NCBI GenBank assembly: GCA_964345775.1
Contig: CAYFSO010000002.1
Location: 15,679 to 79,678, forward strand
Reading direction: 5' to 3'
Length of the DNA stretch: 64,000 nucleotides
From: an uncultured Leptospiraceae bacterium
GTDB taxonomy: Bacteria > Spirochaetota > UBA4802 > UB4802
The position numbers and the translations under genes were made by a program. The notes beneath the pieces were generated by a model. That model did no database searches and had not been told where the DNA came from. It worked only from the letters and a program-made list of their open reading frames with translations. Position 1 is the first letter of the stretch; each line of letters opens with the position of its first letter. Below, in pieces: positions 1 through 64,000 of the stretch.

Positions 1-133
1 CTTTTATTATGACACCCATCACGGGTCCCCCCTTTCACTCTTTTTGTTATTTAGTGTACCACACATAGCAAAAGTCAGCCATGATCTTTTGCGGTAACAT
101 TTCATTAACATCTATTCACAGCGTATACCCAGT

Positions 134-425
134 TTGTCCACATTAATTCACCTGTTTATGCACAGAAAAACGGGGTAATTCACAGGTTATCCCCAGGCTA
201 TTAAGAAAGTATAACTTTTTTATTCATGTCCCAAAATTCGATAATTAATTTGTTGCAAAAATGAGGGAGATGCACTATAGAAAGACAATGCGCGGGGATA
301 AAGGGACATAACAAAAAACCCTTTCTTTTGGATTACGTCATTTTTTTCCGAATCTACCATACAAAGCAGCAATACTAAACAAATATTGGATATTTATAAA
401 CAGAGTTATTAACAATTGTTGATAA
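134..425. promoter_or_regulatory. Cluster of DnaA-box-like 9-mers upstream of dnaA: TTGTCCACA 134-142, TTATCCCCA 187-195, TTATCAACA on the minus strand at 417-425. Likely dnaA autoregulation or part of oriC.
   Basis: Matches of 8/9 or better to the TTATCCACA consensus, read directly, in the noncoding leader before the dnaA start. Confidence 0.45.
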
Positions 426-432
426 CTTTCGG

Positions 433-1794
433 GTGATTTACATGATACAAACAGGCGAAGAAATATGGTCAAAGGTGCTTTCATCCGTGGAAGGTACCGT
501 GAACAGGCAGTCATTTAACATGTGGCTCAAGAATACTGAACCGGTATCCGTCACCGGTCATACCCTTACGATAAAGGTTCCCGATGACGTGGCAAAAAGG
601 CATATCGCCGATCATTACGCCACACTTATCAATAACGTTATTTATGACGTTACCGGTGAGAATATTGTCTGCGACTTCGTGACACAAAACGGGTTCACAG
701 AAAACATGCAGCCGGATGAACCACCTGCACCTATACCTGAGAAGTCCGAAACTGTAGCGGGTGACGAGCTTACGAACATGTTGAACTACCGCTACACGTT
801 CGAAAACTTCGTTGTGGGGCCCAACAACCAGCTGGCTCATGCCGCGGCCATGTCCGTTTCACGTGCGCCGGCCACCCAGTACAACCCGCTTTTTATTTAC
901 GGTGGTACCGGACTTGGAAAAACCCATCTCATGCAGGCAATCGGCCACCGCATCATGGACGAGCGTCCTTACCTGAACGTGCTCTACGTTCCAAGCGAAC
1001 AGTTCATCAACGAGTTTATTCAATCAATACGTGCAGGGACCCTCACAAGTTTCAAGATCAAGTACAGGAATGTGGATATCCTGTTGATAGATGATATCCA
1101 GTTCATTGAGAAGAAGGAGCAGACGCAGGAGGAATTCTTTCATACCTTCAATACCCTGCATAATAACAAGAAGCAGATCGTTATATCCAGTGACCGGCCG
1201 CCCAAGGACCTGTCCACCCTTGAGGAGCGGCTTCGCACACGTTTTGAGTGGGGGATGATCGCTGACATTGATCTTCCAAACCTTGAGACCCGTGAAGCCA
1301 TCCTGAGAAACAAGGCTGAGCGTGACAACATCGACATAAGCGACGAAGTACTCTACTATATCGCGCGTCGTATAAAATCAAGTATCCGTGCCCTTGAGGC
1401 TGCCCTGGTTCGATTGAACGCGGTGGCAACATTGTACAATGAACCCATCAGCATTTATTATGCCAAGGAACACCTGAAGGACCTCTTCGATGTTGATTCC
1501 GGAAAAAAGGTTACCACCTCGGACATTATGCTAAAGGTTTCCGAAAAATTTGATGTCTCCATTGAGGATATTATCTCAAAAAGCCGCCACAGCAGGATAG
1601 TACAGCCGCGGTTCGTTGCAATGTACCTTGCACGTAAACTCACAGAGCTTACCACCGTGGAAATAGGGAAAGAATTCGGGGACAGGGACCACTCCACGGT
1701 ACTCAATGCCATGAGCAATGTTGAAAAGATGATACGCGACAACGAAGAATTCAGGGAGATGATTGAAGACATAACTGCGGAAATACGCAGTTAA
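433..1794 (+). CDS. dnaA: Chromosomal replication initiator DnaA
   Basis: Walker A motif GGTGLGKTHL, AAA+ sensor motifs, C-terminal DNA-binding domain (VQPRFVAMYLARKLT...STVLNA), typical length of 453 aa. Confidence 0.97.
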   Translation: MIYMIQTGEEIWSKVLSSVEGTVNRQSFNMWLKNTEPVSVTGHTLTIKVPDDVAKRHIADHYATLINNVIYDVTGENIVCDFVTQNGFTENMQPDEPPAPIPEKSETVAGDELTNMLNYRYTFENFVVGPNNQLAHAAAMSVSRAPATQYNPLFIYGGTGLGKTHLMQAIGHRIMDERPYLNVLYVPSEQFINEFIQSIRAGTLTSFKIKYRNVDILLIDDIQFIEKKEQTQEEFFHTFNTLHNNKKQIVISSDRPPKDLSTLEERLRTRFEWGMIADIDLPNLETREAILRNKAERDNIDISDEVLYYIARRIKSSIRALEAALVRLNAVATLYNEPISIYYAKEHLKDLFDVDSGKKVTTSDIMLKVSEKFDVSIEDIISKSRHSRIVQPRFVAMYLARKLTELTTVEIGKEFGDRDHSTVLNAMSNVEKMIRDNEEFREMIEDITAEIRS

Positions 1795-2065
1795 TTTGGT
1801 GTGAATAACATGTGAAGAAGTTGTTACACAGCATGGAATGGAATGTGGACAATTGATGATAACTTTTCTTCTCGTTGCTGACTTCACTGTTTCATAATAT
1901 AAATCACAAACCTGTCCGTAACAATACATAATTTATTAACACGGATATTTCATATAAGTTTTGATTTTTTCAGTATTTACAGACTTATCAACATGTTAAC
2001 AGTCCCTACGACTACTACTGATACTTTTAATTTATTATGTTAATTAATAATAGCTGGAGCATACC
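1795..2065. promoter_or_regulatory. dnaA-dnaN intergenic region with DnaA boxes (TGTGGACAA 1844-1852, TTATCAACA 1985-1993) and a strongly AT-rich tract at about 1920-2060. Candidate oriC with DNA-unwinding element.
   Basis: DnaA box 9-mers plus an AT-rich block read directly. The dnaA-dnaN spacer is a common oriC location. Confidence 0.5.
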
Positions 2066-3190
2066 ATGAGAATAGAAGCCGACAAGGAAACCCTGATAAA
2101 AGGAGTCAGCATTTCTGATTCCGTTGTTTCATCAAAAAACGTTAATACCATCCTGTCTAATTGTCTTTTCTCGGTTTCGAAGGACATCATGGAGATTACA
2201 GGTACTGATAACGAGATTGCAATAACTACGCGGGTTGATGTTGTTGCTGACGGCGAAAGCACTTTTGCATTGAACGGCAAGAGGCTGGTTAGCCTGCTTA
2301 AAGAATTTCCTGAAGGTTCTGTTGTTCTGGACGTGAACGAGAAACACAGCGTAAACCTTACTTCAAAATCAGGTGCCATCAGGGGTGAATACGTTATAGT
2401 CGGAACAGGTGGAGAGGATTTTCCAGAGTTGCCACAGTTTGACAAGTCAAACCTCATCGAGGTGGACCAGTCCATCATACAGGAGATGATCAAGAAAACA
2501 CTTCATGCTGCGGCCCATGACATAGTAAAACCCGTTTTCAATGGCCTGTACTTTGTATCTGCAGCTGAAAACAAACTTACGACGGTAGCGACTGATTCAC
2601 GCAGGCTTGCCCTCATTGACAGGAATATAAACAACGACATAACCATAGACAACGGTGTGGTCATACCCCTGAAAACCATACATGAGCTGCTGCGTCTCCT
2701 GGGACAGAAGGATACCTGCTTAATGTCTTTTGATAAAAAGCAGTGTTATTTCAGGATAGGTGAAACAGAGATAATATCACGAATAGTTGAAGGGCAGTTT
2801 CCAGATTATACACAGGTTATTCCCAAGGATTACATACTGAAGGCGGTAGTTGAAACTAAAAAAATAAGGGAATCACTGAGCAGGGTCAGGGTATTTACCC
2901 GGGAACCTGCCTGGAAAATTCTGTTCACCTTCAATGGAGACGTTTTGACTATCGAGGCAAATTCCCCAGACCTTGGTGAAGGGAAAGAGGAAGTGCAGGT
3001 GGAAAGTGATTCAAGCGAAGAGATAACCGTGGGTCTGAACGCCCAGTTCGTGATGGATGCATTGAGGGACATCGATGCGTACTCCATAACCATTGGTGTG
3101 ACCGGCGTGATGAGTCCGTTGACCCTTGTTCCAGAAGGTGATGATGATTACCTGGCAGTGATCATGCCCATACAGGTAAAGTCATCCTGA
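2066..3190 (+). CDS. dnaN: DNA polymerase III beta sliding clamp
   Basis: 374 aa, three-domain beta-clamp architecture, canonical position after dnaA. Confidence 0.95.
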   Translation: MRIEADKETLIKGVSISDSVVSSKNVNTILSNCLFSVSKDIMEITGTDNEIAITTRVDVVADGESTFALNGKRLVSLLKEFPEGSVVLDVNEKHSVNLTSKSGAIRGEYVIVGTGGEDFPELPQFDKSNLIEVDQSIIQEMIKKTLHAAAHDIVKPVFNGLYFVSAAENKLTTVATDSRRLALIDRNINNDITIDNGVVIPLKTIHELLRLLGQKDTCLMSFDKKQCYFRIGETEIISRIVEGQFPDYTQVIPKDYILKAVVETKKIRESLSRVRVFTREPAWKILFTFNGDVLTIEANSPDLGEGKEEVQVESDSSEEITVGLNAQFVMDALRDIDAYSITIGVTGVMSPLTLVPEGDDDYLAVIMPIQVKSS

Positions 3191-3198
3191 AAGGAGGT

Positions 3199-4323
3199 AT
3201 GAGAACAAGTGATCATATGCATGTGTCCACGCTTACATTAAAAAATTTCAGGAACTATGATCAGCTTGTCCTTGATTTTTGTCCCGGCCATAACTTTATT
3301 ACAGGACCGAACGGTACGGGGAAAACCAATATAATCGAGGCACTTGCAGTACTGTCACAGGTTAGATCATTCAGGAACGTACCTGACAACCAGATAATCC
3401 AGTGGGGCCAGGAACAGTATTACTGCAGTGCTGCCATTGAAGGCACACCGTACCACCGTTTTGAAGTTGGATGCGCGAAATATGGTGAAAGTGTAAAAAA
3501 AAAAGCTAAAATAGATGGTAAGGAAGTAAAAAAGATATCCGATTATTTCGGGAAGTTCGTGACCATAGTCTTTTCACCGGGTGATACCGTGCTGGTATAT
3601 GGATCTCCGGATGTACGCAGGCGTTTTTATGATGGTGTGATTTCAAAGACGGATGCGGTATATATTGACCATTTGCAGGAATTTAGAAGAATACTTAAAA
3701 ACAGGAATTCACTGCTGAAAGATATACGTGATGGAAGCAGGGATCCCCGGCAGCTTGATATATGGGATCATATGCTGGCTGAAAAATCCTCTGTCATTAT
3801 GACCAGGAGAAACTCTGCCGCTGAAAGGGCATTGCCGCTTTTTCAAAAAGCCTATGCGTCAATTTCCGGGTACGAGAAAATACCAGTGATACGGTATCGC
3901 CCCTCAATCGAGGGAGTTGATACCGAAGATATTATGAGGGTGTTCAGGAAAAACAGGAAAAGGGATATTCTGTCGGGAACCACTACCGCGGGACCCCAGA
4001 GAGATGATTTTATAATTGAGAACGAAGAAAGAAGGGAGTTTGAATATTTCGCGTCTGAAGGACAGGTACGAATGGCTTCAATTTCACTGAAGGTTGCCGA
4101 GATGCAGATGGTTGAAGAGGGATCAGGCCAGAAAGCAGTACTCCTTGTTGACGATATTATGTCACAACTGGACCAGCAACGGAGACATAATGTTGTTGCT
4201 TTTTTTCAGGGAGGGAATCAAATTCTGTTTACAATGGTAGATGCAACACGTGTAGAGGGATATGGAGGGCAGGAACGTATATTCGTAGTTGATGAACAGG
4301 GAAGGGTGGAAAACAGGAAATGA
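3199..4323 (+). CDS. recF: DNA replication and repair protein RecF
   Basis: N-terminal Walker A motif GPNGTGKTN, SMC-like ABC ATPase with C-terminal signature/D-loop (LLVDDIMSQLD), synteny after dnaN. Confidence 0.95.
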   Translation: MRTSDHMHVSTLTLKNFRNYDQLVLDFCPGHNFITGPNGTGKTNIIEALAVLSQVRSFRNVPDNQIIQWGQEQYYCSAAIEGTPYHRFEVGCAKYGESVKKKAKIDGKEVKKISDYFGKFVTIVFSPGDTVLVYGSPDVRRRFYDGVISKTDAVYIDHLQEFRRILKNRNSLLKDIRDGSRDPRQLDIWDHMLAEKSSVIMTRRNSAAERALPLFQKAYASISGYEKIPVIRYRPSIEGVDTEDIMRVFRKNRKRDILSGTTTAGPQRDDFIIENEERREFEYFASEGQVRMASISLKVAEMQMVEEGSGQKAVLLVDDIMSQLDQQRRHNVVAFFQGGNQILFTMVDATRVEGYGGQERIFVVDEQGRVENRK

Positions 4324-4682
4324 GATTCAGGCTTGGCGAAAAAAGAGAGTATAGAGCGGTTTCCTTCAAGTCACTGCTTCCATCTGTTATTCATGATTTT
4401 GATCTTGACGATGAATACATACTCGGGCAGGTACAGGTCATCTGGCCCGAGGTTGTTGGAGAGATAATTGCAACCCATTCTTTTCCAAAAAAGATATTGA
4501 ATGGGATACTGTACATAAGTGTTGATCATCCGGTGTATGCTAACGAGATAGGAATGATACAGAACAGTATACTTGAGTCTATACGGGAAACACATAGGCT
4601 GGTAATGATAAAGAGTATACGGACAGATATTGAAAAGAATAATGTCAGATCAAGACCTGTGAAAGGATATAAAAAGGGGTAG
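4320..4682 (+). CDS. DUF721 protein (DciA-like predicted helicase loader)
   Basis: 120 aa. The start overlaps the recF stop (ATGA). Conserved DUF721 pattern (W.E.VG..IA.HS.P..L.NG.L.I.V....) and typical location between recF and gyrB. Confidence 0.7.
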   Translation: MRFRLGEKREYRAVSFKSLLPSVIHDFDLDDEYILGQVQVIWPEVVGEIIATHSFPKKILNGILYISVDHPVYANEIGMIQNSILESIRETHRLVMIKSIRTDIEKNNVRSRPVKGYKKG

Positions 4683-4684
4683 AC

Positions 4685-6824
<2,140 letters not shown>

Positions 6825-6867
6825 TATGGGTAATATAATAAAATAATCATGTTGGAGTATAAGAGTC

Positions 6868-9351
6868 GTGGCTGAAAAAGGTAAAGGAAAGAACACTAAG
6901 AAGAACAATGAACAGGGCGATCTTTTTCAAAAGGTGGTCAATGTTGAAATAGAAGACTCCATGAAACGCTCGTACCTGGACTATGCCATGAGCGTTATCG
7001 CCGGCAGGGCCCTCCCGGATGTTCGTGACGGTTTGAAACCGGTGCACCGGCGCATACTTCATGCCATGAACGAAAGGGCATGGAGAAGTGACCGACCTTA
7101 TGTGAAATCTGCAAAGATCGTTGGCGAGGTGATAGGTAATTTTCATCCACATGGTGATGCCGCGGTGTATGACACCATCGTCAGGCTTGCCCAAAATTTT
7201 TCCATGAGGCATCCACTTGTTGACGGGCAGGGAAACTTCGGCTCGATTGACGGTGATCCTGCAGCGGCATACAGGTATACCGAGGCAAAATTAACCCCTA
7301 TTGCGCAGGAAATGCTGAAGGATATTGAAAAGGAAACCGTTGACTTCCTTCCAAACTTCGACGAGACAAGACAGGAGCCCATTGTTCTTCCTGCAGCGTT
7401 CCCCAACCTGCTTGTAAACGGTTCTTCCGGTATCGCGGTGGGTATGGCTACCAACATTCCTCCCCATAATCTTGGCGAGATCATTGATGGCACGGTAACA
7501 CTCATAGAGAACCCGGATATAACCGTGAAGCAGTTGATGAAGATAATAAAGGGACCTGATTTTCCAACAGGTGCCATTATTATGGGAACTGACGGTATAT
7601 ACAAGTATTACGCCAAAGGTAAAGGAAGCGTGATCGTAAGGGCCCGACTTGACATGGAAGAAGGGAAGCGTAACAAGGAGTACATCGTGGTTACTGAGCT
7701 TCCCTACCAGGTGAACAAGGCAGCCCTCATCGCCCGTATAGCCGACCTTGTGAACAACAAGGTAATAGAAGGCATAAACGAGTTACGTGATGAATCGGAC
7801 AGGACAGGACTCAGGATCGTGATAGGTCTCAAAAAGGATGCCAACAGCAGTATAATTATCAACCAGCTTTACAAGCATACACAGCTGCAGTCAACCTTCG
7901 GTGTCAACATGATGGCCCTGGTAAACGGGGAGCCGAAAATGCTGAACCTGAAGGAGGTGCTCTCGCATTATATCCTTCACAGGAAAACAGTGGTTGTCCG
8001 AAGAACCCAGTACGAGCTGCGCAAGGCTGAAGAACGGGCACATATTCTTGAAGGCCTGAAGATCGCTTTGGATAATATTGACGAGGTGATCAAGATCATA
8101 CGGGCATCCAAGACCGTCGACGAGGCTTCGAAAAACCTTATAAAGAGATTCGAGTTTTCAGAAGTGCAGGCAAAGGCCATCCTTGACATGCGACTGCAGC
8201 GCCTTACCAGCCTTGAAGTGCAGAAGGTTGTTGATGAGCTGAAACAGCTGAAAAAGCTTATCGCCGAGTTGAAGGCTATTTTGAAAAGTGACAAGAAAAT
8301 ACTGAACATAATAAAGGAAGAACTTTTAGAGGTAAAGAACAAGTACAGCAACGACAGGATAACAGAGATCATGGCAGGTGGGGACGCATCCACAAGCTTT
8401 GATGTTGAAGACCTCATCGCGGAAGAAGACATGGTTATAACCATATCTAATGACGGGTTTATTCGCAGGCTTCCCGTTGATACCTTTAAGAAGCAGCGGC
8501 GTGGCGGCAAGGGTGTTACCGGGGCGGCACTGAAGCGGGAGGATTTCATATCAAAGATGACCATCGCGTCCACCCACGATACCCTTTTCCTCTTCTCCAA
8601 CAAGGGTAAGATCTTCGGTATGAAAATATACGAAATTCCTGTTGCCACCAAGACAAGCCGGGGCAAATCCCTCAAGGGCATGATCAACCTGTCCAACCAG
8701 GAGAATATCACCGCCATCTGTGCCGTACCGGAATTCAGCGAGGAGGATTTTCTCTGCATGGTGACCAGCCACGGCATTATGAAGAAAACATCAGTACAGG
8801 ACTTTGCCAATGCCAAGAAGGGCGGTATCATTGCCGTGAACCTGAAAAAGGACGATGAACTGGTAGACGTGAAGTTCGTGCATAAGAACGATGACGTGGT
8901 CATAGCTACCCGGAACGGCCTGTTGCTTCGAACCAACATTTCGAAGATGCGGGCCATGGGAAGAAATTCTGCCGGTATTATCGGCATGCGTCTTGATAAA
9001 GATGATGCCATAATCGGCCTGGACGTGGTGAAGCAAAGGGCAGACCTTTTCATGGTAACAGAAAGGGGCTTTGGCAAAAAGGTGAGCTACAAGAACTTTG
9101 CGACAAGGGGCCGTGGCGGCAAAGGGATGACGTACTTCAAGAAGGGAGACAAGAACGGAAACGCCGTTGGCATACACTCAGTGTTCCCTGAAGACGAGAT
9201 AATTATCGCTTCCAGGAAGGGCATGACAATACGTCTACTGGGAAAAGACATTTCCACTCAGGGAAGAACCACCATGGGTGTCACCCTGCTGAACATAGAC
9301 AAGGATGACGCGGTAATGGACTTCGCGGTCATCTTCGAAGAAAAAGAATAA
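6868..9351 (+). CDS. gyrA: DNA gyrase subunit A
   Basis: Conserved SYLDYAMSVI and AAMRYTE active-site tyrosine region, C-terminal beta-pinwheel repeats, 827 aa. GTG start with a Lys-rich N-terminal extension. Confidence 0.97.
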   Translation: MAEKGKGKNTKKNNEQGDLFQKVVNVEIEDSMKRSYLDYAMSVIAGRALPDVRDGLKPVHRRILHAMNERAWRSDRPYVKSAKIVGEVIGNFHPHGDAAVYDTIVRLAQNFSMRHPLVDGQGNFGSIDGDPAAAYRYTEAKLTPIAQEMLKDIEKETVDFLPNFDETRQEPIVLPAAFPNLLVNGSSGIAVGMATNIPPHNLGEIIDGTVTLIENPDITVKQLMKIIKGPDFPTGAIIMGTDGIYKYYAKGKGSVIVRARLDMEEGKRNKEYIVVTELPYQVNKAALIARIADLVNNKVIEGINELRDESDRTGLRIVIGLKKDANSSIIINQLYKHTQLQSTFGVNMMALVNGEPKMLNLKEVLSHYILHRKTVVVRRTQYELRKAEERAHILEGLKIALDNIDEVIKIIRASKTVDEASKNLIKRFEFSEVQAKAILDMRLQRLTSLEVQKVVDELKQLKKLIAELKAILKSDKKILNIIKEELLEVKNKYSNDRITEIMAGGDASTSFDVEDLIAEEDMVITISNDGFIRRLPVDTFKKQRRGGKGVTGAALKREDFISKMTIASTHDTLFLFSNKGKIFGMKIYEIPVATKTSRGKSLKGMINLSNQENITAICAVPEFSEEDFLCMVTSHGIMKKTSVQDFANAKKGGIIAVNLKKDDELVDVKFVHKNDDVVIATRNGLLLRTNISKMRAMGRNSAGIIGMRLDKDDAIIGLDVVKQRADLFMVTERGFGKKVSYKNFATRGRGGKGMTYFKKGDKNGNAVGIHSVFPEDEIIIASRKGMTIRLLGKDISTQGRTTMGVTLLNIDKDDAVMDFAVIFEEKE

Positions 9352-9371
9352 GGACGTGTTTTATTTAAGGC

Positions 9372-10193
9372 CTACTCCTGGACCATGTAGCTGGTCCTGT
9401 ACCGTTTCATGTCCTGTATATCGTTCAGCATGGATATGGCACGTACTTTTGACGGGATGGGGCCTATTCGTACCCTGTAGAAGGTTTTACCGTTCACCCT
9501 TGCCCTGTCAACGAAGGCGTCAAACCTAAGACTTTTGAGGCGTCCCACCTCTTTGCTGGCTTTTGAACTTGTATCGAAAGAAGCAACCTGGATCACGTAC
9601 TGCCCCTTGGGCACAACCGTATGACTGGGTTGTTTATGTTTTGAAGACACTTCCACTACTTTCTTTTTGCCTGTATCGGGTTTTGATTTTTTTGTACGTG
9701 CAACCCTGCTGGATTTTTTCTTCGGTTCAGATTTCTTCGCCTTTTCAATTTTCTTTGGTGGTGCAACCTTCTCTATCACCTCGCGGTTAAGCACGTCCTC
9801 GGTTTCATCCGTTCCGGTTTTGGAGTCGGCAATGTCTTTGCCGCTTTTCAATGTATCCTTACCTGCCGTGTCTTTCTCGCTTTCCGGCATCAGGAGATTT
9901 TCCTTGTCCTGGTCCAAAATAAGAGGATTGCTGGAAGAATCAAGCAGGGAAGATTCTCCCTCCAACGGGTTAATGGAACCGTCACCAAGTCCCGGCGGAA
10001 GCAGGGTGTCTTCCTGCGAGGCCATGCGTGACGATCCGTTGTCGTCGGTAAAGTGCATGCCTATCAGGAAGGTAACGATCATTATGCCTATTACTACCGA
10101 GCAGATTATAATGATACGGGGAGTATCAAGGTGAAGGAGATATACGCTTTTCTCCTTTACCGGTTTTTGTGTTCCCTGTTCAAAATGTTCCAT
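9372..10193 (-). CDS. SPOR-domain cell-division protein (FtsN/DedD-like)
   Basis: N-terminal TM helix, long low-complexity Lys/Glu/Pro linker, C-terminal SPOR fold (VIQVASF...FYRVRIGP). Confidence 0.7.
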   Translation of the reverse strand: MEHFEQGTQKPVKEKSVYLLHLDTPRIIIICSVVIGIMIVTFLIGMHFTDDNGSSRMASQEDTLLPPGLGDGSINPLEGESSLLDSSSNPLILDQDKENLLMPESEKDTAGKDTLKSGKDIADSKTGTDETEDVLNREVIEKVAPPKKIEKAKKSEPKKKSSRVARTKKSKPDTGKKKVVEVSSKHKQPSHTVVPKGQYVIQVASFDTSSKASKEVGRLKSLRFDAFVDRARVNGKTFYRVRIGPIPSKVRAISMLNDIQDMKRYRTSYMVQE

Positions 10194-10753
10194 ATCTCTT
10201 CAACCTGTTTCCTGGTATTATCAAGTGAACCCGAGTTATCAATAACATAATCGGCAAGTTTTTTCTTTTCATTGAGAGAAATTTGATATTTCAGTCTTTC
10301 CTGTATTTCCTCGCGGGATATGCCGTCACGTTTTACTCCCCTGTCAAGAACCTGCTCCGTGTCAGCCAGAACCACGATATTCTTATCCATGAACCTGTCG
10401 AATCCGCTTTCGAACAAAAGGGGTGTGTTTATCATGAATATCTTTCCGGGATTGGCAGCCACGGTGTCCATCGCGCTTTTCAAGATCAGCGGGTGGGTAA
10501 TACTGTTCAGGGTTTCCACCTTCGAATCATCCTTGAAAACCACGTTTGCAAGGTAACGCCGGTTAAGCTCGCCTAGTTCGTTGACTATATCATCACCAAA
10601 TACGTCAACAAGCCTGGAAAGCCCCTCTGAACCCGGTGCAACCACCTGGCGGGCAACAATATCCGTGTCGATCACCACTGCACCCAGTTCTTCAAAGATG
10701 TCACACACTGTTCCTTTTCCTGATGCAAAAATACCGGTTATCCCAACTTTCAT
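10157..10753 (-). CDS. coaE: Dephospho-CoA kinase
   Basis: P-loop VGITGIFASGKGTV at the N-terminus and CoaE-like length. The start is set at the internal MKVGITG rather than the longer ORF. Confidence 0.8.
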   Translation of the reverse strand: MKVGITGIFASGKGTVCDIFEELGAVVIDTDIVARQVVAPGSEGLSRLVDVFGDDIVNELGELNRRYLANVVFKDDSKVETLNSITHPLILKSAMDTVAANPGKIFMINTPLLFESGFDRFMDKNIVVLADTEQVLDRGVKRDGISREEIQERLKYQISLNEKKKLADYVIDNSGSLDNTRKQVEEIWNILNREHKNR

Positions 10754-10775
10754 TGTATTCTCCTGTAATGTGTAA

Positions 10776-12311
10776 TTACCCTGTAAGACGGATATAATAT
10801 TCTGTGGCCTTTTGTAACAAGCGCTCATCGGGATGGTGTAACGAAGCCTCAATAATGCGTGCGCGTATTTCCCGGTTCCCCAGTACTTCCTTTATATGAT
10901 CCAGGGAGATATATTTTTGCAGGGGAGAAATATCGGAAATAATGTTTTCCATCATGGCTTTCTTGTTAAGAGAAAGATGAACACGCTCATGCAAAAAATC
11001 TTCAACCCTCATGTCAAGAACACCAGGTAAAGGCAGCCCCTTACCGGAGGCATGGTATATGGTACCGGGCACTTCGCTCATAAGGGAAGAGATGGTATCA
11101 CGGTACTGTAAAAAGGATCTTCTGGTATACAGTCCCTTCTCCCGCAATCCGCCGGATGACTTCATTATATAGTTCATGTTCATCGTCTGAACCGTGGATA
11201 TCCTGTTGCATCGGGTTCTGTATGTATGCTGGTACTGGCTGTCAGACGCGTAAACAGAAAAACCGGGGAAGGACGAATCAAGTCCTGTGACAAGAATGGG
11301 CGAAAAGCCAGCAAGGGCTGCAAAGCGAACGGCGTCTCCTGCAACCGTCCCGGTTTTACTGTCCACCGAACCCGTGAGGCCGGGATAGAGTTCATCCACG
11401 GCCTGCGCAAGGGGATGTGTATTCAGTGACAGGAACGTAGAAGGAAAGCGCATCGTTTCAGGATGTGCGGTGATACTGCAGATGTGCCATGTGTGATCAT
11501 TATGCCATGTAAAGGTATGCGCATTCACCTGTGATTGCGGATCGATGGAAACACAGAAATCGGGAACAATGCCGTGTGCCCTGCATACCTGAAGCGCTGA
11601 ATCAACGGCAATGATGAAAATGCTCTCATGTATGGAACGTAACTGGTTAATGTAGAGGTCAAGGGAAGGCCCCGGGATGAGAATAACCGCTGAACTTCCT
11701 GAGAATGCCGAAACGGTCTCCCGTACAGGAAAAAGCCCCGGGATGGTGTTGAGGTTGTGCAAACCGTTTTTCAGGTATTTCCAGCCCAGGGATGCCCTGG
11801 TAACCAGGCTTGAAGACTGTTGTGCAACATGCTGCCGAAGAAGCCCCCGTATTCTTCCATAGTAGGACGGGAAGGCCCGTAAAGATGCGGGGTGCTCATA
11901 TACCTGGAAACCCCTGGCAGAATCGAGGTCAAGAAGACCTGAAAGCAGGTGCATTACCTTCTCAGGCGTTTCTCCACACACAAGCCGAGAGGCCGGGTTT
12001 TCAAGCAGACCGGGAAAAGCAAAGTGTTTTCGCATGTCATCAGCGGCTGGAAGTTTCTCAACCAGTATTACCATGCTGTAGATACCTATTGACCTGGCAA
12101 CGGTTTCCAGGTGATGTCCCAGGCCGGTTCCAAGCACTACCAGTATGTCATATTTATCAGGGTGTATATCCCTGGCTGCAACGGCTGCCTCCCGTGCGGG
12201 ATTATAACGGCTGTGCAGGTATACCCTTGATCCTGATTCATCAACTGTTGAGAGGGTATAATCACCGTGTTTTGTTGTTTCTATGGTATATGTTGGAGAA
12301 GTCTTATCCAT
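10776..12311 (-). CDS. DUF115 family protein (MptE-like / motility-accessory-factor-like)
   Basis: 511 aa with Rossmann-like cores (ILVVLGTGLGHHLE, AVILIPGPSLD). Overall resemblance to the DUF115/Maf family. Assignment by pattern only. Confidence 0.5.
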   Translation of the reverse strand: MDKTSPTYTIETTKHGDYTLSTVDESGSRVYLHSRYNPAREAAVAARDIHPDKYDILVVLGTGLGHHLETVARSIGIYSMVILVEKLPAADDMRKHFAFPGLLENPASRLVCGETPEKVMHLLSGLLDLDSARGFQVYEHPASLRAFPSYYGRIRGLLRQHVAQQSSSLVTRASLGWKYLKNGLHNLNTIPGLFPVRETVSAFSGSSAVILIPGPSLDLYINQLRSIHESIFIIAVDSALQVCRAHGIVPDFCVSIDPQSQVNAHTFTWHNDHTWHICSITAHPETMRFPSTFLSLNTHPLAQAVDELYPGLTGSVDSKTGTVAGDAVRFAALAGFSPILVTGLDSSFPGFSVYASDSQYQHTYRTRCNRISTVQTMNMNYIMKSSGGLREKGLYTRRSFLQYRDTISSLMSEVPGTIYHASGKGLPLPGVLDMRVEDFLHERVHLSLNKKAMMENIISDISPLQKYISLDHIKEVLGNREIRARIIEASLHHPDERLLQKATEYYIRLTG

Positions 12312-12433
12312 TGCTTCAGGTTACCGGGTAATAAACTATTGCGCTTTTCACGGTTCCGTGCATAATGGTTCTCACGGTATACGATACTGTCATCGACAAT
12401 TACGGCAGCAAACTTCTGAAAAAAAAATATGCT

Positions 12434-13270
12434 ATGAAGATAATAGATTTCCATACACATATCTTTCCCCCCCGTCTTGTACAGGACAGGTCTTCCTTCC
12501 TTGAAGATGAGCAGTTGTACTGCATATACCGGGAAGAACGGGCACGACTGGCCACACTTGAAGACCTGCTGGGGTACATGGATGAAGAAGGGGTAAACGG
12601 GGCGGTTGCCATGGGATTTACCTGGCAGATCCCCCGGTATGCGGAGCTACATAACAGGTACCTTGCCGAGGCACAGGAAACCGGCAGGAAGAAAATATGG
12701 TCATTTGGATCAATAGCCCTTGAGCCGGGAACCATACAAAACCAGGTGAAAATGATACATGAAATGGGGCTTGCCGGCATAGGTGAGATCTCGTTTTACA
12801 GGGAAGGAATGAAAGGTAAAAGCCCGGAGATCCTGGCAACGGTGCTGGCAGAAGGATGCAGGTATAATTTGCCGGTATGTATTCACGTGAACGAGCCCGT
12901 GGGTCACCTGTACAGCGGGAAGTACAGTCCCGACATAGAAATGCTGTACCAGATCATAACGCAATACAGGGAGATCCCCGTTATTCTCTCTCACTGGGGG
13001 GGTGGGCTTCTTTTTTACGAATTGATGAAGGAAGTACAGCGTGACCTCTCGCACGTATACTATGACATGGCGGCCACTCCTTTCCTGTATAACGAGAAGA
13101 TCTACCGCCTGGCTGTTGATATCTGCGGAGGAGAAAAGCTCTTGTTTGGTACAGATTTTCCACTGCTGAGAACAGGCAGGTACATTGATCCTATCGAACG
13201 CATGGTTACAGATCCAGAAACCCGGAACTTTATCTTACATAAAAACGCGTTTCGTATTCTGGGAAACTGA
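12434..13270 (+). CDS. Amidohydrolase-family metal-dependent hydrolase (TIM-barrel)
   Basis: N-terminal IDFHTHIFP metal-binding HxH motif and later His/Asp residues typical of amidohydrolase_2. Confidence 0.6.
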   Translation: MKIIDFHTHIFPPRLVQDRSSFLEDEQLYCIYREERARLATLEDLLGYMDEEGVNGAVAMGFTWQIPRYAELHNRYLAEAQETGRKKIWSFGSIALEPGTIQNQVKMIHEMGLAGIGEISFYREGMKGKSPEILATVLAEGCRYNLPVCIHVNEPVGHLYSGKYSPDIEMLYQIITQYREIPVILSHWGGGLLFYELMKEVQRDLSHVYYDMAATPFLYNEKIYRLAVDICGGEKLLFGTDFPLLRTGRYIDPIERMVTDPETRNFILHKNAFRILGN

Positions 13271-13284
13271 CCGGCCACTGTCAT

Positions 13285-14415
13285 TTACAACGGAACATGC
13301 CAGAATACCGATGCTGCAAGCAACAGTACTGCCAGCACTCCCGCAATGATCATGGCACTTGTGGTAACCGATTTTTTCGGGGTTAGTTCCATCAGGTATA
13401 CTGATAGTGCGCAAAGTACCTGGTACATGATCAATTGTATGGCAAATACAAGAATAAGAACCATCACACCCATTGCCAGGAGAATACTGAGACCAAGCTT
13501 TACCTGTGGAGAAAAACCGGGTGTTGCCGCGCTCCCGGGATCTACCATCTGAGAAAAGACGGAACCGAGAAACTGCGGAATTACCGAGTATATTGACGTA
13601 TCTGTCAAAACAGCGGTTGACCCCAAAAAGAGTACTATTGACCCCAGGGAAAGAAAACCAATCACCAGCATTACAAGCAGGCATAGTACCCTGGAAAAGA
13701 ACAGGTATAGAAGAATGGTAAAATTTTCACGCACTACAAATGAAAAGAAGTTGCGAACAGTATCACGTAAAGAACGCGGCTCGTACGCGATGAACGCACA
13801 GGTGAACCGGGGTGAGGCTGAAAAAACACCAAAGATGATAATAAAGGGTAGAAGTACAGGAAAAAGTACTCCTGCATAAATAAGCCCGTAGGTCTTTAAA
13901 AAGGAGACCGGCAGCAAAACAACGTATACTATAATTGGGAACGCGGCCAGCAGCAGCAGTTTTGGGAAATCTTTTTTAAATTCAGGGGTAACCACAGATA
14001 GTGAATGGTCTCCCGGGTATCGTATCCTTTTCATGGTGAAAGATGCCATGTAGTAAGCCGCTGTTAGAAAGAAGAGATACAGTATGAAAAAAACAAGAAT
14101 CCAAAGCCCGGCGGTTCCCGCTTTGGGGAAAAAAAAAAAATCCATTTTTCCAGGAAAAACAAGTAAAAAAATGGAAAAAAAACCAGCCGTTAAAATAATA
14201 TAGGATACCGCCACAAAAAGCAGCCTGGCACTGCAGCTGAACGGTATGGCTTCCCATAATTCACCTATTGACCCTTTCAGGGACATGGCCCGGGATCGGC
14301 GGTCTATGACGACGCGATGACCGCATTCTTCACAGTAGAAGTAGGTCTTTTTTCCCTGTACATCCTGGTCGGGGAGAGAATACTGGTGGCTGCATTGTGG
14401 ACAAGTGATGTTCAT
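13285..14415 (-). CDS. Zinc-ribbon (CxxC-x17-CxxC) N-terminal domain fused to a polytopic Phe-rich membrane protein
   Basis: MNITCPQCSHQY...YCEECGH zinc ribbon followed by about 8 predicted TM helices. Consistent codon usage. Confidence 0.6.
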   Translation of the reverse strand: MNITCPQCSHQYSLPDQDVQGKKTYFYCEECGHRVVIDRRSRAMSLKGSIGELWEAIPFSCSARLLFVAVSYIILTAGFFSIFLLVFPGKMDFFFFPKAGTAGLWILVFFILYLFFLTAAYYMASFTMKRIRYPGDHSLSVVTPEFKKDFPKLLLLAAFPIIVYVVLLPVSFLKTYGLIYAGVLFPVLLPFIIIFGVFSASPRFTCAFIAYEPRSLRDTVRNFFSFVVRENFTILLYLFFSRVLCLLVMLVIGFLSLGSIVLFLGSTAVLTDTSIYSVIPQFLGSVFSQMVDPGSAATPGFSPQVKLGLSILLAMGVMVLILVFAIQLIMYQVLCALSVYLMELTPKKSVTTSAMIIAGVLAVLLLAASVFWHVPL

Positions 14416-14433
14416 GATACCGGCCTCTTTTAA

Positions 14434-14715
14434 TTATTCTGAGTACAGGTCACTGTACATCTTCATTCTCAATTTACCAAGCGTTCCCTTGAGTTCAGGG
14501 TTGTGTTCAATCTTTTTCTCGTACCTGTTGTACTGGTCAACGCTGACACCATGCTTTCTGATTATGCGGTTCACGGTCTGTTCTTTCATATCCGAGTTAA
14601 GAATCTCCGTTTCAATTTCCAGAAAAAGCTCCGGTGTGAGAGATTTTGCGTCAACTGAAACGGGAAGAATCTGTAAAATCAGGGTGATAGACAATGCGGC
14701 ATATAATAGTCTCAT
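14434..14715 (-). CDS. Small secreted protein (signal peptide MRLLYAALSITLILQILPVSVDA)
   Basis: About 93 aa with an N-terminal signal peptide. Lies immediately upstream of the membrane protein gene on the same strand. Confidence 0.4.
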   Translation of the reverse strand: MRLLYAALSITLILQILPVSVDAKSLTPELFLEIETEILNSDMKEQTVNRIIRKHGVSVDQYNRYEKKIEHNPELKGTLGKLRMKMYSDLYSE

Positions 14716-14857
14716 ACAAACTCCAGTTCCGGTTTTACAATTAATGGTGGTTTTAACTCGGCGAAAAGTCAAGAATAAATGTTGCTTGATATATTGGCAC
14801 CGTGATATGAATGTGATACCTTAACAATTGATAATTTACCTGTACAAGGAGCAGCAC

Positions 14858-16165
14858 ATGATTCCCGTAAAAGAATTGAAAAACCTTACCACCGCTGAGA
14901 GAGACCAGCTCTTTAACCGCTTTGGTGAAGATTTCAGCAGTGTAATGATAAACAACGTGGTTCCCATCGTTACAGATGTACGGAAAAGGGGTGACCAGGC
15001 TGTGAAGGATTATACCGCGAAGTTTGATGGTGTATCACTTGAAGCGGTTATGGCGTCCGAAGAGGAAATAGAAAAAGCGTATACGAACACACCTGGCCGG
15101 ATTCTGGAAGCATTCAAAAAAGCCCGTGACAACGTATGGGAATTTCATTCGCATCAGAAGCGTGATTCTATAATTTATTCCAGGGAGGACGGCACCACCC
15201 TGGGGATGATGTACCAGCCCATCGAGAAGGCGGGTATATATGTACCCGGGGGTAAGGCGTCCTATCCTTCCTCGGTGGTTATGGGGGTTGTTCCGGCACA
15301 GATCGCCGGTTGTAGAGAGATCACTGTTATCACCCCGCCTGATGATAATGGTGGAGTGCCAGATGCCATCGGTGCGGTGTGTCGTGTTCTTGGCGTTACC
15401 AGCATACTCAAGTCAGGCGGTGCTCATGGTGTGGCGGCAGCTGCCTTTGGCACCGGGACGGTGCCCTCCTCTGATATCATAGTGGGACCGGGAAATATCT
15501 ATGTCACCGCCGCAAAGACATACCTTTTCAGCCTGGGTGTTATACAGATAGACTCCATGGCAGGACCAAGCGAGGTGCTTGTTATCGCGGATGATCATGC
15601 CGACCCGGAATGGGTTGCAACAGATCTTCTTTCACAGGCCGAGCACGAGGAACGCGCCATCGCCCTGCTGGTTACCACGTCCAGGGAACTGGCAGATAAG
15701 GTGAAAGACAGCATACAGAAGGACATTGAAAGCGGGTCAGGGCGGCACCAGATAAAGAGATCATCCATAGAGAGCAGCGGCCTCATTCTTGTGGCAGATA
15801 CACTTGAAGAATGCATAGAGTTCTCAAACAGGTACGGACCGGAGCACATGGAACTGATGGTGCAGAATCCACTTGAGCACCTGACGTCCATAAAGAATGT
15901 CGGATCGCTGTTCCTTGGGAACCATGCGCCTGTTGCTGTTGGCGATTATTATTCGGGAACCAATCACGTCCTGCCAACCGGGGGGGCTGCCAGGTATTCT
16001 TCAGGGCTGGGTGTTGAAACGTTTCTGCGGCGAACTTCCTTTCAGTTTCTCACGGAAAAGGGGTTAAAAGAGGCAGAGGGATCTGTTACCACCATGGCTG
16101 AAGTTGAGGGGTTCGATGACAAGCACGGAGGTTCTGTCAGGATACGGTTTCAGCCCGGGGAATAA
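14858..16165 (+). CDS. hisD: Histidinol dehydrogenase
   Basis: Conserved HisD motifs (SQAEHE, GPEH, zinc ligands) at about 435 aa. Confidence 0.93.
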   Translation: MIPVKELKNLTTAERDQLFNRFGEDFSSVMINNVVPIVTDVRKRGDQAVKDYTAKFDGVSLEAVMASEEEIEKAYTNTPGRILEAFKKARDNVWEFHSHQKRDSIIYSREDGTTLGMMYQPIEKAGIYVPGGKASYPSSVVMGVVPAQIAGCREITVITPPDDNGGVPDAIGAVCRVLGVTSILKSGGAHGVAAAAFGTGTVPSSDIIVGPGNIYVTAAKTYLFSLGVIQIDSMAGPSEVLVIADDHADPEWVATDLLSQAEHEERAIALLVTTSRELADKVKDSIQKDIESGSGRHQIKRSSIESSGLILVADTLEECIEFSNRYGPEHMELMVQNPLEHLTSIKNVGSLFLGNHAPVAVGDYYSGTNHVLPTGGAARYSSGLGVETFLRRTSFQFLTEKGLKEAEGSVTTMAEVEGFDDKHGGSVRIRFQPGE

Positions 16166-16826
16166 TGGTGAACTTGATCCGAACGGTCTTCATGGTGAAG
16201 CTTGTAAACCGGTCGGGACGCATGCTGAGAAGATCAACATCGAGGTAGGTCTGGTCATTCAGGCCGGGTGGGATGTATACTTCAAGGTTGGTGGTGCTCG
16301 ATATGCGGCCCACACCGTGACAAAGGTGGCAGTCCCTGTCACCGCCGTAACAAAGCGGGCAGCTAACCCGCGAAGGCAGTTCAACGTAGGCAACGGCCCC
16401 TTTTGACGCCTCATCCGGTGTGACAAATATCTCGATATCCTGGCCGAAGTTGTAGATACGGTCCCGGCGACGTATCTTCCTGTTCAGAAGACGTGATTGC
16501 AAAAGATCCTTCAGTGAAAATGAATATTTTACCCGTTTACGCGGGATGACAACATGATGCGCTTCAACCGGCGCTGCCACCTGCTGGAGTTGCGAATCGT
16601 ACCGCAACCGTGTTCCGTCATCCATGAGGGTTCGATATGCCTGTACAAGTGTGCACAGGGCTTCCCGTACCTCTATGGAATCGGTTCCCGTTATGTCAGG
16701 GTGCAGCAGCTTGATCCTGCTGCAGAAGGATGCACGTATGGCATCTCTTGATGCTTCCCGTGGAAGATTCAGCAGGTTATAATAATTGATAAAATTTCCG
16801 GACGTGTCAAAATGTGTCTGGGTCAT
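16137..16826 (-). CDS. J-domain (DnaJ-like) protein with C-terminal CxxC..CxxC zinc finger
   Basis: N-terminal J domain with HPD motif (LLHPDITG) and C-terminal CPLCYGGDRDCHLCHG. Confidence 0.7.
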   Translation of the reverse strand: MTQTHFDTSGNFINYYNLLNLPREASRDAIRASFCSRIKLLHPDITGTDSIEVREALCTLVQAYRTLMDDGTRLRYDSQLQQVAAPVEAHHVVIPRKRVKYSFSLKDLLQSRLLNRKIRRRDRIYNFGQDIEIFVTPDEASKGAVAYVELPSRVSCPLCYGGDRDCHLCHGVGRISSTTNLEVYIPPGLNDQTYLDVDLLSMRPDRFTSFTMKTVRIKFTIIPRAETVS

Positions 16827-16886
16827 GCAGGTCTCCCCGTGTGTTCGCGTATATTGAAAATATATTGTTTCGGGTTAGTTTTAACA

Positions 16887-17615
16887 ATGAAAATAACAGG
16901 TCCGGAAAATTTTTTTACACAACGTTCCCTGTGCCAGCCGGGAAACGGGAAAGGGTGCAGCGCCTGCTGCGGTTTGTTCAACCTGGATGACATCTCAAGG
17001 GACAGCTGCCGGGAACTGCTGACGGTTTGCACCGAAAGCTTTAATAACAATACCCTGGCGCTCCCGTTTGGAGAAGAAAGAATGCAGATAGAGGCGGGTT
17101 TTCGGCCGCGTGATGCAACCTCTCATATCTGTCCATTCCAGGGGTTTATCACAACGGGTACCCCGGGATGTCTTGCCCACCCGGCAGCCAACAAGGGTAC
17201 AGATTACAGGAAGTTCTCGCTGTTTGGCAGCAAAATTTGCGGTGACTATCTCTGCCCGGCGCACGCTATTCTGGATGATGGGGCAGCGTCCATCCTTGTT
17301 GAATGTACTGATGACTGGTATACATACAGCGTGGGTGTCATAGATCCGTATTCTCTTCTGTGGATAATAGACATCTGCAGGAAACTTAAGGGTGAGATGG
17401 TGTTCACCCTTTCACCAGGAAAGGAAGAAGGGATACGTCTTCTCTCGGGTTCACTTGAAATTCACTCGGAATTTCTAAATACTCGAAAAACCCCCGTTTT
17501 TCATTACGGCCTGTCAGAATATTCGGCCTCATCGGTGCACTTTTCGCTGGCATCACCAGGGACTGAAATGGATGAAGAACGGGAAATGGTCCGTTCATTT
17601 ATCCGGGATGGGTAA
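16887..17615 (+). CDS. Cys-rich hypothetical protein (possible YkgJ-like metal-chelating CxxCC motif)
   Basis: C-x6-C-x2-CC near the N-terminus plus several more Cys/His. Start taken at the internal MKITGPE. Confidence 0.4.
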   Translation: MKITGPENFFTQRSLCQPGNGKGCSACCGLFNLDDISRDSCRELLTVCTESFNNNTLALPFGEERMQIEAGFRPRDATSHICPFQGFITTGTPGCLAHPAANKGTDYRKFSLFGSKICGDYLCPAHAILDDGAASILVECTDDWYTYSVGVIDPYSLLWIIDICRKLKGEMVFTLSPGKEEGIRLLSGSLEIHSEFLNTRKTPVFHYGLSEYSASSVHFSLASPGTEMDEEREMVRSFIRDG

Positions 17616-17617
17616 TT

Positions 17618-18706
17618 CTACTCATTTTTTTGCCGCATGATGTCCACAACTTCCCGTACCTGCTGGGCGGAGTCCTTGTCCATTACCAGTACGTCATCGC
17701 CAGCTTCGACGATCACCACGTTGTTCAACCCAACAACGGCCACGCGACGCTGCTCGGTAAACACCGAACAGTCCCTGGAATTATGGAAGAGAACCCTGTC
17801 AGGAGCCGGTGTCCTGTTCATGCCCTCGTCAGGCTGGAGGATATCGTCGATGGAAGGCCAGCTGCCAAGATCGGCCCAGCCAAACTCACCGGGAATGACA
17901 ACCCTGCGGTCGGCTTTTTCCATGATCCCGTAATCAATAGAAATTGACTCAAGGGGTTCGAAAACACTGGTTATTGTTTCCCGTGCCTCTCCCCCACGTG
18001 CTTCAAGCTGTTCCATTGAAAGCTGCCGCATTGGCTCAAAGGCACTGTACAATTTGGGCATCAGCTTCTTGAAGCATTCAATTATTACAGATACTTTCCA
18101 GACGAATATGCCGCTGTTCCAGTAATAGTTGCCTTCCAGAAGGTATTTCTTTGCGGTTTCCAGGTCTGGCTTTTCAACGAACATGTCAACCTGCCTGGCT
18201 TCACCCGGTTCCTGGAAGGCCTTGATATACCCGTAGCCTGTTTCAGGATACGTGGGTGTGACACCAATGGTAACAAGCCTGTCCTCTTCTGCCTGCTGAA
18301 CGGCTTTTTCCATTATGCGGATAAACTGGTCTGGGAATTTAATATAGTGATCGGCGGGTAGTACCGCCATGATGGCATCGTCAAATTTTTTCTGGAGAAA
18401 GGTTGCAGCGTAGAGAACTGCAGCGGCGGTGTTTCGCGGAAACGGTTCTCCGATGATGGATCCGGCTACTCCAGCCTTTCGCATCTCCTTGTCGGATGCC
18501 TCTTCGTATGCCCCGGAGGTGACGATGAGGCAGTACTCCGGGCTGAGGGGGGTCATCCTGCGTATGGTCATTTCAAGCAGTGTTCCCTCGCCCGAAAGGT
18601 TATGAAACTGCTTGGGTTTATCTTCACGGCTCAGGGGCCACAGGCGCTTTCCCGCCCCGCCTGCCAGTATTACAGGGATAAAGTCCATTGGGTATCTCCG
18701 GTCCAA
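17618..18706 (-). CDS. Mannose-1-phosphate guanylyltransferase (GDP-mannose pyrophosphorylase)
   Basis: N-terminal nucleotidyltransferase motif ILAGGAGKRLWPLSR at about 360 aa. Confidence 0.85.
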   Translation of the reverse strand: MDRRYPMDFIPVILAGGAGKRLWPLSREDKPKQFHNLSGEGTLLEMTIRRMTPLSPEYCLIVTSGAYEEASDKEMRKAGVAGSIIGEPFPRNTAAAVLYAATFLQKKFDDAIMAVLPADHYIKFPDQFIRIMEKAVQQAEEDRLVTIGVTPTYPETGYGYIKAFQEPGEARQVDMFVEKPDLETAKKYLLEGNYYWNSGIFVWKVSVIIECFKKLMPKLYSAFEPMRQLSMEQLEARGGEARETITSVFEPLESISIDYGIMEKADRRVVIPGEFGWADLGSWPSIDDILQPDEGMNRTPAPDRVLFHNSRDCSVFTEQRRVAVVGLNNVVIVEAGDDVLVMDKDSAQQVREVVDIMRQKNE

Positions 18707-18771
18707 GTAAAGTTCTCACATGTGTACCAATGGCTGCCTTGTTGTCAACAAGTTAACAGCACGGATGGGGG

Positions 18772-19758
18772 TTACCAGTCCACACCTCCATTCTCATCAA
18801 AGTTGAGCATGAGGGGGGCCTTTTTTACCGAAGATGGAAGCTTGAGGGCAGCCTGTCCCTTCAGCTTGTAATCGGCACTGCTTCGTTTCAACGCCTGCTG
18901 AATGTTGGAACTGAGCTTTCTTGAAGAGAATGTGTTCATTACCCTGATAACCGACGTGGTGCCCCGCCTGTATGTTTTGTCCGTGGTTCCGGTTATGAGA
19001 TTTTCGTCATCCATGAAAAAGTTGTATGTGCAACTGGTAAAGTTCATGGCGGCACGGGTCTCGTTTTTAAGTACAATATCGAAACTCATCTTTATGGGTA
19101 TATCAATTTTTGAGGGATCTATAGACGAGGAGCTGCTCTTCCCCGACAGAAGGGAGTCCAGCATGCCGTAGGCCTGGCTGGCGCTGACACCTGACCGCTG
19201 CTGCGCGAGGGATTCCATGACCTCCTTCATGGAAGGCATGTGAAGCTTGAAGTTTTTCAACGCCAGGGTTGGTTTCAACGCGGGCATCTTCTTTTTCACG
19301 CTGTAGGGGAATGTCATCGACGGGGGCACACCCGGAATGCCCAGGCTTGGCACCTTCACCAGGATGTCTCCCTTGATGGTGCAGTTTATGTAATCCCGTC
19401 TTGTGTAGTTCTTTACAGCCCTGGCAAGCTCCCGGTAGGTGATGGTGACACTGAGAGGTGTTGTGCTGGAGGATTGCCGTTCTACCCTGATCTCTTTGCT
19501 GGTTTTCGAACTGAACACCCGGTCGTTCTCAACAAGAAAATCAAAGGTGACCCCTGCAAGCCTGATGGTAACGGGATACGGGTTGTCTATGGCCACGTCG
19601 AACAAGAAGGTTATGTCCTGCAAAGAAATGGACTCGATGTCAACACCGGTAATACGGGCGGTTGGCTTTTTCTCGAACATGGCAGGATCAAAACTGGCAC
19701 ACTGAATCAGCATCGAGGCTGTTATTATAAGAAAGAAGGGAAGCAGTTTCTTTTTCAT
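18772..19758 (-). CDS. Putative lipoprotein, function unknown (two repeated beta-rich modules)
   Basis: Signal peptide with lipobox-like LIQC. No recognisable catalytic motif. Confidence 0.45.
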   Translation of the reverse strand: MKKKLLPFFLIITASMLIQCASFDPAMFEKKPTARITGVDIESISLQDITFLFDVAIDNPYPVTIRLAGVTFDFLVENDRVFSSKTSKEIRVERQSSSTTPLSVTITYRELARAVKNYTRRDYINCTIKGDILVKVPSLGIPGVPPSMTFPYSVKKKMPALKPTLALKNFKLHMPSMKEVMESLAQQRSGVSASQAYGMLDSLLSGKSSSSSIDPSKIDIPIKMSFDIVLKNETRAAMNFTSCTYNFFMDDENLITGTTDKTYRRGTTSVIRVMNTFSSRKLSSNIQQALKRSSADYKLKGQAALKLPSSVKKAPLMLNFDENGGVDW

Positions 19759-19872
19759 GGAAATCCTCCTGGGATCTGTTTGTATGAGATCGAAGCGAGT
19801 ATAAAACAAGCCATAACGGGTGTCAAGCAAAGCCCGGTTTTGTTTTGTACTTGAAAGAGAGAGGGGGGTCTG

Positions 19873-20721
19873 TTGTATAATTGTTTTTTACGTGAACCAG
19901 GAGGACTTTACGGGGTGACAGGAAAAAAAGTATCATTGTATTTTCTTGCCGGTATCCTGCTTTTGTGTGCCGTGCAACAGGACGGGTGGGCACAGAGAAC
20001 CAAAAGCAGTCAAAGTGCCGGTGAACAGCGAAAGGCGGAGAAGGGGCTTAAAGATAACAAGTACTTCTTCTACTTCATCGACTCAACTGTTTCTAACTTC
20101 GGGAGCGAAGAAGAAAAGGAGATCTTCAGGGAAGCAATTCAGCGCCATATAATGGCCCGTTTCCTGTACATGAAGTTCAGGTTCAGTGAATCATACAGGG
20201 AGATACGGAGATCGCAGGAACTGCTGATCAAGGTGTACAGAAGTACTTTAAAACGGGATCTTGAGAATACCATGTCCCTTCTGAACGGTTTTGCAGGACT
20301 GATCGCAGGTTCAGAGGCAGTAAGGCCCAGGCATTACCTGCACCTGGGATACAGGGACAAGAAAGTGGCGGAAACTCATATGATGATGGCTGATAATTAC
20401 AGGGAGAGCCTGCTGTCGATGCGGCTGTACAAGTACGTGCGGGCCATAAAGAAGGCCAAGCACGGGAAACGCTATGCCTTCCTTGCCTACATTTATGTAT
20501 CGTCGACTATACGTGAACAGTTTCAGATGAAACCGCTTACCTTTGACAGGATAGAGGATTACATCAACCGGCTTGCAGATGAGAACAGTAAAGATGTGTA
20601 TCTTACCATACATTACGATAATTATTACAGGCTGCATAAGGAACAGTCATTCTATGACAGGGTATGGAACGACCCCTCCCTGCGGGACCTGCCTGAATAC
20701 AGTGAATACATGTCAGAATAG
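19873..20721 (+). CDS. Hypothetical secreted or membrane protein
   Basis: ORF with an N-terminal hydrophobic segment. No recognisable motifs. Confidence 0.35.
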   Translation: MYNCFLREPGGLYGVTGKKVSLYFLAGILLLCAVQQDGWAQRTKSSQSAGEQRKAEKGLKDNKYFFYFIDSTVSNFGSEEEKEIFREAIQRHIMARFLYMKFRFSESYREIRRSQELLIKVYRSTLKRDLENTMSLLNGFAGLIAGSEAVRPRHYLHLGYRDKKVAETHMMMADNYRESLLSMRLYKYVRAIKKAKHGKRYAFLAYIYVSSTIREQFQMKPLTFDRIEDYINRLADENSKDVYLTIHYDNYYRLHKEQSFYDRVWNDPSLRDLPEYSEYMSE

Positions 20722-20747
20722 CGTACAGGTGTTAATTATGAAGAGAA

Positions 20748-23008
20748 TAGCAACCATATTGTTTGTGATCATCATGCTGTCATGTGCACAGCAGGATGGC
20801 CGAACGGACGGGCTTTCCAGCCTGGGTTTTTACGGCAGCAGCAGTGATATCATAAATGAACTTTCATCCCGGAAAAACATGTCATGGAGGGAGCATTTCA
20901 TCCTTGGGCGTGCGTATCATGATGAAAAGAAATACAAGAGTGCCATGCTGCATTATGCCAACAGTTGCTTCAGCAGCCACAGGGATCATGAGCTTACCCT
21001 GTATGCACAACCGGTGTATAGTTTTGTATCAGGATACCATTTCAAGTCTCCCCTGTACGATGAGGCGGTATACATGATAGGGGAATTGTTTTTCCAGTAC
21101 ATGGAATACGAACACGTTATCAAGTTCATGGACCTGCTCGATGCCGACGGGTCCGCGCGTTACAGGGACGGGATCATTCTCATGGCAAAGGCACAGCAAA
21201 AGTTAAAAAAATATGACGACGCAATGAAAACGCTGCAGGATGTGGAGCAGAATTATAGTGATGTCTCGTCCAGGCAGATGATCCGTATTCGACTGGCATC
21301 GGTGAATGAAAAGAAAGATGACCATGAAGGGGCAATTGACTGGTACCTGAAGGTTATTGAAATGGATGGATCAAGCTGGCAGGCAGGCATAGCAGCCAGG
21401 AGAATACGGGACATACTGAAAAAAACCGGTGCAGGGCTTGATAATGAACAGCAGCTTTTACTTGGAACAGGCCTGTACCACGCACGTGAATACAAAGACG
21501 CATCGGGGATACTGGGTAAGCTGGATGACAGGGTTGCCCGGCGGTACCTTGTCCGCTCGCTTGTGCGTGATAAAAAGATGAAGGATGCGGAGAAGGTAAT
21601 TCAGAAGCACCGTGGCAGTGAAAAGGTATACCACTCCCTGCTTTCAACCATGGCAGATGAACTCTGGTCAATGAGACGGCGACACAATGCGTTGTCAATC
21701 TATAGAAAGCTTCTCTCGGCCGGGGAGCCGGAAAGGAAAAAAGCTATTCGAAAAATAGCGTTTTACCAGGAAGAGCGGAAAAGAAAAGATTTTATTACAT
21801 ATGCACGCATGTACGTGAAGGACTATCCCGAAGATCCCTGGTCAGAAAAGCTCCTGTGGCTGATGGCACGTGATTCCCTGGCGAAGGGAAACAAAAAAAA
21901 CGCAATGATCCTCCTTGAGAAATCGGCGAGATCCTTTCCCGGTGGAAGGGATGCTGACCGTGTGCGCTACTGGCTGGTGAAGCTGTATGATGATTTTCAA
22001 AGACGGGATGATGCCAGGAACGTTGAAGTTGAGCTTTTGTCAAGGCACCCCGGCTCATCGTATACATGGATGCACATGGAAAAGATGTCAGGCAGAACAG
22101 ATGTGGATGATTTGAAGAAGAAGTTTGACCAGGCCCTGGAAAACAACCGGGAGGATGAAGTAAAATTTACCCACCTCATGATGCTTTTCATGCAAAAGGA
22201 TTATGATGAATGCAGGAAACGGAGAGAGAAGGTCTTTTCAAGGTCATGGGCAAAGGGCTACGTGGAGTTGATCAAAGGAATAGAGGGAAAGAAGACCAGG
22301 TCGCAATATGCGGACAACATTGCATCAATGGAACCTTTTTTCAGGGTTGGATACCTTGAGGGAATACGAAGGGAAGCGGCCATATTGCCCGGCACCGATG
22401 ACGTGAACCACGACAGGGCATTGATGGCGTTTCACTATGGTTCGGAATACGGCCACCACGCCATCGCCGTGCAGGGGCTCTTAAACCTGTTCAAAGAATA
22501 TGGTGTTGATGAGAATATTGCCCTTCTCCCTGAAAAGGTTGTGACAGAATTGCTTCCCCTTGCATTCAGTGATTGCGTGGAAAAGGCCTCTGCCTATTCA
22601 GGTATAGATAAAAACATGATATATTCGGTTATCAAGGCGGAATCGCTGTATAATCCCCACGCGGTTTCACCGGCAGGTGCCGTAGGGCTTATGCAGTTGA
22701 TGCCGGCCACGGCCAGGGATATTGCCAGTCAGATGAAGCTGAGATCATATGACCTGAAGGACCCGTGCACTTCAATAAAGATGGGGGCACATTACCTGAA
22801 ATGGCTGAAGGGTTATTTTAAAAATGATTTTGAGGACATGGTTGCAGGGTACAATGCGGGTGCCGGGAACGTGAAGAAATGGGATAAGAACCGGGACTAC
22901 GCCGACGATGATTACTTCATTGCCCTGCTTCCCTTTGATGAAACCAGGGGATACATTCTTCGTACACGCAGGTTCTATTTGCAGTACCAGGCCGTATATA
23001 ACGATTAA
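20748..23008 (+). CDS. Soluble lytic murein transglycosylase (Slt-like; TPR/superhelical N-domain plus SLT catalytic domain)
   Basis: Lipoprotein-type signal (MKRIATILFVIIMLSCAQQ). C-terminal SLT motifs ES..NPHAVSPAGAVGLMQLMPATA and AGYNAG. Confidence 0.85.
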
Positions 23009-23087
23009 TGATACAGGTATATTTTTGTTGCCTGAAAATAATTTTCGCGGGTATAGTATAAAGAAGCACGTTAAACGGGGGTTGCTG

Positions 23088-23783
23088 ATGAGTTTAAAAT
23101 ACCAGTGTATTGTCCTATGCTGCATTCTTCTTGTTGCTACTGGCCTGTATGCAAGGCCCGTGGGCAAGGTTGTGCAGCTGGTTGGTAACGTGGATATCAT
23201 GTCCATGAAAACCGGCAAGCGTACAGTTCCCGAAATGGATACGGTGGTACACAGCGATGATAAAATACGTACGGGAAAAAAGTCCCTTGTGGCCATTTTG
23301 CTCAATGACGGAACCAGGCTTATGATCAAGGAGGTTTCGGTGGTAAATGTGGCAGCATTGAAGCTTCGGGACACCGATCCTCCAAGCAAGATCCGCATGC
23401 TTACCGGCAAGCTGCGGCTGATCGTCAAAAAGACATTCAAAAAAAGCAAATTTGTTCTCAAAACACCAACGGCCATTGCGGGGGTGAGAGGTACGGATTT
23501 CGGTGCAATCGCCACAAGAAATGAAACAAGGATAGTCGTCTTTGACGGAGAAGTCGAGGTGGGCAATGTTCGTGACAATATACTCAAATCCTACGTGTTG
23601 AAGGAACGGGAAGAGGTCTCGGTTAAGGAAAATCGTCCACCGTCATCTCCCCGGGTGGTGCCTTCAAATGTTTTGTCGTCATGGTTTGATTACTATGTTA
23701 TCGATGAACGGAAAAACAAGATAATTCGAAAAGACCGGGAGGATGGCCTGATTGACAGGTTGTTGCGTAAAAAGGATTACTGA
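23088..23783 (+). CDS. FecR-domain protein (anti-sigma / sensor-like)
   Basis: Signal/TM segment then a FecR-like core (KTPTAIAGVRGTDF). Start moved to the internal Met. Confidence 0.55.
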   Translation: MSLKYQCIVLCCILLVATGLYARPVGKVVQLVGNVDIMSMKTGKRTVPEMDTVVHSDDKIRTGKKSLVAILLNDGTRLMIKEVSVVNVAALKLRDTDPPSKIRMLTGKLRLIVKKTFKKSKFVLKTPTAIAGVRGTDFGAIATRNETRIVVFDGEVEVGNVRDNILKSYVLKEREEVSVKENRPPSSPRVVPSNVLSSWFDYYVIDERKNKIIRKDREDGLIDRLLRKKDY

Positions 23784-23814
23784 TGTTTTTGGTCACCTGC
23801 TGTGTATCCTCGTG

Positions 23815-24549
23815 ATGGGGCTGGTCTTTCTGCAATGTGCCGGTCCTTTGATTGTTGACAGGGACAGGGACTATGCAGAAAAACTGATCAGGCAGATGGA
23901 AAGTAAGAACTGGCAGCAAAGAGAGCAGGCTGCTGAAGAGCTTGCTCTCTACCCGGGAAAAGAATCTACCGCTGCACTTGTTGATGCCCTTGATGACAGG
24001 CATGGGGCAGTTATTATCCAGGCATTACAGTCACTTGCGCCGCGAACATCACCTGAAGCCCTTCCCGAAATAAGAAAACTTGCAAAAAATCACAGAAGTC
24101 CCAATGTACGATGGTATGCACTACAGGCCCTCGCCGGGTACGAAGATGCCCTCAACGCTCCAGTATTTCTTGATGGTCTTCAAAGCGACGACTGGCTTAT
24201 ACGGGAAGCGTCCATTATCGGCCTGCTGAAGGTTGAAGATTACGGCACAAGGTACGTGTGCCTGCCGGCCATAGTGGAGACATTGAATGACCTCAGTACA
24301 AGTGTGCAGATAGCCGCCATGAACCACCTGAGCCTTATTGACGACAGGATCTACAATATCCTCGTGAGCAAAATTAAAGAGGGATCTGACAGCAGCCCGG
24401 CCGTAATGGGTGCCGCTCTTGGGGCACTCGGGGATTACAGGCTGGATGCTGAAACGCACGAAAGGGTGGTAGAATTACTGGGCCATCAGAACAGGAACAT
24501 ACGGCTGATGGCCCTGAGATTATTGAAGCGGAACAAAAAGCTATGGTAA
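23815..24549 (+). CDS. HEAT-repeat (PBS-lyase-like) protein
   Basis: Repeated about 30-aa units with the E..R..AA.ALG pattern. Confidence 0.6.
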   Translation: MGLVFLQCAGPLIVDRDRDYAEKLIRQMESKNWQQREQAAEELALYPGKESTAALVDALDDRHGAVIIQALQSLAPRTSPEALPEIRKLAKNHRSPNVRWYALQALAGYEDALNAPVFLDGLQSDDWLIREASIIGLLKVEDYGTRYVCLPAIVETLNDLSTSVQIAAMNHLSLIDDRIYNILVSKIKEGSDSSPAVMGAALGALGDYRLDAETHERVVELLGHQNRNIRLMALRLLKRNKKLW

Positions 24550-24553
24550 CACG

Positions 24554-25222
24554 TCAGTTCTTTTTTTCTTTTTCAACGTATACCTTGTTCTGCATGTCTA
24601 CAATGTCTTTTTCGAATTTTTCAGGGACTTCCATTTCAAGTGCCTCATACACCTTAAAGCAGTTTTCCTTTGCCCTCCTGTAATAGAATATGGCTTCGAT
24701 GGGGCGTGATCGCTCAAGGTAGTCATTTGCCATCTGTATGGCGTAGCTGGCATTACTTACGAGGGGGTCAACCGATTCATTCGGTTTCTCCTTATCAATT
24801 GAAGATTTGAGCTGATGTTTCACCCCCATTTTTATCACGTCCACATGGAGCTGTTCAGCTGTTTCCTTGTATTTCTTTGCAAGCTCGGTTGCAACACTTA
24901 GAATTTGCTTTTCGTTCTGTGTAAAGAGGTTTGCTGACTCCACAAACTGCTTGCGGTAGTAGAGGGCACTGGCCTTCGCGTAGTCATTTACCAGTTTCTC
25001 GAACAGTGATTCTCCTTCACCGTAGTTGAAAATGGCTGTTCTCAGCTGCTTTATCTTCTTGAAGTTTTCATAGCTGAGCCTGTTTATTACAGCCTCTGGA
25101 TCATAAAGCGGATTGAACTCCTTTTCCGGTGTTTTGCTTTCAGTGGTTTCCTGTGCAGGCAAAGCCACGCCAAGTAATAGTATAGCCATAACTAAAGCTG
25201 TTAGTTGAAATCCTTTTCTCAT
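24554..25222 (-). CDS. Secreted helical protein, function unknown
   Basis: Signal peptide MRKGFQLTALVMAILLLGVALPAQ. Rich in K/E/Y, coiled-coil-like. Confidence 0.45.
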   Translation of the reverse strand: MRKGFQLTALVMAILLLGVALPAQETTESKTPEKEFNPLYDPEAVINRLSYENFKKIKQLRTAIFNYGEGESLFEKLVNDYAKASALYYRKQFVESANLFTQNEKQILSVATELAKKYKETAEQLHVDVIKMGVKHQLKSSIDKEKPNESVDPLVSNASYAIQMANDYLERSRPIEAIFYYRRAKENCFKVYEALEMEVPEKFEKDIVDMQNKVYVEKEKKN

Positions 25223-25338
25223 TGTGGTATTCTCCTTGTACTTGATGTATGACATAATTGCCGTTGAAAAATATGTAATAATATTGTAAGTGTACGACAG
25301 CAAAATGTAAAGTCAAGAAAAATGTAACAGGAGTATGT

Positions 25339-26118
25339 ATGAACAGGAGATTTACTATCGGCGTCATAGGAACCGGGCATCTTGCTTCTGCCGTAATAGA
25401 GGGAATGATGCAGACAGAGAACGAATACAGCTTTATCCTGTCACCACGAAATGAAAAGCGCTCGGAGGAACTTGACAGGAAGCATCCCCGTTGCAGAAAG
25501 GCACGTTCAAGCCAGGAGGTACTGGAGGTATGCGATGCGGCTGTCCTTTCGGTTCCTCCTTCAGAATACGGTGTTGTTGCAAAGGATGTACGCTGGCCCA
25601 CCAGGCTTCCCATGCTTTCTTTCCTGGTGGGGGTAGGGACAAACAGGTTAAAGGAGGCTTTCGGGTGTACCCATGTGTACAGGGTTCTCCCATTCCCGTC
25701 CGCCTCGCTTGCTGAAAGCCCAACCCTTCTTTATCCCGATGCGCAACCGGCCAGGTCAATATGTGAAATGATGGGTGAGGTTATTCCGTTGAAAAGTGAA
25801 GAAGAATTTGATCTGTATACGGGGGTAACCCCTCTTGCCGGTTTCAGTTATTACCTCATGGAGTGCATACAGCGCTGGTGCGGGAACAGTATCCCGGTTG
25901 AATACCCGGCGAAAATAATCAGAAGCACCCTGTCATTATACCTTTCTCAGCAGAAGGAAGGTGAAGACGTGAGCACAGACCAGTTCGCCACCCCGGGGGG
26001 GCTTACCAGCCACGCATTCAAGGTGCTGGATGGAAACGGGATGTGTGATATGGTGGGATCGTACCTTAACGCGGTCAGGGAGCGCCTTGATTTGATCGAA
26101 AAGGACAATTCCCGGTGA
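25339..26118 (+). CDS. Pyrroline-5-carboxylate reductase family (ProC-like) oxidoreductase
   Basis: N-terminal Rossmann GxGxxA (IGVIGTGHLASA) and a C-terminal ATPGGLTS motif like ProC SPGGTT. Confidence 0.5.
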   Translation: MNRRFTIGVIGTGHLASAVIEGMMQTENEYSFILSPRNEKRSEELDRKHPRCRKARSSQEVLEVCDAAVLSVPPSEYGVVAKDVRWPTRLPMLSFLVGVGTNRLKEAFGCTHVYRVLPFPSASLAESPTLLYPDAQPARSICEMMGEVIPLKSEEEFDLYTGVTPLAGFSYYLMECIQRWCGNSIPVEYPAKIIRSTLSLYLSQQKEGEDVSTDQFATPGGLTSHAFKVLDGNGMCDMVGSYLNAVRERLDLIEKDNSR

Positions 26119-26142
26119 ACCCTTCCTGTATCGGCTGAACAG

Positions 26143-26170
26143 GGGAGCCGTACCGGCTCCCGGTTTTATA
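26143..26170. terminator. Bidirectional Rho-independent terminator between convergent genes
   Basis: GGGAGCCG-tacc-CGGCTCCC hairpin followed by GGTTTTATAT. Confidence 0.5.
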
Positions 26171-26174
26171 TGCC

Positions 26175-26366
26175 TCATCCACCGCCAGCGGAAGGGGCAC
26201 AGTTACCCCCCGATTTACCCGTTCCCGAAGAGGAGAAAAGAGAAAAAACCTTCTCGGTGAGATCAGAACCGCAGGAGGGGCATTTTCCTCCTGTAAAATC
26301 TCCCATTTTTCTCAGCTCGCTGAAGATCTCACCACACTGCCTGCATTTAAACTCGTACACCGGCAT
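26175..26366 (-). CDS. FmdB-family zinc-ribbon protein
   Basis: 63 aa MPVYEFKCRQCGEIF...GKCPSCGS, a characteristic CxxC...CxxC small regulator. Confidence 0.7.
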   Translation of the reverse strand: MPVYEFKCRQCGEIFSELRKMGDFTGGKCPSCGSDLTEKVFSLFSSSGTGKSGGNCAPSAGGG

Positions 26367-26537
26367 GGAACATTACCTCGTATTGCATTTGAACAAAATT
26401 TTATAAATAATCAATATTATGTTTGCACCACACAAACAAAAACGTATATTGTACGTGCGAATAACAACGACATGTTATAATTTTAGAATATACTTAACTC
26501 TTGCTCTTTTGTCAACATTTTATGTGGTAATTAATCG

Positions 26538-27860
26538 ATGAACCTTCTGACCATACTTTCTTTTCTTTCGTTCATTATGCTGGTTCCGCTGGCCGTAAAA
26601 GTAATGCAAACCGGTATACGAAGTACACTTCACCGGGTGTTTTTCTTCCTTGTCCTTGCCTTCATGATGGTAACCCTGCAGAGGCTAATGCTGAGCGTGG
26701 TGCAGGACCCTGGTACTGTTGACCTGGTGTACCGTTATCTTTCAGCGGGGATGTACCTGTTTCCCGGTATTGTTTTGCACCTGATACTTGTGATAACCCG
26801 GCGTGACTGGCTTCTGGGCCAGTGGTGGACATACCTGCTGTTGTATGGAATTGGTTTTATTCGAACGTATGAAGCGCTGACCGGGTTTTATACTATTGAA
26901 AAGGTTGTGTTGACCACATGGGGATGGCAGCCCATATACATGACGGGTTCCGCGTGGTACATGGTATATAATGTATACATGGTTCTGTTTGTATACGGTG
27001 GATTGCTGTACGCCCTGACCTGGAGCAGGTCTCATCCGCATCCCGCAGAGAAGAAGCAGGTAAAAATAGTTGTTTTCTCCATGATGCTGCTCAGCTTCCT
27101 GGGTATATGTACGGATTTTTTTCTGCCGGTTATGGGGATCAACTCGGTACCCCCGCTTGCACATGTATACCTTTCAATATGGTCACTGGGGATATGGTAT
27201 GCCATAAAGAAATACAGGCTTCTCAGTATCGGCTATTCAATCGCTTCAAGGGAAGTGGTGCAAATAGTCAACGATGCGGTTTTCATTACAGCATCTGATT
27301 ATACCATAGTTGATGTGAACCCGGCTGCCCGGGTTATGCTGGGGTATTCGCGAAAAGAGCTGGTATATACCCTCATTACCGGGTATATGCATGATGAACC
27401 CAGTAAGATCAGTCCAGCCTCTTTCCTGGATGAACATGGACGGGTGAAAGTAATACTGGATATGCCGGTAACTATGATCGCAAAGAATAAAACCCATATA
27501 CCGGTATCACTCTCCGTTTCAACGATAAAAAACAGGAAGGGGCACATACAGGGCATTATCATGGCAGCCAGGGATCTTACTATTAGAAGCGAACTTGAAA
27601 GAAGCAGGGATAAGCTCCTTGGTGAATTACAGGCGGCCATGGGTACCATAAAGCAGTTAACTGGTCTGCTTCCAATCTGTTCCCAGTGTAAGCGGATAAG
27701 GAACGAAGACGGCTCATGGCAGGAAATTGAAGTATACGTGCATGATCATTCAAATGCAGACTTTACCCATGGTATCTGCCCCGACTGCGTGCGAAAAATG
27801 TATCCAGATATCGCCGATTCAATCCTGGAAAAGCATTTCCCTGAGAAAAAGGGAACCTGA
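26538..27860 (+). CDS. Membrane sensor: N-terminal 7TM domain, PAS domain, C-terminal Cys/His-rich module (ICSQCKRIRNEDGSW...HGICPDC). No kinase or other output domain.
   Basis: Seven hydrophobic helices over about 230 aa, a PAS-like core (IVNDAVFITASDYTIVDVNPAARVMLGYSRKEL), and a C-terminal CxxC...H...H..CxxC motif. Confidence 0.6.
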   Translation: MNLLTILSFLSFIMLVPLAVKVMQTGIRSTLHRVFFFLVLAFMMVTLQRLMLSVVQDPGTVDLVYRYLSAGMYLFPGIVLHLILVITRRDWLLGQWWTYLLLYGIGFIRTYEALTGFYTIEKVVLTTWGWQPIYMTGSAWYMVYNVYMVLFVYGGLLYALTWSRSHPHPAEKKQVKIVVFSMMLLSFLGICTDFFLPVMGINSVPPLAHVYLSIWSLGIWYAIKKYRLLSIGYSIASREVVQIVNDAVFITASDYTIVDVNPAARVMLGYSRKELVYTLITGYMHDEPSKISPASFLDEHGRVKVILDMPVTMIAKNKTHIPVSLSVSTIKNRKGHIQGIIMAARDLTIRSELERSRDKLLGELQAAMGTIKQLTGLLPICSQCKRIRNEDGSWQEIEVYVHDHSNADFTHGICPDCVRKMYPDIADSILEKHFPEKKGT

Positions 27861-27973
27861 TAAAGCAATCCCCCGATAATTTCATGCCGCCAACGGTTTG
27901 TTGTGTCCTTCAAAAGGTGGCTTGACATCAGGCTGCAGCAATGCTTATATACACCATTGACGGGAAGGGGTAT

Positions 27974-28726
27974 ATGAATATTTTACTTACAAACGATGAC
28001 GGTATAGATGCTTCCGGGATCAGGGCCCTGTACACGATCCTGTCGCGGAAGCATGCGGTCTATATTGTAGCTCCGGATGGCGAGAGAAGTGCTTGCTCAA
28101 GCGCAATAACCATCAGAAGGAATATACAGGTACAGAAAAAGGGTGATGGAGTATACGCGATTGACGGCTATACTGCAGACTGTGTTAATATTGGATTGAA
28201 CGGGGAATTGATGCCTGAAATTGACCTGGTGATCTCGGGAATTAACCATGGGCCAAATCTGGGCGAAGACGTCTACTTCTCTGGCACGGTTGCCGGAGCA
28301 AGAAGTGCCCATATTTTCGGTGTAAGCGGTATTGCGGTATCGGTGGATTCCCTTGGAGAATCTGATTACTTTGAAGATGCGGCAGAATTCCTTATGGATT
28401 TCATAAGTGATTTTCCACTGTTTGCCCATGAAAGGCCTGTGCTTCTCAACATAAATTATCCCGATATTCCTGTTGATGAAATTGCCGGTGTCAGGTATAC
28501 CACGCTTGGGAAAAGGGAATACAGGGATTCGTACCATCGAAGTGGCGACAATAACGATGCGTTCAGCATGATGATGGACGGAATTATCGATTCTCATGAG
28601 ATCGAGGGAAGTGATGTAACCGAATTGCGAAAAGGATTCATATCAATTACACCAATAACACTTGATTGCACGGATTACCGGTATCTCAATAGTATCAAAA
28701 ACAGGGAAGAACAATGGCTGAAGTAA
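27974..28726 (+). CDS. surE: 5'/3'-nucleotidase SurE
   Basis: N-terminus MNILLTNDDGIDASGIRAL is the SurE signature DDG motif. Confidence 0.85.
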   Translation: MNILLTNDDGIDASGIRALYTILSRKHAVYIVAPDGERSACSSAITIRRNIQVQKKGDGVYAIDGYTADCVNIGLNGELMPEIDLVISGINHGPNLGEDVYFSGTVAGARSAHIFGVSGIAVSVDSLGESDYFEDAAEFLMDFISDFPLFAHERPVLLNINYPDIPVDEIAGVRYTTLGKREYRDSYHRSGDNNDAFSMMMDGIIDSHEIEGSDVTELRKGFISITPITLDCTDYRYLNSIKNREEQWLK

Positions 28727-29415
28727 GCTTGAACCAAAAGATCCGTACTTTTCTTGACCAGGCGTTTGGATTCCTTGATACGCGCAAGTACGGGCATGCC
28801 CTTGAGAAGCTGCTTAAAGCCGAAGAGCTGGACAGGGAAAATCCCGAGGTTCTTTATAATCTCGGGGTAACCTTTTCCAGGATGGGAGATTACCAGCGTG
28901 CAGTTGAATACCTCCGGCGGGTTAAGGAATTGCCTTCTTCGTTTGTTGACCTGCTAACCGTAAATCGGTTACTGGCGTACGCACTGATAATGCAGAACGG
29001 TTTTAGTGATGCCCACGAAGTAATAGATGAATCGTTACAGTTGTCAGCCGTAGATACCACCATGCTGAACATGAAAGGATATCTCTTTGAAAAAGAAGGC
29101 AAGCTGGAAGGGGCTGCTGATATTTTCCAGGCAATTCTGGACGTGGATCCTGAAAACATGAATGCCAACAATTCTCTTGCGTACGTACTTGCACGCATGA
29201 AAAAGGGAGACCATTCTCGTGCCCTGGAGTGCGCCAAAAAAGCATTTAACGCAAAGCCAGCCAACCCCGCCTATTGTGATACCCTTGGCTTCGTGTACAT
29301 GGTCAGGGGGCAGCCTGATTCTGCAAAGAAATACCTGAAAAAAGCACTCTCCATGGCTCCTGGCTCAAAAGAGGTAAGGGAGCATCTCAATACATTGCTG
29401 CAGCTGGACAGGTAA
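28714..29415 (+). CDS. TPR-repeat protein
   Basis: Multiple 34-aa TPR units (W-LG-Y-A-F-P patterns). Confidence 0.7.
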   Translation: MAEVSLNQKIRTFLDQAFGFLDTRKYGHALEKLLKAEELDRENPEVLYNLGVTFSRMGDYQRAVEYLRRVKELPSSFVDLLTVNRLLAYALIMQNGFSDAHEVIDESLQLSAVDTTMLNMKGYLFEKEGKLEGAADIFQAILDVDPENMNANNSLAYVLARMKKGDHSRALECAKKAFNAKPANPAYCDTLGFVYMVRGQPDSAKKYLKKALSMAPGSKEVREHLNTLLQLDR

Positions 29416-29545
29416 GGGACGGTTTTTTACAGTCACGGGTATCCCGCTAATCCTGGTTTGTTGTAAAAAATTATTTTTTTTGATTAATATATGTAAAAAA
29501 TGTCGAAAATGGTAATAGAGAAGATTCTACACAGGAGGTGTAGAT

Positions 29546-29782
29546 ATGAAAGTAATGGATTACAATATACACGTCACACACAACATTGAACAGCCGGCAA
29601 GGCATTCCCGCGACACCGTAGTCACAGGCAGGTTAAATACCATTGAATCATACAGCTATGACAGCGTTCTAATGAACCTGGACGAAATGAAAAGCTTCCT
29701 GTACCTGATTGTTGGTGCCAGTGATCTTACCGTGATCGATTCATCAGGAAAAAGTGGCCATAATCTCAACGCACGGGCTTAA
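29546..29782 (+). CDS. Hypothetical small protein (78 aa) in an AT-rich gap
   Basis: ORF only. A weak RBS-like AGGAGGTG sits 6 nt upstream. Confidence 0.3.
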   Translation: MKVMDYNIHVTHNIEQPARHSRDTVVTGRLNTIESYSYDSVLMNLDEMKSFLYLIVGASDLTVIDSSGKSGHNLNARA

Positions 29783-30140
29783 GCGGTTGTCCGGACATGA
29801 ACACTGGAGGCCATATCGAATACTCCATACTTAATATAATGTATACACATTATGTTGCATTATAACATAAATAAATATTTAAAAAGTTGTTGACTAACCC
29901 GACATTTACTTTCATTCTTTTATACCTATAAAAATATTATGTACAGATATATTCCAGGTTGACACACCGACAACATTGTGTAGCAATATAGAGCATATTT
30001 TTATAAATTATCGCAAAATATTTTTTATATAATAGGTTTTATTTGTGCATTAACAATAATATGGTATTTTTAAGTTTTGTAGAGAAATTATCGATAAACA
30101 ATTAAGCCGCTGATATATTTTTCTAAAAACGGGTAATTGT

Positions 30141-30251
30141 ATGAGTAAAGAGATACAGGACAGGGCAGACAGGATGATGCGGGAACTGAAGGAATCCCTG
30201 GACCCTATCAGTAAGGAAATAAAACGTATTAAGTGTTCAAGCCATAAATAA
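30141..30251 (+). CDS. Candidate small ORF (36 aa, MSKEIQDRADRMMRELKESLDPISKEIKRIKCSSHK) upstream of the TetR gene
   Basis: Short charged helical peptide below the ORF-track cutoff, same strand as and 45 nt before the TetR gene. Confidence 0.2.
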   Translation: MSKEIQDRADRMMRELKESLDPISKEIKRIKCSSHK

Positions 30252-30295
30252 CCCGGTAACAATGATAATCATTATTGAAAAAGGAGTGTTACCCA

Positions 30296-30904
30296 ATGCC
30301 AGCCAAGGGACAGAAAAGGAAACAGCAGATAATTGATACCGCAAAGGTAATGTTCATCGACAGGGGGTTTCAGAGTACACATATCGGCCAGGTATGTGAA
30401 GAGTTAAATATTGCCCGTGGTACGGTGTACCAGTATTTTGGCAACAAGCGCGAGATCCTCTATGCAATACTTGAATCCATTGAAGAAAAAATAGATGATA
30501 TACTGGATCCAGATGACCTGAAGGATTTTCTAAAGACGAATCCATCTCAAAAGGAATTGACCAGGTTCAATACTGAACGAATAACCGAGTGCATACGGGT
30601 GATCATCAGCGAACCTATAGTTATTAAGCTGATCTTCAAGGATATAGTGGGTATTGATGAAGAAGTGACAGAGAGAGTGCAGAAATTCCTCGATTATATT
30701 GTCCAGGTGGTTCAACGTGATGTGGAGGAGATCAAGAAGAAAGGTATATACAAGAAAACATTGAATCCAGAGGTTACAGCGATTATGCTCATAGGGGCTG
30801 TAATGTTCATGGTATACCAGTTTGACAGGCTTGGGAAGGATATCCTTGAAAAAGAAGTGATCGGCTCTGTTGTCAGTAACTACCTTGGCGGAGTATCAAA
30901 ATAG
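30296..30904 (+). CDS. TetR/AcrR-family transcriptional regulator
   Basis: N-terminal HTH (FIDRGFQSTHIGQVCEELNIARGTVYQYFGNK). Start placed at the ATG with an AAGGAG RBS 8 nt upstream. Confidence 0.8.
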   Translation: MPAKGQKRKQQIIDTAKVMFIDRGFQSTHIGQVCEELNIARGTVYQYFGNKREILYAILESIEEKIDDILDPDDLKDFLKTNPSQKELTRFNTERITECIRVIISEPIVIKLIFKDIVGIDEEVTERVQKFLDYIVQVVQRDVEEIKKKGIYKKTLNPEVTAIMLIGAVMFMVYQFDRLGKDILEKEVIGSVVSNYLGGVSK

Positions 30905-30936
30905 CAGAGAATACACAATTCTGATTTTACAGGAGA

Positions 30937-30962
30937 CCCGGAGCAAATCCGGGTTTTTTTAT
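30937..30962 (+). terminator. Rho-independent terminator after the TetR gene
   Basis: CCCGGA-gcaaa-TCCGGG hairpin followed by T7. Confidence 0.6.
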
Positions 30963-31020
30963 TGAAAAAAAAGTGCATTAATGTCCTATCTCCATTAATG
31001 ATAGAATACAGGTTGTTCCA

Positions 31021-32388
31021 ATGAGAATACACAGTAATAATTATAACTTTTTGACCAGTACGCTGGTAGCAGGTTTTTGTATGCTTTTTTCTGCGGGTGT
31101 TTTTCAGCCCCATGTAAAGGCGTCAAGCCAATGTCCCGAGGAATTGATCAGGGGTATTCTCGGCAGCGATGAAAAGATACGGCAACAGGGCCTTGCCAGG
31201 ATAAAAAAAATTCAGTCAGCAGACTGCAAAACCAGGCTGGTAGAGGTTATTCTGTCCAACACGGATAACAGAGAAAAGCGGCGGGCAATAGAGGCGCTGC
31301 GGCAATATAAGGATGATACCATGGTAAAGACATGGGCTTTCCTGCTGGAAAAAACCGAATCATTTATAATAAAAAAGCAGGTTATACGGTCCATGGCGGA
31401 TATCAGGAACAGGCGGATCGTTCCAGAACTTGTCCCACTGCTGAAGTCACCGTTTCATACGGTTCGCGAAAGTGCGGCAGAGGTGCTGGGACAGTATGGC
31501 GATGACAGGGTTTTCCCGTTTATCATTGGGATGTCAAAAGATGAGAACCCGGTATTCCGGATGTACGCGGTGGAATCCATGAATTATATATATGATGACC
31601 GGCTGTATTACATGCTGGTTTCCCTTCTCAAGGATGAAAACAAGTCAATACGGTATTCTGTTCTGGAATGCATACAGGAAAACGATATAGAAAAAGCCTT
31701 CCCGCAAGTCAGAAAAGCAGCATTGCATGATGATAATTACGAGGTACGTATACGTGCCATGAACCTGCTTTCCGATTACCGGGACCGCAGCTCGTACGGT
31801 ATATTTGTGAAGAACCTGTCTGATAGTAATGCTGATGTTCGTGCCGCGTCGGTGGAAGCCCTTCAAAGGTTTGGGTACAGGAAATCATCCTGGGCTCTTT
31901 CAAGACAGTTGAAGGTAGAAACAGAACATCACGTGAAATTGGGCATAATGCAGGCCCTTTCTGTAATAAAACATATGGGTGATCCCGGGGGGCTTGGAGG
32001 AGTATTGCTTGAAGATGAAAATCCGGCACTCAGGATCAAGGCGGCATATGTCATCGGTGTAACTGGAGATAAAAAGGGAACGTCATTTTTGCTAAATGCC
32101 CTGGAAGACAATGATTACAGGGTACGTGCTGAAGCAGCGTATGCACTTGGAGAGTTCAGCGGGAGCGAGGTAGTCTGTTCCCTGCTTGAATTGCTTGAAA
32201 AGGATGACAGGCGTTACGTCCGATCAGCTGTATTGTTCTCGTTGAATAAAATTGATGATACAGGCGCGCTTCTGGGGTTGTACAAGATAATTGGCGTGGA
32301 AAAAGACCCTGTAATGAGATGGCGTATCAATGATCTTATTGAAAAGTTCATAAAAAAGTCTACCAGGGAATACAGTACTTTACTATAG
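31021..32388 (+). CDS. Secreted HEAT-repeat (PBS-lyase HEAT-like) protein
   Basis: Signal peptide, then over 10 tandem HEAT-like repeats (..VR..A..ALG...D...). Confidence 0.65.
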   Translation: MRIHSNNYNFLTSTLVAGFCMLFSAGVFQPHVKASSQCPEELIRGILGSDEKIRQQGLARIKKIQSADCKTRLVEVILSNTDNREKRRAIEALRQYKDDTMVKTWAFLLEKTESFIIKKQVIRSMADIRNRRIVPELVPLLKSPFHTVRESAAEVLGQYGDDRVFPFIIGMSKDENPVFRMYAVESMNYIYDDRLYYMLVSLLKDENKSIRYSVLECIQENDIEKAFPQVRKAALHDDNYEVRIRAMNLLSDYRDRSSYGIFVKNLSDSNADVRAASVEALQRFGYRKSSWALSRQLKVETEHHVKLGIMQALSVIKHMGDPGGLGGVLLEDENPALRIKAAYVIGVTGDKKGTSFLLNALEDNDYRVRAEAAYALGEFSGSEVVCSLLELLEKDDRRYVRSAVLFSLNKIDDTGALLGLYKIIGVEKDPVMRWRINDLIEKFIKKSTREYSTLL

Positions 32389-32397
32389 CCGGGGGAG

Positions 32398-34047
32398 TTG
32401 ATGAAAATTGCAATAGCACAGATAAATCCTACTGTTGGGGATGTGCCGGGAAATACTGAGAAGATAATACGTAATATAGAAAAGGCAAGATCCGGCAATG
32501 CGGACCTGGTGATATTTCCCGAAATGGCCATCGTGGGATACCCTCCCATGGACCTCCTGGAACATCGAAAGCTGGTACATGATAACCTGGACGCCCTCGA
32601 AAAAATCGCACATGCCAGTTACGGCCTGTCGGTCATATGCGGGTTCGTTGATTTCGATACAGACAACCCTCCTCTGTTGTGTAATGCGGCGGCGTATATA
32701 CATGATGGGGCGCTTGTATCCAGGCATTACAAGACGTTATTGCCTACCTATGATGTATTTGACGAGCAGAGGTACTTTTCCGGTGCCAGGGGACAGGAAA
32801 CGGTAACCATTTCAGGTATACGCGTTGGTATAACCATTTGCGAAGATATATGGAACGATATGAGCGTGAGTGAAGATCGTTTCATGGAGGACCGGCGTTA
32901 CCCCGTTGACCCGGTAAAGAACCTCATCGAGAAGGGTGCCGAATGCATCGTGAACATTTCCGCGTCACCTTACGTGAAGGGGAAAAACACGATGAAGTGG
33001 GACAGGTTGTCACGGCTGGCGGCATCCAGTGAGATGCCTGTTATATATGTGAACCAGGCAGGAGGTAATGACAGCCTGGTGTTTGACGGGAACAGCTGCA
33101 TGGTGAACGAAAAAGGGAACTTCCAGGCCATGGCATCGGGGTTCGGGGAAGACTTGCTGATATTTGACAGCAGCCAGGCAAAGCAGATGGACTTCCCCGC
33201 AGAACAGGACATGGAAGACATTCGCCGGGCGCTTGTGCTTGGTCTCCGTGATTACGTACGCAAGTGTGGCTTCAGCCAGGTTGTAATTGGTCTTTCCGGA
33301 GGGATCGATTCAGCACTTACTGCTACAATAGCAGTCCAGGCGCTTGGAGCCGAAAAGGTGCTTGGTATTACCATGCCGTCGCAGTATTCCTCCAGGGGGA
33401 GCGTGGATGATTCATACGCCCTGGGCAAAAGCCTTGGAATACAGGTAGAAACGATTCCCATAAAAAAAGTATACGATGTTTTTATTGATGAACTGGAACC
33501 GGTAATGAAAGGCCAGCCCATGGATGTTACCGAGGAAAACCTGCAGGCACGAATACGGGGAAACATACTCATGGCCATCAGCAACAAGTTTGGCCGCCTT
33601 CTGCTTACCACGGGAAACAAGTCAGAGCTTGCAATGGGGTACTGTACCATATACGGTGATATGGCTGGGGGGCTTGCAGTTCTTTCCGATCTGCCCAAGA
33701 CCATGGTGTTTGCCCTTTCCAGGCATATTAACAGGAAAAAAGAGATCATACCGTGGGCCACTATAGAGAAGCCGCCCTCAGCGGAGTTACGTGAAAACCA
33801 GAAGGACGAGGACAGCCTGCCGCCATATGAATTGCTTGATCGTGTTCTGGAGCTCTATATTGAACGTAAATACTCGGCAGCGGAGATAATTGGTGAGGGA
33901 TTTCCCGAAGACAGGGTAAAGTGGATACTTGCAACCGTTGACAGGAGTGAATACAAGCGAAGACAGGCCCCGCCAGGGCTGAAAGTGACTTCAAAAGCTT
34001 TTGGTATTGGCAGAAGAATACCCATTGCGCAGAAACACAGGCACTAA
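32398..34047 (+). CDS. nadE: Glutamine-dependent NAD+ synthetase (CN-hydrolase domain plus NAD synthase domain)
   Basis: N-terminal nitrilase-like domain (IAIAQINP, FPEMA), C-terminal PP-loop SGGIDS, 549 aa. Confidence 0.9.
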   Translation: MMKIAIAQINPTVGDVPGNTEKIIRNIEKARSGNADLVIFPEMAIVGYPPMDLLEHRKLVHDNLDALEKIAHASYGLSVICGFVDFDTDNPPLLCNAAAYIHDGALVSRHYKTLLPTYDVFDEQRYFSGARGQETVTISGIRVGITICEDIWNDMSVSEDRFMEDRRYPVDPVKNLIEKGAECIVNISASPYVKGKNTMKWDRLSRLAASSEMPVIYVNQAGGNDSLVFDGNSCMVNEKGNFQAMASGFGEDLLIFDSSQAKQMDFPAEQDMEDIRRALVLGLRDYVRKCGFSQVVIGLSGGIDSALTATIAVQALGAEKVLGITMPSQYSSRGSVDDSYALGKSLGIQVETIPIKKVYDVFIDELEPVMKGQPMDVTEENLQARIRGNILMAISNKFGRLLLTTGNKSELAMGYCTIYGDMAGGLAVLSDLPKTMVFALSRHINRKKEIIPWATIEKPPSAELRENQKDEDSLPPYELLDRVLELYIERKYSAAEIIGEGFPEDRVKWILATVDRSEYKRRQAPPGLKVTSKAFGIGRRIPIAQKHRH

Positions 34048-34244
34048 TACTATACCAGTGATGTTTTTCATCCCGGGAATCCCGCTATCACGTAAAATAT
34101 GCTTGTAAAATTTTAGGGCATATACTACATACCCGAAGTGTGCATGGTGACGCCGCCTGGCAATTGTGTATGAAATGGGCAGCGCAGGGATGCATACAGA
34201 TTTGTTCTGTGAAATCAGAAAATTCTTATTCAGAGAGGGTACAC

Positions 34245-36110
34245 ATGAATATTGATAATACTGTAATGGATTCCGCGAATGTGCAGAAGATCAGGGATCT
34301 AAAGAATCCGCACGTGGAAGAAGTGGTTGAGAAGTTTGTTAACATGATGAAACCTGCCAGGGTGACAGTCATTACGGACAGCGCGGAAGACATTGGCTAT
34401 GTACGCGACCTGGCCATAAAGAATGGTGAAGAAGCCCCACTTGAAACAAAGGGACATACCGTACATTTCGACGGGTATTCCGACCAGGCACGTGACAAGG
34501 CGAATACAAGGGTGCTTGTCACGCCGGAAATGAAGATGAGCAAGGGTATAAATACACTTGACCGTGAAGATGGCATCAGCGAAATATACGATATAATGGA
34601 CGGGATAATGGAAGGCAAGGAAGTGCTGGTTCGCTTTTTCTGCCTTGGGCCGCTGAATTCCCGTTTCTCGATTGCCGCGTTGCAGCTCACCGATTCTTCA
34701 TACGTTGCCCACAGCGAGGATATCCTGTACAGGTCCGGTTATGAGCAGTTCAAGAACCTGAACGGCTCAGATGAGTTCTTTTATTTCGTGCATTCAGCAG
34801 GGAAGCTGGATGAAAGGGGTAACAGCAGGGATATCGAGAACAGAAGAATATACATTGACGTGCTGGGTAACAGGGTCTTCACCATGAACAACCAGTACGC
34901 GGGGAACAGCCTGGGCCTTAAAAAGCTTGCCCTCAGGCTGGCTATTTTCAAGGCCAACCATGAAGACTGGCTCACAGAGCATATGTTCATTATGGGGGTA
35001 CAGCCGGATGGGAAGAACAGGAAGACCTATTTTGCCGGTGCGTTCCCAAGTGCCTGCGGCAAGACATCCACGGCAATGATACCGGGGCAGACTATCGTAG
35101 GTGATGACATCGCTTACCTGCGTGAAGGTGATGATGGCCAGGCATACGCAGTTAATATTGAACAGGGTATTTTCGGTATTATTGAGGACGTGAATCCTGA
35201 TGATGATCCACTGATCTACGAAACACTGACAAGCCCGCGAGAACTGATCTTTTCAAATATCCTTGTGAATGATGGAAAACCTTACTGGCTCGGCATGGGT
35301 CAGGAATTGCCTGAAGAGGGGATCAACCACTATGGTGAGTGGAAAAAGGGCATGAAAGACGATAATGGAAAAGAAGTGGGTCCTGCACATAAAAACGCAC
35401 GGTACACCGTAAGGATCGAGGAGCTGGAGAATGTTGATGAGAAACTGCATGATCCACACGGGGTGCCGGTAAACGTGGTAATTTACGGCGGTCGTGATTC
35501 GGATACTTCGGTGCCGGTTTACCAGAGCCTCGACTGGGCACACGGTGTATTCATTGGAACAACACTTGAGTCTGAAAGCACGGCAGCCACACTGGGGGCA
35601 GTTGGTGTGAGGAATCACAGCCCCATGGCCAACATGGACTTCCTGGTGGTTCCCCTTGGCAGGTATATTGAGAATCACCTTAATTTCGGGAACAGCCTCA
35701 AGGAAACCCCGCTGGTGTTTGCTACCAACTATTTTTTGAAAGATCCTGATAACAAGTTCTATTATGACAAGATTGACAAGAAGGTATGGATATACTGGAT
35801 GGAAGGGCGGGTACATGGTGAATACGATGCCATCGAAACACCAATCGGCCATATTCCCATGTATGAAGACATCAAGGAATTATTCAAAAAGGTATTCGGG
35901 AAAGACCTGACACTGGAAAAATACGAAGAGTCTTTTTCAATACGCGTAAACATGTACCTTGAAAAGATCGATCGGATGGAAAAAGCGTATGCGGCAGAAG
36001 AGATGGTGCCGCTGGCTTTTAACGAGTCAATGGCAATGTTGAAAAAACGTTTGATCAACGCCCGGGAGAAACATGGCATGGACGTGATCCCTCCGTCGAT
36101 GTTTCAATAA
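34245..36110 (+). CDS. pckG: Phosphoenolpyruvate carboxykinase (GTP)
   Basis: Kinase-1a/P-loop FPSACGKTS and the other GTP-PEPCK motifs at about 620 aa. Start at the internal Met with a GAGAGGG RBS. Confidence 0.9.
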   Translation: MNIDNTVMDSANVQKIRDLKNPHVEEVVEKFVNMMKPARVTVITDSAEDIGYVRDLAIKNGEEAPLETKGHTVHFDGYSDQARDKANTRVLVTPEMKMSKGINTLDREDGISEIYDIMDGIMEGKEVLVRFFCLGPLNSRFSIAALQLTDSSYVAHSEDILYRSGYEQFKNLNGSDEFFYFVHSAGKLDERGNSRDIENRRIYIDVLGNRVFTMNNQYAGNSLGLKKLALRLAIFKANHEDWLTEHMFIMGVQPDGKNRKTYFAGAFPSACGKTSTAMIPGQTIVGDDIAYLREGDDGQAYAVNIEQGIFGIIEDVNPDDDPLIYETLTSPRELIFSNILVNDGKPYWLGMGQELPEEGINHYGEWKKGMKDDNGKEVGPAHKNARYTVRIEELENVDEKLHDPHGVPVNVVIYGGRDSDTSVPVYQSLDWAHGVFIGTTLESESTAATLGAVGVRNHSPMANMDFLVVPLGRYIENHLNFGNSLKETPLVFATNYFLKDPDNKFYYDKIDKKVWIYWMEGRVHGEYDAIETPIGHIPMYEDIKELFKKVFGKDLTLEKYEESFSIRVNMYLEKIDRMEKAYAAEEMVPLAFNESMAMLKKRLINAREKHGMDVIPPSMFQ

Positions 36111-36115
36111 GCCAG

Positions 36116-36146
36116 AAAAAGGCGGGATAATTTCCCGCCTTTTTTA
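36116..36146. terminator. Bidirectional Rho-independent terminator between pckG and the convergent HAD gene
   Basis: GGCGGGA-taattt-CCCGCC hairpin flanked by an A-run and T6. Confidence 0.7.
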
Positions 36147-36150
36147 ATAG

Positions 36151-36804
36151 TTACCAGTCAAGAATTTGCCAACCGCGTTTCCTGGCGATCTTTCGTAATA
36201 ACCTGTCAGGAGTGACACACATGGGGTGCTGTACCCTTTCAAGGACCGGTAGATCGGATATTGAATCAGCATAGTACCAGGCTGACCCAAGATCATATCC
36301 GTTTTTGTTGCAGTAATCTACAGCACTGCGCAGCTTCTCTTCCCCGTGATTATAACCGCCTATGATATGGCCGGTAAATTCACCATTCCTTATTTCAAGT
36401 TCGGTGCATAATGTGTGGTCCATGTTCAGCCTGTGCTGTACCGGTTCACAGATGAAACGGGTAGCGGCAGACAGGATAACGGTTTGGGCTCCTTTATTAT
36501 TATGTTCCCGGATGGATTCAGCTGCATTATCTCTTATGGTTGGTTCAACCATGCTGGCAAACCAGTGGTCGGTCATGTTCTGCATCTCCTCTTCTGACCA
36601 GCCACTGAACCGGGCAACCCATTTGCGAATAATCGCATCGGAATGGATTATACCGAGCCTGTGAATAAAGCTGATATAAAATCCTGCAAGAAGATCCATG
36701 CCGGATATGATACCCGTTTTATAGAGGTACTGGACAAAAAGTTTTCCGCTGCTTGTTGACAGTATTGTCCTGTCAAGGTCGTAAAAGGCTATATATCTGG
36801 ACAT
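36151..36804 (-). CDS. HAD-superfamily (subfamily IB-like) hydrolase
   Basis: N-terminal DxD motif (FYDLDRTIL), HAD motifs II-IV. Confidence 0.65.
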   Translation of the reverse strand: MSRYIAFYDLDRTILSTSSGKLFVQYLYKTGIISGMDLLAGFYISFIHRLGIIHSDAIIRKWVARFSGWSEEEMQNMTDHWFASMVEPTIRDNAAESIREHNNKGAQTVILSAATRFICEPVQHRLNMDHTLCTELEIRNGEFTGHIIGGYNHGEEKLRSAVDYCNKNGYDLGSAWYYADSISDLPVLERVQHPMCVTPDRLLRKIARKRGWQILDW

Positions 36805-36932
36805 GGGTTCCTGCTCCGGTTGTTGATAAGTGCTGCTATGATAAATGAAAAACTTAATGGCTGTAAAGATTTTTTCTTTGACGGATAAACCCCCGAAAAA
36901 GTAATTGAAAATATTGCGGCCTGCGTATATAC

Positions 36933-37919
36933 ATGAAAAAAATCAGACGGGTTTACGAGGTTATGAACGGCTTACAACGTAAAGATATTCTTGATATACA
37001 ATCCCTTTCCACGGATGAAATAAATCTTATATGCAATTCCGCCCGTTATTTCAAGGACTTGTTCACACGTTCCATAAAGACTGTTCCGGTTCTCAGGGGC
37101 AAAACAGTGTGCCTCCTTTTTTATGAACCATCAACCAGGACCAGGATCAGTTTTGAGCTGGCAGCAAAGAGGCTTTCCGCAGATCTGATCAATATATCAG
37201 TTGCAACCTCCAGTGTTGTTAAAGGAGAGTCTCTCATTGATACGGTGCACACCCTTGAGGCCTACAAGGCGGATTTCATTGTTATGAGACATGCGGCGTC
37301 CCTGGCGCCGCATTTTTTATCCAGAAATATCAACGCGTCGATCATTAACGCTGGTGACGGTTTTCATGCTCATCCAACACAGGCATTGCTGGATGCGTAT
37401 TCCATCCTTGAAAAGCGGGATTCTCTTGATGGGCTTCATATCGGAATAGTGGGAGATATTCTGCATTCAAGGGTGGCCAGGTCTGATATAGAGATCTTCA
37501 AAAGACTTGGTGCGAAGGTGACACTGGTGGGCCCCCCCACGCTGATTCCCGACCAGTTCAAGATATACGGGGTGGACATCTCGTACAACCTGGATGACGT
37601 CCTGCCGGATCTTGACGTGATCAACGTACTTAGAATACAGCGTGAACGGCAGCAGGGTTTCTTTTTCCCTTCAATCAGGGAATACCACAGGCAGTTCGCC
37701 CTTACCGGTGAACGGTTGAAACGCTGTAAGAGTGATATAATAGTTATGCACCCCGGGCCAGTGAACAGGGGTGTTGAGATTGACGATGATGTAGCTGATT
37801 CTGAGAACGGAATAATTAACGAGCAGGTAACCAACGGGGTAGCGGTTCGCATGTCACTGTTTTACCTGCTGGCAGGCGGGACCCCGCTCGAGGGGTCGGA
37901 TACCGAACAGGAACAGTGA
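36933..37919 (+). CDS. pyrB: Aspartate carbamoyltransferase catalytic subunit
   Basis: STRTR and HPTQ carbamoyl-phosphate/aspartate binding motifs (EPSTRTRISFE, HAHPTQALLD). Confidence 0.9.
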   Translation: MKKIRRVYEVMNGLQRKDILDIQSLSTDEINLICNSARYFKDLFTRSIKTVPVLRGKTVCLLFYEPSTRTRISFELAAKRLSADLINISVATSSVVKGESLIDTVHTLEAYKADFIVMRHAASLAPHFLSRNINASIINAGDGFHAHPTQALLDAYSILEKRDSLDGLHIGIVGDILHSRVARSDIEIFKRLGAKVTLVGPPTLIPDQFKIYGVDISYNLDDVLPDLDVINVLRIQRERQQGFFFPSIREYHRQFALTGERLKRCKSDIIVMHPGPVNRGVEIDDDVADSENGIINEQVTNGVAVRMSLFYLLAGGTPLEGSDTEQEQ

Positions 37920-37932
37920 ACGAGTTAAGAAT

Positions 37933-39213
37933 ATGGCAATATTGATACAAAACGGAAGAGTTTTAGACCCTGCATCACAAAGGGACGAGCAGGCCGATGT
38001 GCTGATTGATGGTGACCGGGTTGTGAAGATCGCCCCCGGTATTCCTGTTGATGAGAATATGGAAACAATAGACGCGGCGGGCTGCCTGGTGCTTCCCGGG
38101 CTTGTGGACATACATGTTCATTTCAGGGAACCCGGAAGGGAAGAGGCTGAAACCATAATCGGTGGATCAACAGTGGCTGCAAAGAGCGGTTACACGTCGG
38201 TATGTACCATGCCCAACACCTCGCCGGTGATAGACAACCAGGCACTGGTGCGGTTCATCAAGATGGAAGCCGAAATGGGGCCCGTAAACGTCTTTCCCGT
38301 TGCAGCCATAACCAGGGGTTCTCTTGGAGAAGAACTGACCGAGATGGGAGAACTGGTAAACGGTGGTGCGGTTGCCTTCAGCGATGATGGCAGGCCTGTT
38401 GAGAATTCCCTGACCATGAGACGTGCCCTTGAATACGCCCGAATGTTGAACGTGCCTGTTATACAGCACGCTGAAGACCTCTCCCTTTCAAAAGACGGAA
38501 TAATGAATGAAGGTGAAAATTCCATCCTGCTTGGCCTGAAAGGGATCCCCCGCGAGGCGGAAGAGGTGATGATCGCAAGGGACGTCATCCTTACCAGGTT
38601 GGCTGTAAGCAGGCTGCACGTGGCACACGTGTCTTCCAGGGGTTCAGTTGACATAATTACTAACGCAAAAGAACAGGGAGTACGGGTAACCTGTGAAACG
38701 GCTCCCCATTATTTTTCGCTCACCGATGAGGCAGTTGGAGATCAGTTATCAATGGCCAAGATGAATCCTCCGCTCCGGTCCGAGGAAGACAGGAAGGCCA
38801 TTATCGAGGCGCTGAGAAAAGGGAAGATTGACGTGATCGCCACTGATCACGCTCCACATATTCGCAACGAAAAGATGCAGGAGATCGGGTATGCCCCATT
38901 TGGTATCATAGGCCTTGAGACGGCGGTCCCGTTGATCATCACCGTGCTGGTTCGCGAGAATGGGTTTTCGTACATGCAGGCCTTTGACAAGGTTACCATC
39001 AATCCGTCTACCATACTGAATCTTGACAGGGGTGAATTAAAAGAAGGCGGAATTGCAGACGTCGCCGTCATCAATCCTGATAAGAAGATAAAGGTGGATG
39101 AAGATTTTATTTTTTCACGATGCAAGAACACGCCATTTACAGGCAGGGAATTGTACGGATCGGTTGAGTATACCATATGCTCCGGCAGGGTGGTGTATCC
39201 TTTCAGCGAATGA
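37933..39213 (+). CDS. pyrC: Dihydroorotase
   Basis: DIHVHFREPG metal-binding HxH motif, downstream His/Asp ligands, about 426 aa. Immediately follows pyrB. Confidence 0.88.
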   Translation: MAILIQNGRVLDPASQRDEQADVLIDGDRVVKIAPGIPVDENMETIDAAGCLVLPGLVDIHVHFREPGREEAETIIGGSTVAAKSGYTSVCTMPNTSPVIDNQALVRFIKMEAEMGPVNVFPVAAITRGSLGEELTEMGELVNGGAVAFSDDGRPVENSLTMRRALEYARMLNVPVIQHAEDLSLSKDGIMNEGENSILLGLKGIPREAEEVMIARDVILTRLAVSRLHVAHVSSRGSVDIITNAKEQGVRVTCETAPHYFSLTDEAVGDQLSMAKMNPPLRSEEDRKAIIEALRKGKIDVIATDHAPHIRNEKMQEIGYAPFGIIGLETAVPLIITVLVRENGFSYMQAFDKVTINPSTILNLDRGELKEGGIADVAVINPDKKIKVDEDFIFSRCKNTPFTGRELYGSVEYTICSGRVVYPFSE

Positions 39214-39217
39214 ACAT

Positions 39218-39853
39218 TTATTCAAATAGCTGAAACAGCGCTTCGGCAATAACCCTGTGCCCTTTCTTCGTCGGGTGCACCCCGTCAAACTGGACCAGTT
39301 CTTTCTGGGATAGACCCTCCCGTACCTTTTCTTCCCAGTAACGATGCACGGCTGCAACCGGTGTATCAAGTTCGGAACCGATGTCTTCCATCTCCCTGTA
39401 GAATGAATCAGCGATATCCCGTTCGGGTAATCCATCAAGCCAGTTTGATGTTATAAGCACGATCTCGGCACCGGTTTCCTTTCTTGCCTGTCGTACAATA
39501 GAACGTATGAAATTACCATAGGTGGAGGTGGTGTACCCGGTTACAGCGTCATTAAGGGCGAACTGCACAAGCACGCAATGGGGCTCATGCTGAATAACGT
39601 CCCTTTTGAGCCGGTGGAGCCCTCCCTCGGCTGTATCTCCCGGGATACCGGCGTTCACTATGTGGATATCCGCGTCAGGATACTGTTCGGAGAGCATCTG
39701 GTAAAAATAATCAATATATCCACTGGAAACCATCCATCCCTGGGTGAAAGAGTCTCCAAGGGCTGCGATGGTGACTGCCTGTCCCTGTCGAAGTCTTTCT
39801 ATGGTGTTGTATGGTTTTCTCTGATGATCGTTCACTGGTATACCTGCCTTCAC
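39218..39853 (-). CDS. SGNH/GDSL-family hydrolase
   Basis: Block I GDSFTQG and block V DGVHP motifs. Confidence 0.75.
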   Translation of the reverse strand: MKAGIPVNDHQRKPYNTIERLRQGQAVTIAALGDSFTQGWMVSSGYIDYFYQMLSEQYPDADIHIVNAGIPGDTAEGGLHRLKRDVIQHEPHCVLVQFALNDAVTGYTTSTYGNFIRSIVRQARKETGAEIVLITSNWLDGLPERDIADSFYREMEDIGSELDTPVAAVHRYWEEKVREGLSQKELVQFDGVHPTKKGHRVIAEALFQLFE

Positions 39854-39976
39854 TGAAAATTACTGGATACTACAGGATGGCAAATGTCAAATACTCTTTC
39901 CGGGAAAGTAATTGACAAACGCGGCATGAGGGCATTAGTATTTGCATTTCGCAAATAAAAGACCAGGACAATACTT

Positions 39977-40627
39977 ATGGAACCAGTCTATCCCCCTCCA
40001 TGGCAGCTTTTTGGTGACGGGTATATTCTCCTCTATAATTTTTCACATAAATTCATCTGCGAGGAATGTTTTTGCCCCGAAACCCTCTCCGATAACCTTT
40101 TCAAGGGGCTGGGATGCGTGATGATGGTTAATTATGTACGGTCAACAGCGGGTCCGTACAGGGAATTGCTGTTCATCCCTGGAAAATTCAATTATGACAA
40201 CGAGAAGCTGTACAGTATTACGAAAATTTTCGTATCCACCATGGCCAGTGTGGAAAACGGGAGACGCAACTGGGGTATTCCCAAGGAGCTTGCAGAATTC
40301 GCATCCGTTCAGCTTGACAGGCACCGGGAACGTATTGTTGTCCACCGGGAAGGTGAACTTGTGCTTGAGACGGTGCTGAAAACCAGGGGTTTTCCTTTCC
40401 CGGTACGAACACGGTATTATCCATTCCCCCTTGTACAGGAATATGAGAATAAAGCTTTTTTTACCGAGTTCAGCGGAGAGGGCAAAGGGCGCCTTGCGGT
40501 TGTTGAGGACATGCATGTCAACCCGAAACATTTCCCCGATATCGCGTCGGTAAAACCACTTGCAGTTGTGCACGTGGAAAACTTTTCCATCAGTTTCCCG
40601 GTGCCGCAAATAAAAATTGAGGAGTAA
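39977..40627 (+). CDS. Acetoacetate-decarboxylase-like (ADC-family) protein
   Basis: About 216 aa with an ADC-like beta-cone pattern (PYRELLFIP, WGIPK). Assignment by resemblance only. Confidence 0.4.
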   Translation: MEPVYPPPWQLFGDGYILLYNFSHKFICEECFCPETLSDNLFKGLGCVMMVNYVRSTAGPYRELLFIPGKFNYDNEKLYSITKIFVSTMASVENGRRNWGIPKELAEFASVQLDRHRERIVVHREGELVLETVLKTRGFPFPVRTRYYPFPLVQEYENKAFFTEFSGEGKGRLAVVEDMHVNPKHFPDIASVKPLAVVHVENFSISFPVPQIKIEE

Positions 40628-41402
40628 AGCCATGAAGCTTTATAAAAAAAGGATCTTGATTACAGGTGCCTCAACTGGAATTGGCAGGGCCCTTATTGAA
40701 GAACTGCAAAAATATGACGCGAAGATTGTGGTTGGAGATCTTAACCCGGAGTTGATCGAAAAAGTTCCCGGACGGGTTATGCCCATGAAATGCGATGTCT
40801 CCCAACCTGAAAACATTGACCTGCTTTTTTCCTTCGCCATGAATGAAATGGAAGGTATAGATATTTGTATTGCCAATGCGGGATTCGCATATTACGAGCT
40901 CATCGAAAATGAAGACTGGAAGCATATTGAAGACATTTACAGGGTAAACGTGTTCGCACCATTTTACTGTATAGAAAAAATGCAGACATTGAATGCAGGA
41001 CGTGAATACTGCGTTGCGGTCACCGCTTCGGCCATGGCAAAGCTTGCACTGCCGGGATACGCCCTGTATTCGTCTACCAAGGCTGCAATTGATTCTTTTG
41101 CCCATGCCTACAGGTTCGAACGGGATCCAAATGCGCTTGTTTCCATCGTTTACCCCATAGCCACTAAGACAGAGTTCTTCAAAACCGCAGGGGAAAATAC
41201 GCCAGTGCCTTTTCCGTCACAGACAGCGGAGCACGTGGCGAGAAGTATTATACGCGGGATCAGGAAGAACAAAAAATCCATATATCCTTCAAAGCTGTTT
41301 TATACCCTTATGATATTGAACAGGCTGTTCCCTTTCATCCTGTATTTATATGCAAAGGTGGAGCAGAAAAAAATGAACAGGTACCTGAAGAAGCAGGATT
41401 AG
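40617..41402 (+). CDS. Short-chain dehydrogenase/reductase (SDR)
   Basis: TGASTGIGRA cofactor motif and catalytic YxxxK (YSSTKAA). Overlaps the preceding gene by 11 nt. Confidence 0.8.
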   Translation: MRSKAMKLYKKRILITGASTGIGRALIEELQKYDAKIVVGDLNPELIEKVPGRVMPMKCDVSQPENIDLLFSFAMNEMEGIDICIANAGFAYYELIENEDWKHIEDIYRVNVFAPFYCIEKMQTLNAGREYCVAVTASAMAKLALPGYALYSSTKAAIDSFAHAYRFERDPNALVSIVYPIATKTEFFKTAGENTPVPFPSQTAEHVARSIIRGIRKNKKSIYPSKLFYTLMILNRLFPFILYLYAKVEQKKMNRYLKKQD

Positions 41403-41419
41403 GGAATAACCGAAATATC

Positions 41420-42109
41420 ATGACTACCAGCGCTGACATCTCTTTCGTGAAGGCATTCCTGTTTGACCTTGATGGAACATTACTGAACACTCTTCAGGAC
41501 CTGGCAGATTCCATGAACGAAGTACTTTCTGAAAAAGGGCTGCCTGTCCACCCGGTGCATGAATACCGATACTTTGTGGGAGATGGGATGAGAGAACTTG
41601 CGCGAAGGGTATATCCCGGCGACCCACACGAAAAACTGGTTGATGATCTTGTGGAAGAGATGCGTGTAGAATACGGGAAAAGATGCTATGACACCACCGG
41701 CCCCTATGCGGGGGTAAATGAAATGCTGGAGTTTCTTTCTGAAGCTGGTGTGCCCATGGCGGTCTTTTCCAATAAACCGCATGAATTTACCATGGAGATG
41801 GTGGCATATTATTTCAAGGAAATACCATTCAGGGCGGTCATTGGCGTAAATGAATCCGTGCCCCGCAAACCGGACCCCGCAGGTGCACTTATGATATCAA
41901 AAAAGATTGGAATTGAGCCGGGAAAGTTCATCTACCTTGGTGATACCGCAACAGATATGCGCACCGCCATATCTGCCGGTATGTACCCGGCAGGAGCGGC
42001 ATGGGGATTCAGGGATGCGCAGGAACTGCGACAAAATGGTGCGGTGATCATTATGGAAACACCCCGTGAACTTACCAGTGTTATTAAAAATACCTTCAAT
42101 ACAAAATAG
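41420..42109 (+). CDS. HAD-family phosphatase (phosphoglycolate-phosphatase-like)
   Basis: FDLDGTL motif I, S/T motif II, K and DD motifs III/IV (GDTATDM). Confidence 0.75.
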   Translation: MTTSADISFVKAFLFDLDGTLLNTLQDLADSMNEVLSEKGLPVHPVHEYRYFVGDGMRELARRVYPGDPHEKLVDDLVEEMRVEYGKRCYDTTGPYAGVNEMLEFLSEAGVPMAVFSNKPHEFTMEMVAYYFKEIPFRAVIGVNESVPRKPDPAGALMISKKIGIEPGKFIYLGDTATDMRTAISAGMYPAGAAWGFRDAQELRQNGAVIIMETPRELTSVIKNTFNTK

Positions 42110-42199
42110 GCATCTTAACAAAAATGTATTGCAATTTTAAGCTTTACCTGCAAAAGATATGTATTAGAGATCAATTTTTTGTATAGGAACATGTAAGGA

Positions 42200-43711
42200 T
42201 TGTTGGTGACTGGAAAGATACCGGAAAACAATGGGCTTGTACTCTCATTGCTGGATCACCTGAATGAGGCCGTGGCCATTTGTTCACGGAAGGGATACCT
42301 AATATACCACAACAGTAAAATGATGGATTACCTGGGCGAACGTCCGGTGAGCGACCCCACCCTGGAAAAGCTGATCCAATCACTGGGTATGGAAAAAGAA
42401 CTGGGAAATTTGCTGCTTGGATGCATCGATTCAACCGAGCAGAAACTGCCTTTTTCTACTACCGTGCTGCTGTCAGATGAAAACGGTTTTAAGAGCTGGT
42501 GTGATATTATCATTGAAGAACTGGACGACGAGCACCGTATGCTTTCAATACGTGATGTATCTGACAAGAAGCTGGCAAAGGAGCTTTTGCGGTTCAGGGT
42601 AGGATTTGAGAAACTTGTGACACATATATCCACGTATTTCATAAACATGGATTACAACGAAATAGACAGCGGTATCATTGACGCACTGGAAAGGATAGCC
42701 GTGTTTTCAGAGGCAGACAGGAGCTGGGTATACTTTTTTAATCATTCCGGGGATACCATAGAAACTGCGTATGAATGGTGTGCGGAAGGAGTACCCTCCA
42801 TAAAAAAACATATGAAAGGTTTAGTTGGTGAACAGGTGCCTTTCTTGTCGGAAAAGATCAGGGCAAAAGAAACGGTTTTTTGTAATTCTATTGATGAACT
42901 GATTTCCACGGAGGATGAAAAGTTTGTTAAAGACCTGCCCATCAAGTCATTCATCGTGGTGCCTGTGGTAAGCAGCGGTCATGTGCGCGGTATTATTGGT
43001 CTCAGCACGGTTTACACGGAGAAAAACTGGCACGGGGATATTGTGACATTGCTGAAAATGGTAGGTGAGATTTTTGCCAACGCCAGGGAAAGGAAAATAT
43101 CCGACGAGGACCTTAAAAAAACCCTGATACAATTACGGCAGGCAATGGGGGGCATCATCCAGGCCATGGCCTTGACGGTGGAATCACGTGATCCCTATAC
43201 TGCAGGTCATCAGCGCAGGGTAGCAGATCTTGCAAGGGCGATAGCCGGCAAGTTGGGGCTTGGTGTTGACGAGATAGAGGCAATACGGCTTGGAGGAATA
43301 ATTCATGACCTGGGTAAAATTTCTGTCCCGGCTGAGATACTCAGCAAGCCGGGCAGGATAAGCCAGCTTGAATTTGATCTCATAAAAAGCCACCCCCTTA
43401 CCGCTTTTGATATCATAAAGACAATAGAATTTCCATGGCCCCTGGCGCATATTGTGCTGCAGCATCATGAACGGTTCGATGGCTCAGGGTATCCCTATGG
43501 GCTTTCAGGTGAAGAGATAAACAGGCATGCCAGGATACTGGCAGTGGCGGATGTTGTTGAAGCCATGGCCTCTCATCGTCCATACAGGCCAGCGCTTGGA
43601 ATGGCAACCGCCATGGAGGAGATCACCAAAAACAGGGGAATATTGTATGACCCCGAGGTGGTTGATGCATGTCTTATTGTCGTTGAAACAGAAGAATATA
43701 CCTTCAATTAG
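42200..43711 (+). CDS. GAF-domain HD-GYP phosphodiesterase
   Basis: C-terminal HD domain with HDLGK and HHERFDGSGYPYGL (GYP motif). Upstream PAS/GAF-like sensory region. Confidence 0.8.
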   Translation: MLVTGKIPENNGLVLSLLDHLNEAVAICSRKGYLIYHNSKMMDYLGERPVSDPTLEKLIQSLGMEKELGNLLLGCIDSTEQKLPFSTTVLLSDENGFKSWCDIIIEELDDEHRMLSIRDVSDKKLAKELLRFRVGFEKLVTHISTYFINMDYNEIDSGIIDALERIAVFSEADRSWVYFFNHSGDTIETAYEWCAEGVPSIKKHMKGLVGEQVPFLSEKIRAKETVFCNSIDELISTEDEKFVKDLPIKSFIVVPVVSSGHVRGIIGLSTVYTEKNWHGDIVTLLKMVGEIFANARERKISDEDLKKTLIQLRQAMGGIIQAMALTVESRDPYTAGHQRRVADLARAIAGKLGLGVDEIEAIRLGGIIHDLGKISVPAEILSKPGRISQLEFDLIKSHPLTAFDIIKTIEFPWPLAHIVLQHHERFDGSGYPYGLSGEEINRHARILAVADVVEAMASHRPYRPALGMATAMEEITKNRGILYDPEVVDACLIVVETEEYTFN

Positions 43712-43752
43712 CCTGTTCGCATAAAAAAAATGGTAATAAAAAAACTATAAGG

Positions 43753-45249
43753 CTATATATATTTTGGCTCCTTGTAGGAGTGCATGTCATGAACCCCGCC
43801 TTCTATCTGTGCTGACATTGATCGCATCTCAAATCGCAGTTCATTGGAGTGTAGCTTCTGGTGCAGAAGCGATACGCTACTGGTTCCTATGTCCTGAAAA
43901 GAATGTTTTAATCCCTGAAAAATGTATGGTAGATAGTCAAGCAGTGACCCCTTGTCTACAACGGCACCCGAAACACCCTGGGCTACCTTGATCTTGGATT
44001 CCTCGGCGAAATATCTCTTTGAGCCGCCTTTTTCCATTGCCTCAATTGATGCCATGCCACGGTATCTTTTCAGGCGGATACCGTTTTCATAAAAGTATTC
44101 ACCCGGGGCTTCCTCGGTACCGGCAAGCATGGATCCCATCATAACGGCAGAAGCGCCAATGGAAAGGGCCTTTGCAATATGACCGATATTGGCAACACCA
44201 CCGTCTGCCACAACGGGAATATCGTGCTTTCGTGCGTAGCGGGCACAGCGGTATACAGCCGTTGCCTGTGCGCGGCCAACTGCCATGGTGGTTTGCGTAG
44301 TACATATTGATCCTGGCCCCATGCCGATCCTGAGCGAATCAGCACCCGCCTTGATGAGATTTTCACACTGTTCTTCTGAAACAACGTTGCCAGCCATTAC
44401 ATCAATTTCGGGATAGGACTTTTTAATATACTTGATCATTTCGATCTGGTAAATGGAATTTCCCTGGGCCGAGTCGATGACAACAAGGTTTACACCTGCC
44501 TTTGCCAGTTCATGCAGCCGTTCCCTTGATTCGTCCTTGGTAGAGATGGCAGCGCCAACCATTAGCTGTTTTCGTGCGTCTTTTGAGGCACATGGGTATT
44601 CCCTGTTGGTGAGCAGGTCGTTCCGGCTCATAAGAGATACAAGGTGCCCGTTTTCGTTTATGATCGGCAGTTTTCCTTTCTTCGAATTTTTTAATATATC
44701 ATTTGCTTCGAAAAGTGTAACACCCTCGTGGGCCGTGAGAAGGTCGGTTGTCATAACCTCCCGTATCTGTTTGGACCTGTCATGCTCAAAATCAATGTCC
44801 CGGTTGGTAACGATACCGATCAGCTTTGAATAGAGATTCCCATCCTCGGTAATTGGAATACCAGAAAAACCATACTCATCTTTTATCCTGTCTATGTCCT
44901 GTATGGTATGCTGGGGTGAAAGAACAACAGGGTCCATGATGAAACCATTCTCATAACGTTTTACCTTTCGAACCTCGTCCACCTGTTCGTCGATGGAGTT
45001 GTTATAATGGATAATTCCGATACCACCAAGAAGCGAAAGAGTAATGGCCATCCTTGATTCTGTTACCGTGTCCATGGGACTTGAAATAACGGGCCGTTTG
45101 ACAATTATATTACGGGATACCCGTGACTCAAGATCAACCTCTTCTGGATTGAAGTCAATAAACCCCGGTAAAATTATGAAATCGTTGTACGCGATACCAT
45201 GTACTGTATCGAAGAGTTCCTGTGCGCTGAATCCGTCTTTTTTTGTCAT
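43753..45249 (-). CDS. guaB: IMP dehydrogenase (with CBS pair)
   Basis: Catalytic loop [23 protein letters not shown], tandem CBS domains. Start at the internal MTKKDGF. Confidence 0.95.
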
Positions 45250-45496
45250 TGTTTGCTCCTGTTGATAGAATAATAGCAATTGGGGAGTGCATCTTTGTCA
45301 AGCAATTACAAGATTGTCTCACGATTTTATATAAATGTAGCTGTTTATTGGCATCTTTCAACAAGAATTTTCATTAATATGAGCTGAGAAATTCATAATG
45401 GCACAGGTAATTTTACTTGCCATGTACATATTGAAAATGTCAATATAGATGAAGTGTTATTCAACAGGGAATGCGTATTTGAGCAGGAGGGGCAAC

Positions 45497-45856
45497 ATGA
45501 AAACCTGTAAGCGATGTGGCCAGTGCTGCCAGGATGTAAGGCTTGCAGAGCCTCCTGATCTCCTTGAAAAGGCATACCGTTACTGGCGAAAATCCAAAGA
45601 GATCGATCCTTCTTTTTCAGAGATATACCTGATCTATCCAATGCTTGTATTCAAGTACGAGGACCAGTCAGAGGATCTTCCATACCATTATTCGTGTAAA
45701 CATTTCTTAATGGATATTGATGGCAAACCGGGGTGTTCAATTTATGAAATACGTCCGCGAATGTGCAGGGATTTTCCCTATTACGATGAGGTGGAACACC
45801 TGAACAGGGATGAACCCCTGAGTCCATACAGTGGTTGTGGCTATAACGAGGGTTAG
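45497..45856 (+). CDS. YkgJ-family CxxCxxCC metal-chelating (Fe-S/Zn) protein
   Basis: N-terminal CKRCGQCCQ exactly matches the YkgJ-family CxxCxxCC motif. About 120 aa. Confidence 0.6.
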   Translation: MKTCKRCGQCCQDVRLAEPPDLLEKAYRYWRKSKEIDPSFSEIYLIYPMLVFKYEDQSEDLPYHYSCKHFLMDIDGKPGCSIYEIRPRMCRDFPYYDEVEHLNRDEPLSPYSGCGYNEG

Positions 45857-46954
45857 ATGATGGAAGTGGTGATAACTGGAGCCGCCTTTTTCGGCAGCAT
45901 GCTGTCATTCCTTATCGCGATGGGTCAGTTGGTGGTTACCTACAGGAGACTGGAGAATATTAACCTGGCCTTCCTTTTTACCTGTGTGGGGATCGTTCTT
46001 GTGCAGTACGGTTTTATGCTGAATAATACTGTTTCTCAAGTACCCGGGCTTGTATCGTTTCACCTGACCATTCTTTACCTCCTTGGACCGTTATTGTATT
46101 ATGCCTATTACCTGGTTATGCGATTCGAGGATGTTCTGCCCCTTTCCAAGCTACTGTACATGATGCCGGCTGTTTTTGCGCTGATTCTGGATCTATGGTT
46201 CTTAGGCAAACCTGTATTGTACCGCGAAATGATCATAGGTGAAATGTTCAGAAACGATGTTTCAGATATGGTGATGATCATTCGTGTTCTGATACTGGGG
46301 GCAGCTGTGCAGGCTGCATTGTACCTGGGGTTACTCTTAAAGAATATACTCATCTTCTGGAGATTCAGGGATTATTCTGCCATAACCACCATAACGCTGA
46401 TTTATATTGTAATATCAACGGTATCTCTTTTGCTCATAGCTGCAGCATTCATGTTCGGCTCGTTGGTCGTGTTACAGGTAAGCGTGGTATTCATTACCCT
46501 GCTTTTGATGGGTACGTACCTTGTGGGTCAGAGACACCCTGAATTTCTCCAGGTGCTTATCAAGGAGGCCAGGAAAAAGAGGTATGAAAGATCACTTTTA
46601 AATGGCTATGCCACTGATGAGTTGTGCTCACGTTTGCAGCACCTGATGGATGCCGAAAAGGTGTACGCCTGCGAAGATATAACATTGAAACAGCTTGCAG
46701 AGGAACTGGAACTTACCTCGCATCAATTGTCACAGCTGCTAAATGAAAATTTGAACATGAACTTTAATACCTTCGTCAACCAGTTCAGGATCCGTGATGC
46801 GAAACGCATGCTGGTTGAAGAACCGCAAAGATCCGTGTTGTCAATTGCTTACGCGGTAGGGTTCAATTCCAAGTCTTCCTTTTACGATGCGTTCTCTCGA
46901 TTCACCGGAAAAACGCCACAAAAGTACAGAAGGGACAATCTAACCGGTAGGTAA
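45857..46954 (+). CDS. Membrane-anchored AraC-family transcriptional regulator (6-7 TM helices plus C-terminal AraC HTH)
   Basis: Hydrophobic N-terminal 230 aa. C-terminal AraC signature (LSIAYAVGFNSKSSFYDAFSRFTGKTPQKYRR). Confidence 0.7.
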   Translation: MMEVVITGAAFFGSMLSFLIAMGQLVVTYRRLENINLAFLFTCVGIVLVQYGFMLNNTVSQVPGLVSFHLTILYLLGPLLYYAYYLVMRFEDVLPLSKLLYMMPAVFALILDLWFLGKPVLYREMIIGEMFRNDVSDMVMIIRVLILGAAVQAALYLGLLLKNILIFWRFRDYSAITTITLIYIVISTVSLLLIAAAFMFGSLVVLQVSVVFITLLLMGTYLVGQRHPEFLQVLIKEARKKRYERSLLNGYATDELCSRLQHLMDAEKVYACEDITLKQLAEELELTSHQLSQLLNENLNMNFNTFVNQFRIRDAKRMLVEEPQRSVLSIAYAVGFNSKSSFYDAFSRFTGKTPQKYRRDNLTGR

Positions 46955-47160
46955 TTATAAATCTGGTCGAAGAGTGCCTGTGCGCGTGGTAAAAAATATA
47001 TATAATGACATTGTGCAAAAACCATGTAGTTATTTAAAGACACCTTTTTTTGTGTATTAATTGAAAAATGGGGCACAATATATATATACGTATTAAAGGT
47101 TTTAATCATTAACGCTGCTGTTGCATGGTTTTGCTGTAAGAACTTCCTGGAGGATACCAT

Positions 47161-47676
47161 ATGGGAATTCTTTTTTACGCATTGATCAGCCTGATCTCTT
47201 ACCTGGTATTGACTGCCGGTTCAGGGGATGTTTTTATGCTTTGGTCCATCGAAGAACTGGTTGCAGGTGTGGTAATCAGCATGTTCCTGGGGTTTGTCTG
47301 TCACAACATAATTCCCAGACCCGTGAACGTCCAGGCATTTAATCCTCTCAGGTGGATCCTGGTCCTTCTGTATGTTGTCGGGCCATTCTTTATGATGCTG
47401 ATTGTTGCGAATGTTGAAGTAATTTACAGGGTACTTTCCGGAAAGATCAATCCTGCCATCGTGAAAGTTGAAACCGGGCTGAAAAGTGAAACCGGTGCCT
47501 ATATACTTTCTAACTCCATCACCCTTTCTCCAGGTACGCTCACCATAGAGTTGGAGCCTGATACACACGTATTATACATTCACTGCCTTAACTGGAAAAA
47601 GGAAAAAGGTGAAAAGGCGGAGCCCGGGGACGTATCAGGTATATTGCATTTTTTCATTAAGAAGATTTTCGGGTAA
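47161..47676 (+). CDS. Mrp/Mnh antiporter subunit E-like (MbhA-like)
   Basis: First gene of the Mbh-type operon. 171 aa, TM helices, MnhE-like. Confidence 0.65.
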   Translation: MGILFYALISLISYLVLTAGSGDVFMLWSIEELVAGVVISMFLGFVCHNIIPRPVNVQAFNPLRWILVLLYVVGPFFMMLIVANVEVIYRVLSGKINPAIVKVETGLKSETGAYILSNSITLSPGTLTIELEPDTHVLYIHCLNWKKEKGEKAEPGDVSGILHFFIKKIFG

Positions 47677-47691
47677 AAGGGGAGATATTTC

Positions 47692-47952
47692 ATGGAAACC
47701 ATGCTTATAGTATCGGTACTTCTGTTAAGCATATACATACTACTGATCGTGATTCGAATTGCCTTCAGTCATAATGTACCGGAAAGGATCGTTGCCCTTG
47801 ACACCATCAACACCATGATCATAACCATGATGGTTGTACTTGGAGCGGTAGAGCGGAAGGCTCTTTATATCGATATTGGCATTGTATATGGTATTATTTC
47901 ATTTATTGGCACGCTTTATATTGCCAGATACCTGATTGATGTGGGGAAATAA
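47692..47952 (+). CDS. Mrp subunit F-like (MbhB-like)
   Basis: 86 aa, three TM helices, MnhF-like. Confidence 0.65.
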   Translation: METMLIVSVLLLSIYILLIVIRIAFSHNVPERIVALDTINTMIITMMVVLGAVERKALYIDIGIVYGIISFIGTLYIARYLIDVGK

Positions 47953-48305
47953 TGGATACAGCTATTTATATTCTGCTTGGAATAGGATTGTTCGTGAACG
48001 CCATGAGTATCGTGGGAATTCTGCGATTTCCTGATATGTATACCAGGCTGCATGCTGCAACCAAGACAACAACCTTTGGCAGTATTTTCATGGTGATCGC
48101 GGTGATCCTTCACAGCATAATACTGTCAGATGCTGCCAGTACCGTTATTATAATACACTCTGCCGTAGCCCTCCTGGTTGTCATTTTCACCAACCCCATC
48201 AGTGCGCATGCCATAGCCCGCGCGGCCCTGATTGAAGGCATAAAGCCTGCTGGCGCACAGATCAACGAGTTTGACGAGAAAAAGAAGAGGGAGGCAAAAG
48301 GATGA
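47952..48305 (+). CDS. Mrp subunit G-like (MbhC-like)
   Basis: 117 aa MnhG-like. Start overlaps the upstream stop. Confidence 0.65.
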   Translation: MDTAIYILLGIGLFVNAMSIVGILRFPDMYTRLHAATKTTTFGSIFMVIAVILHSIILSDAASTVIIIHSAVALLVVIFTNPISAHAIARAALIEGIKPAGAQINEFDEKKKREAKG

Positions 48306-48547
48306 TCTCATCGGTAATATTTATCATGTTGTCAATAGTTATGATTGTTACAGCCGTTCTCAGCCTTTACTTTCGCGACCTCCTTGCAAGCGTGGTGAGT
48401 TTCTCGGTTATGTCGCTGGTGTTGACGGTAATGTTCTTTCACCTTGACGCTCCCGATGTTGCAATCGCCGAGGCTGGAATCGGTGCTGCGCTGACAGTGT
48501 GTGTGTTTGTGATCGCAATAAAGATGACCAGGAGAAGAGAAGAATGA
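48302..48547 (+). CDS. Small membrane subunit (MbhD-like)
   Basis: 81 aa, 2-3 TM helices. Translationally coupled (ATGA overlaps). Confidence 0.5.
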   Translation: MISSVIFIMLSIVMIVTAVLSLYFRDLLASVVSFSVMSLVLTVMFFHLDAPDVAIAEAGIGAALTVCVFVIAIKMTRRREE

Positions 48548-49374
48548 GACTGGCAAGTTTTTTATCACTGGTATTGATAGCCGGGTTCCTGTTTGTGGGC
48601 ATACTCAGGCTGCACCCGGTTGGTGAGCCGCTGGGTAATCCCCGTGTTTTTGAAGACAGGAGCAGCCAAATTACAGACATCAAGAATGTTGATACCATGG
48701 ATGATTATTACCTCAGGAACGGGCAGACCGAAACAGGCTCCAACAACCTTGTTGCAAGTGTTGTCTTTGATTACCGCAGCTTTGATACGCTTGGTGAAGC
48801 GACCGTGCTTTTTATCGTTGTTTCAAGCATATCCATGCTTCTGTTTACCCTCGTTAAGCGAAGGGGTACAGAAACAAGCGGTGTTAGCCGGATGAGAGAA
48901 TTCCCGGATGGTGTGTCACGCGTTATCACCTTCAGTTCTTTTCTTCTGTATATCTTGATTGTTACATTTGGTATATACCTGGTTGTGCATGGTCACATTT
49001 CTCCTGGAGGGGGATTCCAGGGTGGTGCTGTCATGGCTTCGGCCACTGCGCTGCTCTTAATAAGCTCACTTATAACCAGGAACGTGCAGAAAACCAAAAA
49101 GGTATTCTCATTTTTTGAGTCATTCGGGCTTACACTGTTTATCGGCATCGGTTTTGCAGGGATCGGGGTATCTTTTCTTTTCAATTTCCTGGCAAATGTT
49201 GACCCCACATTTTTTGGTAGAACGATCGGGTTTGGCCCAAACCCTGGCTATCTCGTGTCCGGCGGCACCCTGCCCCTGTTGTCCCTGGCAATTGGTATGG
49301 AGGTGTTTTTCGGCCTGAGTATCATACTGGTTACCATGTATCACGCTGCAAAAGACGAAAAGGCTGGAGAATGA
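48544..49374 (+). CDS. MnhB-domain membrane subunit (MbhE/F-like)
   Basis: About 276 aa polytopic protein, MnhB-like, in the Mbh gene order. Confidence 0.6.
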   Translation: MRLASFLSLVLIAGFLFVGILRLHPVGEPLGNPRVFEDRSSQITDIKNVDTMDDYYLRNGQTETGSNNLVASVVFDYRSFDTLGEATVLFIVVSSISMLLFTLVKRRGTETSGVSRMREFPDGVSRVITFSSFLLYILIVTFGIYLVVHGHISPGGGFQGGAVMASATALLLISSLITRNVQKTKKVFSFFESFGLTLFIGIGFAGIGVSFLFNFLANVDPTFFGRTIGFGPNPGYLVSGGTLPLLSLAIGMEVFFGLSIILVTMYHAAKDEKAGE

Positions 49375-49377
49375 ACT

Positions 49378-49737
49378 ATGTCGGATTTCTTTCTATACGT
49401 GACGGTTGTGCTGCTGATCTTTTTCGGACTGGTGGCCATTCTCTACAAGAGAAACCTTATCAAGTTAGTTATTGCCCTGAACGTTATACAGGCAGGGGTA
49501 AACCTGCTTTTCATAACCCTTGCCTACAGGCCTGATGGGACTGCACCGATTTTTACCCTTGCCCCGGCGGTAGAGGAATTGAAGATGGTACTGCCAACGC
49601 CACAGGCACTCATCCTGACCAATATTGTTATAGGGTTTGGAACCACCGCCCTTATGCTGACACTGGCCATCCTGACCTATCAGAATAATCGTACACTGGA
49701 TATACGCAAGTTAAGAGGTGTAGAGAACAATGACTGA
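49378..49737 (+). CDS. MnhC/NuoK-like subunit (MbhG-like)
   Basis: 119 aa, three TM helices, NuoK/MnhC pattern. Confidence 0.7.
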   Translation: MSDFFLYVTVVLLIFFGLVAILYKRNLIKLVIALNVIQAGVNLLFITLAYRPDGTAPIFTLAPAVEELKMVLPTPQALILTNIVIGFGTTALMLTLAILTYQNNRTLDIRKLRGVENND

Positions 49738-51446
49738 TCATATCCCGGTATTAATAATAGCCCTGCCGCTTCTAACCGCTTTTATGCTGCCTATTGCGGG
49801 CATGATAAGTACACGCCTTCGAAATATACTGGTATTTCTGGTCATCGTGGCGGTTAACCTGATGCTTCTTTCTCTTGTGCAGCGGGTTTCCATGGGGGGA
49901 GAGGTGCTCCATTACGTTGTTGGCGCGGCGAACCCCCAGCAGGTAATAATGGAGGGGCTTGATTTTCCAATACGGATTGTCCTGAAAATAGACGGGTTTT
50001 CTCTTTTCATGGCACTGATTTCAGGGGTCATTACCCTGGTTGTTTTCCTGTTCTCATGGAGTTATATACAGGAAGGGGAGCGCAAAAATTATTACCTGCT
50101 GCTGATGCTGCTGATCCTTGTGGGAATGCTGGGTATCGAGTTTACCAATGACCTTTTTAATCTTTTTGTTTTCCTGGAAGTTTTATCAATTTCGTCCGCG
50201 GCCCTGGTGGCTTATCGAACCGAGCGCAAGCATCCGCCGTATGCAGGATTCAAGTACATGCTGGTCAGTGCCATAGCTACAAGTTTCCTGCTGATGGGTA
50301 TCGCCCTCTGCTATGCCCAGTACGGCTCGTTTAACATGGATTACATCCATGGCATGATGCAATACAGCATGCTGGATAAGATGGCAATGGTCTTCATGCT
50401 GGTTCCACTTGCCATGAAGGCCGGGGCCATACCAATGCACATGTGGGTACCCGATACCTATTCGGAGGCACCGGCACCAATCAGTGCCATGTTGAAAACT
50501 GCCAGCATGGCAAGCCTGTATGCTCTATTCAGGCTGTCTTTGTCCCTGTTCGGTAACCCCCTTGAAGGCCCCGGGATGAACTATCATACACTTGGGTGGT
50601 TTGTCATCGTCCTCGGGGTGTTGTCAATGTTCATAGGGGTAACCATGGCACTTGTGCAGCACGACGTGAAGCGCCTGATGGCATTTCACGCGGTGTCCCA
50701 GACAGGATACATGCTGCTTGGTGTTGGCGTGGGTATCGCGGTACATGCAAACGCCGACGATGGCAGTGCCTTCAACCTTTTTGGAAAGGTGGCCATGATG
50801 GGCGGGATCTTTCACATGATGAACCATGCCTTTTACAAGGGACTACTGTTCCTTACCTCGGGAGTGATGGTACGGAGGTTCGGGACCCGTGGGTATCGCG
50901 GTACATGCAAACGCCGACGATGGCAGTGCCTTCAACCTTTTTGGAAAGGTGGCCATGATGGGCGGGATCTTTCACATGATGAACCATGCCTTTTACAAGG
51001 GACTACTGTTCCTTACCTCGGGAGTGATGGTACGGAGGTTCGGGACCCGTGACCTGAACAGGATGATGGGGATGGCCCACCGGGATACGTTTACGACGAT
51101 TGCATTTATCATCGGGGCCCTGGCCATTGCGGGTATTCCTCCTTTCAATGGGTTTTCATCGAAAATACTTCTTTATGAATCCGTGTATCGTTTCAGCCCC
51201 GTATTGTCAATTATCGCCATTTTTGTTTCGGTGCTGACACTGGCCTCATTCGTAAAAGTGTTTTACAGCGCCTTCCTGGGGCCCGAGAGAAAGGACATGA
51301 TCGTTGATGAAACCCCGGTTTCACCCGGTATGACGCTGGGGATGGGAATACTGTGCGTGCTGGTAGTTGGGTTCGGGCTGTTCCCGGACCTGGTTGTGGG
51401 GATTATCGTAGAACCGGCTGTCAATAGCCTGGTAACAATACTGTGA
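49730..51446 (+). pseudogene. MnhD/NuoL-like proton-pumping antiporter subunit (MbhH-like), frameshifted by a 160-bp tandem duplication
   Basis: ORFs 49730..51052 and 50889..51446 are the two halves of one NuoL/M/N-family gene (conserved MMNHAFYKGLLFL motif) in different frames. A perfect 160-bp repeat at the junction explains the shift. Confidence 0.8.
50728..51051 (+). repeat. Perfect direct tandem duplication, 2 x 160 bp (unit about 50731-50890 repeated at 50891-51050; boundaries ambiguous by up to 3 nt)
   Basis: Read directly: gggtatcgcggtacatgcaaacgccgacga...ggaggttcgggacccgt occurs twice consecutively with no mismatch. Confidence 0.95.
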
Positions 51447-51464
51447 CAGGGGTGATGTGCTAAA

Positions 51465-51818
51465 ATGTTTACAGTGGAAAAGATATTTACTCAAAACACC
51501 GGGATAATCTGGTATCCCCTCCTGCTGATAGCAATATTCCTGCTGCTTGTGTTTATTCTGTGGGTATGGGGTCGGTATTATTTCAGGAATGATTACAATG
51601 AAAAAACAGCACAGGTAAAACCCTTTAACTCGGGAAACCTTGAGGAAATAGATTACTCAATCAGGTCGGGGAACCTTTACTGGGGCTTCAAGAAGGCACT
51701 TGACGGTTTTTATAACTGTATGGAATCACTGCATACCGGCGACCTGAATGATTACATGGTCTGGCTGTTCCTTTCCATCGGTGTAGTGCTTCTCCTGGTC
51801 AGTGGAGGATTATTATGA
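51465..51818 (+). CDS. Small membrane subunit (MbhI-like)
   Basis: 117 aa with two TM helices, at the Mbh operon position between the antiporter and hydrogenase modules. Confidence 0.5.
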   Translation: MFTVEKIFTQNTGIIWYPLLLIAIFLLLVFILWVWGRYYFRNDYNEKTAQVKPFNSGNLEEIDYSIRSGNLYWGFKKALDGFYNCMESLHTGDLNDYMVWLFLSIGVVLLLVSGGLL

Positions 51819-52270
51819 AAAAGAAACTGCTGAATACCTCGTTTAAACGGTCGTTGTGGGCATTCCACATGAACACCGGTTCCTGTAACGCCTGTGATAT
51901 CGAGATACTGGCAACCCTGATGCCACGATATGATGCTGAACGATTTGGCATCAAGCTGGTGGGTACCCCCCGGCACGCTGACGTGCTGCTGGTAACCGGT
52001 ACGGTAACCGAGAAGATAAAGGACCGTGTACTGCGTGTGTATGAACAGGTGCCCGATCCGAAGCTGGTAATAGTAATTGGCGGATGCGGTTCCACCAAAG
52101 GTGTATACCAGGAGTCCTATGCCATGACGGGACCAATAGATAATTATATTCCCGTTGACGTGTACATCCCCGGCTGTCCACCCAGGCCTGAGGCCATACT
52201 GTACGGGGTTGCCAGGGCATGGGAAAAGCTTGAATTATTGATGAAAAAAGGAAAGAAGAATGCATCCTGA
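51815..52270 (+). CDS. [NiFe]-hydrogenase small subunit, NuoB-like (MbhJ-like)
   Basis: [4Fe-4S] ligands in NuoB spacing (GSCNACD...GGCGSTKG...PGCPP). Confidence 0.9.
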   Translation: MKKKLLNTSFKRSLWAFHMNTGSCNACDIEILATLMPRYDAERFGIKLVGTPRHADVLLVTGTVTEKIKDRVLRVYEQVPDPKLVIVIGGCGSTKGVYQESYAMTGPIDNYIPVDVYIPGCPPRPEAILYGVARAWEKLELLMKKGKKNAS

Positions 52271-52733
52271 TGATATAGTAGCAAGGTTCAGCAGTGAACT
52301 GAAAGGGCATTTTACCGCCTCAAGAATACAGGAAACACCCGAGGGCAGGGATGGTTTAAATAAAAGGACCAGGCTGTGGCTCAACGTGGACCGTGACGTA
52401 TTTCACCGGGCTGTGGCTCTCTTGAAAGAATTCGGTCCACCCCATATTTGTACTCCAATGGCATCAAAAGAATACGATCAAACAATGGAGCTCATTTATC
52501 CGTTCACGTTGAACTATGCCGCGGAACGATACGGTGAACTGGTTGTGATAATCGTGGTAGATATACCCAGGGATGACATGCGCATCAGGAGTGTCAGCGA
52601 CCTGGTACCGGGTATACTGTACATGGAACGTGAAACAATGGAAATGCTTGGCGTCATTATTGAAGATATCCCTGATCCAAGGCGCCTTTTTACTACTGAC
52701 GGCCTGGGTGATTCTTTTCCCATGCGGGACTGA
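52260..52733 (+). CDS. NuoC-like 30-kDa subunit (MbhK-like)
   Basis: 157 aa NuoC/HycE-N-like fold, located between NuoB-like and NuoD-like genes. Confidence 0.75.
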   Translation: MHPDDIVARFSSELKGHFTASRIQETPEGRDGLNKRTRLWLNVDRDVFHRAVALLKEFGPPHICTPMASKEYDQTMELIYPFTLNYAAERYGELVVIIVVDIPRDDMRIRSVSDLVPGILYMERETMEMLGVIIEDIPDPRRLFTTDGLGDSFPMRD

Positions 52734-52775
52734 CGGGAACTTTTGCACTAATAACTGTATGGAGATGTTGTAACC

Positions 52776-54014
52776 ATGGAAAAATCAATAACCTATCCTT
52801 TACAGATAGGGCCTACACATCCGGCATTCAAGGAACCAGTACGATTCTCTTTCAGGATGGACGGGGAGCGAGTATCGGATGTTGATATAGACCTGGGGTA
52901 TACCCACAGGGCCATCGAGGTAATTTCGAAAGAACGTAATTTCATCCAGACCATTTATCTGCTGGAACGGATATGTGGTATCTGCTCTGTGTCACATCCC
53001 CTGGCGTATTGCCTGGCAGTGGAGGAGGTGGCAGGGATGGAGGTCCCTCCCCGTGCAAAGTATATACGTACGATAGTGGGTGAGCTCGAACGCCTTCATT
53101 CGCACCTGTTGTGGGCAGGGGTTGCCGCCCACGAGATCGGGTTTGACACCCTCTTCCTCTATACATGGAATATCCGCGAGAAGGTGCTTGACTGTCTGGA
53201 ACAGTTCACCGGTAACAGGGTTAATTACGCGCTGCTTACTATTGGTGGAGTACGCCGGGATATTACGGAAGAGGTTTTCCCCGTAATCGAGGAGACGCTG
53301 GAATACTATACCGAACTGTTTCAGCGTGCATCAGAGATACTGCTTGATGACCAGAGCATACGTTTCAGATGTGAAGGGACGGGTATACTCACATATGAAC
53401 AGGCTGTCGCGTTATGTGCGGTGGGACCCAACGCACGTGCCTCGGGACTGGCGAAGGATGTCAGGGTGGATTACCCGATACTGGCGTACCCGGACATGGA
53501 CTGGCTTAAGCCGGTAACCCCCAGGGACATTGGAAAGGAACCGGTTGGTGACGTGTATGACCGCATGGTGGTCAGGGTGATGGAGATCAGGCAGTCGGTG
53601 GATATTATACGATACTGCCTGGATAACCTGCCTGACGGCCCAATCGCGCTGGAAAAAGGTGCCATTAAGATTATAAACAAGCTTAAGAAAGTGCAGGGAG
53701 AAGGTATAGGCCGTTACGAGGCCCCCAGGGGAGAGGTGGCCCATTACGATATTCTTGATCTGAACGAGTGCCCGGTGCAGATGAAGGTAAAGGCACCAAC
53801 GTATTCCAATGCCTTCACATGGGTACCCATGCTGCAGGGGACGGAAATAGCGGATATCCCCATCGTTATCGCATCAATTGACCCCTGTGTAGCCTGTGCT
53901 GACCGCATGACCATACTCAGGAATGACGGTTCAGTGGAAGCATTGAACGCAGAGTATTTACACAACCTGAGCGTTAAAAAGATGAAGGAGGTTAGGTCCC
54001 GATGCAGTGGTTGA
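52776..54014 (+). CDS. Group-4 [NiFe]-hydrogenase large subunit, NuoD-like (MbhL-like)
   Basis: N-terminal Ni-Fe ligand motif RICGICSVSH and C-terminal DPCVACADR, followed by a 34-aa C-terminal extension. Confidence 0.92.
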   Translation: MEKSITYPLQIGPTHPAFKEPVRFSFRMDGERVSDVDIDLGYTHRAIEVISKERNFIQTIYLLERICGICSVSHPLAYCLAVEEVAGMEVPPRAKYIRTIVGELERLHSHLLWAGVAAHEIGFDTLFLYTWNIREKVLDCLEQFTGNRVNYALLTIGGVRRDITEEVFPVIEETLEYYTELFQRASEILLDDQSIRFRCEGTGILTYEQAVALCAVGPNARASGLAKDVRVDYPILAYPDMDWLKPVTPRDIGKEPVGDVYDRMVVRVMEIRQSVDIIRYCLDNLPDGPIALEKGAIKIINKLKKVQGEGIGRYEAPRGEVAHYDILDLNECPVQMKVKAPTYSNAFTWVPMLQGTEIADIPIVIASIDPCVACADRMTILRNDGSVEALNAEYLHNLSVKKMKEVRSRCSG

Positions 54015-55036
54015 TATATATATTTGTCATACCTGTAACGGTGCTTATTGCGGGCGGGATAATCGGACTGTACGCGAAGGGGATAGACCGCAAGTTGGCC
54101 GCCTATTACCAGTCCCGTATCGGCCCGCCGGTACGACAGCCGTTTTATGATATCAGCAAGCTGATGCAAAAGCAGACCATAATACCTGAAAATGCGGTTG
54201 GGTGGATATTCAGGGGAGCGCCTTACATGGCACTTGCTTCCAGTGTTATTTTGCTTGTATACGTGCTTGTCCCGTACTTCGCGTGGATCGGTGGTGCCGA
54301 TTTCTTTTTCAGCAACAGTGGTGATATTATCCTGGTGCTGTACCTTTTGATGATCCCATCAATAGCACTGGTTGCCGGAGGGTTCGCATCGGGCTCACCA
54401 TATGCAACTGTTGGGGCACAGCGTGAAATGGTTATACTCATGTGTGTAGAACTGCCTCTGGCGGTAATCGCGGTTACGTTCGCCTGGCGTTTGTCTAACG
54501 TTGCACCCGCTTTACCGCCGTTTTCTCTTGTTACCATGACAAGTCATCCGTTATGGACGGGCATGGGGCCCTTCGGCATACTGGGAGGAATGCTGCTGGC
54601 ACTGTCAATGGCGGTGGTGATACCGGCCGAACTCGCAAAGATACCCTTTGACCAGGCGGAAGCGGAGACCGAGATAGCCGAGGGGCTTCTTGCAGAATAT
54701 TCCGGTAAATACCTGGCCTTTTACCAGGTAGCTGATGGTGTAAAGTCGCTCGCGGTAATTTCTCTGGCGGTGATATTGTTTTTTCCCCACGGATTTACGC
54801 AGATGACGGGTTACGTGGTGCAGCCGGGCGGGATGGATATTACCCTCCTGGTTGATACGGGCCTATTCATGGCGAAGGTGTTTGCTGTCTATTTCGTCTC
54901 GGTTACAACCGTACGAATAGCCATGGCGAGGTTCAAAATTTCACAGGTTGCAAAACTGTTTTTGATCACCATAACCGTTATGTGTTTGGCCGGTTACGTG
55001 TTGATCACGCTTGATCCGGTTATTGCAACACTTTGA
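54002..55036 (+). CDS. NuoH-like membrane subunit (MbhM-like)
   Basis: 344 aa polytopic, NuoH/HycD pattern. Confidence 0.8.
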   Translation: MQWLIYIFVIPVTVLIAGGIIGLYAKGIDRKLAAYYQSRIGPPVRQPFYDISKLMQKQTIIPENAVGWIFRGAPYMALASSVILLVYVLVPYFAWIGGADFFFSNSGDIILVLYLLMIPSIALVAGGFASGSPYATVGAQREMVILMCVELPLAVIAVTFAWRLSNVAPALPPFSLVTMTSHPLWTGMGPFGILGGMLLALSMAVVIPAELAKIPFDQAEAETEIAEGLLAEYSGKYLAFYQVADGVKSLAVISLAVILFFPHGFTQMTGYVVQPGGMDITLLVDTGLFMAKVFAVYFVSVTTVRIAMARFKISQVAKLFLITITVMCLAGYVLITLDPVIATL

Positions 55037-55054
55037 TTCACGAGGAGCGCAACA

Positions 55055-55489
55055 ATGCTTGGTGCAGTATATAAAGTAATTGAACAGTTTTTTTCAAACA
55101 AATCAACCAATCTTTTCCCGGTAAAATATATTCCCGAATCAACCGGGGATATGCTTCAAGATGGCGGGATCAACCCACCGGTACCTCTACCGGAAGGCAT
55201 AAGGGGCCGGCTTGCGTATGATTATGATACCTGTATAGGGTGTGCCATGTGTGAAAAAGTGTGCCCTGCCAGGGCCATTGAGCTTTATCCCGTAAAGGCG
55301 GGTGAAAAGAAATCAAAGCGTATAGTAATATTTCTTTCACGGTGTACCTATTGTGGCGAATGTGTTGATATCTGTCCCAAGAACTGTATAACCATGGAAA
55401 AATTCGTGTTCATGGCCGGTTACGATAAATACGGGGATGAAATGATTATCGGATCTGCTGAACGGGTGAAGAACGAGATTGAAGATTAA
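55055..55489 (+). CDS. NuoI-like 2x[4Fe-4S] ferredoxin subunit (MbhN-like)
   Basis: Two CxxCxxCxxxCP motifs (CIGCAMCEKVCP, CTYCGECVDICP). Confidence 0.85.
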   Translation: MLGAVYKVIEQFFSNKSTNLFPVKYIPESTGDMLQDGGINPPVPLPEGIRGRLAYDYDTCIGCAMCEKVCPARAIELYPVKAGEKKSKRIVIFLSRCTYCGECVDICPKNCITMEKFVFMAGYDKYGDEMIIGSAERVKNEIED

Positions 55490-55500
55490 GGCTGAAAGCT

Positions 55501-55764
55501 GTGTTCAGAAAAAAGAAAATTCGAGTTACCATAAAGCTATACAGCGGATTACATAAGGATGCCGGGTTGAAAGAGTATGATCCTTACAGTGGCATTGTGC
55601 AGGAAGTGAATTCCGGCACCAGGGTACGGAAAATTGTAAAGGAACTCGGCATCCCGCATCCATATTCACTGGCGTATTTTATAAACGGTGAACGTGTTGG
55701 TCTCTGGAAAAAGATGCATGATGGTGATGAGCTTTCCTGTTTCAGACCATCTGGCGGTGGTTGA
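55501..55764 (+). CDS. MoaD/ThiS-family beta-grasp sulfur-carrier-like protein with C-terminal Gly-Gly
   Basis: 87 aa ending ...DGDELSCFRPSGGG, the ThiS/MoaD pattern. Lies 12 nt after the mbhN-like stop. Confidence 0.55.
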   Translation: MFRKKKIRVTIKLYSGLHKDAGLKEYDPYSGIVQEVNSGTRVRKIVKELGIPHPYSLAYFINGERVGLWKKMHDGDELSCFRPSGGG

Positions 55765-55767
55765 GCT

Positions 55768-56499
55768 TCATAAAAGGTAATCATCCAGCCTGTGAGAAAG
55801 AGACCGGAATATATTGGTGCGCGCGTTCTTGTAAAGCCTGTCACAATGCTTCAACATTTCCTTCACATCCGATCTTTTCGTGTCTTTTTTATACGGGCAC
55901 TTGTTCTCGTACCCATTGAAATCTTTAAGGTTCCTGTACCAGATCACTTCCTTCTCGGAAAGATAGGCCAGGGGCCGTATTATTTCCAATTCCCCATCGA
56001 ATAATTCAAGACGTGGTGGCATGGTTGACATGTTCCCATGGTATACCATGTTCATAATAAATGTTTCCAGTATGTCGTCACGATGATGCCCAAAAGCGAT
56101 CTTTTTGCATCCAAGATCCCGGGCCAGAGTAAAAAGGGTTTTCCTTCTATGCCATGAACAAATAAAACAGGGTGTTTTGCTGGTATCGGAAAAATCCAGT
56201 GTAACCCGGCATACATGAAAATCTATGTTATAGGATTCGCAAAATCTTCCATAGTCTTCAACCTCGTCTCCACTGGTAAAATTGGTAACATGTACGTATG
56301 CAGTATGAATGGTATAGTTCACGGGCATATGAATGCGTCGTTGTGCAAGGGCGTCAAGCAGGACCATGGAGTCCTTCCCCCCTGAAAAAGCGACCAGCAC
56401 CGAATCGTCTGCCTTGATCATGGAGTAATCGTTTATTGCGCTGCCAACTTTTCTGCGAAGGCGCCCAAGGTACTTTTTTTCTTTATTATTTTTCATCAA
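55768..56499 (-). CDS. ttcA: tRNA 2-thiocytidine(32) synthetase TtcA
   Basis: PP-loop SGGKDS, GHHRDDILET, MPPRL, IRPLAYLSEKE and CxxC/C cluster ligands, all close to E. coli TtcA. Confidence 0.85.
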   Translation of the reverse strand: MMKNNKEKKYLGRLRRKVGSAINDYSMIKADDSVLVAFSGGKDSMVLLDALAQRRIHMPVNYTIHTAYVHVTNFTSGDEVEDYGRFCESYNIDFHVCRVTLDFSDTSKTPCFICSWHRRKTLFTLARDLGCKKIAFGHHRDDILETFIMNMVYHGNMSTMPPRLELFDGELEIIRPLAYLSEKEVIWYRNLKDFNGYENKCPYKKDTKRSDVKEMLKHCDRLYKNARTNIFRSLSHRLDDYLL

Positions 56500-56680
56500 A
56501 AACGTTTAAAACCTCAATTAAATATATCAAGTATATCACGAATACGAAAAAACATTAGCATGGATAAGTTATGATATTATCAATTTTTGAAAAAACTGGT
56601 TAAAAATGATTGATAAGTCAAATTAAAATTTTTACAATGCTATAAGTAATCAAGAGATACTATTTTTCAGGAAGGTTGCC

Positions 56681-57037
56681 ATGGCGAAGGCTATGATCGT
56701 GGATGATTCGAAGTTCATGAGGCGCATTATCAGGGAAACCCTTGAAGAAGGCGGTCATGAGATAGCGGCTGAAGTTGATAATGGTGTTGATGCGATAACC
56801 ATGTACAACGACATGAAACCGGATTTTGTCACAATGGATATCACCATGTGGGGAAAGGATGGATTAATGGCAATAGAGGAGATATCAGAGAAATTTCCTG
56901 ACGCGAGAATTGTGGTCATATCCGCACTTAACGAAAAAACGTTACGGCTCAACGAGAAGAATATCAACGCAAGGGCATTCCTTACAAAGCCCTTTGATAA
57001 ACAAGAACTTCTTGATGTTGTCAACAAGATCATATGA
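56681..57037 (+). CDS. Single-domain response regulator (CheY-like receiver)
   Basis: 118 aa with DD...D...T...K receiver residues (IVDDS, TMDITM, K in LTKPF). Confidence 0.85.
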   Translation: MAKAMIVDDSKFMRRIIRETLEEGGHEIAAEVDNGVDAITMYNDMKPDFVTMDITMWGKDGLMAIEEISEKFPDARIVVISALNEKTLRLNEKNINARAFLTKPFDKQELLDVVNKII

Positions 57038-58092
57038 CCTCGAACCAGTATATACAGCTGTATCAAATCAATACCGTACCCGGTGAAGCATACCTGTTAA
57101 ATGGCGGGCAGGTATTTTTTTTTGTATCTGAAAGCGACAAATACATTATAAAAGGGAAGAATGTAATTGTTGGTGCAACAGAGCTCATTTTAAAAGAGAA
57201 AGACCCCTCCATCTCCAGGCTGGAAACCGCAATTTCCACAAGGGATGCTTCCATTAAAAAGATTACACAGGAGCGCTTTTTACAGGGCCTTAATGTATTC
57301 TCATTTCTTCTAAACGTATCAATGGTTATTGCCAAACAGGTGGTGCTAACCAATAATATCATGAACAATAATGTATCAGGCCTTGATCCCGACCAGGCAA
57401 GGGACAAGGATAACTGCATTGCGTATTTTCGCATAGTTTCAAAACTAAGAGATGAATATGATAAACGAAGGCTTCCCTGGTTGAAAGAGCTTGTCTCCAG
57501 GTTTGAAACCAGCCTGACCTACAAGAAAGGTGAAGCATTCAGCAGAACTGATGAACCGGTATTGATATCAACTCCGCATGAGCTTTCTGATAACATGATA
57601 GAGTACAATACCGGATCATTTATATTCGAAGAAGAAGACATCGGAGATGAGATGTACATTTTGGAATCGGGAACGCTGGATGTGTTGATTCACGGTAAAA
57701 AAGTAGCGACGTTACAGGACAAGGGTTCTGTAATCGGGGAAATAGCCATGTTGCTTGGACAGAAACGAACAGCATCACTGCAGGCACGTAACAACGTTGT
57801 GGTAACGCGTGTAACAAAAGAGAAACTGAAAAGTACTTCAGGGCAGGAGGGGGTACAGGTATTGAAATCAGTTGCAATTTCTCTTGCAATGAAACACAGT
57901 AACAACATTATTCGTATTCACGAGATAAATGAAAGCCTTGCTGAAAAGTATTTTGGCGGGGATGCCGAAGAGAAAGTACCGGGATCTCTTGACCAGTCAA
58001 AGAACTACACGGAACTATTATCTCTTAAAAACGCGGTTGAAAAAATTGCCCAGCAGAAGGATGCTGATTACCTTGCTGACATCCTTCGCTGA
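57034..58092 (+). CDS. Protein with cyclic-nucleotide-binding domain(s), no DNA-binding domain
   Basis: C-terminal cNMP-binding fold (GDEMYILESGTLDV...GEIAML...RTASLQA) and a degenerate N-terminal copy. Start overlaps the CheY stop (ATGA). Confidence 0.6.
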   Translation: MTSNQYIQLYQINTVPGEAYLLNGGQVFFFVSESDKYIIKGKNVIVGATELILKEKDPSISRLETAISTRDASIKKITQERFLQGLNVFSFLLNVSMVIAKQVVLTNNIMNNNVSGLDPDQARDKDNCIAYFRIVSKLRDEYDKRRLPWLKELVSRFETSLTYKKGEAFSRTDEPVLISTPHELSDNMIEYNTGSFIFEEEDIGDEMYILESGTLDVLIHGKKVATLQDKGSVIGEIAMLLGQKRTASLQARNNVVVTRVTKEKLKSTSGQEGVQVLKSVAISLAMKHSNNIIRIHEINESLAEKYFGGDAEEKVPGSLDQSKNYTELLSLKNAVEKIAQQKDADYLADILR

Positions 58093-58118
58093 TCAATTCC
58101 AATTCAGGGAAACTGCGT

Positions 58119-58658
58119 TTAAGTAAGCGCGATTTCACCCTTTTTAAGGGATTTCAGCCAGTTCATTTCTGCTTTCAGGTGGTTCTCAAGGTATGAGTAT
58201 ACATGAACCTGGGAATTATCTTCGGGATCCTTCTGTTCTTCAGCGATCTTTTCCATGATAATATCCATTTTTTCCTTGATAAATTCCATCCTGTCCTCAA
58301 CGAACTGTTCTTTCTGGTCATCACTGAGACTGTTCAGGAACATCAGTACGATATCAATATCAAAATGGATCATGTTATGCTCGAAATACTGCTTGAGCAT
58401 TTTCTTGTAGTACTTTCTCCCTGCGGGCATGATCTGGTAAATGTAACGTTCGGGATTACCGCCTTCCTTTTCAGTCCCGACTTTTTTGACCCATCCGTTC
58501 TCTACGGATTTCTTGATGGCATAATAGATTGAACCGAATTTGATATCTACGTAGTCTTCCAGTCGTTCGACAATCTTTTTCTTGATTTCATAACCGTAGA
58601 GGTTTTCTTCCATGAGCAGTCCGAGTATGGTGATTTCAATTTTCATGGTGTACCTCAC
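58119..58658 (-). CDS. PadR-family transcriptional regulator with extended C-terminal domain
   Basis: N-terminal winged HTH with PadR signature (LLMEENLYGYEI...GWV). Confidence 0.75.
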   Translation of the reverse strand: MRYTMKIEITILGLLMEENLYGYEIKKKIVERLEDYVDIKFGSIYYAIKKSVENGWVKKVGTEKEGGNPERYIYQIMPAGRKYYKKMLKQYFEHNMIHFDIDIVLMFLNSLSDDQKEQFVEDRMEFIKEKMDIIMEKIAEEQKDPEDNSQVHVYSYLENHLKAEMNWLKSLKKGEIALT

Positions 58659-58863
58659 ATCGCCTTTTCATTTTAATAATGATAATAATATAAATTAATA
58701 TATTAAAGAAATCAATGACATTATGTAATATAATAAAAAAAACATTCATAAAATTTAAATTTTATTATAAAATATTAAACCATGATAGTCAAAATTTAAT
58801 ACTATTGAAAGGGACGCGTGTTGCAGCATTTGAAAGGATAAATAGATGTTGTTATATTTATAG

Positions 58864-58879
58864 TGACGTAATAGCGTCA
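58864..58879. promoter_or_regulatory. Inverted repeat TGACG-N6-CGTCA in the divergent PadR / flagellin-like intergenic region, 22 nt upstream of the flagellin-like start codon
   Basis: Read directly. The 5-bp arms are perfectly complementary. Confidence 0.3.
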
Positions 58880-58900
58880 ATATACCATGGCGAATGAAAA

Positions 58901-59734
58901 ATGCAAGACAATATAAATAAAATATCACGGTTTATGCTTTTTCCACTATTGCTGGTAAGTATAACCATTTTTCCGGGAGCTGGTAGTGGGGATCCCATGT
59001 CCTACATGATAATGCCCAAGGCCAGTAACGTGGTTATTTACGGCAGTGGCAGCGACTATTTCGTTGTAAGGAAACAACATTTTCTGAATATGAATATACG
59101 GGAAAATATTCAAAAGCTTTCATCGGGTCTCAGGATTGTTACTCCCCAGGTTGATCCTGCAGGGTTCGCCGTTGCAGAGAAAATGGAATCCATACTGCAG
59201 CAGGTTAAGCAGCAATCAGTGAACGAAGAAGACATGCGGAATTACATGAAATTCGTAGAATCTGCATTGAAACAGGACTCCGATATACTTATGAGAATGC
59301 GTCAGCTGGTTTTGCGTGCATCGGGGGGAATTTTAAATACAGATGATCGGCAACTGGTGCAATCTGAAATTGACATGATGAAAGAGGCGATAAACCATAA
59401 TGCACGGTTCAGCACGTTTAACACCAAAAAGGTTATTCCCGATCTAACAGCTGATGAACTGGGAGTACAGGATGTGAACGTGGTGAGAACCCCTCACCAT
59501 GCAATTGATAAAATTGATAATGCCATGCAAAGGATACAGCGTATGCGATCCCGGCTGGGTACGCAGGATAATATTCTTAAGATGCGTATTCAGGGTAAAA
59601 AGCTATATTACGTAAACCTGCAGGCTGCGGAAAGCAATATCAGGGATCTTGACATGGCGTCAGAGATAAGAAAAATGATCACGAATAAGACACTTTTAAA
59701 AACCCAGTACGGCCTGATCCTCTATAACAAATAA
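58901..59734 (+). CDS. Flagellin-family protein (D0/D1 core only) with an N-terminal signal-peptide-like hydrophobic extension
   Basis: Flagellin N-domain (SSGLRI...DPAG.AVAEKM...MR.L...A..G) and C-domain (MRSRLGTQDN...NLQAAESNIRDLDMASEI) signatures. Residues 10-30 (FMLFPLLLVSITIFPGAGSG) look like a Sec signal. Confidence 0.7.
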   Translation: MQDNINKISRFMLFPLLLVSITIFPGAGSGDPMSYMIMPKASNVVIYGSGSDYFVVRKQHFLNMNIRENIQKLSSGLRIVTPQVDPAGFAVAEKMESILQQVKQQSVNEEDMRNYMKFVESALKQDSDILMRMRQLVLRASGGILNTDDRQLVQSEIDMMKEAINHNARFSTFNTKKVIPDLTADELGVQDVNVVRTPHHAIDKIDNAMQRIQRMRSRLGTQDNILKMRIQGKKLYYVNLQAAESNIRDLDMASEIRKMITNKTLLKTQYGLILYNK

Positions 59735-59755
59735 ATACCTAATTGAGCAGGTTGA

Positions 59756-60343
59756 TTACGAGGAAAGGTGCTTTAAAGTTGTCTTTATAAGGACTTCAAT
59801 TGATAAATCCGGTTCTGAAGAAAGTATATCTTCAAGTACCGGTACAATCTTCTTCTCTTCAAAGCCGAGAGATGTTAATGCTTCAACAGCTTCCGATTTT
59901 GCAGTAGTTGGAACTGCGGTGCCCGGTGAAAGAGCCTCAAGCTGCTTGATCTTTCTGTTCAACTCAAAAAGCAGTTTTTCTGCCTTGCTTTTCCCGATGC
60001 CCGGGATCTTGATAAGCCTGTCAACACGGTTTGCGTGCACGGATTCAATCAGTTCTGGAACAGTAATGCCGGATAGAATGGACAACGCCATTGATGGCCC
60101 GATACCGGTAATATGTATAAGGAGAATGAACAACTTGCGTTCTTCGGGGGTGGCAAAGCCAAAAAGTTTTATCAGGTCTTCCCTTACATGAGTATATACA
60201 TGCAGGGTGATTTCACCAGGTGAAACATGCATTGTCTCATAGGTTGATATGGGGATATGCAGATGATATCCTACGCCCTGCACATCCAGTATCATTTCGG
60301 TTGGTCTTAAATCGGTAATTATTCCCCGTAAACTTCCGATCAT
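59756..60343 (-). CDS. ruvA: Holliday junction DNA helicase RuvA
   Basis: N-terminal OB domain MIGSLRG..., HhH motifs (IPGIGKSKAEKL), C-terminal domain III. Confidence 0.9.
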   Translation of the reverse strand: MIGSLRGIITDLRPTEMILDVQGVGYHLHIPISTYETMHVSPGEITLHVYTHVREDLIKLFGFATPEERKLFILLIHITGIGPSMALSILSGITVPELIESVHANRVDRLIKIPGIGKSKAEKLLFELNRKIKQLEALSPGTAVPTTAKSEAVEALTSLGFEEKKIVPVLEDILSSEPDLSIEVLIKTTLKHLSS

Positions 60344-60349
60344 CGGATA

Positions 60350-60841
60350 TTAGCCTCCACTGCGTAGTATTGCCTTCTGGCGGTCCATGCCAAGTGAATG
60401 ACAGAGTGCTATGGCAAGTGCATCGGCTGCGTCATCAGGACTGGGAAGTGATTGCAGGTTTAGTATGCGTTTTATCATTGCCTGCATCTGCTCCTTGGGG
60501 GCGTGGCCATATCCTGTCAAAGCCTGCTTTACCTGTGTTGGTGTATATTCAGTATATTCGATGGCGTTCATTCGGAGGGTGAGAACTATAACACCAAGGG
60601 CCTGTGCAACGTTAATGACTGTCCTGGTATTTTTTGATACGTACAGCTTTTCAAGCCCACACACCGCAGGAGAGTGAGCATGTATAATATCAGTCAGATC
60701 CCGGTGAATGTGAAGAAGTCTCTCTTCAAGGGGTTCGGATGCAGCAGTTTCAATTACCCCGTAGCCCCTGACCATCATATCTTTTCCCATGACAGCCCAG
60801 CCACATCTGCCAAAACCAGGGTCAATACCAAGGATACTCAC
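60350..60841 (-). CDS. ruvC: Holliday junction resolvase RuvC
   Basis: MSILGIDPG catalytic N-terminus, conserved acidic residues, 163 aa. Confidence 0.9.
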   Translation of the reverse strand: MSILGIDPGFGRCGWAVMGKDMMVRGYGVIETAASEPLEERLLHIHRDLTDIIHAHSPAVCGLEKLYVSKNTRTVINVAQALGVIVLTLRMNAIEYTEYTPTQVKQALTGYGHAPKEQMQAMIKRILNLQSLPSPDDAADALAIALCHSLGMDRQKAILRSGG

Positions 60842-61593
60842 TGTCCCTCGCTTAAGTTTGCCATAACCTCGTCCGATATATCGTAGTTTGAATAGACATT
60901 CTGTACGTCATCATGATCTTCAAGGAGGTCAATAAGCTTCATGCATTGTCGTGCCTTCTGTTCATCAAGCGGGATGGTAGTCTGCGGCACGAAAGTTATG
61001 TCATTATAGGTGACCTGGTACCCGATATCTTTTATGGCTTCCAGCACGTCATTGAAAAATTCCGGCGGCATTGTCACTGTGATATTCCCATCCTCTGTCT
61101 TGATGTCCTCTATATCATGTTCAAGCAACTGCTCTATCACGTCATCTTCAGATATATCAGATCCATCGACCATGATGATGCCTTTCCTGTCGAAAAGATA
61201 TGATACACATCCATTTTCACCAAGGTTACCGTTGTTCTTGGAGAAGATGGTGCGAATTTCGGGCATGGTCCTGTTCTTGTTGTCAGTGAGTACATCAGCC
61301 ATTATAGCCACGCCACCCGGACCGTACCCCTCGTACCTTGTTTCTTCGTACGTTGAACCCTCGAGCGCGCCGGTTCCTTTTTTTATTGCACGGTCAATGT
61401 TATCATTGGGCATGTTGTTCTCACGTGCCTTGTTTACTGCGGTCCTGAGGCGGGAATTTGAGTTCAGGTCGTCCCCACCTTCCCTGGCGGAAACGGTTAT
61501 TTCTCGAATTAGCTTGGTAAATATCTTGCCCTTTTTGGCATCCTGGGATGCCTTTCTATGCTTGATATTTGCCCACTTGGAATGTCCAGCCAT
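60838..61593 (-). CDS. yebC: YebC/PmpR-family transcriptional regulator
   Basis: MAGHSKWANIKHRK signature N-terminus, 251 aa. Classic yebC-ruvC-ruvA order. Confidence 0.9.
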   Translation of the reverse strand: MAGHSKWANIKHRKASQDAKKGKIFTKLIREITVSAREGGDDLNSNSRLRTAVNKARENNMPNDNIDRAIKKGTGALEGSTYEETRYEGYGPGGVAIMADVLTDNKNRTMPEIRTIFSKNNGNLGENGCVSYLFDRKGIIMVDGSDISEDDVIEQLLEHDIEDIKTEDGNITVTMPPEFFNDVLEAIKDIGYQVTYNDITFVPQTTIPLDEQKARQCMKLIDLLEDHDDVQNVYSNYDISDEVMANLSEGQ

Positions 61594-61650
61594 GTAATAC
61601 CTCTGTTCATTAAATATACGATAACAATTGTAGCGAACGGATGCAATTTT

Positions 61651-62955
61651 TCAATAGCCCCTGTTAATTTTCAACTGTAATTTTGATATTTTTTCCCGTG
61701 CTTTTCGTGGTTGATATGCCATTGCAAGGGCCTGGCGGTACCATTTAAGCGCTTCCTGGAGCTGATTGTCATGCTCATATGCATCAGCAAGGTTCCACCT
61801 TACCCTTCCCGGATTCAGCTTGTCCAGTTCATGTTTTTTCCTGCGTAATTCAAGTTCTTTGCGCGCTTTCTCTTCCACCGCGTACTCGTATTCAGTATAC
61901 GCGCTGTAATCCCTGTTCTTTAAAAGCGAGGACTTCAATGAATTAATTTTTTTATCAAGACTATTCACATCCGATTCAATTTTTTCAATTTCTTGAACCA
62001 GTTTTTCCTGGTACTGTATTGCACCTGTATAGTTCTGTATGGCAATTTTAAAGTTAAGCTCACTGAGATGTATGTCTCCTGAATACTCCATTGATTTGCC
62101 TCTACGGTACACATCCCCTTCGGGCAGCAGGTTCAATGCTTTCTCAAATGATGCAAGCGCCAGGGGATAATTCCCGGTACGGGCGTAACAGAGAGTGCCC
62201 AGGGCAAAGTGTATATTCGCATCATCGGGTTGAATTTCAAGGTATTCCCTGTAATATTTTACCGTGTTCAGGTGCCTTCCGGTCTCAGCGTGAAGGTTGG
62301 CAAGTGTTATATATAGAGATGCATCTTCCGGTGGTTTACTCCTTGACTGTACATATCGTTCAAGATGGTAAATTGCTCTTTTCTTTATTCCATGTCTTGC
62401 AAGGGATTTGCCAAGTTCAAGGGAGTAGTCATAGTTTTCGGGCTTAAGTTCATAGGCAGTTTCAAGTGCCGCATGGTAGGCTTTCACGTCCCCCCTTTTT
62501 TTATATACGCCTGCTATACGATAATAAACCGCATGGTCTTGTTCCGGTTTCAACACGCGATAGCGCAGCGATTGAACAAGGTGGTTCAATGACGTATCAA
62601 ATTGCTTTATTTCATCAGCACAGATACCAGCGTTGTAATGCAGGGTGAAAAGGTCGGGATTATTCTCGATAAAGAAAGGCTTTGCCTTTCTCTCTACAAA
62701 GAGCTTTTCAAGATCAATGCCTCTTTCTGCCTGCTTTACAGAAATGAAATCCGTTGGTATGCGCTTATCTCCAACCCTTTCTCCGTACTTCTCTGTGAGA
62801 ACCTGTTCAATCTGCTGAAGGGCCTTGGCGTATTCCCCATTCTGCATCAGGTTGGTGTATTCCGGTGTTCCTTCCTGGCCGGAGGCCGTTGCGATGCTGT
62901 ACTGGAAAAGGAAGGCAGCAAGCACTACCCTGATAAAACGGTACTTTATATTCAT
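61651..62955 (-). CDS. Secreted TPR-repeat protein
   Basis: Signal peptide, then multiple TPR units and a C-terminal coiled-coil segment. Confidence 0.7.
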   Translation of the reverse strand: MNIKYRFIRVVLAAFLFQYSIATASGQEGTPEYTNLMQNGEYAKALQQIEQVLTEKYGERVGDKRIPTDFISVKQAERGIDLEKLFVERKAKPFFIENNPDLFTLHYNAGICADEIKQFDTSLNHLVQSLRYRVLKPEQDHAVYYRIAGVYKKRGDVKAYHAALETAYELKPENYDYSLELGKSLARHGIKKRAIYHLERYVQSRSKPPEDASLYITLANLHAETGRHLNTVKYYREYLEIQPDDANIHFALGTLCYARTGNYPLALASFEKALNLLPEGDVYRRGKSMEYSGDIHLSELNFKIAIQNYTGAIQYQEKLVQEIEKIESDVNSLDKKINSLKSSLLKNRDYSAYTEYEYAVEEKARKELELRRKKHELDKLNPGRVRWNLADAYEHDNQLQEALKWYRQALAMAYQPRKAREKISKLQLKINRGY

Positions 62956-63108
62956 ATAGGTAATATCGGATATAATTATGGTTTTTTTACTGAATATTGA
63001 GCAGTTACATTATCAGAATGCATAGACACGGCCGCCCTGGTCACCTTCTCGGGTTGACTGTGCAGGGCAGGTGCTGTACTGTATTGTTGCAATGACCAGG
63101 GAAAGGTA

Positions 63109-63723
63109 TTATCGGCGAATACGTATCTTGCGGACCTGTCGCTTCTTGATCCTGGGTGCTCCTTCAGGATTGTATTTTTCCTGAACGTCCTCTGTTGGAT
63201 GGTTGATCAGCATGCGTACTACTTCTTCGGACCGGTTAAGTACATCGATCAATACAAGGTTCTCTTCAACAGGGAAATCCTTCAGGAGATACTCTTCCAT
63301 TTTCATTTCGTCTACGGGTTGCCCCACACCAATACGCACCTTGGCGAAACGATCTGATTTCAAAGCCCGGGTCATGGATAAAATGCCCGGGTGCTGTAAC
63401 TTGGAATAAATAGTGTCTATCCTGACATCACCAAGCTTCAGCGAAGTATCCTCAAGCACACAGATTATATCCTTCACGTTTATTCTGAGGAATGACGCGA
63501 TATAGAGTACTGATTCTCCAATGAGGTTGACAAAAGTCTGTGGTTTCAGCAGTACAACTTCTTCGCCGTCAATATTTCCTCTTCCGATGAGAGACTTCTT
63601 CTTCTTTACCCGGATGTCGATGTTTTCGTTATTGGCCAGAATATCAACAACCTTAAAGCCAATATTCTGCCGGTTGTTGAAATACTCTTCTCCTGGATTT
63701 CCAAAACCTACAATGAGTTTCAA
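63109..63723 (-). CDS. pth: Peptidyl-tRNA hydrolase
   Basis: N-terminus MKLIVGFGNPG..Y..RQNIGF and catalytic His in the GNPG context, about 200 aa. Confidence 0.9.
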   Translation of the reverse strand: MKLIVGFGNPGEEYFNNRQNIGFKVVDILANNENIDIRVKKKKSLIGRGNIDGEEVVLLKPQTFVNLIGESVLYIASFLRINVKDIICVLEDTSLKLGDVRIDTIYSKLQHPGILSMTRALKSDRFAKVRIGVGQPVDEMKMEEYLLKDFPVEENLVLIDVLNRSEEVVRMLINHPTEDVQEKYNPEGAPRIKKRQVRKIRIRR

Positions 63724-63777
63724 AGAAACATCACCCCTTTTATAAAAATATAAGTCGGGTAAGGCGGTGCTGCAGCC

Positions 63778-64000
63778 TTACTCGGACTCTTCTGTTCCTG
63801 ATTCTTCAGCTCCCTCTTCGGCTGCCGTAGCTTCTTCACCTTCTTCAAGCTCTTCTGCTTCTTCCTCTTCTTCAGCAGACGGTATATGCGGTGCCACGCA
63901 GGTAACAATTACCTGGTCAGGGCTTGAAAGAAACGTAAGGGATTCCTTTTCCTCAAGGTCGCTTACGTGTATAGAGTCCCCGATCTCAAGATTTGTTACA
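63778..64000 (-). CDS. rplY: 50S ribosomal protein L25 (Ctc-form), 3' partial with an acidic C-terminal tail. The gene continues beyond the window end.
   Basis: Hand translation of the minus strand gives ...LEIGDSIHVSDLEEKESLTFLSSPDQVIVTCVAP...SAEEEEEAEELEEGEE...ESE-stop. The IGDSIHVSDL motif and acidic tail are typical of Ctc. Canonical ctc-pth order. Confidence 0.65.
   Translation of the reverse strand, partial: VTNLEIGDSIHVSDLEEKESLTFLSSPDQVIVTCVAPHIPSAEEEEEAEELEEGEEATAAEEGAEESGTEESE

Follow-up and report, generated by a model that had tools for sequence, protein, structure and literature searches.

The closest described counterparts of the gene examined here are MoaD-like proteins associated with tungsten enzymes. 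Linkage of a MoaD gene to genes for tungsten aldehyde:ferredoxin oxidoreductases (AOR family, AFOR) is a known arrangement, termed a "tungsten cofactor biosynthesis" neighbourhood by Iyer, Burroughs and Aravind in 2006 (PMC1779556), and the MoaD-like aorD and aorE of Aromatoleum aromaticum are putative factors in the maturation of the tungsten cofactor (PMC6365974). MoaD and MoeB genes are rarely adjacent (PMC1779556). Another relevant system is TtuB of Thermus thermophilus, the GG-ended carrier in the synthesis of 2-thiouridine at tRNA position 54, in which TtuA takes sulfur from thiocarboxylated TtuB (TtuB-COSH) via its cluster (PMC7138817). Archaeal SAMP1 and SAMP2, which are both ubiquitin-like modifiers and sulfur carriers, form a third point of comparison.

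We analyzed a stretch of 64,000 nucleotides from an uncultured Leptospiraceae bacterium (hereafter, the window), in which a small gene of this general type lies at the 3' end of a [NiFe]-hydrogenase operon. We use the label Ubl for the 87-aa ubiquitin-like protein that it encodes (Table 1). Like the AOR-linked MoaD proteins and AorD/AorE, Ubl is a stand-alone protein of approximately 85 aa with a free Gly-Gly terminus and a predicted MoaD-like beta-grasp fold, and it has relatives encoded upstream of AOR genes; the likeness is one of arrangement and fold. The initial annotation of the window offered several readings of this gene, including a sulfur relay, a role in handling hydrogenase cofactors, and coincidental proximity. 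In this report, we compare the locus with its relatives and weigh these and other explanations.

Table 1. Features of the window surrounding Ubl (position 1 is the first nucleotide of the window)
Feature	Position	Strand	Basis
IMP dehydrogenase (IMPDH), left-hand block anchor	43753..45279	-	Pfam, synteny
CxxCxxCC gene (PF03692, YkgJ-like)	45449..45856	+	Pfam, tblastn synteny
AraC-family regulator, head of hydrogenase region	45857..46954	+	annotation, synteny
Mrp-Mbh-type group-4 [NiFe]-hydrogenase cluster	47161..55489	+	Pfam and NCBIfam
Hydrogenase large subunit, both CxxC pairs (RICGICS, DPCVAC)	52776..54014	+	
NuoH-like	54002-55036	+	hydrogenase cluster
MbhN/NuoI-like, 2x[4Fe-4S]	55055-55489	+	hydrogenase cluster
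Ubl, MoaD/ThiS-family ubiquitin-like (beta-grasp) sulfur-carrier-type gene	55501..55764	+	ORF, Pfam, AlphaFold2, Foldseek, orthologues, dN/dS
Convergent TtcA-family PP-loop gene, 243 aa	55768..56499	-	Pfam ATP_bind_3 4e-18, NCBIfam TtcA
Response regulator, right-hand anchor	56681-57037	+	
cNMP-binding protein, right-hand anchor	57034-58092	+	
PadR, right-hand anchor	58119-58658	-	

The Ubl gene and its family

The initial annotation described an 87-aa open reading frame that ends in PSGGG, begins 12 nt past the stop of an mbhN-like gene in the orientation of the hydrogenase operon, and stops 3 nt from the stop of a convergent tRNA-thiolation gene. The coordinates agree on every point: the distance from the mbhN stop is 11-12 nt, and the two convergent stops are separated by 3 nt. 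Translation would begin at a GTG codon that has AAGG approximately 10 nt upstream, and the C-terminus, ...CFRPSGGG, is directly followed by TGA.

Full-length orthologues of Ubl (84-89 aa) were recovered from 37 other loci, so the reading frame is conserved in relatives. In each of them the Gly-Gly pair immediately precedes the stop codon, as it does in the window (38 of 38 loci), and G86 and G87 are the sole invariant columns in an alignment of 52 family sequences. Pairwise dN/dS values range from 0.06 to 0.16. The conservation and the dN/dS values together rule out a chance open reading frame. Because of these values, the uniform Gly-Gly ending of the orthologues, and a beta-grasp model for which MoaD is the best match, we conclude that Ubl is a real gene under purifying selection. 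The terminal Gly-Gly is always free in this family, with no C-terminal extension.

Structure prediction agrees with the earlier suggestion of a GG-tailed, MoaD/ThiS-like beta-grasp protein. By using the 52-sequence alignment, AlphaFold2 modeled Ubl with beta-grasp topology (pLDDT 87.4, pTM 0.74). A Foldseek search of the PDB with this model yielded 27 matches at E<=1e-3, all in the ubiquitin-like beta-grasp class (MoaD, SAMP, SUMO and similar), and the top matches were MoaD2 (6jc0_A, TM 0.74), the MoaD-like protein 1vjk of P. furiosus, and SAMP1. As modeled, then, Ubl has a beta-grasp fold that is closest to MoaD. When the family profile was compared with solved structures, 1vjk was again the best match (E 5.7e-6), with SAMP2 (5lda_B) at E 4e-4 and TtuB at E 0.02; E. 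coli MoaD matched over the C-terminal 30 residues only (E 0.08).

Matches to curated models are more diffuse. The window protein passes the Pfam ThiS model (PF02597) marginally, its 22.8 bits lying just above the gathering cut-off of 22.5, and 33 of the 52 family members match this model at E<=0.01 (best 7e-9). At the same threshold, the "MoaD family protein" model TIGR01687 is matched by 20 members, and PRK11130 is matched by 5 of the 52. Ubl of the window itself falls below the MoaD-level models, with 14.9 bits for TIGR01687, where the cut-off is 49.5, and no match to TIGR01682. Thus, Ubl resembles E. coli MoaD, which is the small subunit of molybdopterin synthase, and the archaeal-type proteins of TIGR01687 in fold (6jc0_A, 1vjk) and in a C-terminal ...DGDE..F.P..GG motif, but it differs from MoaD proper in its score far under the TIGR01687 cut-off and in having no MoaE gene nearby. 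Weak N-terminal matches to Hfq (E 0.01-0.04) were dismissed as noise, given scores well short of the threshold and the beta-grasp fold of the protein. The subfamily has the signature KLYSGL...NGxR.G...DGDE.sC..PsGG-COOH and comprises approximately 100 clusters at 50% identity (E<=1e-3), or 38 at E<=1e-10. Most of its members carry no Pfam call in their source databases.

The similarity to SAMP1 and SAMP2 raises the question of a generalist of the SAMP/TtuB/Urm1 type, which would supply several sulfur acceptors (for example, in molybdopterin synthesis and tRNA thiolation) and perhaps also be conjugated to proteins. Both SAMPs rank high by fold and by sequence (structures 3po0 and 4hro are near the top of the Foldseek results), one family member matches Pfam SAMP2, and two match NCBIfam SAMP1. 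Moreover, the gene persists in a locus that has no AFOR gene (L028) and in one that has no TtcA-like gene (L011), as a carrier with multiple clients would. However, the sequence similarity to the SAMPs is weak, Ubl is a bacterial protein, and no gene for an E1, a JAMM/JAB peptidase or an E2-like protein is present near any family member examined. We regard a generalist role as decidedly unlikely.

Synteny and the hydrogenase cluster

We compared the window with approximately 50 related loci from metagenome-assembled genomes (MAGs). Those that share its synteny block are from Spirochaetota (Leptospiraceae-like), and the block has the order IMPDH, CxxCxxCC gene, Ubl, TtcA-like gene (in some lineages), response regulator, cNMP-binding protein and PadR. 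In addition to the subunits listed in Table 1, the hydrogenase cluster of the window contains MnhE/G/B-like, NuoK/L-like, NuoB and NuoC genes, with Mrp-type subunits upstream of the large subunit, and by its sequence it is a group-4 Mbh-like [NiFe]-hydrogenase. Its MbhH-like gene contains an apparent 160-nt duplication (50728-51047).

Wherever the sequence extends past both ends of the hydrogenase region, the CxxCxxCC gene and Ubl border it; they are approximately 9.6 kb apart in the window. In relatives that lack the hydrogenase, the CxxCxxCC gene is directly upstream of Ubl and co-directional with it, with a spacer of approximately 9-120 nt (L009, L011, L013, L018, L033). The AraC-family regulator is restricted to the sub-lineage of the window (L003, L004, L010), and its full-length homologues (36-41% identity) are found elsewhere upstream of Ubl-AFOR pairs. 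Compared with their counterparts in L009/L013, Ubl and the TtcA-like protein of the window are each 43-47% identical, and the response regulator and PadR are 69-81% identical.

Given this arrangement, Ubl and the CxxCxxCC metal-binding protein might constitute a two-gene functional unit into which the hydrogenase was placed. The two genes are close and co-directional in five distinct lineages, and they bracket the hydrogenase region wherever both of its ends are visible. However, the pairing occurs in one block of related genomes, in which IMPDH, the response regulator, the cNMP-binding protein and PadR are equally conserved, and family members located at AOR genes or elsewhere have no CxxCxxCC gene within 5 kb. 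Also, the two genes are well separated in the window, and neither has evidently been lost. A functional unit of this kind is thus very unlikely.

The initial annotation suggested that Ubl could act with the hydrogenase itself, serving the Mbh-type complex in a sulfur relay or in the handling of Fe-S or [NiFe] cofactors. The gene does follow the operon's orientation as its last member, and a sequence scan found no terminator-like or promoter-like site between mbhN and Ubl, with counts around the junction and at the operon head at the level of shuffled sequence, so that the scan indicates no more than the lack of an obvious terminator. The arrangement is retained in approximately 15 loci, and in a second hydrogenase sub-clade (L001, L006, L049) mbhN and Ubl overlap by 23 nt, which suggests translational coupling. 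From gene layout, co-transcription of Ubl with the hydrogenase is therefore plausible and probable.

The distribution of the linkage argues against a functional tie. All hydrogenase-linked copies of Ubl fall in a single monophyletic clade (in a neighbour-joining tree of 87 residues without support values), and orthologues in the same block persist with no hydrogenase in five distinct lineages (L009, L013/14, L018, L011/12/31/32 and L033/34). Other family members adjoin AOR-family genes or are located elsewhere. Moreover, we know of no step in hydrogenase maturation that uses a MoaD/ThiS-type carrier. We consider a hydrogenase-specific role to be extremely unlikely.

Rather, gene order across these loci marks the hydrogenase cluster as a variable neighbour of Ubl that is outside its conserved unit. 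Because relatives retain Ubl with or without the hydrogenase and with or without the TtcA-like gene, its location behind mbhN seems to be fortuitous, and the coincidental proximity that the initial annotation also considered is the favored reading. That Ubl can be separated from these neighbours follows under either direction of change, be it insertion of the hydrogenase in one lineage or its deletion in others. The hydrogenase block has a GC content of 0.48, compared with 0.44-0.45 in its flanks, a difference that is too small to argue for recent transfer.

The convergent TtcA-family gene

The gene that converges on Ubl had been called a clear TtcA. It does belong to the TtcA family: the protein has an SGGKDS PP-loop, a CxxC motif and a third cysteine, the TtcA model NF007972 is its best match, and its close homologues are named "TtcA family protein" by NCBI. 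The word "clear" is an overstatement, however, because the match, at 188 bits, is short of the cut-off of 272. With the TtuA model the score is 66 bits (cut-off, 450). Alignment with the TtuA protein PH0300 shows conservation of the PP-loop and the three cluster cysteines, and it extends over residues 29-251 of 310 only. Neither an N-terminal nor a C-terminal zinc finger is present in the TtcA-like protein. Over its N-terminal 100 residues this protein contains no cysteine, and a single one follows the CPY motif.

The association resembles the TtuB system in that a GG-ended beta-grasp carrier is encoded beside a PP-loop [4Fe-4S] thiolase of the Ncs6/TtuA/TtcA superfamily. By analogy, a Ubl thiocarboxylate could donate sulfur to the cluster of the TtcA-family enzyme, which would make 2-thiocytidine or another thionucleoside in tRNA. 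Several observations are consistent with this possibility. A TtcA-like gene is present at the Ubl site in three of the four block variants, and the tail-to-tail pair, with a gap of 2-40 nt, occurs in the window, in the approximately 15 hydrogenase loci and in the hydrogenase-less L009, L013/14 and L018. The two proteins diverge at a similar rate, the TtcA-like protein retains the PP-loop and cluster cysteines that it shares with TtuA, and TtuB is among the fold matches of Ubl (Foldseek rank 33).

Other observations point away from such a relay. The genes are convergent and therefore not co-transcribed, and their adjacency is confined to one synteny block and one lineage. Two hydrogenase-less lineages (L011/12/31/32 and L033/34) have no TtcA-like gene at the Ubl site although Ubl is intact, and in L005/L023 and L036 the TtcA-like gene appears to be split by a frameshift. 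The closest non-spirochaete TtcA homologues (40-42% identity, on Bacteroidota-like contigs L046-48) have no GG-ended small open reading frame nearby. Finally, the enzyme is of a short TtcA type that lacks the zinc-finger domains of TtuA, and the family profile fits MoaD-type proteins far better than TtuB. A sulfur relay to this neighbour is therefore weakly supported. We judge a TtuB-like donor role to be unlikely, although it merits some weight.

A more specific version would have this Leptospiraceae-like lineage recruit Ubl as the thiocarboxylate donor for the short, zinc-finger-less TtcA-type thiolase. Transcription of the carrier from the Mbh promoter would in that case couple tRNA thiolation to hydrogen metabolism. 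This scenario is distinctly improbable. If true, it would represent the first TtcA that depends on a ubiquitin-like carrier, and a real coupling would matter more because, to our knowledge, no TtcA-type enzyme has a ubiquitin-like sulfur donor.

AOR-linked relatives and the cofactor pathway

Outside the synteny block, ten distinct loci (L015/16, L017, L019, L030, L037-45), which represent at least four operon types, have a Ubl-family gene directly ahead of an AFOR gene, at a distance of 30-260 nt. The three AFOR proteins that were compared directly (L015, L017, L019) are 31-44% identical to each other. The AOR-linked Ubl proteins are 29-49% identical to the window protein; for example, P0112 from L017 is 48% identical. 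Adjacency to AOR-family genes is the only association of Ubl that recurs outside the block, and the initial annotation had not taken it into account. The window and block copies differ in this respect, as tblastn searches with three AFOR queries found no AOR-family gene in the window, and none at a distance of up to 10 kb from Ubl in the block loci.

We favor, at about an even chance, the explanation that Ubl is a functional MoaD-type carrier for the synthesis of molybdopterin or tungstopterin that is fixed in the block, and that its link to the hydrogenase arises from gene order. According to this proposal, a MoeB/ThiF-type E1 encoded at an unlinked site would adenylate the free C-terminal glycine of Ubl, which would then be converted to a thiocarboxylate. 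The sulfur would be passed to an acceptor, most likely a molybdopterin synthase of the MoaE type, to make the dithiolene of the molybdenum or tungsten cofactor. Ubl is a fixed resident of the Spirochaetota (Leptospiraceae-like) block, and in the lineage of the window the Mbh cluster occupies the short spacer between the CxxCxxCC gene and Ubl, so that transcription from the hydrogenase promoter probably continues into Ubl. Such read-through would be a by-product of gene order and not a sign of functional partnership.

The acceptor pathway is inferred, because no gene for an E1, MoaE or AOR-family protein lies within 72 kb. Specifically, Pfam searches of essentially every long open reading frame in the 64-kb window and in 8 kb upstream of dnaA revealed no AOR-family, MoaE, MoaA/C, MoeA or MoeB/ThiF gene, and at the block loci none is present in the 10 kb around Ubl. 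The AOR-linked loci that were examined likewise have no gene for MoeB, MoaE or a pyridine-disulfide oxidoreductase, so a connection to the cofactor pathway depends on analogy with the published AOR-MoaD clusters. On that analogy, molybdenum or tungsten cofactor synthesis is the most likely acceptor pathway for Ubl. A search for Moco or Wco riboswitches upstream of family members, conducted at Rfam gathering thresholds on 13 loci and the window, returned only a 5S rRNA and a tRNA.

These results correct an annotation made by neighbourhood. When a hydrogenase operon ends in a gene for a GG-tailed carrier, a new link between sulfur or cofactor metabolism and the hydrogenase suggests itself; synteny instead shows a hydrogenase situated in the spacer between a CxxCxxCC gene and Ubl, and outside this setting the family of the carrier is associated with tungsten AOR enzymes. 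The analysis also delimits a small MoaD-like subfamily, not named before, with a clear signature, and the Ubl loci provide a clean natural experiment on which of its neighbours are dispensable.

The Ubl gene and its family

The small GG-tailed ubiquitin-like (MoaD/ThiS-type) ORF, Ubl, was found exactly where the initial annotation had placed it and with the same anatomy. The gap between the mbhN-like gene and Ubl is 11 bases, and the stop codons of Ubl and the convergent PP-loop gene are 3 nt apart.

Coordinates of features in the window
Feature	Position	Strand	Remarks
Origin region	433-9351		dnaA, dnaN, recF, DciA-like, gyrB, gyrA
IMPDH gene	43753-45279	-	
CxxCxxCC gene	45449-45856		
AraC regulator gene	45857-46954		immediately 5' of hydrogenase
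AraC-MnhE intergenic region	46955-47160		AT-rich
Mrp-Mbh-type group-4 [NiFe]-hydrogenase cluster	47161-55489		complete; upstream of Ubl
MbhH-like gene, first part	49730..51052		440 aa
MbhH-like gene, second part	50889..51446		185 aa
Tandem duplication, 160 nt	50728-50887 = 50888-51047		100% identity
NuoI/MbhN-like subunit gene	55055..55489		2x[4Fe-4S]; directly upstream of Ubl
Ubl ORF	55501..55764	+	GTG start; 87 aa, MFRKKKIRVTIKLYSGLHKDAGLKEYDPYSGIVQEVNSGTRVRKIVKELGIPHPYSLAYFINGERVGLWKKMHDGDELSCFRPSGGG, then stop
PP-loop protein gene	55768..56499	-	243 aa; convergent with Ubl
Flagellin-family gene	58901-59734		277 aa (Flagellin_N + Flagellin_C)

The ORF is conserved in relatives: 37 other loci encode full-length orthologues (84-89 aa), which without exception end in GG followed by a stop codon. 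Orthologue pairs exhibit dN/dS values of 0.06-0.16 (Nei-Gojobori). When 1.8 billion cluster representatives were searched exhaustively with HMMER, 100 clusters matched at E<=1e-3, of which 38 reached E<=1e-10; almost all are ~85 aa and match up to the final residue. Across a 52-sequence alignment, only the columns of the two terminal glycines are invariant.

The beta-grasp fold suspected from the sequence was correct. An AlphaFold2 model based on the 52-sequence alignment (pLDDT 87.4) has the order beta-helix-beta-helix-beta-beta-beta, and its top Foldseek matches in the PDB are mycobacterial MoaD2 (6jc0_A, TM 0.74), the P. furiosus MoaD-like protein 1vjk and SAMP1, with TtuB at rank 33. The window's Ubl passes the Pfam ThiS threshold marginally (22.8 versus 22.5 bits); this model matches 33 of 52 family members, and NCBIfam TIGR01687 ("MoaD family protein") matches 20 of 52. 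Among solved structures, the family profile scores best against 1vjk (E 5.7e-6), followed by SAMP2 (4e-4) and TtuB (0.02). Ubl leans toward MoaD rather than ThiS or TtuB.

Genomic contexts

Gene contexts were assessed at 49 loci by using tblastn with the window's protein panel and three AFOR (tungsten aldehyde:ferredoxin oxidoreductase) proteins, together with contig gene calls. The census yielded five contexts. The window's lineage consists of Leptospiraceae-like MAGs of the Spirochaetota.

Contexts of Ubl, with identity of their Ubls to that of the window (RR, response regulator; cNMP, cNMP-binding protein)
Context	Gene order	Loci	Identity
(a), two sub-clades	CxxCxxCC, [AraC], Mbh hydrogenase, Ubl, TtcA-like(-), RR, cNMP, PadR(-)	window and ~15 loci: L001-8, L010, L020-25, L029, L049	54-89%
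(b), without hydrogenase	IMPDH(-), CxxCxxCC, Ubl, TtcA-like(-), RR, cNMP, PadR	L009, L013/14, L018	43-47%
(c), without hydrogenase or TtcA-like	IMPDH(-), CxxCxxCC, Ubl, RR, cNMP, PadR	L011/12/31/32, L033/34	50-52%
(d)	Ubl immediately 5' of AFOR-family gene	ten distinct loci, at least 4 operon types	29-49%
(d)	epimerase, Ubl, AFOR, MFS transporter	L015/16	
(d)	usually AraC, then Ubl, AFOR, Fe-ADH, 180-aa protein, Fe-ADH	L017, L037-45	
(d)	ArsR, Ubl, AFOR	L019	
(d)	DUF362, Ubl, AFOR	L030	
(e)	Ubl adjoins methyltransferase	L026/27	
(e)	Ubl kept; FBPase and GPAT flanks as in L017; AFOR-ADH genes absent	L028	

Linkage to genes of the AOR family, to which AFOR belongs, is the only linkage that recurs in unrelated contexts. 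The AFORs of L015, L017 and L019, compared directly, share only 31-44% mutual identity. In loci with the spirochaete gene order of contexts (a) to (c), tblastn detected neither AFOR-family genes nor further proteins of the panel near Ubl.

Several observations concern individual loci. L017 and L028 carry sister Ubls between common flanks (a class-3 FBPase gene upstream and a GPAT-type acyltransferase gene downstream, on the opposite strand); in L017, Ubl is followed by AFOR, Fe-ADH, the 180-aa protein and a second Fe-ADH, none of which is present in L028. An AOR-ADH module has therefore been gained or lost beside a resident Ubl, mirroring the hydrogenase. The conserved 180-aa protein has no Pfam match (L038, 8370-8912; equivalents in L017, L037, L039, L043 and L045). 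At the very start of contig L035 (2-1078), the first ~78 residues of a Ubl member continue in frame as a phosphoglycerate-kinase-like ORF; this join is probably not a real fusion but the product of a chimeric or truncated assembly. The window's flagellin-family gene lies between PadR and RuvA; RuvA directly follows PadR in L001, L011 and L013, so this gene is another lineage-specific difference. The window begins with the chromosomal replication-origin region, and the hydrogenase block thus lies ~45-55 kb from dnaA.

Hydrogenase and TtcA-family neighbors

The hydrogenase cluster includes MnhE/G/B-like, NuoK/L-like, NuoB, NuoC and NuoH-like subunits, and its large subunit has both RICGICS and DPCVAC motifs. 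Scans reported no promoter-like site on the + strand in 54900-55500 and no terminator-like site in the mbhN-Ubl or Ubl-TtcA-like interval, and Ubl begins 23 nt before the end of mbhN in the second hydrogenase sub-clade. These observations, with the AT-rich AraC-MnhE region, make the hydrogenase promoter the probable source of Ubl transcription in the window's lineage.

The functional tie to the hydrogenase that had been considered is not supported by contexts (b) and (c), which keep Ubl without the hydrogenase, or by phylogeny. In a neighbor-joining tree (87 residues, without support values, and thus a coarse picture only), the hydrogenase-linked copies group as one clade, and AOR-linked copies are scattered, deepest branches included. 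Hydrogenase and Ubl are separable, whether by insertion or deletion, and a hydrogenase-specific role is extremely improbable. The CxxCxxCC gene and Ubl are ~9-120 nt apart in contexts (b) and (c) and flank a 9.6-kb AraC-plus-hydrogenase segment in the window; that Ubl is a partner of the CxxCxxCC protein is very unlikely.

The perfect tandem duplication within the gene for the MbhH-like antiporter-type subunit causes a frameshift that breaks the gene in two; the orthologue is one continuous ORF in L003 (518 aa) and in L006 (513 aa). Either the assembly is at fault here or the duplication has recently inactivated the hydrogenase. The window's AraC regulator has full-length homologues (36-41% identity) directly 5' of Ubl-AFOR-ADH operons (L037-L040, L042-L045), with homology covering an N-terminal domain that Pfam leaves unannotated, and has no counterpart in the other hydrogenase sub-clade (L005-8). 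The same pair, AraC type and Ubl family, therefore brackets two different redox "payloads".

The convergent gene had been called a clear TtcA. Its best model is indeed the NCBIfam TtcA equivalog, and the motifs are present (PP-loop SGGKDS, CxxC (CFIC) and a third cysteine, CPY), but its 188 bits fall under the cut-off of 272. The SGGKDS and cysteine motifs align with P. horikoshii TtuA, [4Fe-4S] ligands included; both zinc-finger regions are missing from the protein, since the alignment reaches only from residue 29 to residue 251 of the 310-residue TtuA chain. NCBI names close homologues "TtcA family protein". The neighbor is a short-type TtcA-family thiolase with an inferred substrate position.

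The suggested sulfur relay between these neighbors is weakly supported. Outside the spirochaete block, the nearest homologues of the TtcA-like protein are ~250 aa long with 40-42% identity, several of them named Bacteroidota TtcA by NCBI; on three long contigs with such genes, no small ORF ending in GG lies closer than 3 kb. Context (c) keeps Ubl without the TtcA-like gene; in L005/L023 and L036 this gene is apparently split by a frame change beside an intact Ubl, although assembly error is possible; and convergence makes co-transcription impossible. The adjacency therefore does not generalise, and is conserved no better than the flanking IMPDH, RR, cNMP and PadR genes. Ubl is unlikely to be the sulfur donor to the TtcA-like enzyme, and a Ubl-dependent TtcA is slightly less likely still. 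Of the earlier suggestions, the caveat of a coincidental proximity has the best support.

The two-piece, different-frame TtcA-like matches (L005, 10270-10999; L023, 3843-4572; L036, 160-878) suggest a frameshift or pseudogene, or possibly sequencing error. L005 and L023 encode identical Ubls and may stem from the same population.

Possible role of Ubl

MoaD-like proteins in AOR neighborhoods were previously proposed to make molybdopterin for the tungsten cofactor (Iyer, Burroughs, Aravind 2006, PMC1779556), and the aor operon of Aromatoleum aromaticum has two MoaD-like genes, aorD and aorE, encoding putative W-cofactor maturation factors (PMC6365974). The recurrent Ubl-AOR linkage agrees with this pattern. 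Our main explanation, held with middling confidence, is that Ubl is a MoaD-type carrier with the corresponding chemistry. An unlinked MoeB/ThiF-type E1 would adenylate its terminal glycine, which would be converted to a thiocarboxylate, and Ubl would then pass the sulfur on, most probably to a MoaE-type molybdopterin synthase. No E1, MoaE, or other Moco or AOR-family gene was found in the 64-kb window or in the 8 kb preceding its dnaA end; MoeB and MoaE are absent from the AOR-linked loci too, and no Moco riboswitch precedes any Ubl member.

Ubl outlasts each specific neighbor, namely AFOR (L028), the TtcA-like gene (context c) and the hydrogenase (contexts b and c), which favors a carrier with a housekeeping role or multiple clients over one neighbor's dedicated accessory. 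A generalist or SAMP-like carrier, as a rival to the MoaD-type reading, seems rather improbable. MoaD-like sulfur carriers with AOR-linked relatives are known; this Ubl member and its genomic position are new. If the organism makes no Mo/W cofactor, readings of Ubl as TtuB-like or as a modifier would gain.

Follow-up and report, generated by a model that had tools for sequence, protein, structure and literature searches.

Flagellins normally leave the cell through the flagellar type III channel, of which they are textbook substrates, and their disordered D0 ends include the polymerisation interface; in canonical flagellin (FliC), the type III export signal lies at the N-terminus, and FliS binds to the C-terminal helix. 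The flagellin family also contains Campylobacter FlaC, a D0/D1-only protein of ~250 aa that is not a filament building block. In Vibrio, the flagellin homologues FlaE and FlaF bind exopolysaccharide in the biofilm and leave the cell via the flagellin transport channel (PMC6692518).

In spirochaetes, the filament is periplasmic, and its curvature is set by Sec-exported proteins that coat it. The flagellar proteins FlaA, FcpA, FcpB, FlaAP and FlaL1/2 bear Sec/SPI signal peptides and are added to the FlaB core on the periplasmic side. FlaA is described as having no relationship to FlaB, and the published filament structures of Leptospira and Treponema name no flagellin-fold sheath protein among their components (PMC13144727, PMC7065911, bioRxiv 10.64898/2026.02.04.703737). 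The Treponema proteins FlaL1 and FlaL2 are new 'flagellar lattice' sheath proteins, for which no homology to flagellin is claimed; FlaL1 folds as a HEAT-repeat protein, and beta-sheet predominates in the other lattice components (bioRxiv 10.64898/2026.02.04.703737). For the curvature of the Leptospira filament, unidentified factors ('protein X') are still postulated (PMC13144727).

In this study I describe a flagellin-family gene whose product starts with a predicted Sec-type signal. It lies in a window of 64,000 nucleotides, the whole stretch of DNA analysed, from an uncultured Leptospiraceae bacterium. Full-text searches of the literature yielded no account of a Sec signal on any flagellin homologue. 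The best explanation as a whole, to which I assign a probability of roughly 0.5, is that the gene encodes a Sec-exported periplasmic D1 protein that is accessory to the periplasmic flagellum.

Flagellin domains and remodelled ends

The open reading frame is complete from ATG to TAA (Table 1), and a gene call for the identical protein is present on JGI contig Ga0153774_1000510. Flagellin signatures at both the N- and the C-terminal side had been recognised in the initial annotation, and the Pfam models confirm them: residues 65-178 match Flagellin_N (PF00669) at E=4.7e-19 and 69.2 bits (cutoff 26.6), and residues 202-270 match Flagellin_C (PF00700) at E=3.3e-9 and 37.4 bits (cutoff 23). With both domains above the gathering score and the D1 four-helix-bundle fold present, the protein is a member of the flagellin superfamily. 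The two flagellin domains are the only Pfam matches above cutoff, and homology to the sheath families FlaA, FcpA and FcpB was not found among them. Flagellin_N is matched from profile position 20 onward and Flagellin_C up to position 69 of its 86, which indicates that at both outer ends the protein either lacks the canonical sequence or has diverged from it. The protein also stays below the curated cutoff of all 25 listed NCBIfam flagellin/FlgL models, the best being NF009444 with 92.4 bits versus 332. FlgL, for which the score is 70 bits versus a cutoff of 127, differs further in that it is exported by the type III route and has D0 helices plus one more domain.

The spirochaete core flagellin FlaB (e.g. 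that of Leptospira biflexa; PDB 9lrz, 9ls0, 6pwb) is the best Foldseek match of the window protein and among its best PDB sequence matches (E=4.5e-25). The two have the Pfam domains, the D1 bundle and the phylum in common, share the motifs KLSSGLRI, RxR and AAESRIRDxDMA, and are alike in having no D2/D3. However, identity is only ~30%, and FlaB is a flagellar type III substrate that starts directly with MIINHN without a signal peptide, has complete N- and C-terminal D0 helices, the latter ending in VLQLL, and carries a hairpin insert of ~44 residues. Set against the filament flagellins FliC, Hag and FlaB, the window protein lacks both the direct MxINxN start of D0 and the complete C-terminal D0 helix that ends in QANQxPQxVLxLL. 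Four signal-less mini-flagellins of 240-250 aa (P0141, P0145, P0220, P0255) resemble the window protein in their compact D1, their short FNTKKVI-D-T connector and the absence of the hairpin insert, and P0141 is 36% identical to it over 205 residues with 2 gap positions. Unlike the window protein, they have a canonical MKINTNI... start, a canonical ...ALDLLRGV end and no signal.

In the alignment with FlaB, the N-terminal extension of the family amounts to the signal plus ~12 extra residues, and VVIYGSGSDYFVV of the window protein comes to lie opposite MIINHNMSAMYAQ of FlaB. Pro and Gly together make up 16.6% of the N-terminal module, versus 2.1% in canonical ND0. At the other end, the canonical last ~11 residues (QANQxPQxVLQLL) are lost from the family, which ends in TLLKxxYGxIL instead. 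Pro39 and Gly271 are invariant in the 41-sequence family alignment and Tyr47 is nearly so; these residues sit in the remodelled ends. Between these ends much is shared with FlaB: 18 columns are invariant across the family and FlaB together, and the RxR and AAESxIRDxDMA motifs are retained.

AF2 was run twice independently, with 41 sequences for the full-length protein and with 22 for the mature form. The two models agree; full-length numbering is used below, and the elements of the mature model are shifted down by 30. AF2 places a helix at residues 3-23, within the signal, and in both models three strands follow at 34-39, 44-49 and 52-57 with moderate pLDDT (~60-75). A short remnant of the N-terminal D0 helix leads into long and confident D1 helices (pLDDT 85-93). 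The C-terminal strands at 263-268 and 271-276 have low pLDDT (44-56), and the beta hairpin that they would form is a prediction of the models. The FlaB alignment and the AF2 models agree with the initial annotation that the protein has no variable D2/D3 domain and that its D0 N-helix is divergent, and they extend the latter point, as the C-terminal D0 is also cut back.

Table 1. Coordinates of the gene, its parts and its putative promoter in the window
Feature	Residues	Position	Strand	Remarks
Sigma-70-like promoter, TTGAAA-17 nt-TATATT		58830..58858	+	TG before the -10; ~43 nt upstream of the start codon; consensus match only
Complete gene, signal-bearing flagellin-family protein	1-277	58901..59734	+	277 aa; stop codon within coordinates
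Sec/SPI-type signal-peptide-like segment	1-30	58901..58990	+	n-region K7, R10; h-region FMLFPLLLVSITIF; c-region PGAGSG
Family-specific N-terminal module, SYxIxPxxSNxxIYGxGxxYFVL	31-57	58991..59071	+	three predicted beta strands; replaces first half of canonical N-terminal D0 helix
N-terminal D0 helix remnant and conserved KLSSGLRI-DDPAG turn	58-85	59072..59155	+	alignments, AF2
N-terminal D1 helices	86-170	59156..59410	+	
Short connector FNTKKVIPDLTADELGV	171-197	59411..59491	+	replaces FlaB beta-hairpin and loop insert of ~44 residues (alignment)
C-terminal D1 helix and C-terminal D0 helix remnant, NLQAAESxIRDLDMA motif	198-262	59492..59686	+	Pfam, alignments, AF2
Family-specific C-terminus TLLKxxYGxIL	263-277	59687..59731	+	predicted beta hairpin; canonical last ~11 residues absent

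The signal and the start codon

The first 30 residues, MQDNINKISRFMLFPLLLVSITIFPGAGSG, had been noted at the outset as a charged n-region followed by a hydrophobic stretch, resembling a Sec signal. K7 and R10 are indeed followed by a hydrophobic core and then by small residues, and the best 10-residue Kyte-Doolittle mean is 2.62, compared to 0.2-0.9 in seven canonical spirochaete flagellins. Over the family, the highest 10-residue mean ahead of Pro39 is 2.97 in the median and at least 2.39 in 40 of the 41 aligned members. Signals were called with a hydropathy/charge heuristic script of my own, combined with conservation. Called in this way, a signal-like N-terminus is present in 40 of the 41 aligned members, the sole exception (P0036) being apparently a truncated gene call, and in all 25 genomic loci, for which the open reading frames were extracted independently of the alignment. 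It persists among relatives down to 37% identity, and both in the alignment and in the loci it is the property that is kept family-wide, not its sequence. The relatives thus carry the extension, which supports the initial description and answers the question whether homologues would lack it.

The family has the tripartite organisation of a signal peptide, with a basic n-region, a hydrophobic core of ~10-15 residues and small residues at -3/-1, and AxA-like c-regions are common (e.g. VRA|G, LPA|A, AGA|A, LFA|E, LSA|Q). For the window protein, the -3/-1 rule predicts cleavage near residues 28-30. Across the 41 members there is neither a conserved lipobox Cys in the c-region nor a conserved twin-Arg, as RR occurs in P0030 only and its relative P0040 has RS at that place. 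A lipoprotein or Tat signal is ruled out on these grounds, and the signal looks like Sec/SPI. That the window protein is exported by Sec and cleaved is very probable, and a periplasmic location is likely to nearly the same degree.

An uncleaved hydrophobic N-terminus would act as a signal anchor and tether the flagellin-like domain to the outer face of the inner membrane. I consider this rather unlikely. Uncharged runs do reach 20-30 residues in some members, and the window protein, with PGAGSG as its c-region, departs from a textbook AxA. However, the hydrophobic cores are mostly ~12-15 residues long and often contain Pro, and small residues are found at -3 and -1 in most members.

Alternatively, the start may have been called too far upstream, in which case an ordinary type III-exported flagellin would begin at M33, M36 or M38. 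The Shine-Dalgarno sequence before the ATG at 58901 is weak, being degraded to TGGCGA, whereas GGGGA is found 4 nt before the codon of M33, and from M38 the distance to LSSGLRI is ~35 residues, close to the canonical 30. However, most homologues lack these internal Mets: the M33, M36 and M38 positions hold a Met in 2, 11 and 9 of the 41 members, respectively, and any Met within the segment 31-39 is seen in only 5 of 33 distant members. The ATG-CAA start, on the other hand, is aligned in the window and its three closest relatives, with AGGAGG just upstream in two of these relatives and GGAG in one, and strong ribosome sites also precede the signal-start Met in the loci L009 and L010. Among the four close relatives, the 90-nt stretch that would code for the signal has diverged strongly without a single indel and so behaves as translated sequence, and its signal-like character is kept down to the 37% identity mentioned above. 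Moreover, the sequence past M38 is not a canonical ND0, so that a start there would not yield a MIINHN-type end, and the C-terminal D0 is truncated regardless of the start. With the Mets poorly conserved and the upstream start and ribosome site conserved, a true start at M33, M36 or M38, which the initial annotation had named as an alternative that could give a canonical N-terminus, is largely refuted, and a mis-called start can be regarded as essentially excluded.

Family, promoter and gene neighbourhood

A homologue search covering 5.8 billion protein clusters returned a tight subfamily (P0001-P0055) with E values from 1e-173 to 1e-55, 40-83% identity and lengths of 257-303 aa; ordinary spirochaete FlaB-type flagellins follow only after a sharp drop (E ~1e-26, ~30% identity). 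In a profile search of 1.84 billion 50%-identity representatives, ~22 matched end to end at E<=1e-54; below these came ordinary flagellins at E ~1e-47 or weaker, which match from profile position ~55 only. By both searches the signal-bearing flagellins form a discrete family, and the outliers P0132, P0135, P0138 and P0142 are still signal-bearing. Members are named in the databases either 'flagellin' or 'hypothetical protein', and to count such genes as filament subunits would be wrong.

In GTDB (one genome per species), 24 loci were found with two peptide patterns, which very divergent members could escape. All 24 lie in MAGs labelled as spirochaetes, the labels being Leptospiraceae, Leptospirales, Leptonemataceae, Spirochaetota, Spirochaetaceae or Sediminispirochaeta. 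No member from a cultured strain was found in the GTDB species genomes, and none in cultured Leptospira, Leptonema or Turneriella; the family is known so far only from uncultured organisms.

An orphan gene that scores 92 bits where the NCBIfam flagellin cutoffs are at least 332 could be thought to be a decaying flagellin paralogue without function. However, the reading frame is intact in 25 loci, the family has invariant residues of its own, and its members are 37-83% identical across 24 species. This conservation refutes decay, which is the least probable of all alternatives and, like the mis-called start, essentially excluded.

Some further flagellin-like sequences deserve mention. P0139 (272 aa) has a family-like D1 (38% identity over 206 residues, gapless) and a canonical-looking MVVNVNISAINSHR after a hydrophobic N-terminal extension, together with an aberrant C-terminus; it could be an intermediate in evolution, or else its start may have been called wrongly. 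P0133 (1101 aa) consists of two tandem flagellin units, the first with a large insert that holds an HExxH motif (IAHEFTH) and is reminiscent of flagellinolysin. Two tandem flagellin-like genes are also found at 148-858 and 1210-1920 of L027, a contig labelled as an uncultured Myxococcales MAG; Myxococcales are usually regarded as non-flagellated.

The sigma-70-like promoter in front of the window gene (Table 1) scores 10/12 in a consensus scan. Both hexamers are kept in three relatives (L002, L003, L038) amid diverging surroundings, and as the promoter is conserved, transcription likely starts upstream of the annotated ATG. Many other upstream regions of the family look sigma-70-like as well. 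A sigma-28 flagellar promoter is ruled out, as none of the 24 upstream regions scanned matched the motif; the upstream region of flaA is likewise sigma-70-like and is not known to have a sigma-28 motif. A sigma-54-type element, AGGGACGCGTGTTGCA, is present at 58810-58825, ~75 nt upstream of the gene, and matches TGGCACG-N4-TTGCW at 14 of 16 positions. It is absent in the closest relatives, and similar scores occur on the wrong strand elsewhere; I therefore reject it as a promoter, and it is probably due to chance.

The intergenic region between the window gene and the divergent PadR gene shows some further elements. Its PadR-proximal two thirds (58659-58812) are ~97% identical in three species, where the flanking proteins are only 75-90% identical, and this part is probably the promoter and operator of PadR. 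On the minus strand it contains a sigma-70-like promoter, TTGACT-17-TATAAT (58792-58764); the inverted repeat ATAGT-N11-ACTAT (58785-58805) lies here as well. The perfect palindrome TGACG-N6-CGTCA (58864-58879), in what is presumably the 5' UTR of the window gene, is specific to the species of the window.

Pfam annotation bears out the neighbours that had been reported for the gene, a divergent PadR regulator (58119-58658, minus strand) and a pair formed by a CheY-like receiver (56681-57037) and an overlapping cNMP-binding protein (57034-58092); RuvA, RuvC and YebC follow downstream. The same holds for the reported absence of other flagellar genes, none of which was found in the Pfam-annotated parts of the window, ~24-64 kb and 7-14 kb. 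Since the PadR, CheY and cNMP neighbours are kept only in the closest relatives, they are not functional partners of the family. Synteny is restricted to L002-L004 and L038 (73-83% identity), and a functional link of the family to PadR, CheY, the cNMP-binding protein or RuvABC is ruled out. No shared neighbour was found within 6 kb across the 25 loci when all open reading frames were clustered all against all; an apparent cluster from 12 loci turned out to be an antisense reading frame inside the gene itself, and three distant members are placed among unrelated housekeeping genes. The window gene is a true orphan. This is not unusual in itself, as many spirochaete flaA and flaB genes are orphans too.

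Genes with cNMP-binding domains do occur close to members, at a distance of a few kb, in three contexts that are unrelated in other respects, which are the window (57034-58092), L033 (10176-12119 and 15003-15608) and L034 (11802-12251). This recurrence may reflect how common such genes are in Leptospirales.

Proposed route and possible roles

The explanation proposed here is that of a flagellin paralogue that leaves the cytoplasm by a changed route. Its cleavable Sec/SPI signal peptide would take the chain, still unfolded, through the inner membrane to the periplasm, where the mature protein of ~247 aa could fold as a self-contained flagellin D1 helical bundle. The N-terminal beta meander and the C-terminal beta hairpin would replace the D0 coiled coil of the filament inner tube, and would probably close the base of the D1 bundle. 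Without D0, such a protein could not be a core subunit delivered through the flagellar channel. Instead, it may be an accessory factor of the periplasmic flagellum that arrives by Sec, like FlaA, FcpA and FcpB, and binds to FlaB or the filament through flagellin-type D1 contacts. The Sec signal, the lost canonical N-terminus and the truncated C-terminal D0 together argue against export and assembly through the flagellar channel, and the window protein is probably not a normal filament subunit. The initial annotation had offered a periplasmic, 'spirochete-style' flagellin variant as one reading. The periplasmic part of this finds support in the signal; the label 'spirochete-style' is imprecise, as ordinary FlaB is a type III substrate without a Sec signal.

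Sec delivery of the sheath proteins FlaA, FcpA and FcpB matches the route proposed for the window protein, which may likewise be located on the filament. In contrast, none of the sheath and lattice proteins (FlaA, FcpA, FcpB, FlaAP, FlaL1/2) has any kinship to it in sequence or fold.

An accessory role at the flagellum ranks first among the possible roles, though I would put it at slightly less than even odds. It is favoured since the D1 signature residues are kept and the family is confined to a phylum with periplasmic filaments and a Sec-delivered sheath. Against it counts that in the loci examined no conserved gene neighbour ties the family to flagella, and the D1 residues may have been conserved for fold stability only and not for contacts.

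Next in rank is the less likely alternative that the flagellin fold has been repurposed, after Sec export, for a non-flagellar role in the envelope, as a periplasmic or surface binding or structural protein; it might for example bind polysaccharide or peptidoglycan, or polymerise on its own. The variable, non-flagellar gene context and the absence of a sigma-28 promoter would fit this, as would the rebuilding of D0, which is needed for incorporation into the filament. 'Cell-surface flagellin' of Sphingomonas (3k8v, 3k8w, 2zbi) is among the fold and sequence matches, and exopolysaccharide binding in the biofilm by Vibrio FlaE and FlaF (PMC6692518) would be a precedent. However, the core D1 signature residues common to FlaB are retained, and the family is found only in spirochaete-labelled MAGs, where filaments are periplasmic. 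The known precedents, moreover, exit by the flagellar export channel and not by Sec. FlaE and FlaF are flagellin homologues with a role outside the filament, but their termini are canonical, and Campylobacter FlaC likewise combines canonical termini with exit through the flagellar channel, whereas the window family has a Sec-type signal and rebuilt termini. The membrane-tethered form discussed with the signal ranks lower than either of these roles.

If the accessory flagellar role is preferred, a more specific and quite tentative scenario can be formulated, in which a duplicated core flagellin has turned into a Sec-delivered component of the periplasmic flagellum, and its beta-capped D1 attaches to FlaB subunits, to the filament that they form or to the filament tip. 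The docked protein could then tune assembly, curvature or sheath placement from the periplasmic side. If true, this would be the first case of a flagellin-fold protein shown to travel by the general secretory pathway, and also the first in which the core subunit itself has given rise to a sheath or lattice-type factor. A family that has swapped its D0 ends for a Sec signal and a beta cap suggests that the D1 bundle may be delivered and used independently of the flagellar channel. As a flagellin derivative that is probably periplasmic, it is also a concrete candidate for a further factor associated with the filament in environmental Leptospirales, which are little studied.

Elsewhere in the window, three further loci were noted. 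A HEAT-repeat protein with a signal-peptide-like N-terminus, MRIHSNNYNFLTSTLVAGFCMLFSAGVFQPHVKA, is encoded at 31021-32388 (plus strand); it has HEAT repeats in common with the Treponema denticola sheath protein FlaL1. At 10776-12311 (minus strand), an MptE-like protein (PF01973) of 511 aa adjoins CoaE, a SPOR-domain protein and GyrA; I take the PF01973 MptE-like family to include the motility-accessory (Maf) proteins linked to flagellin glycosylation. Finally, a complete cluster for an Mrp/Mbh-type membrane-bound [NiFe] hydrogenase and antiporter occupies ~47000-55500 (plus strand), with MnhE/F/G, MbhD/E, a proton-antiporter subunit, the small and large hydrogenase subunits, a NuoH-like protein and a 4Fe-4S protein, which points to an anaerobic lifestyle.
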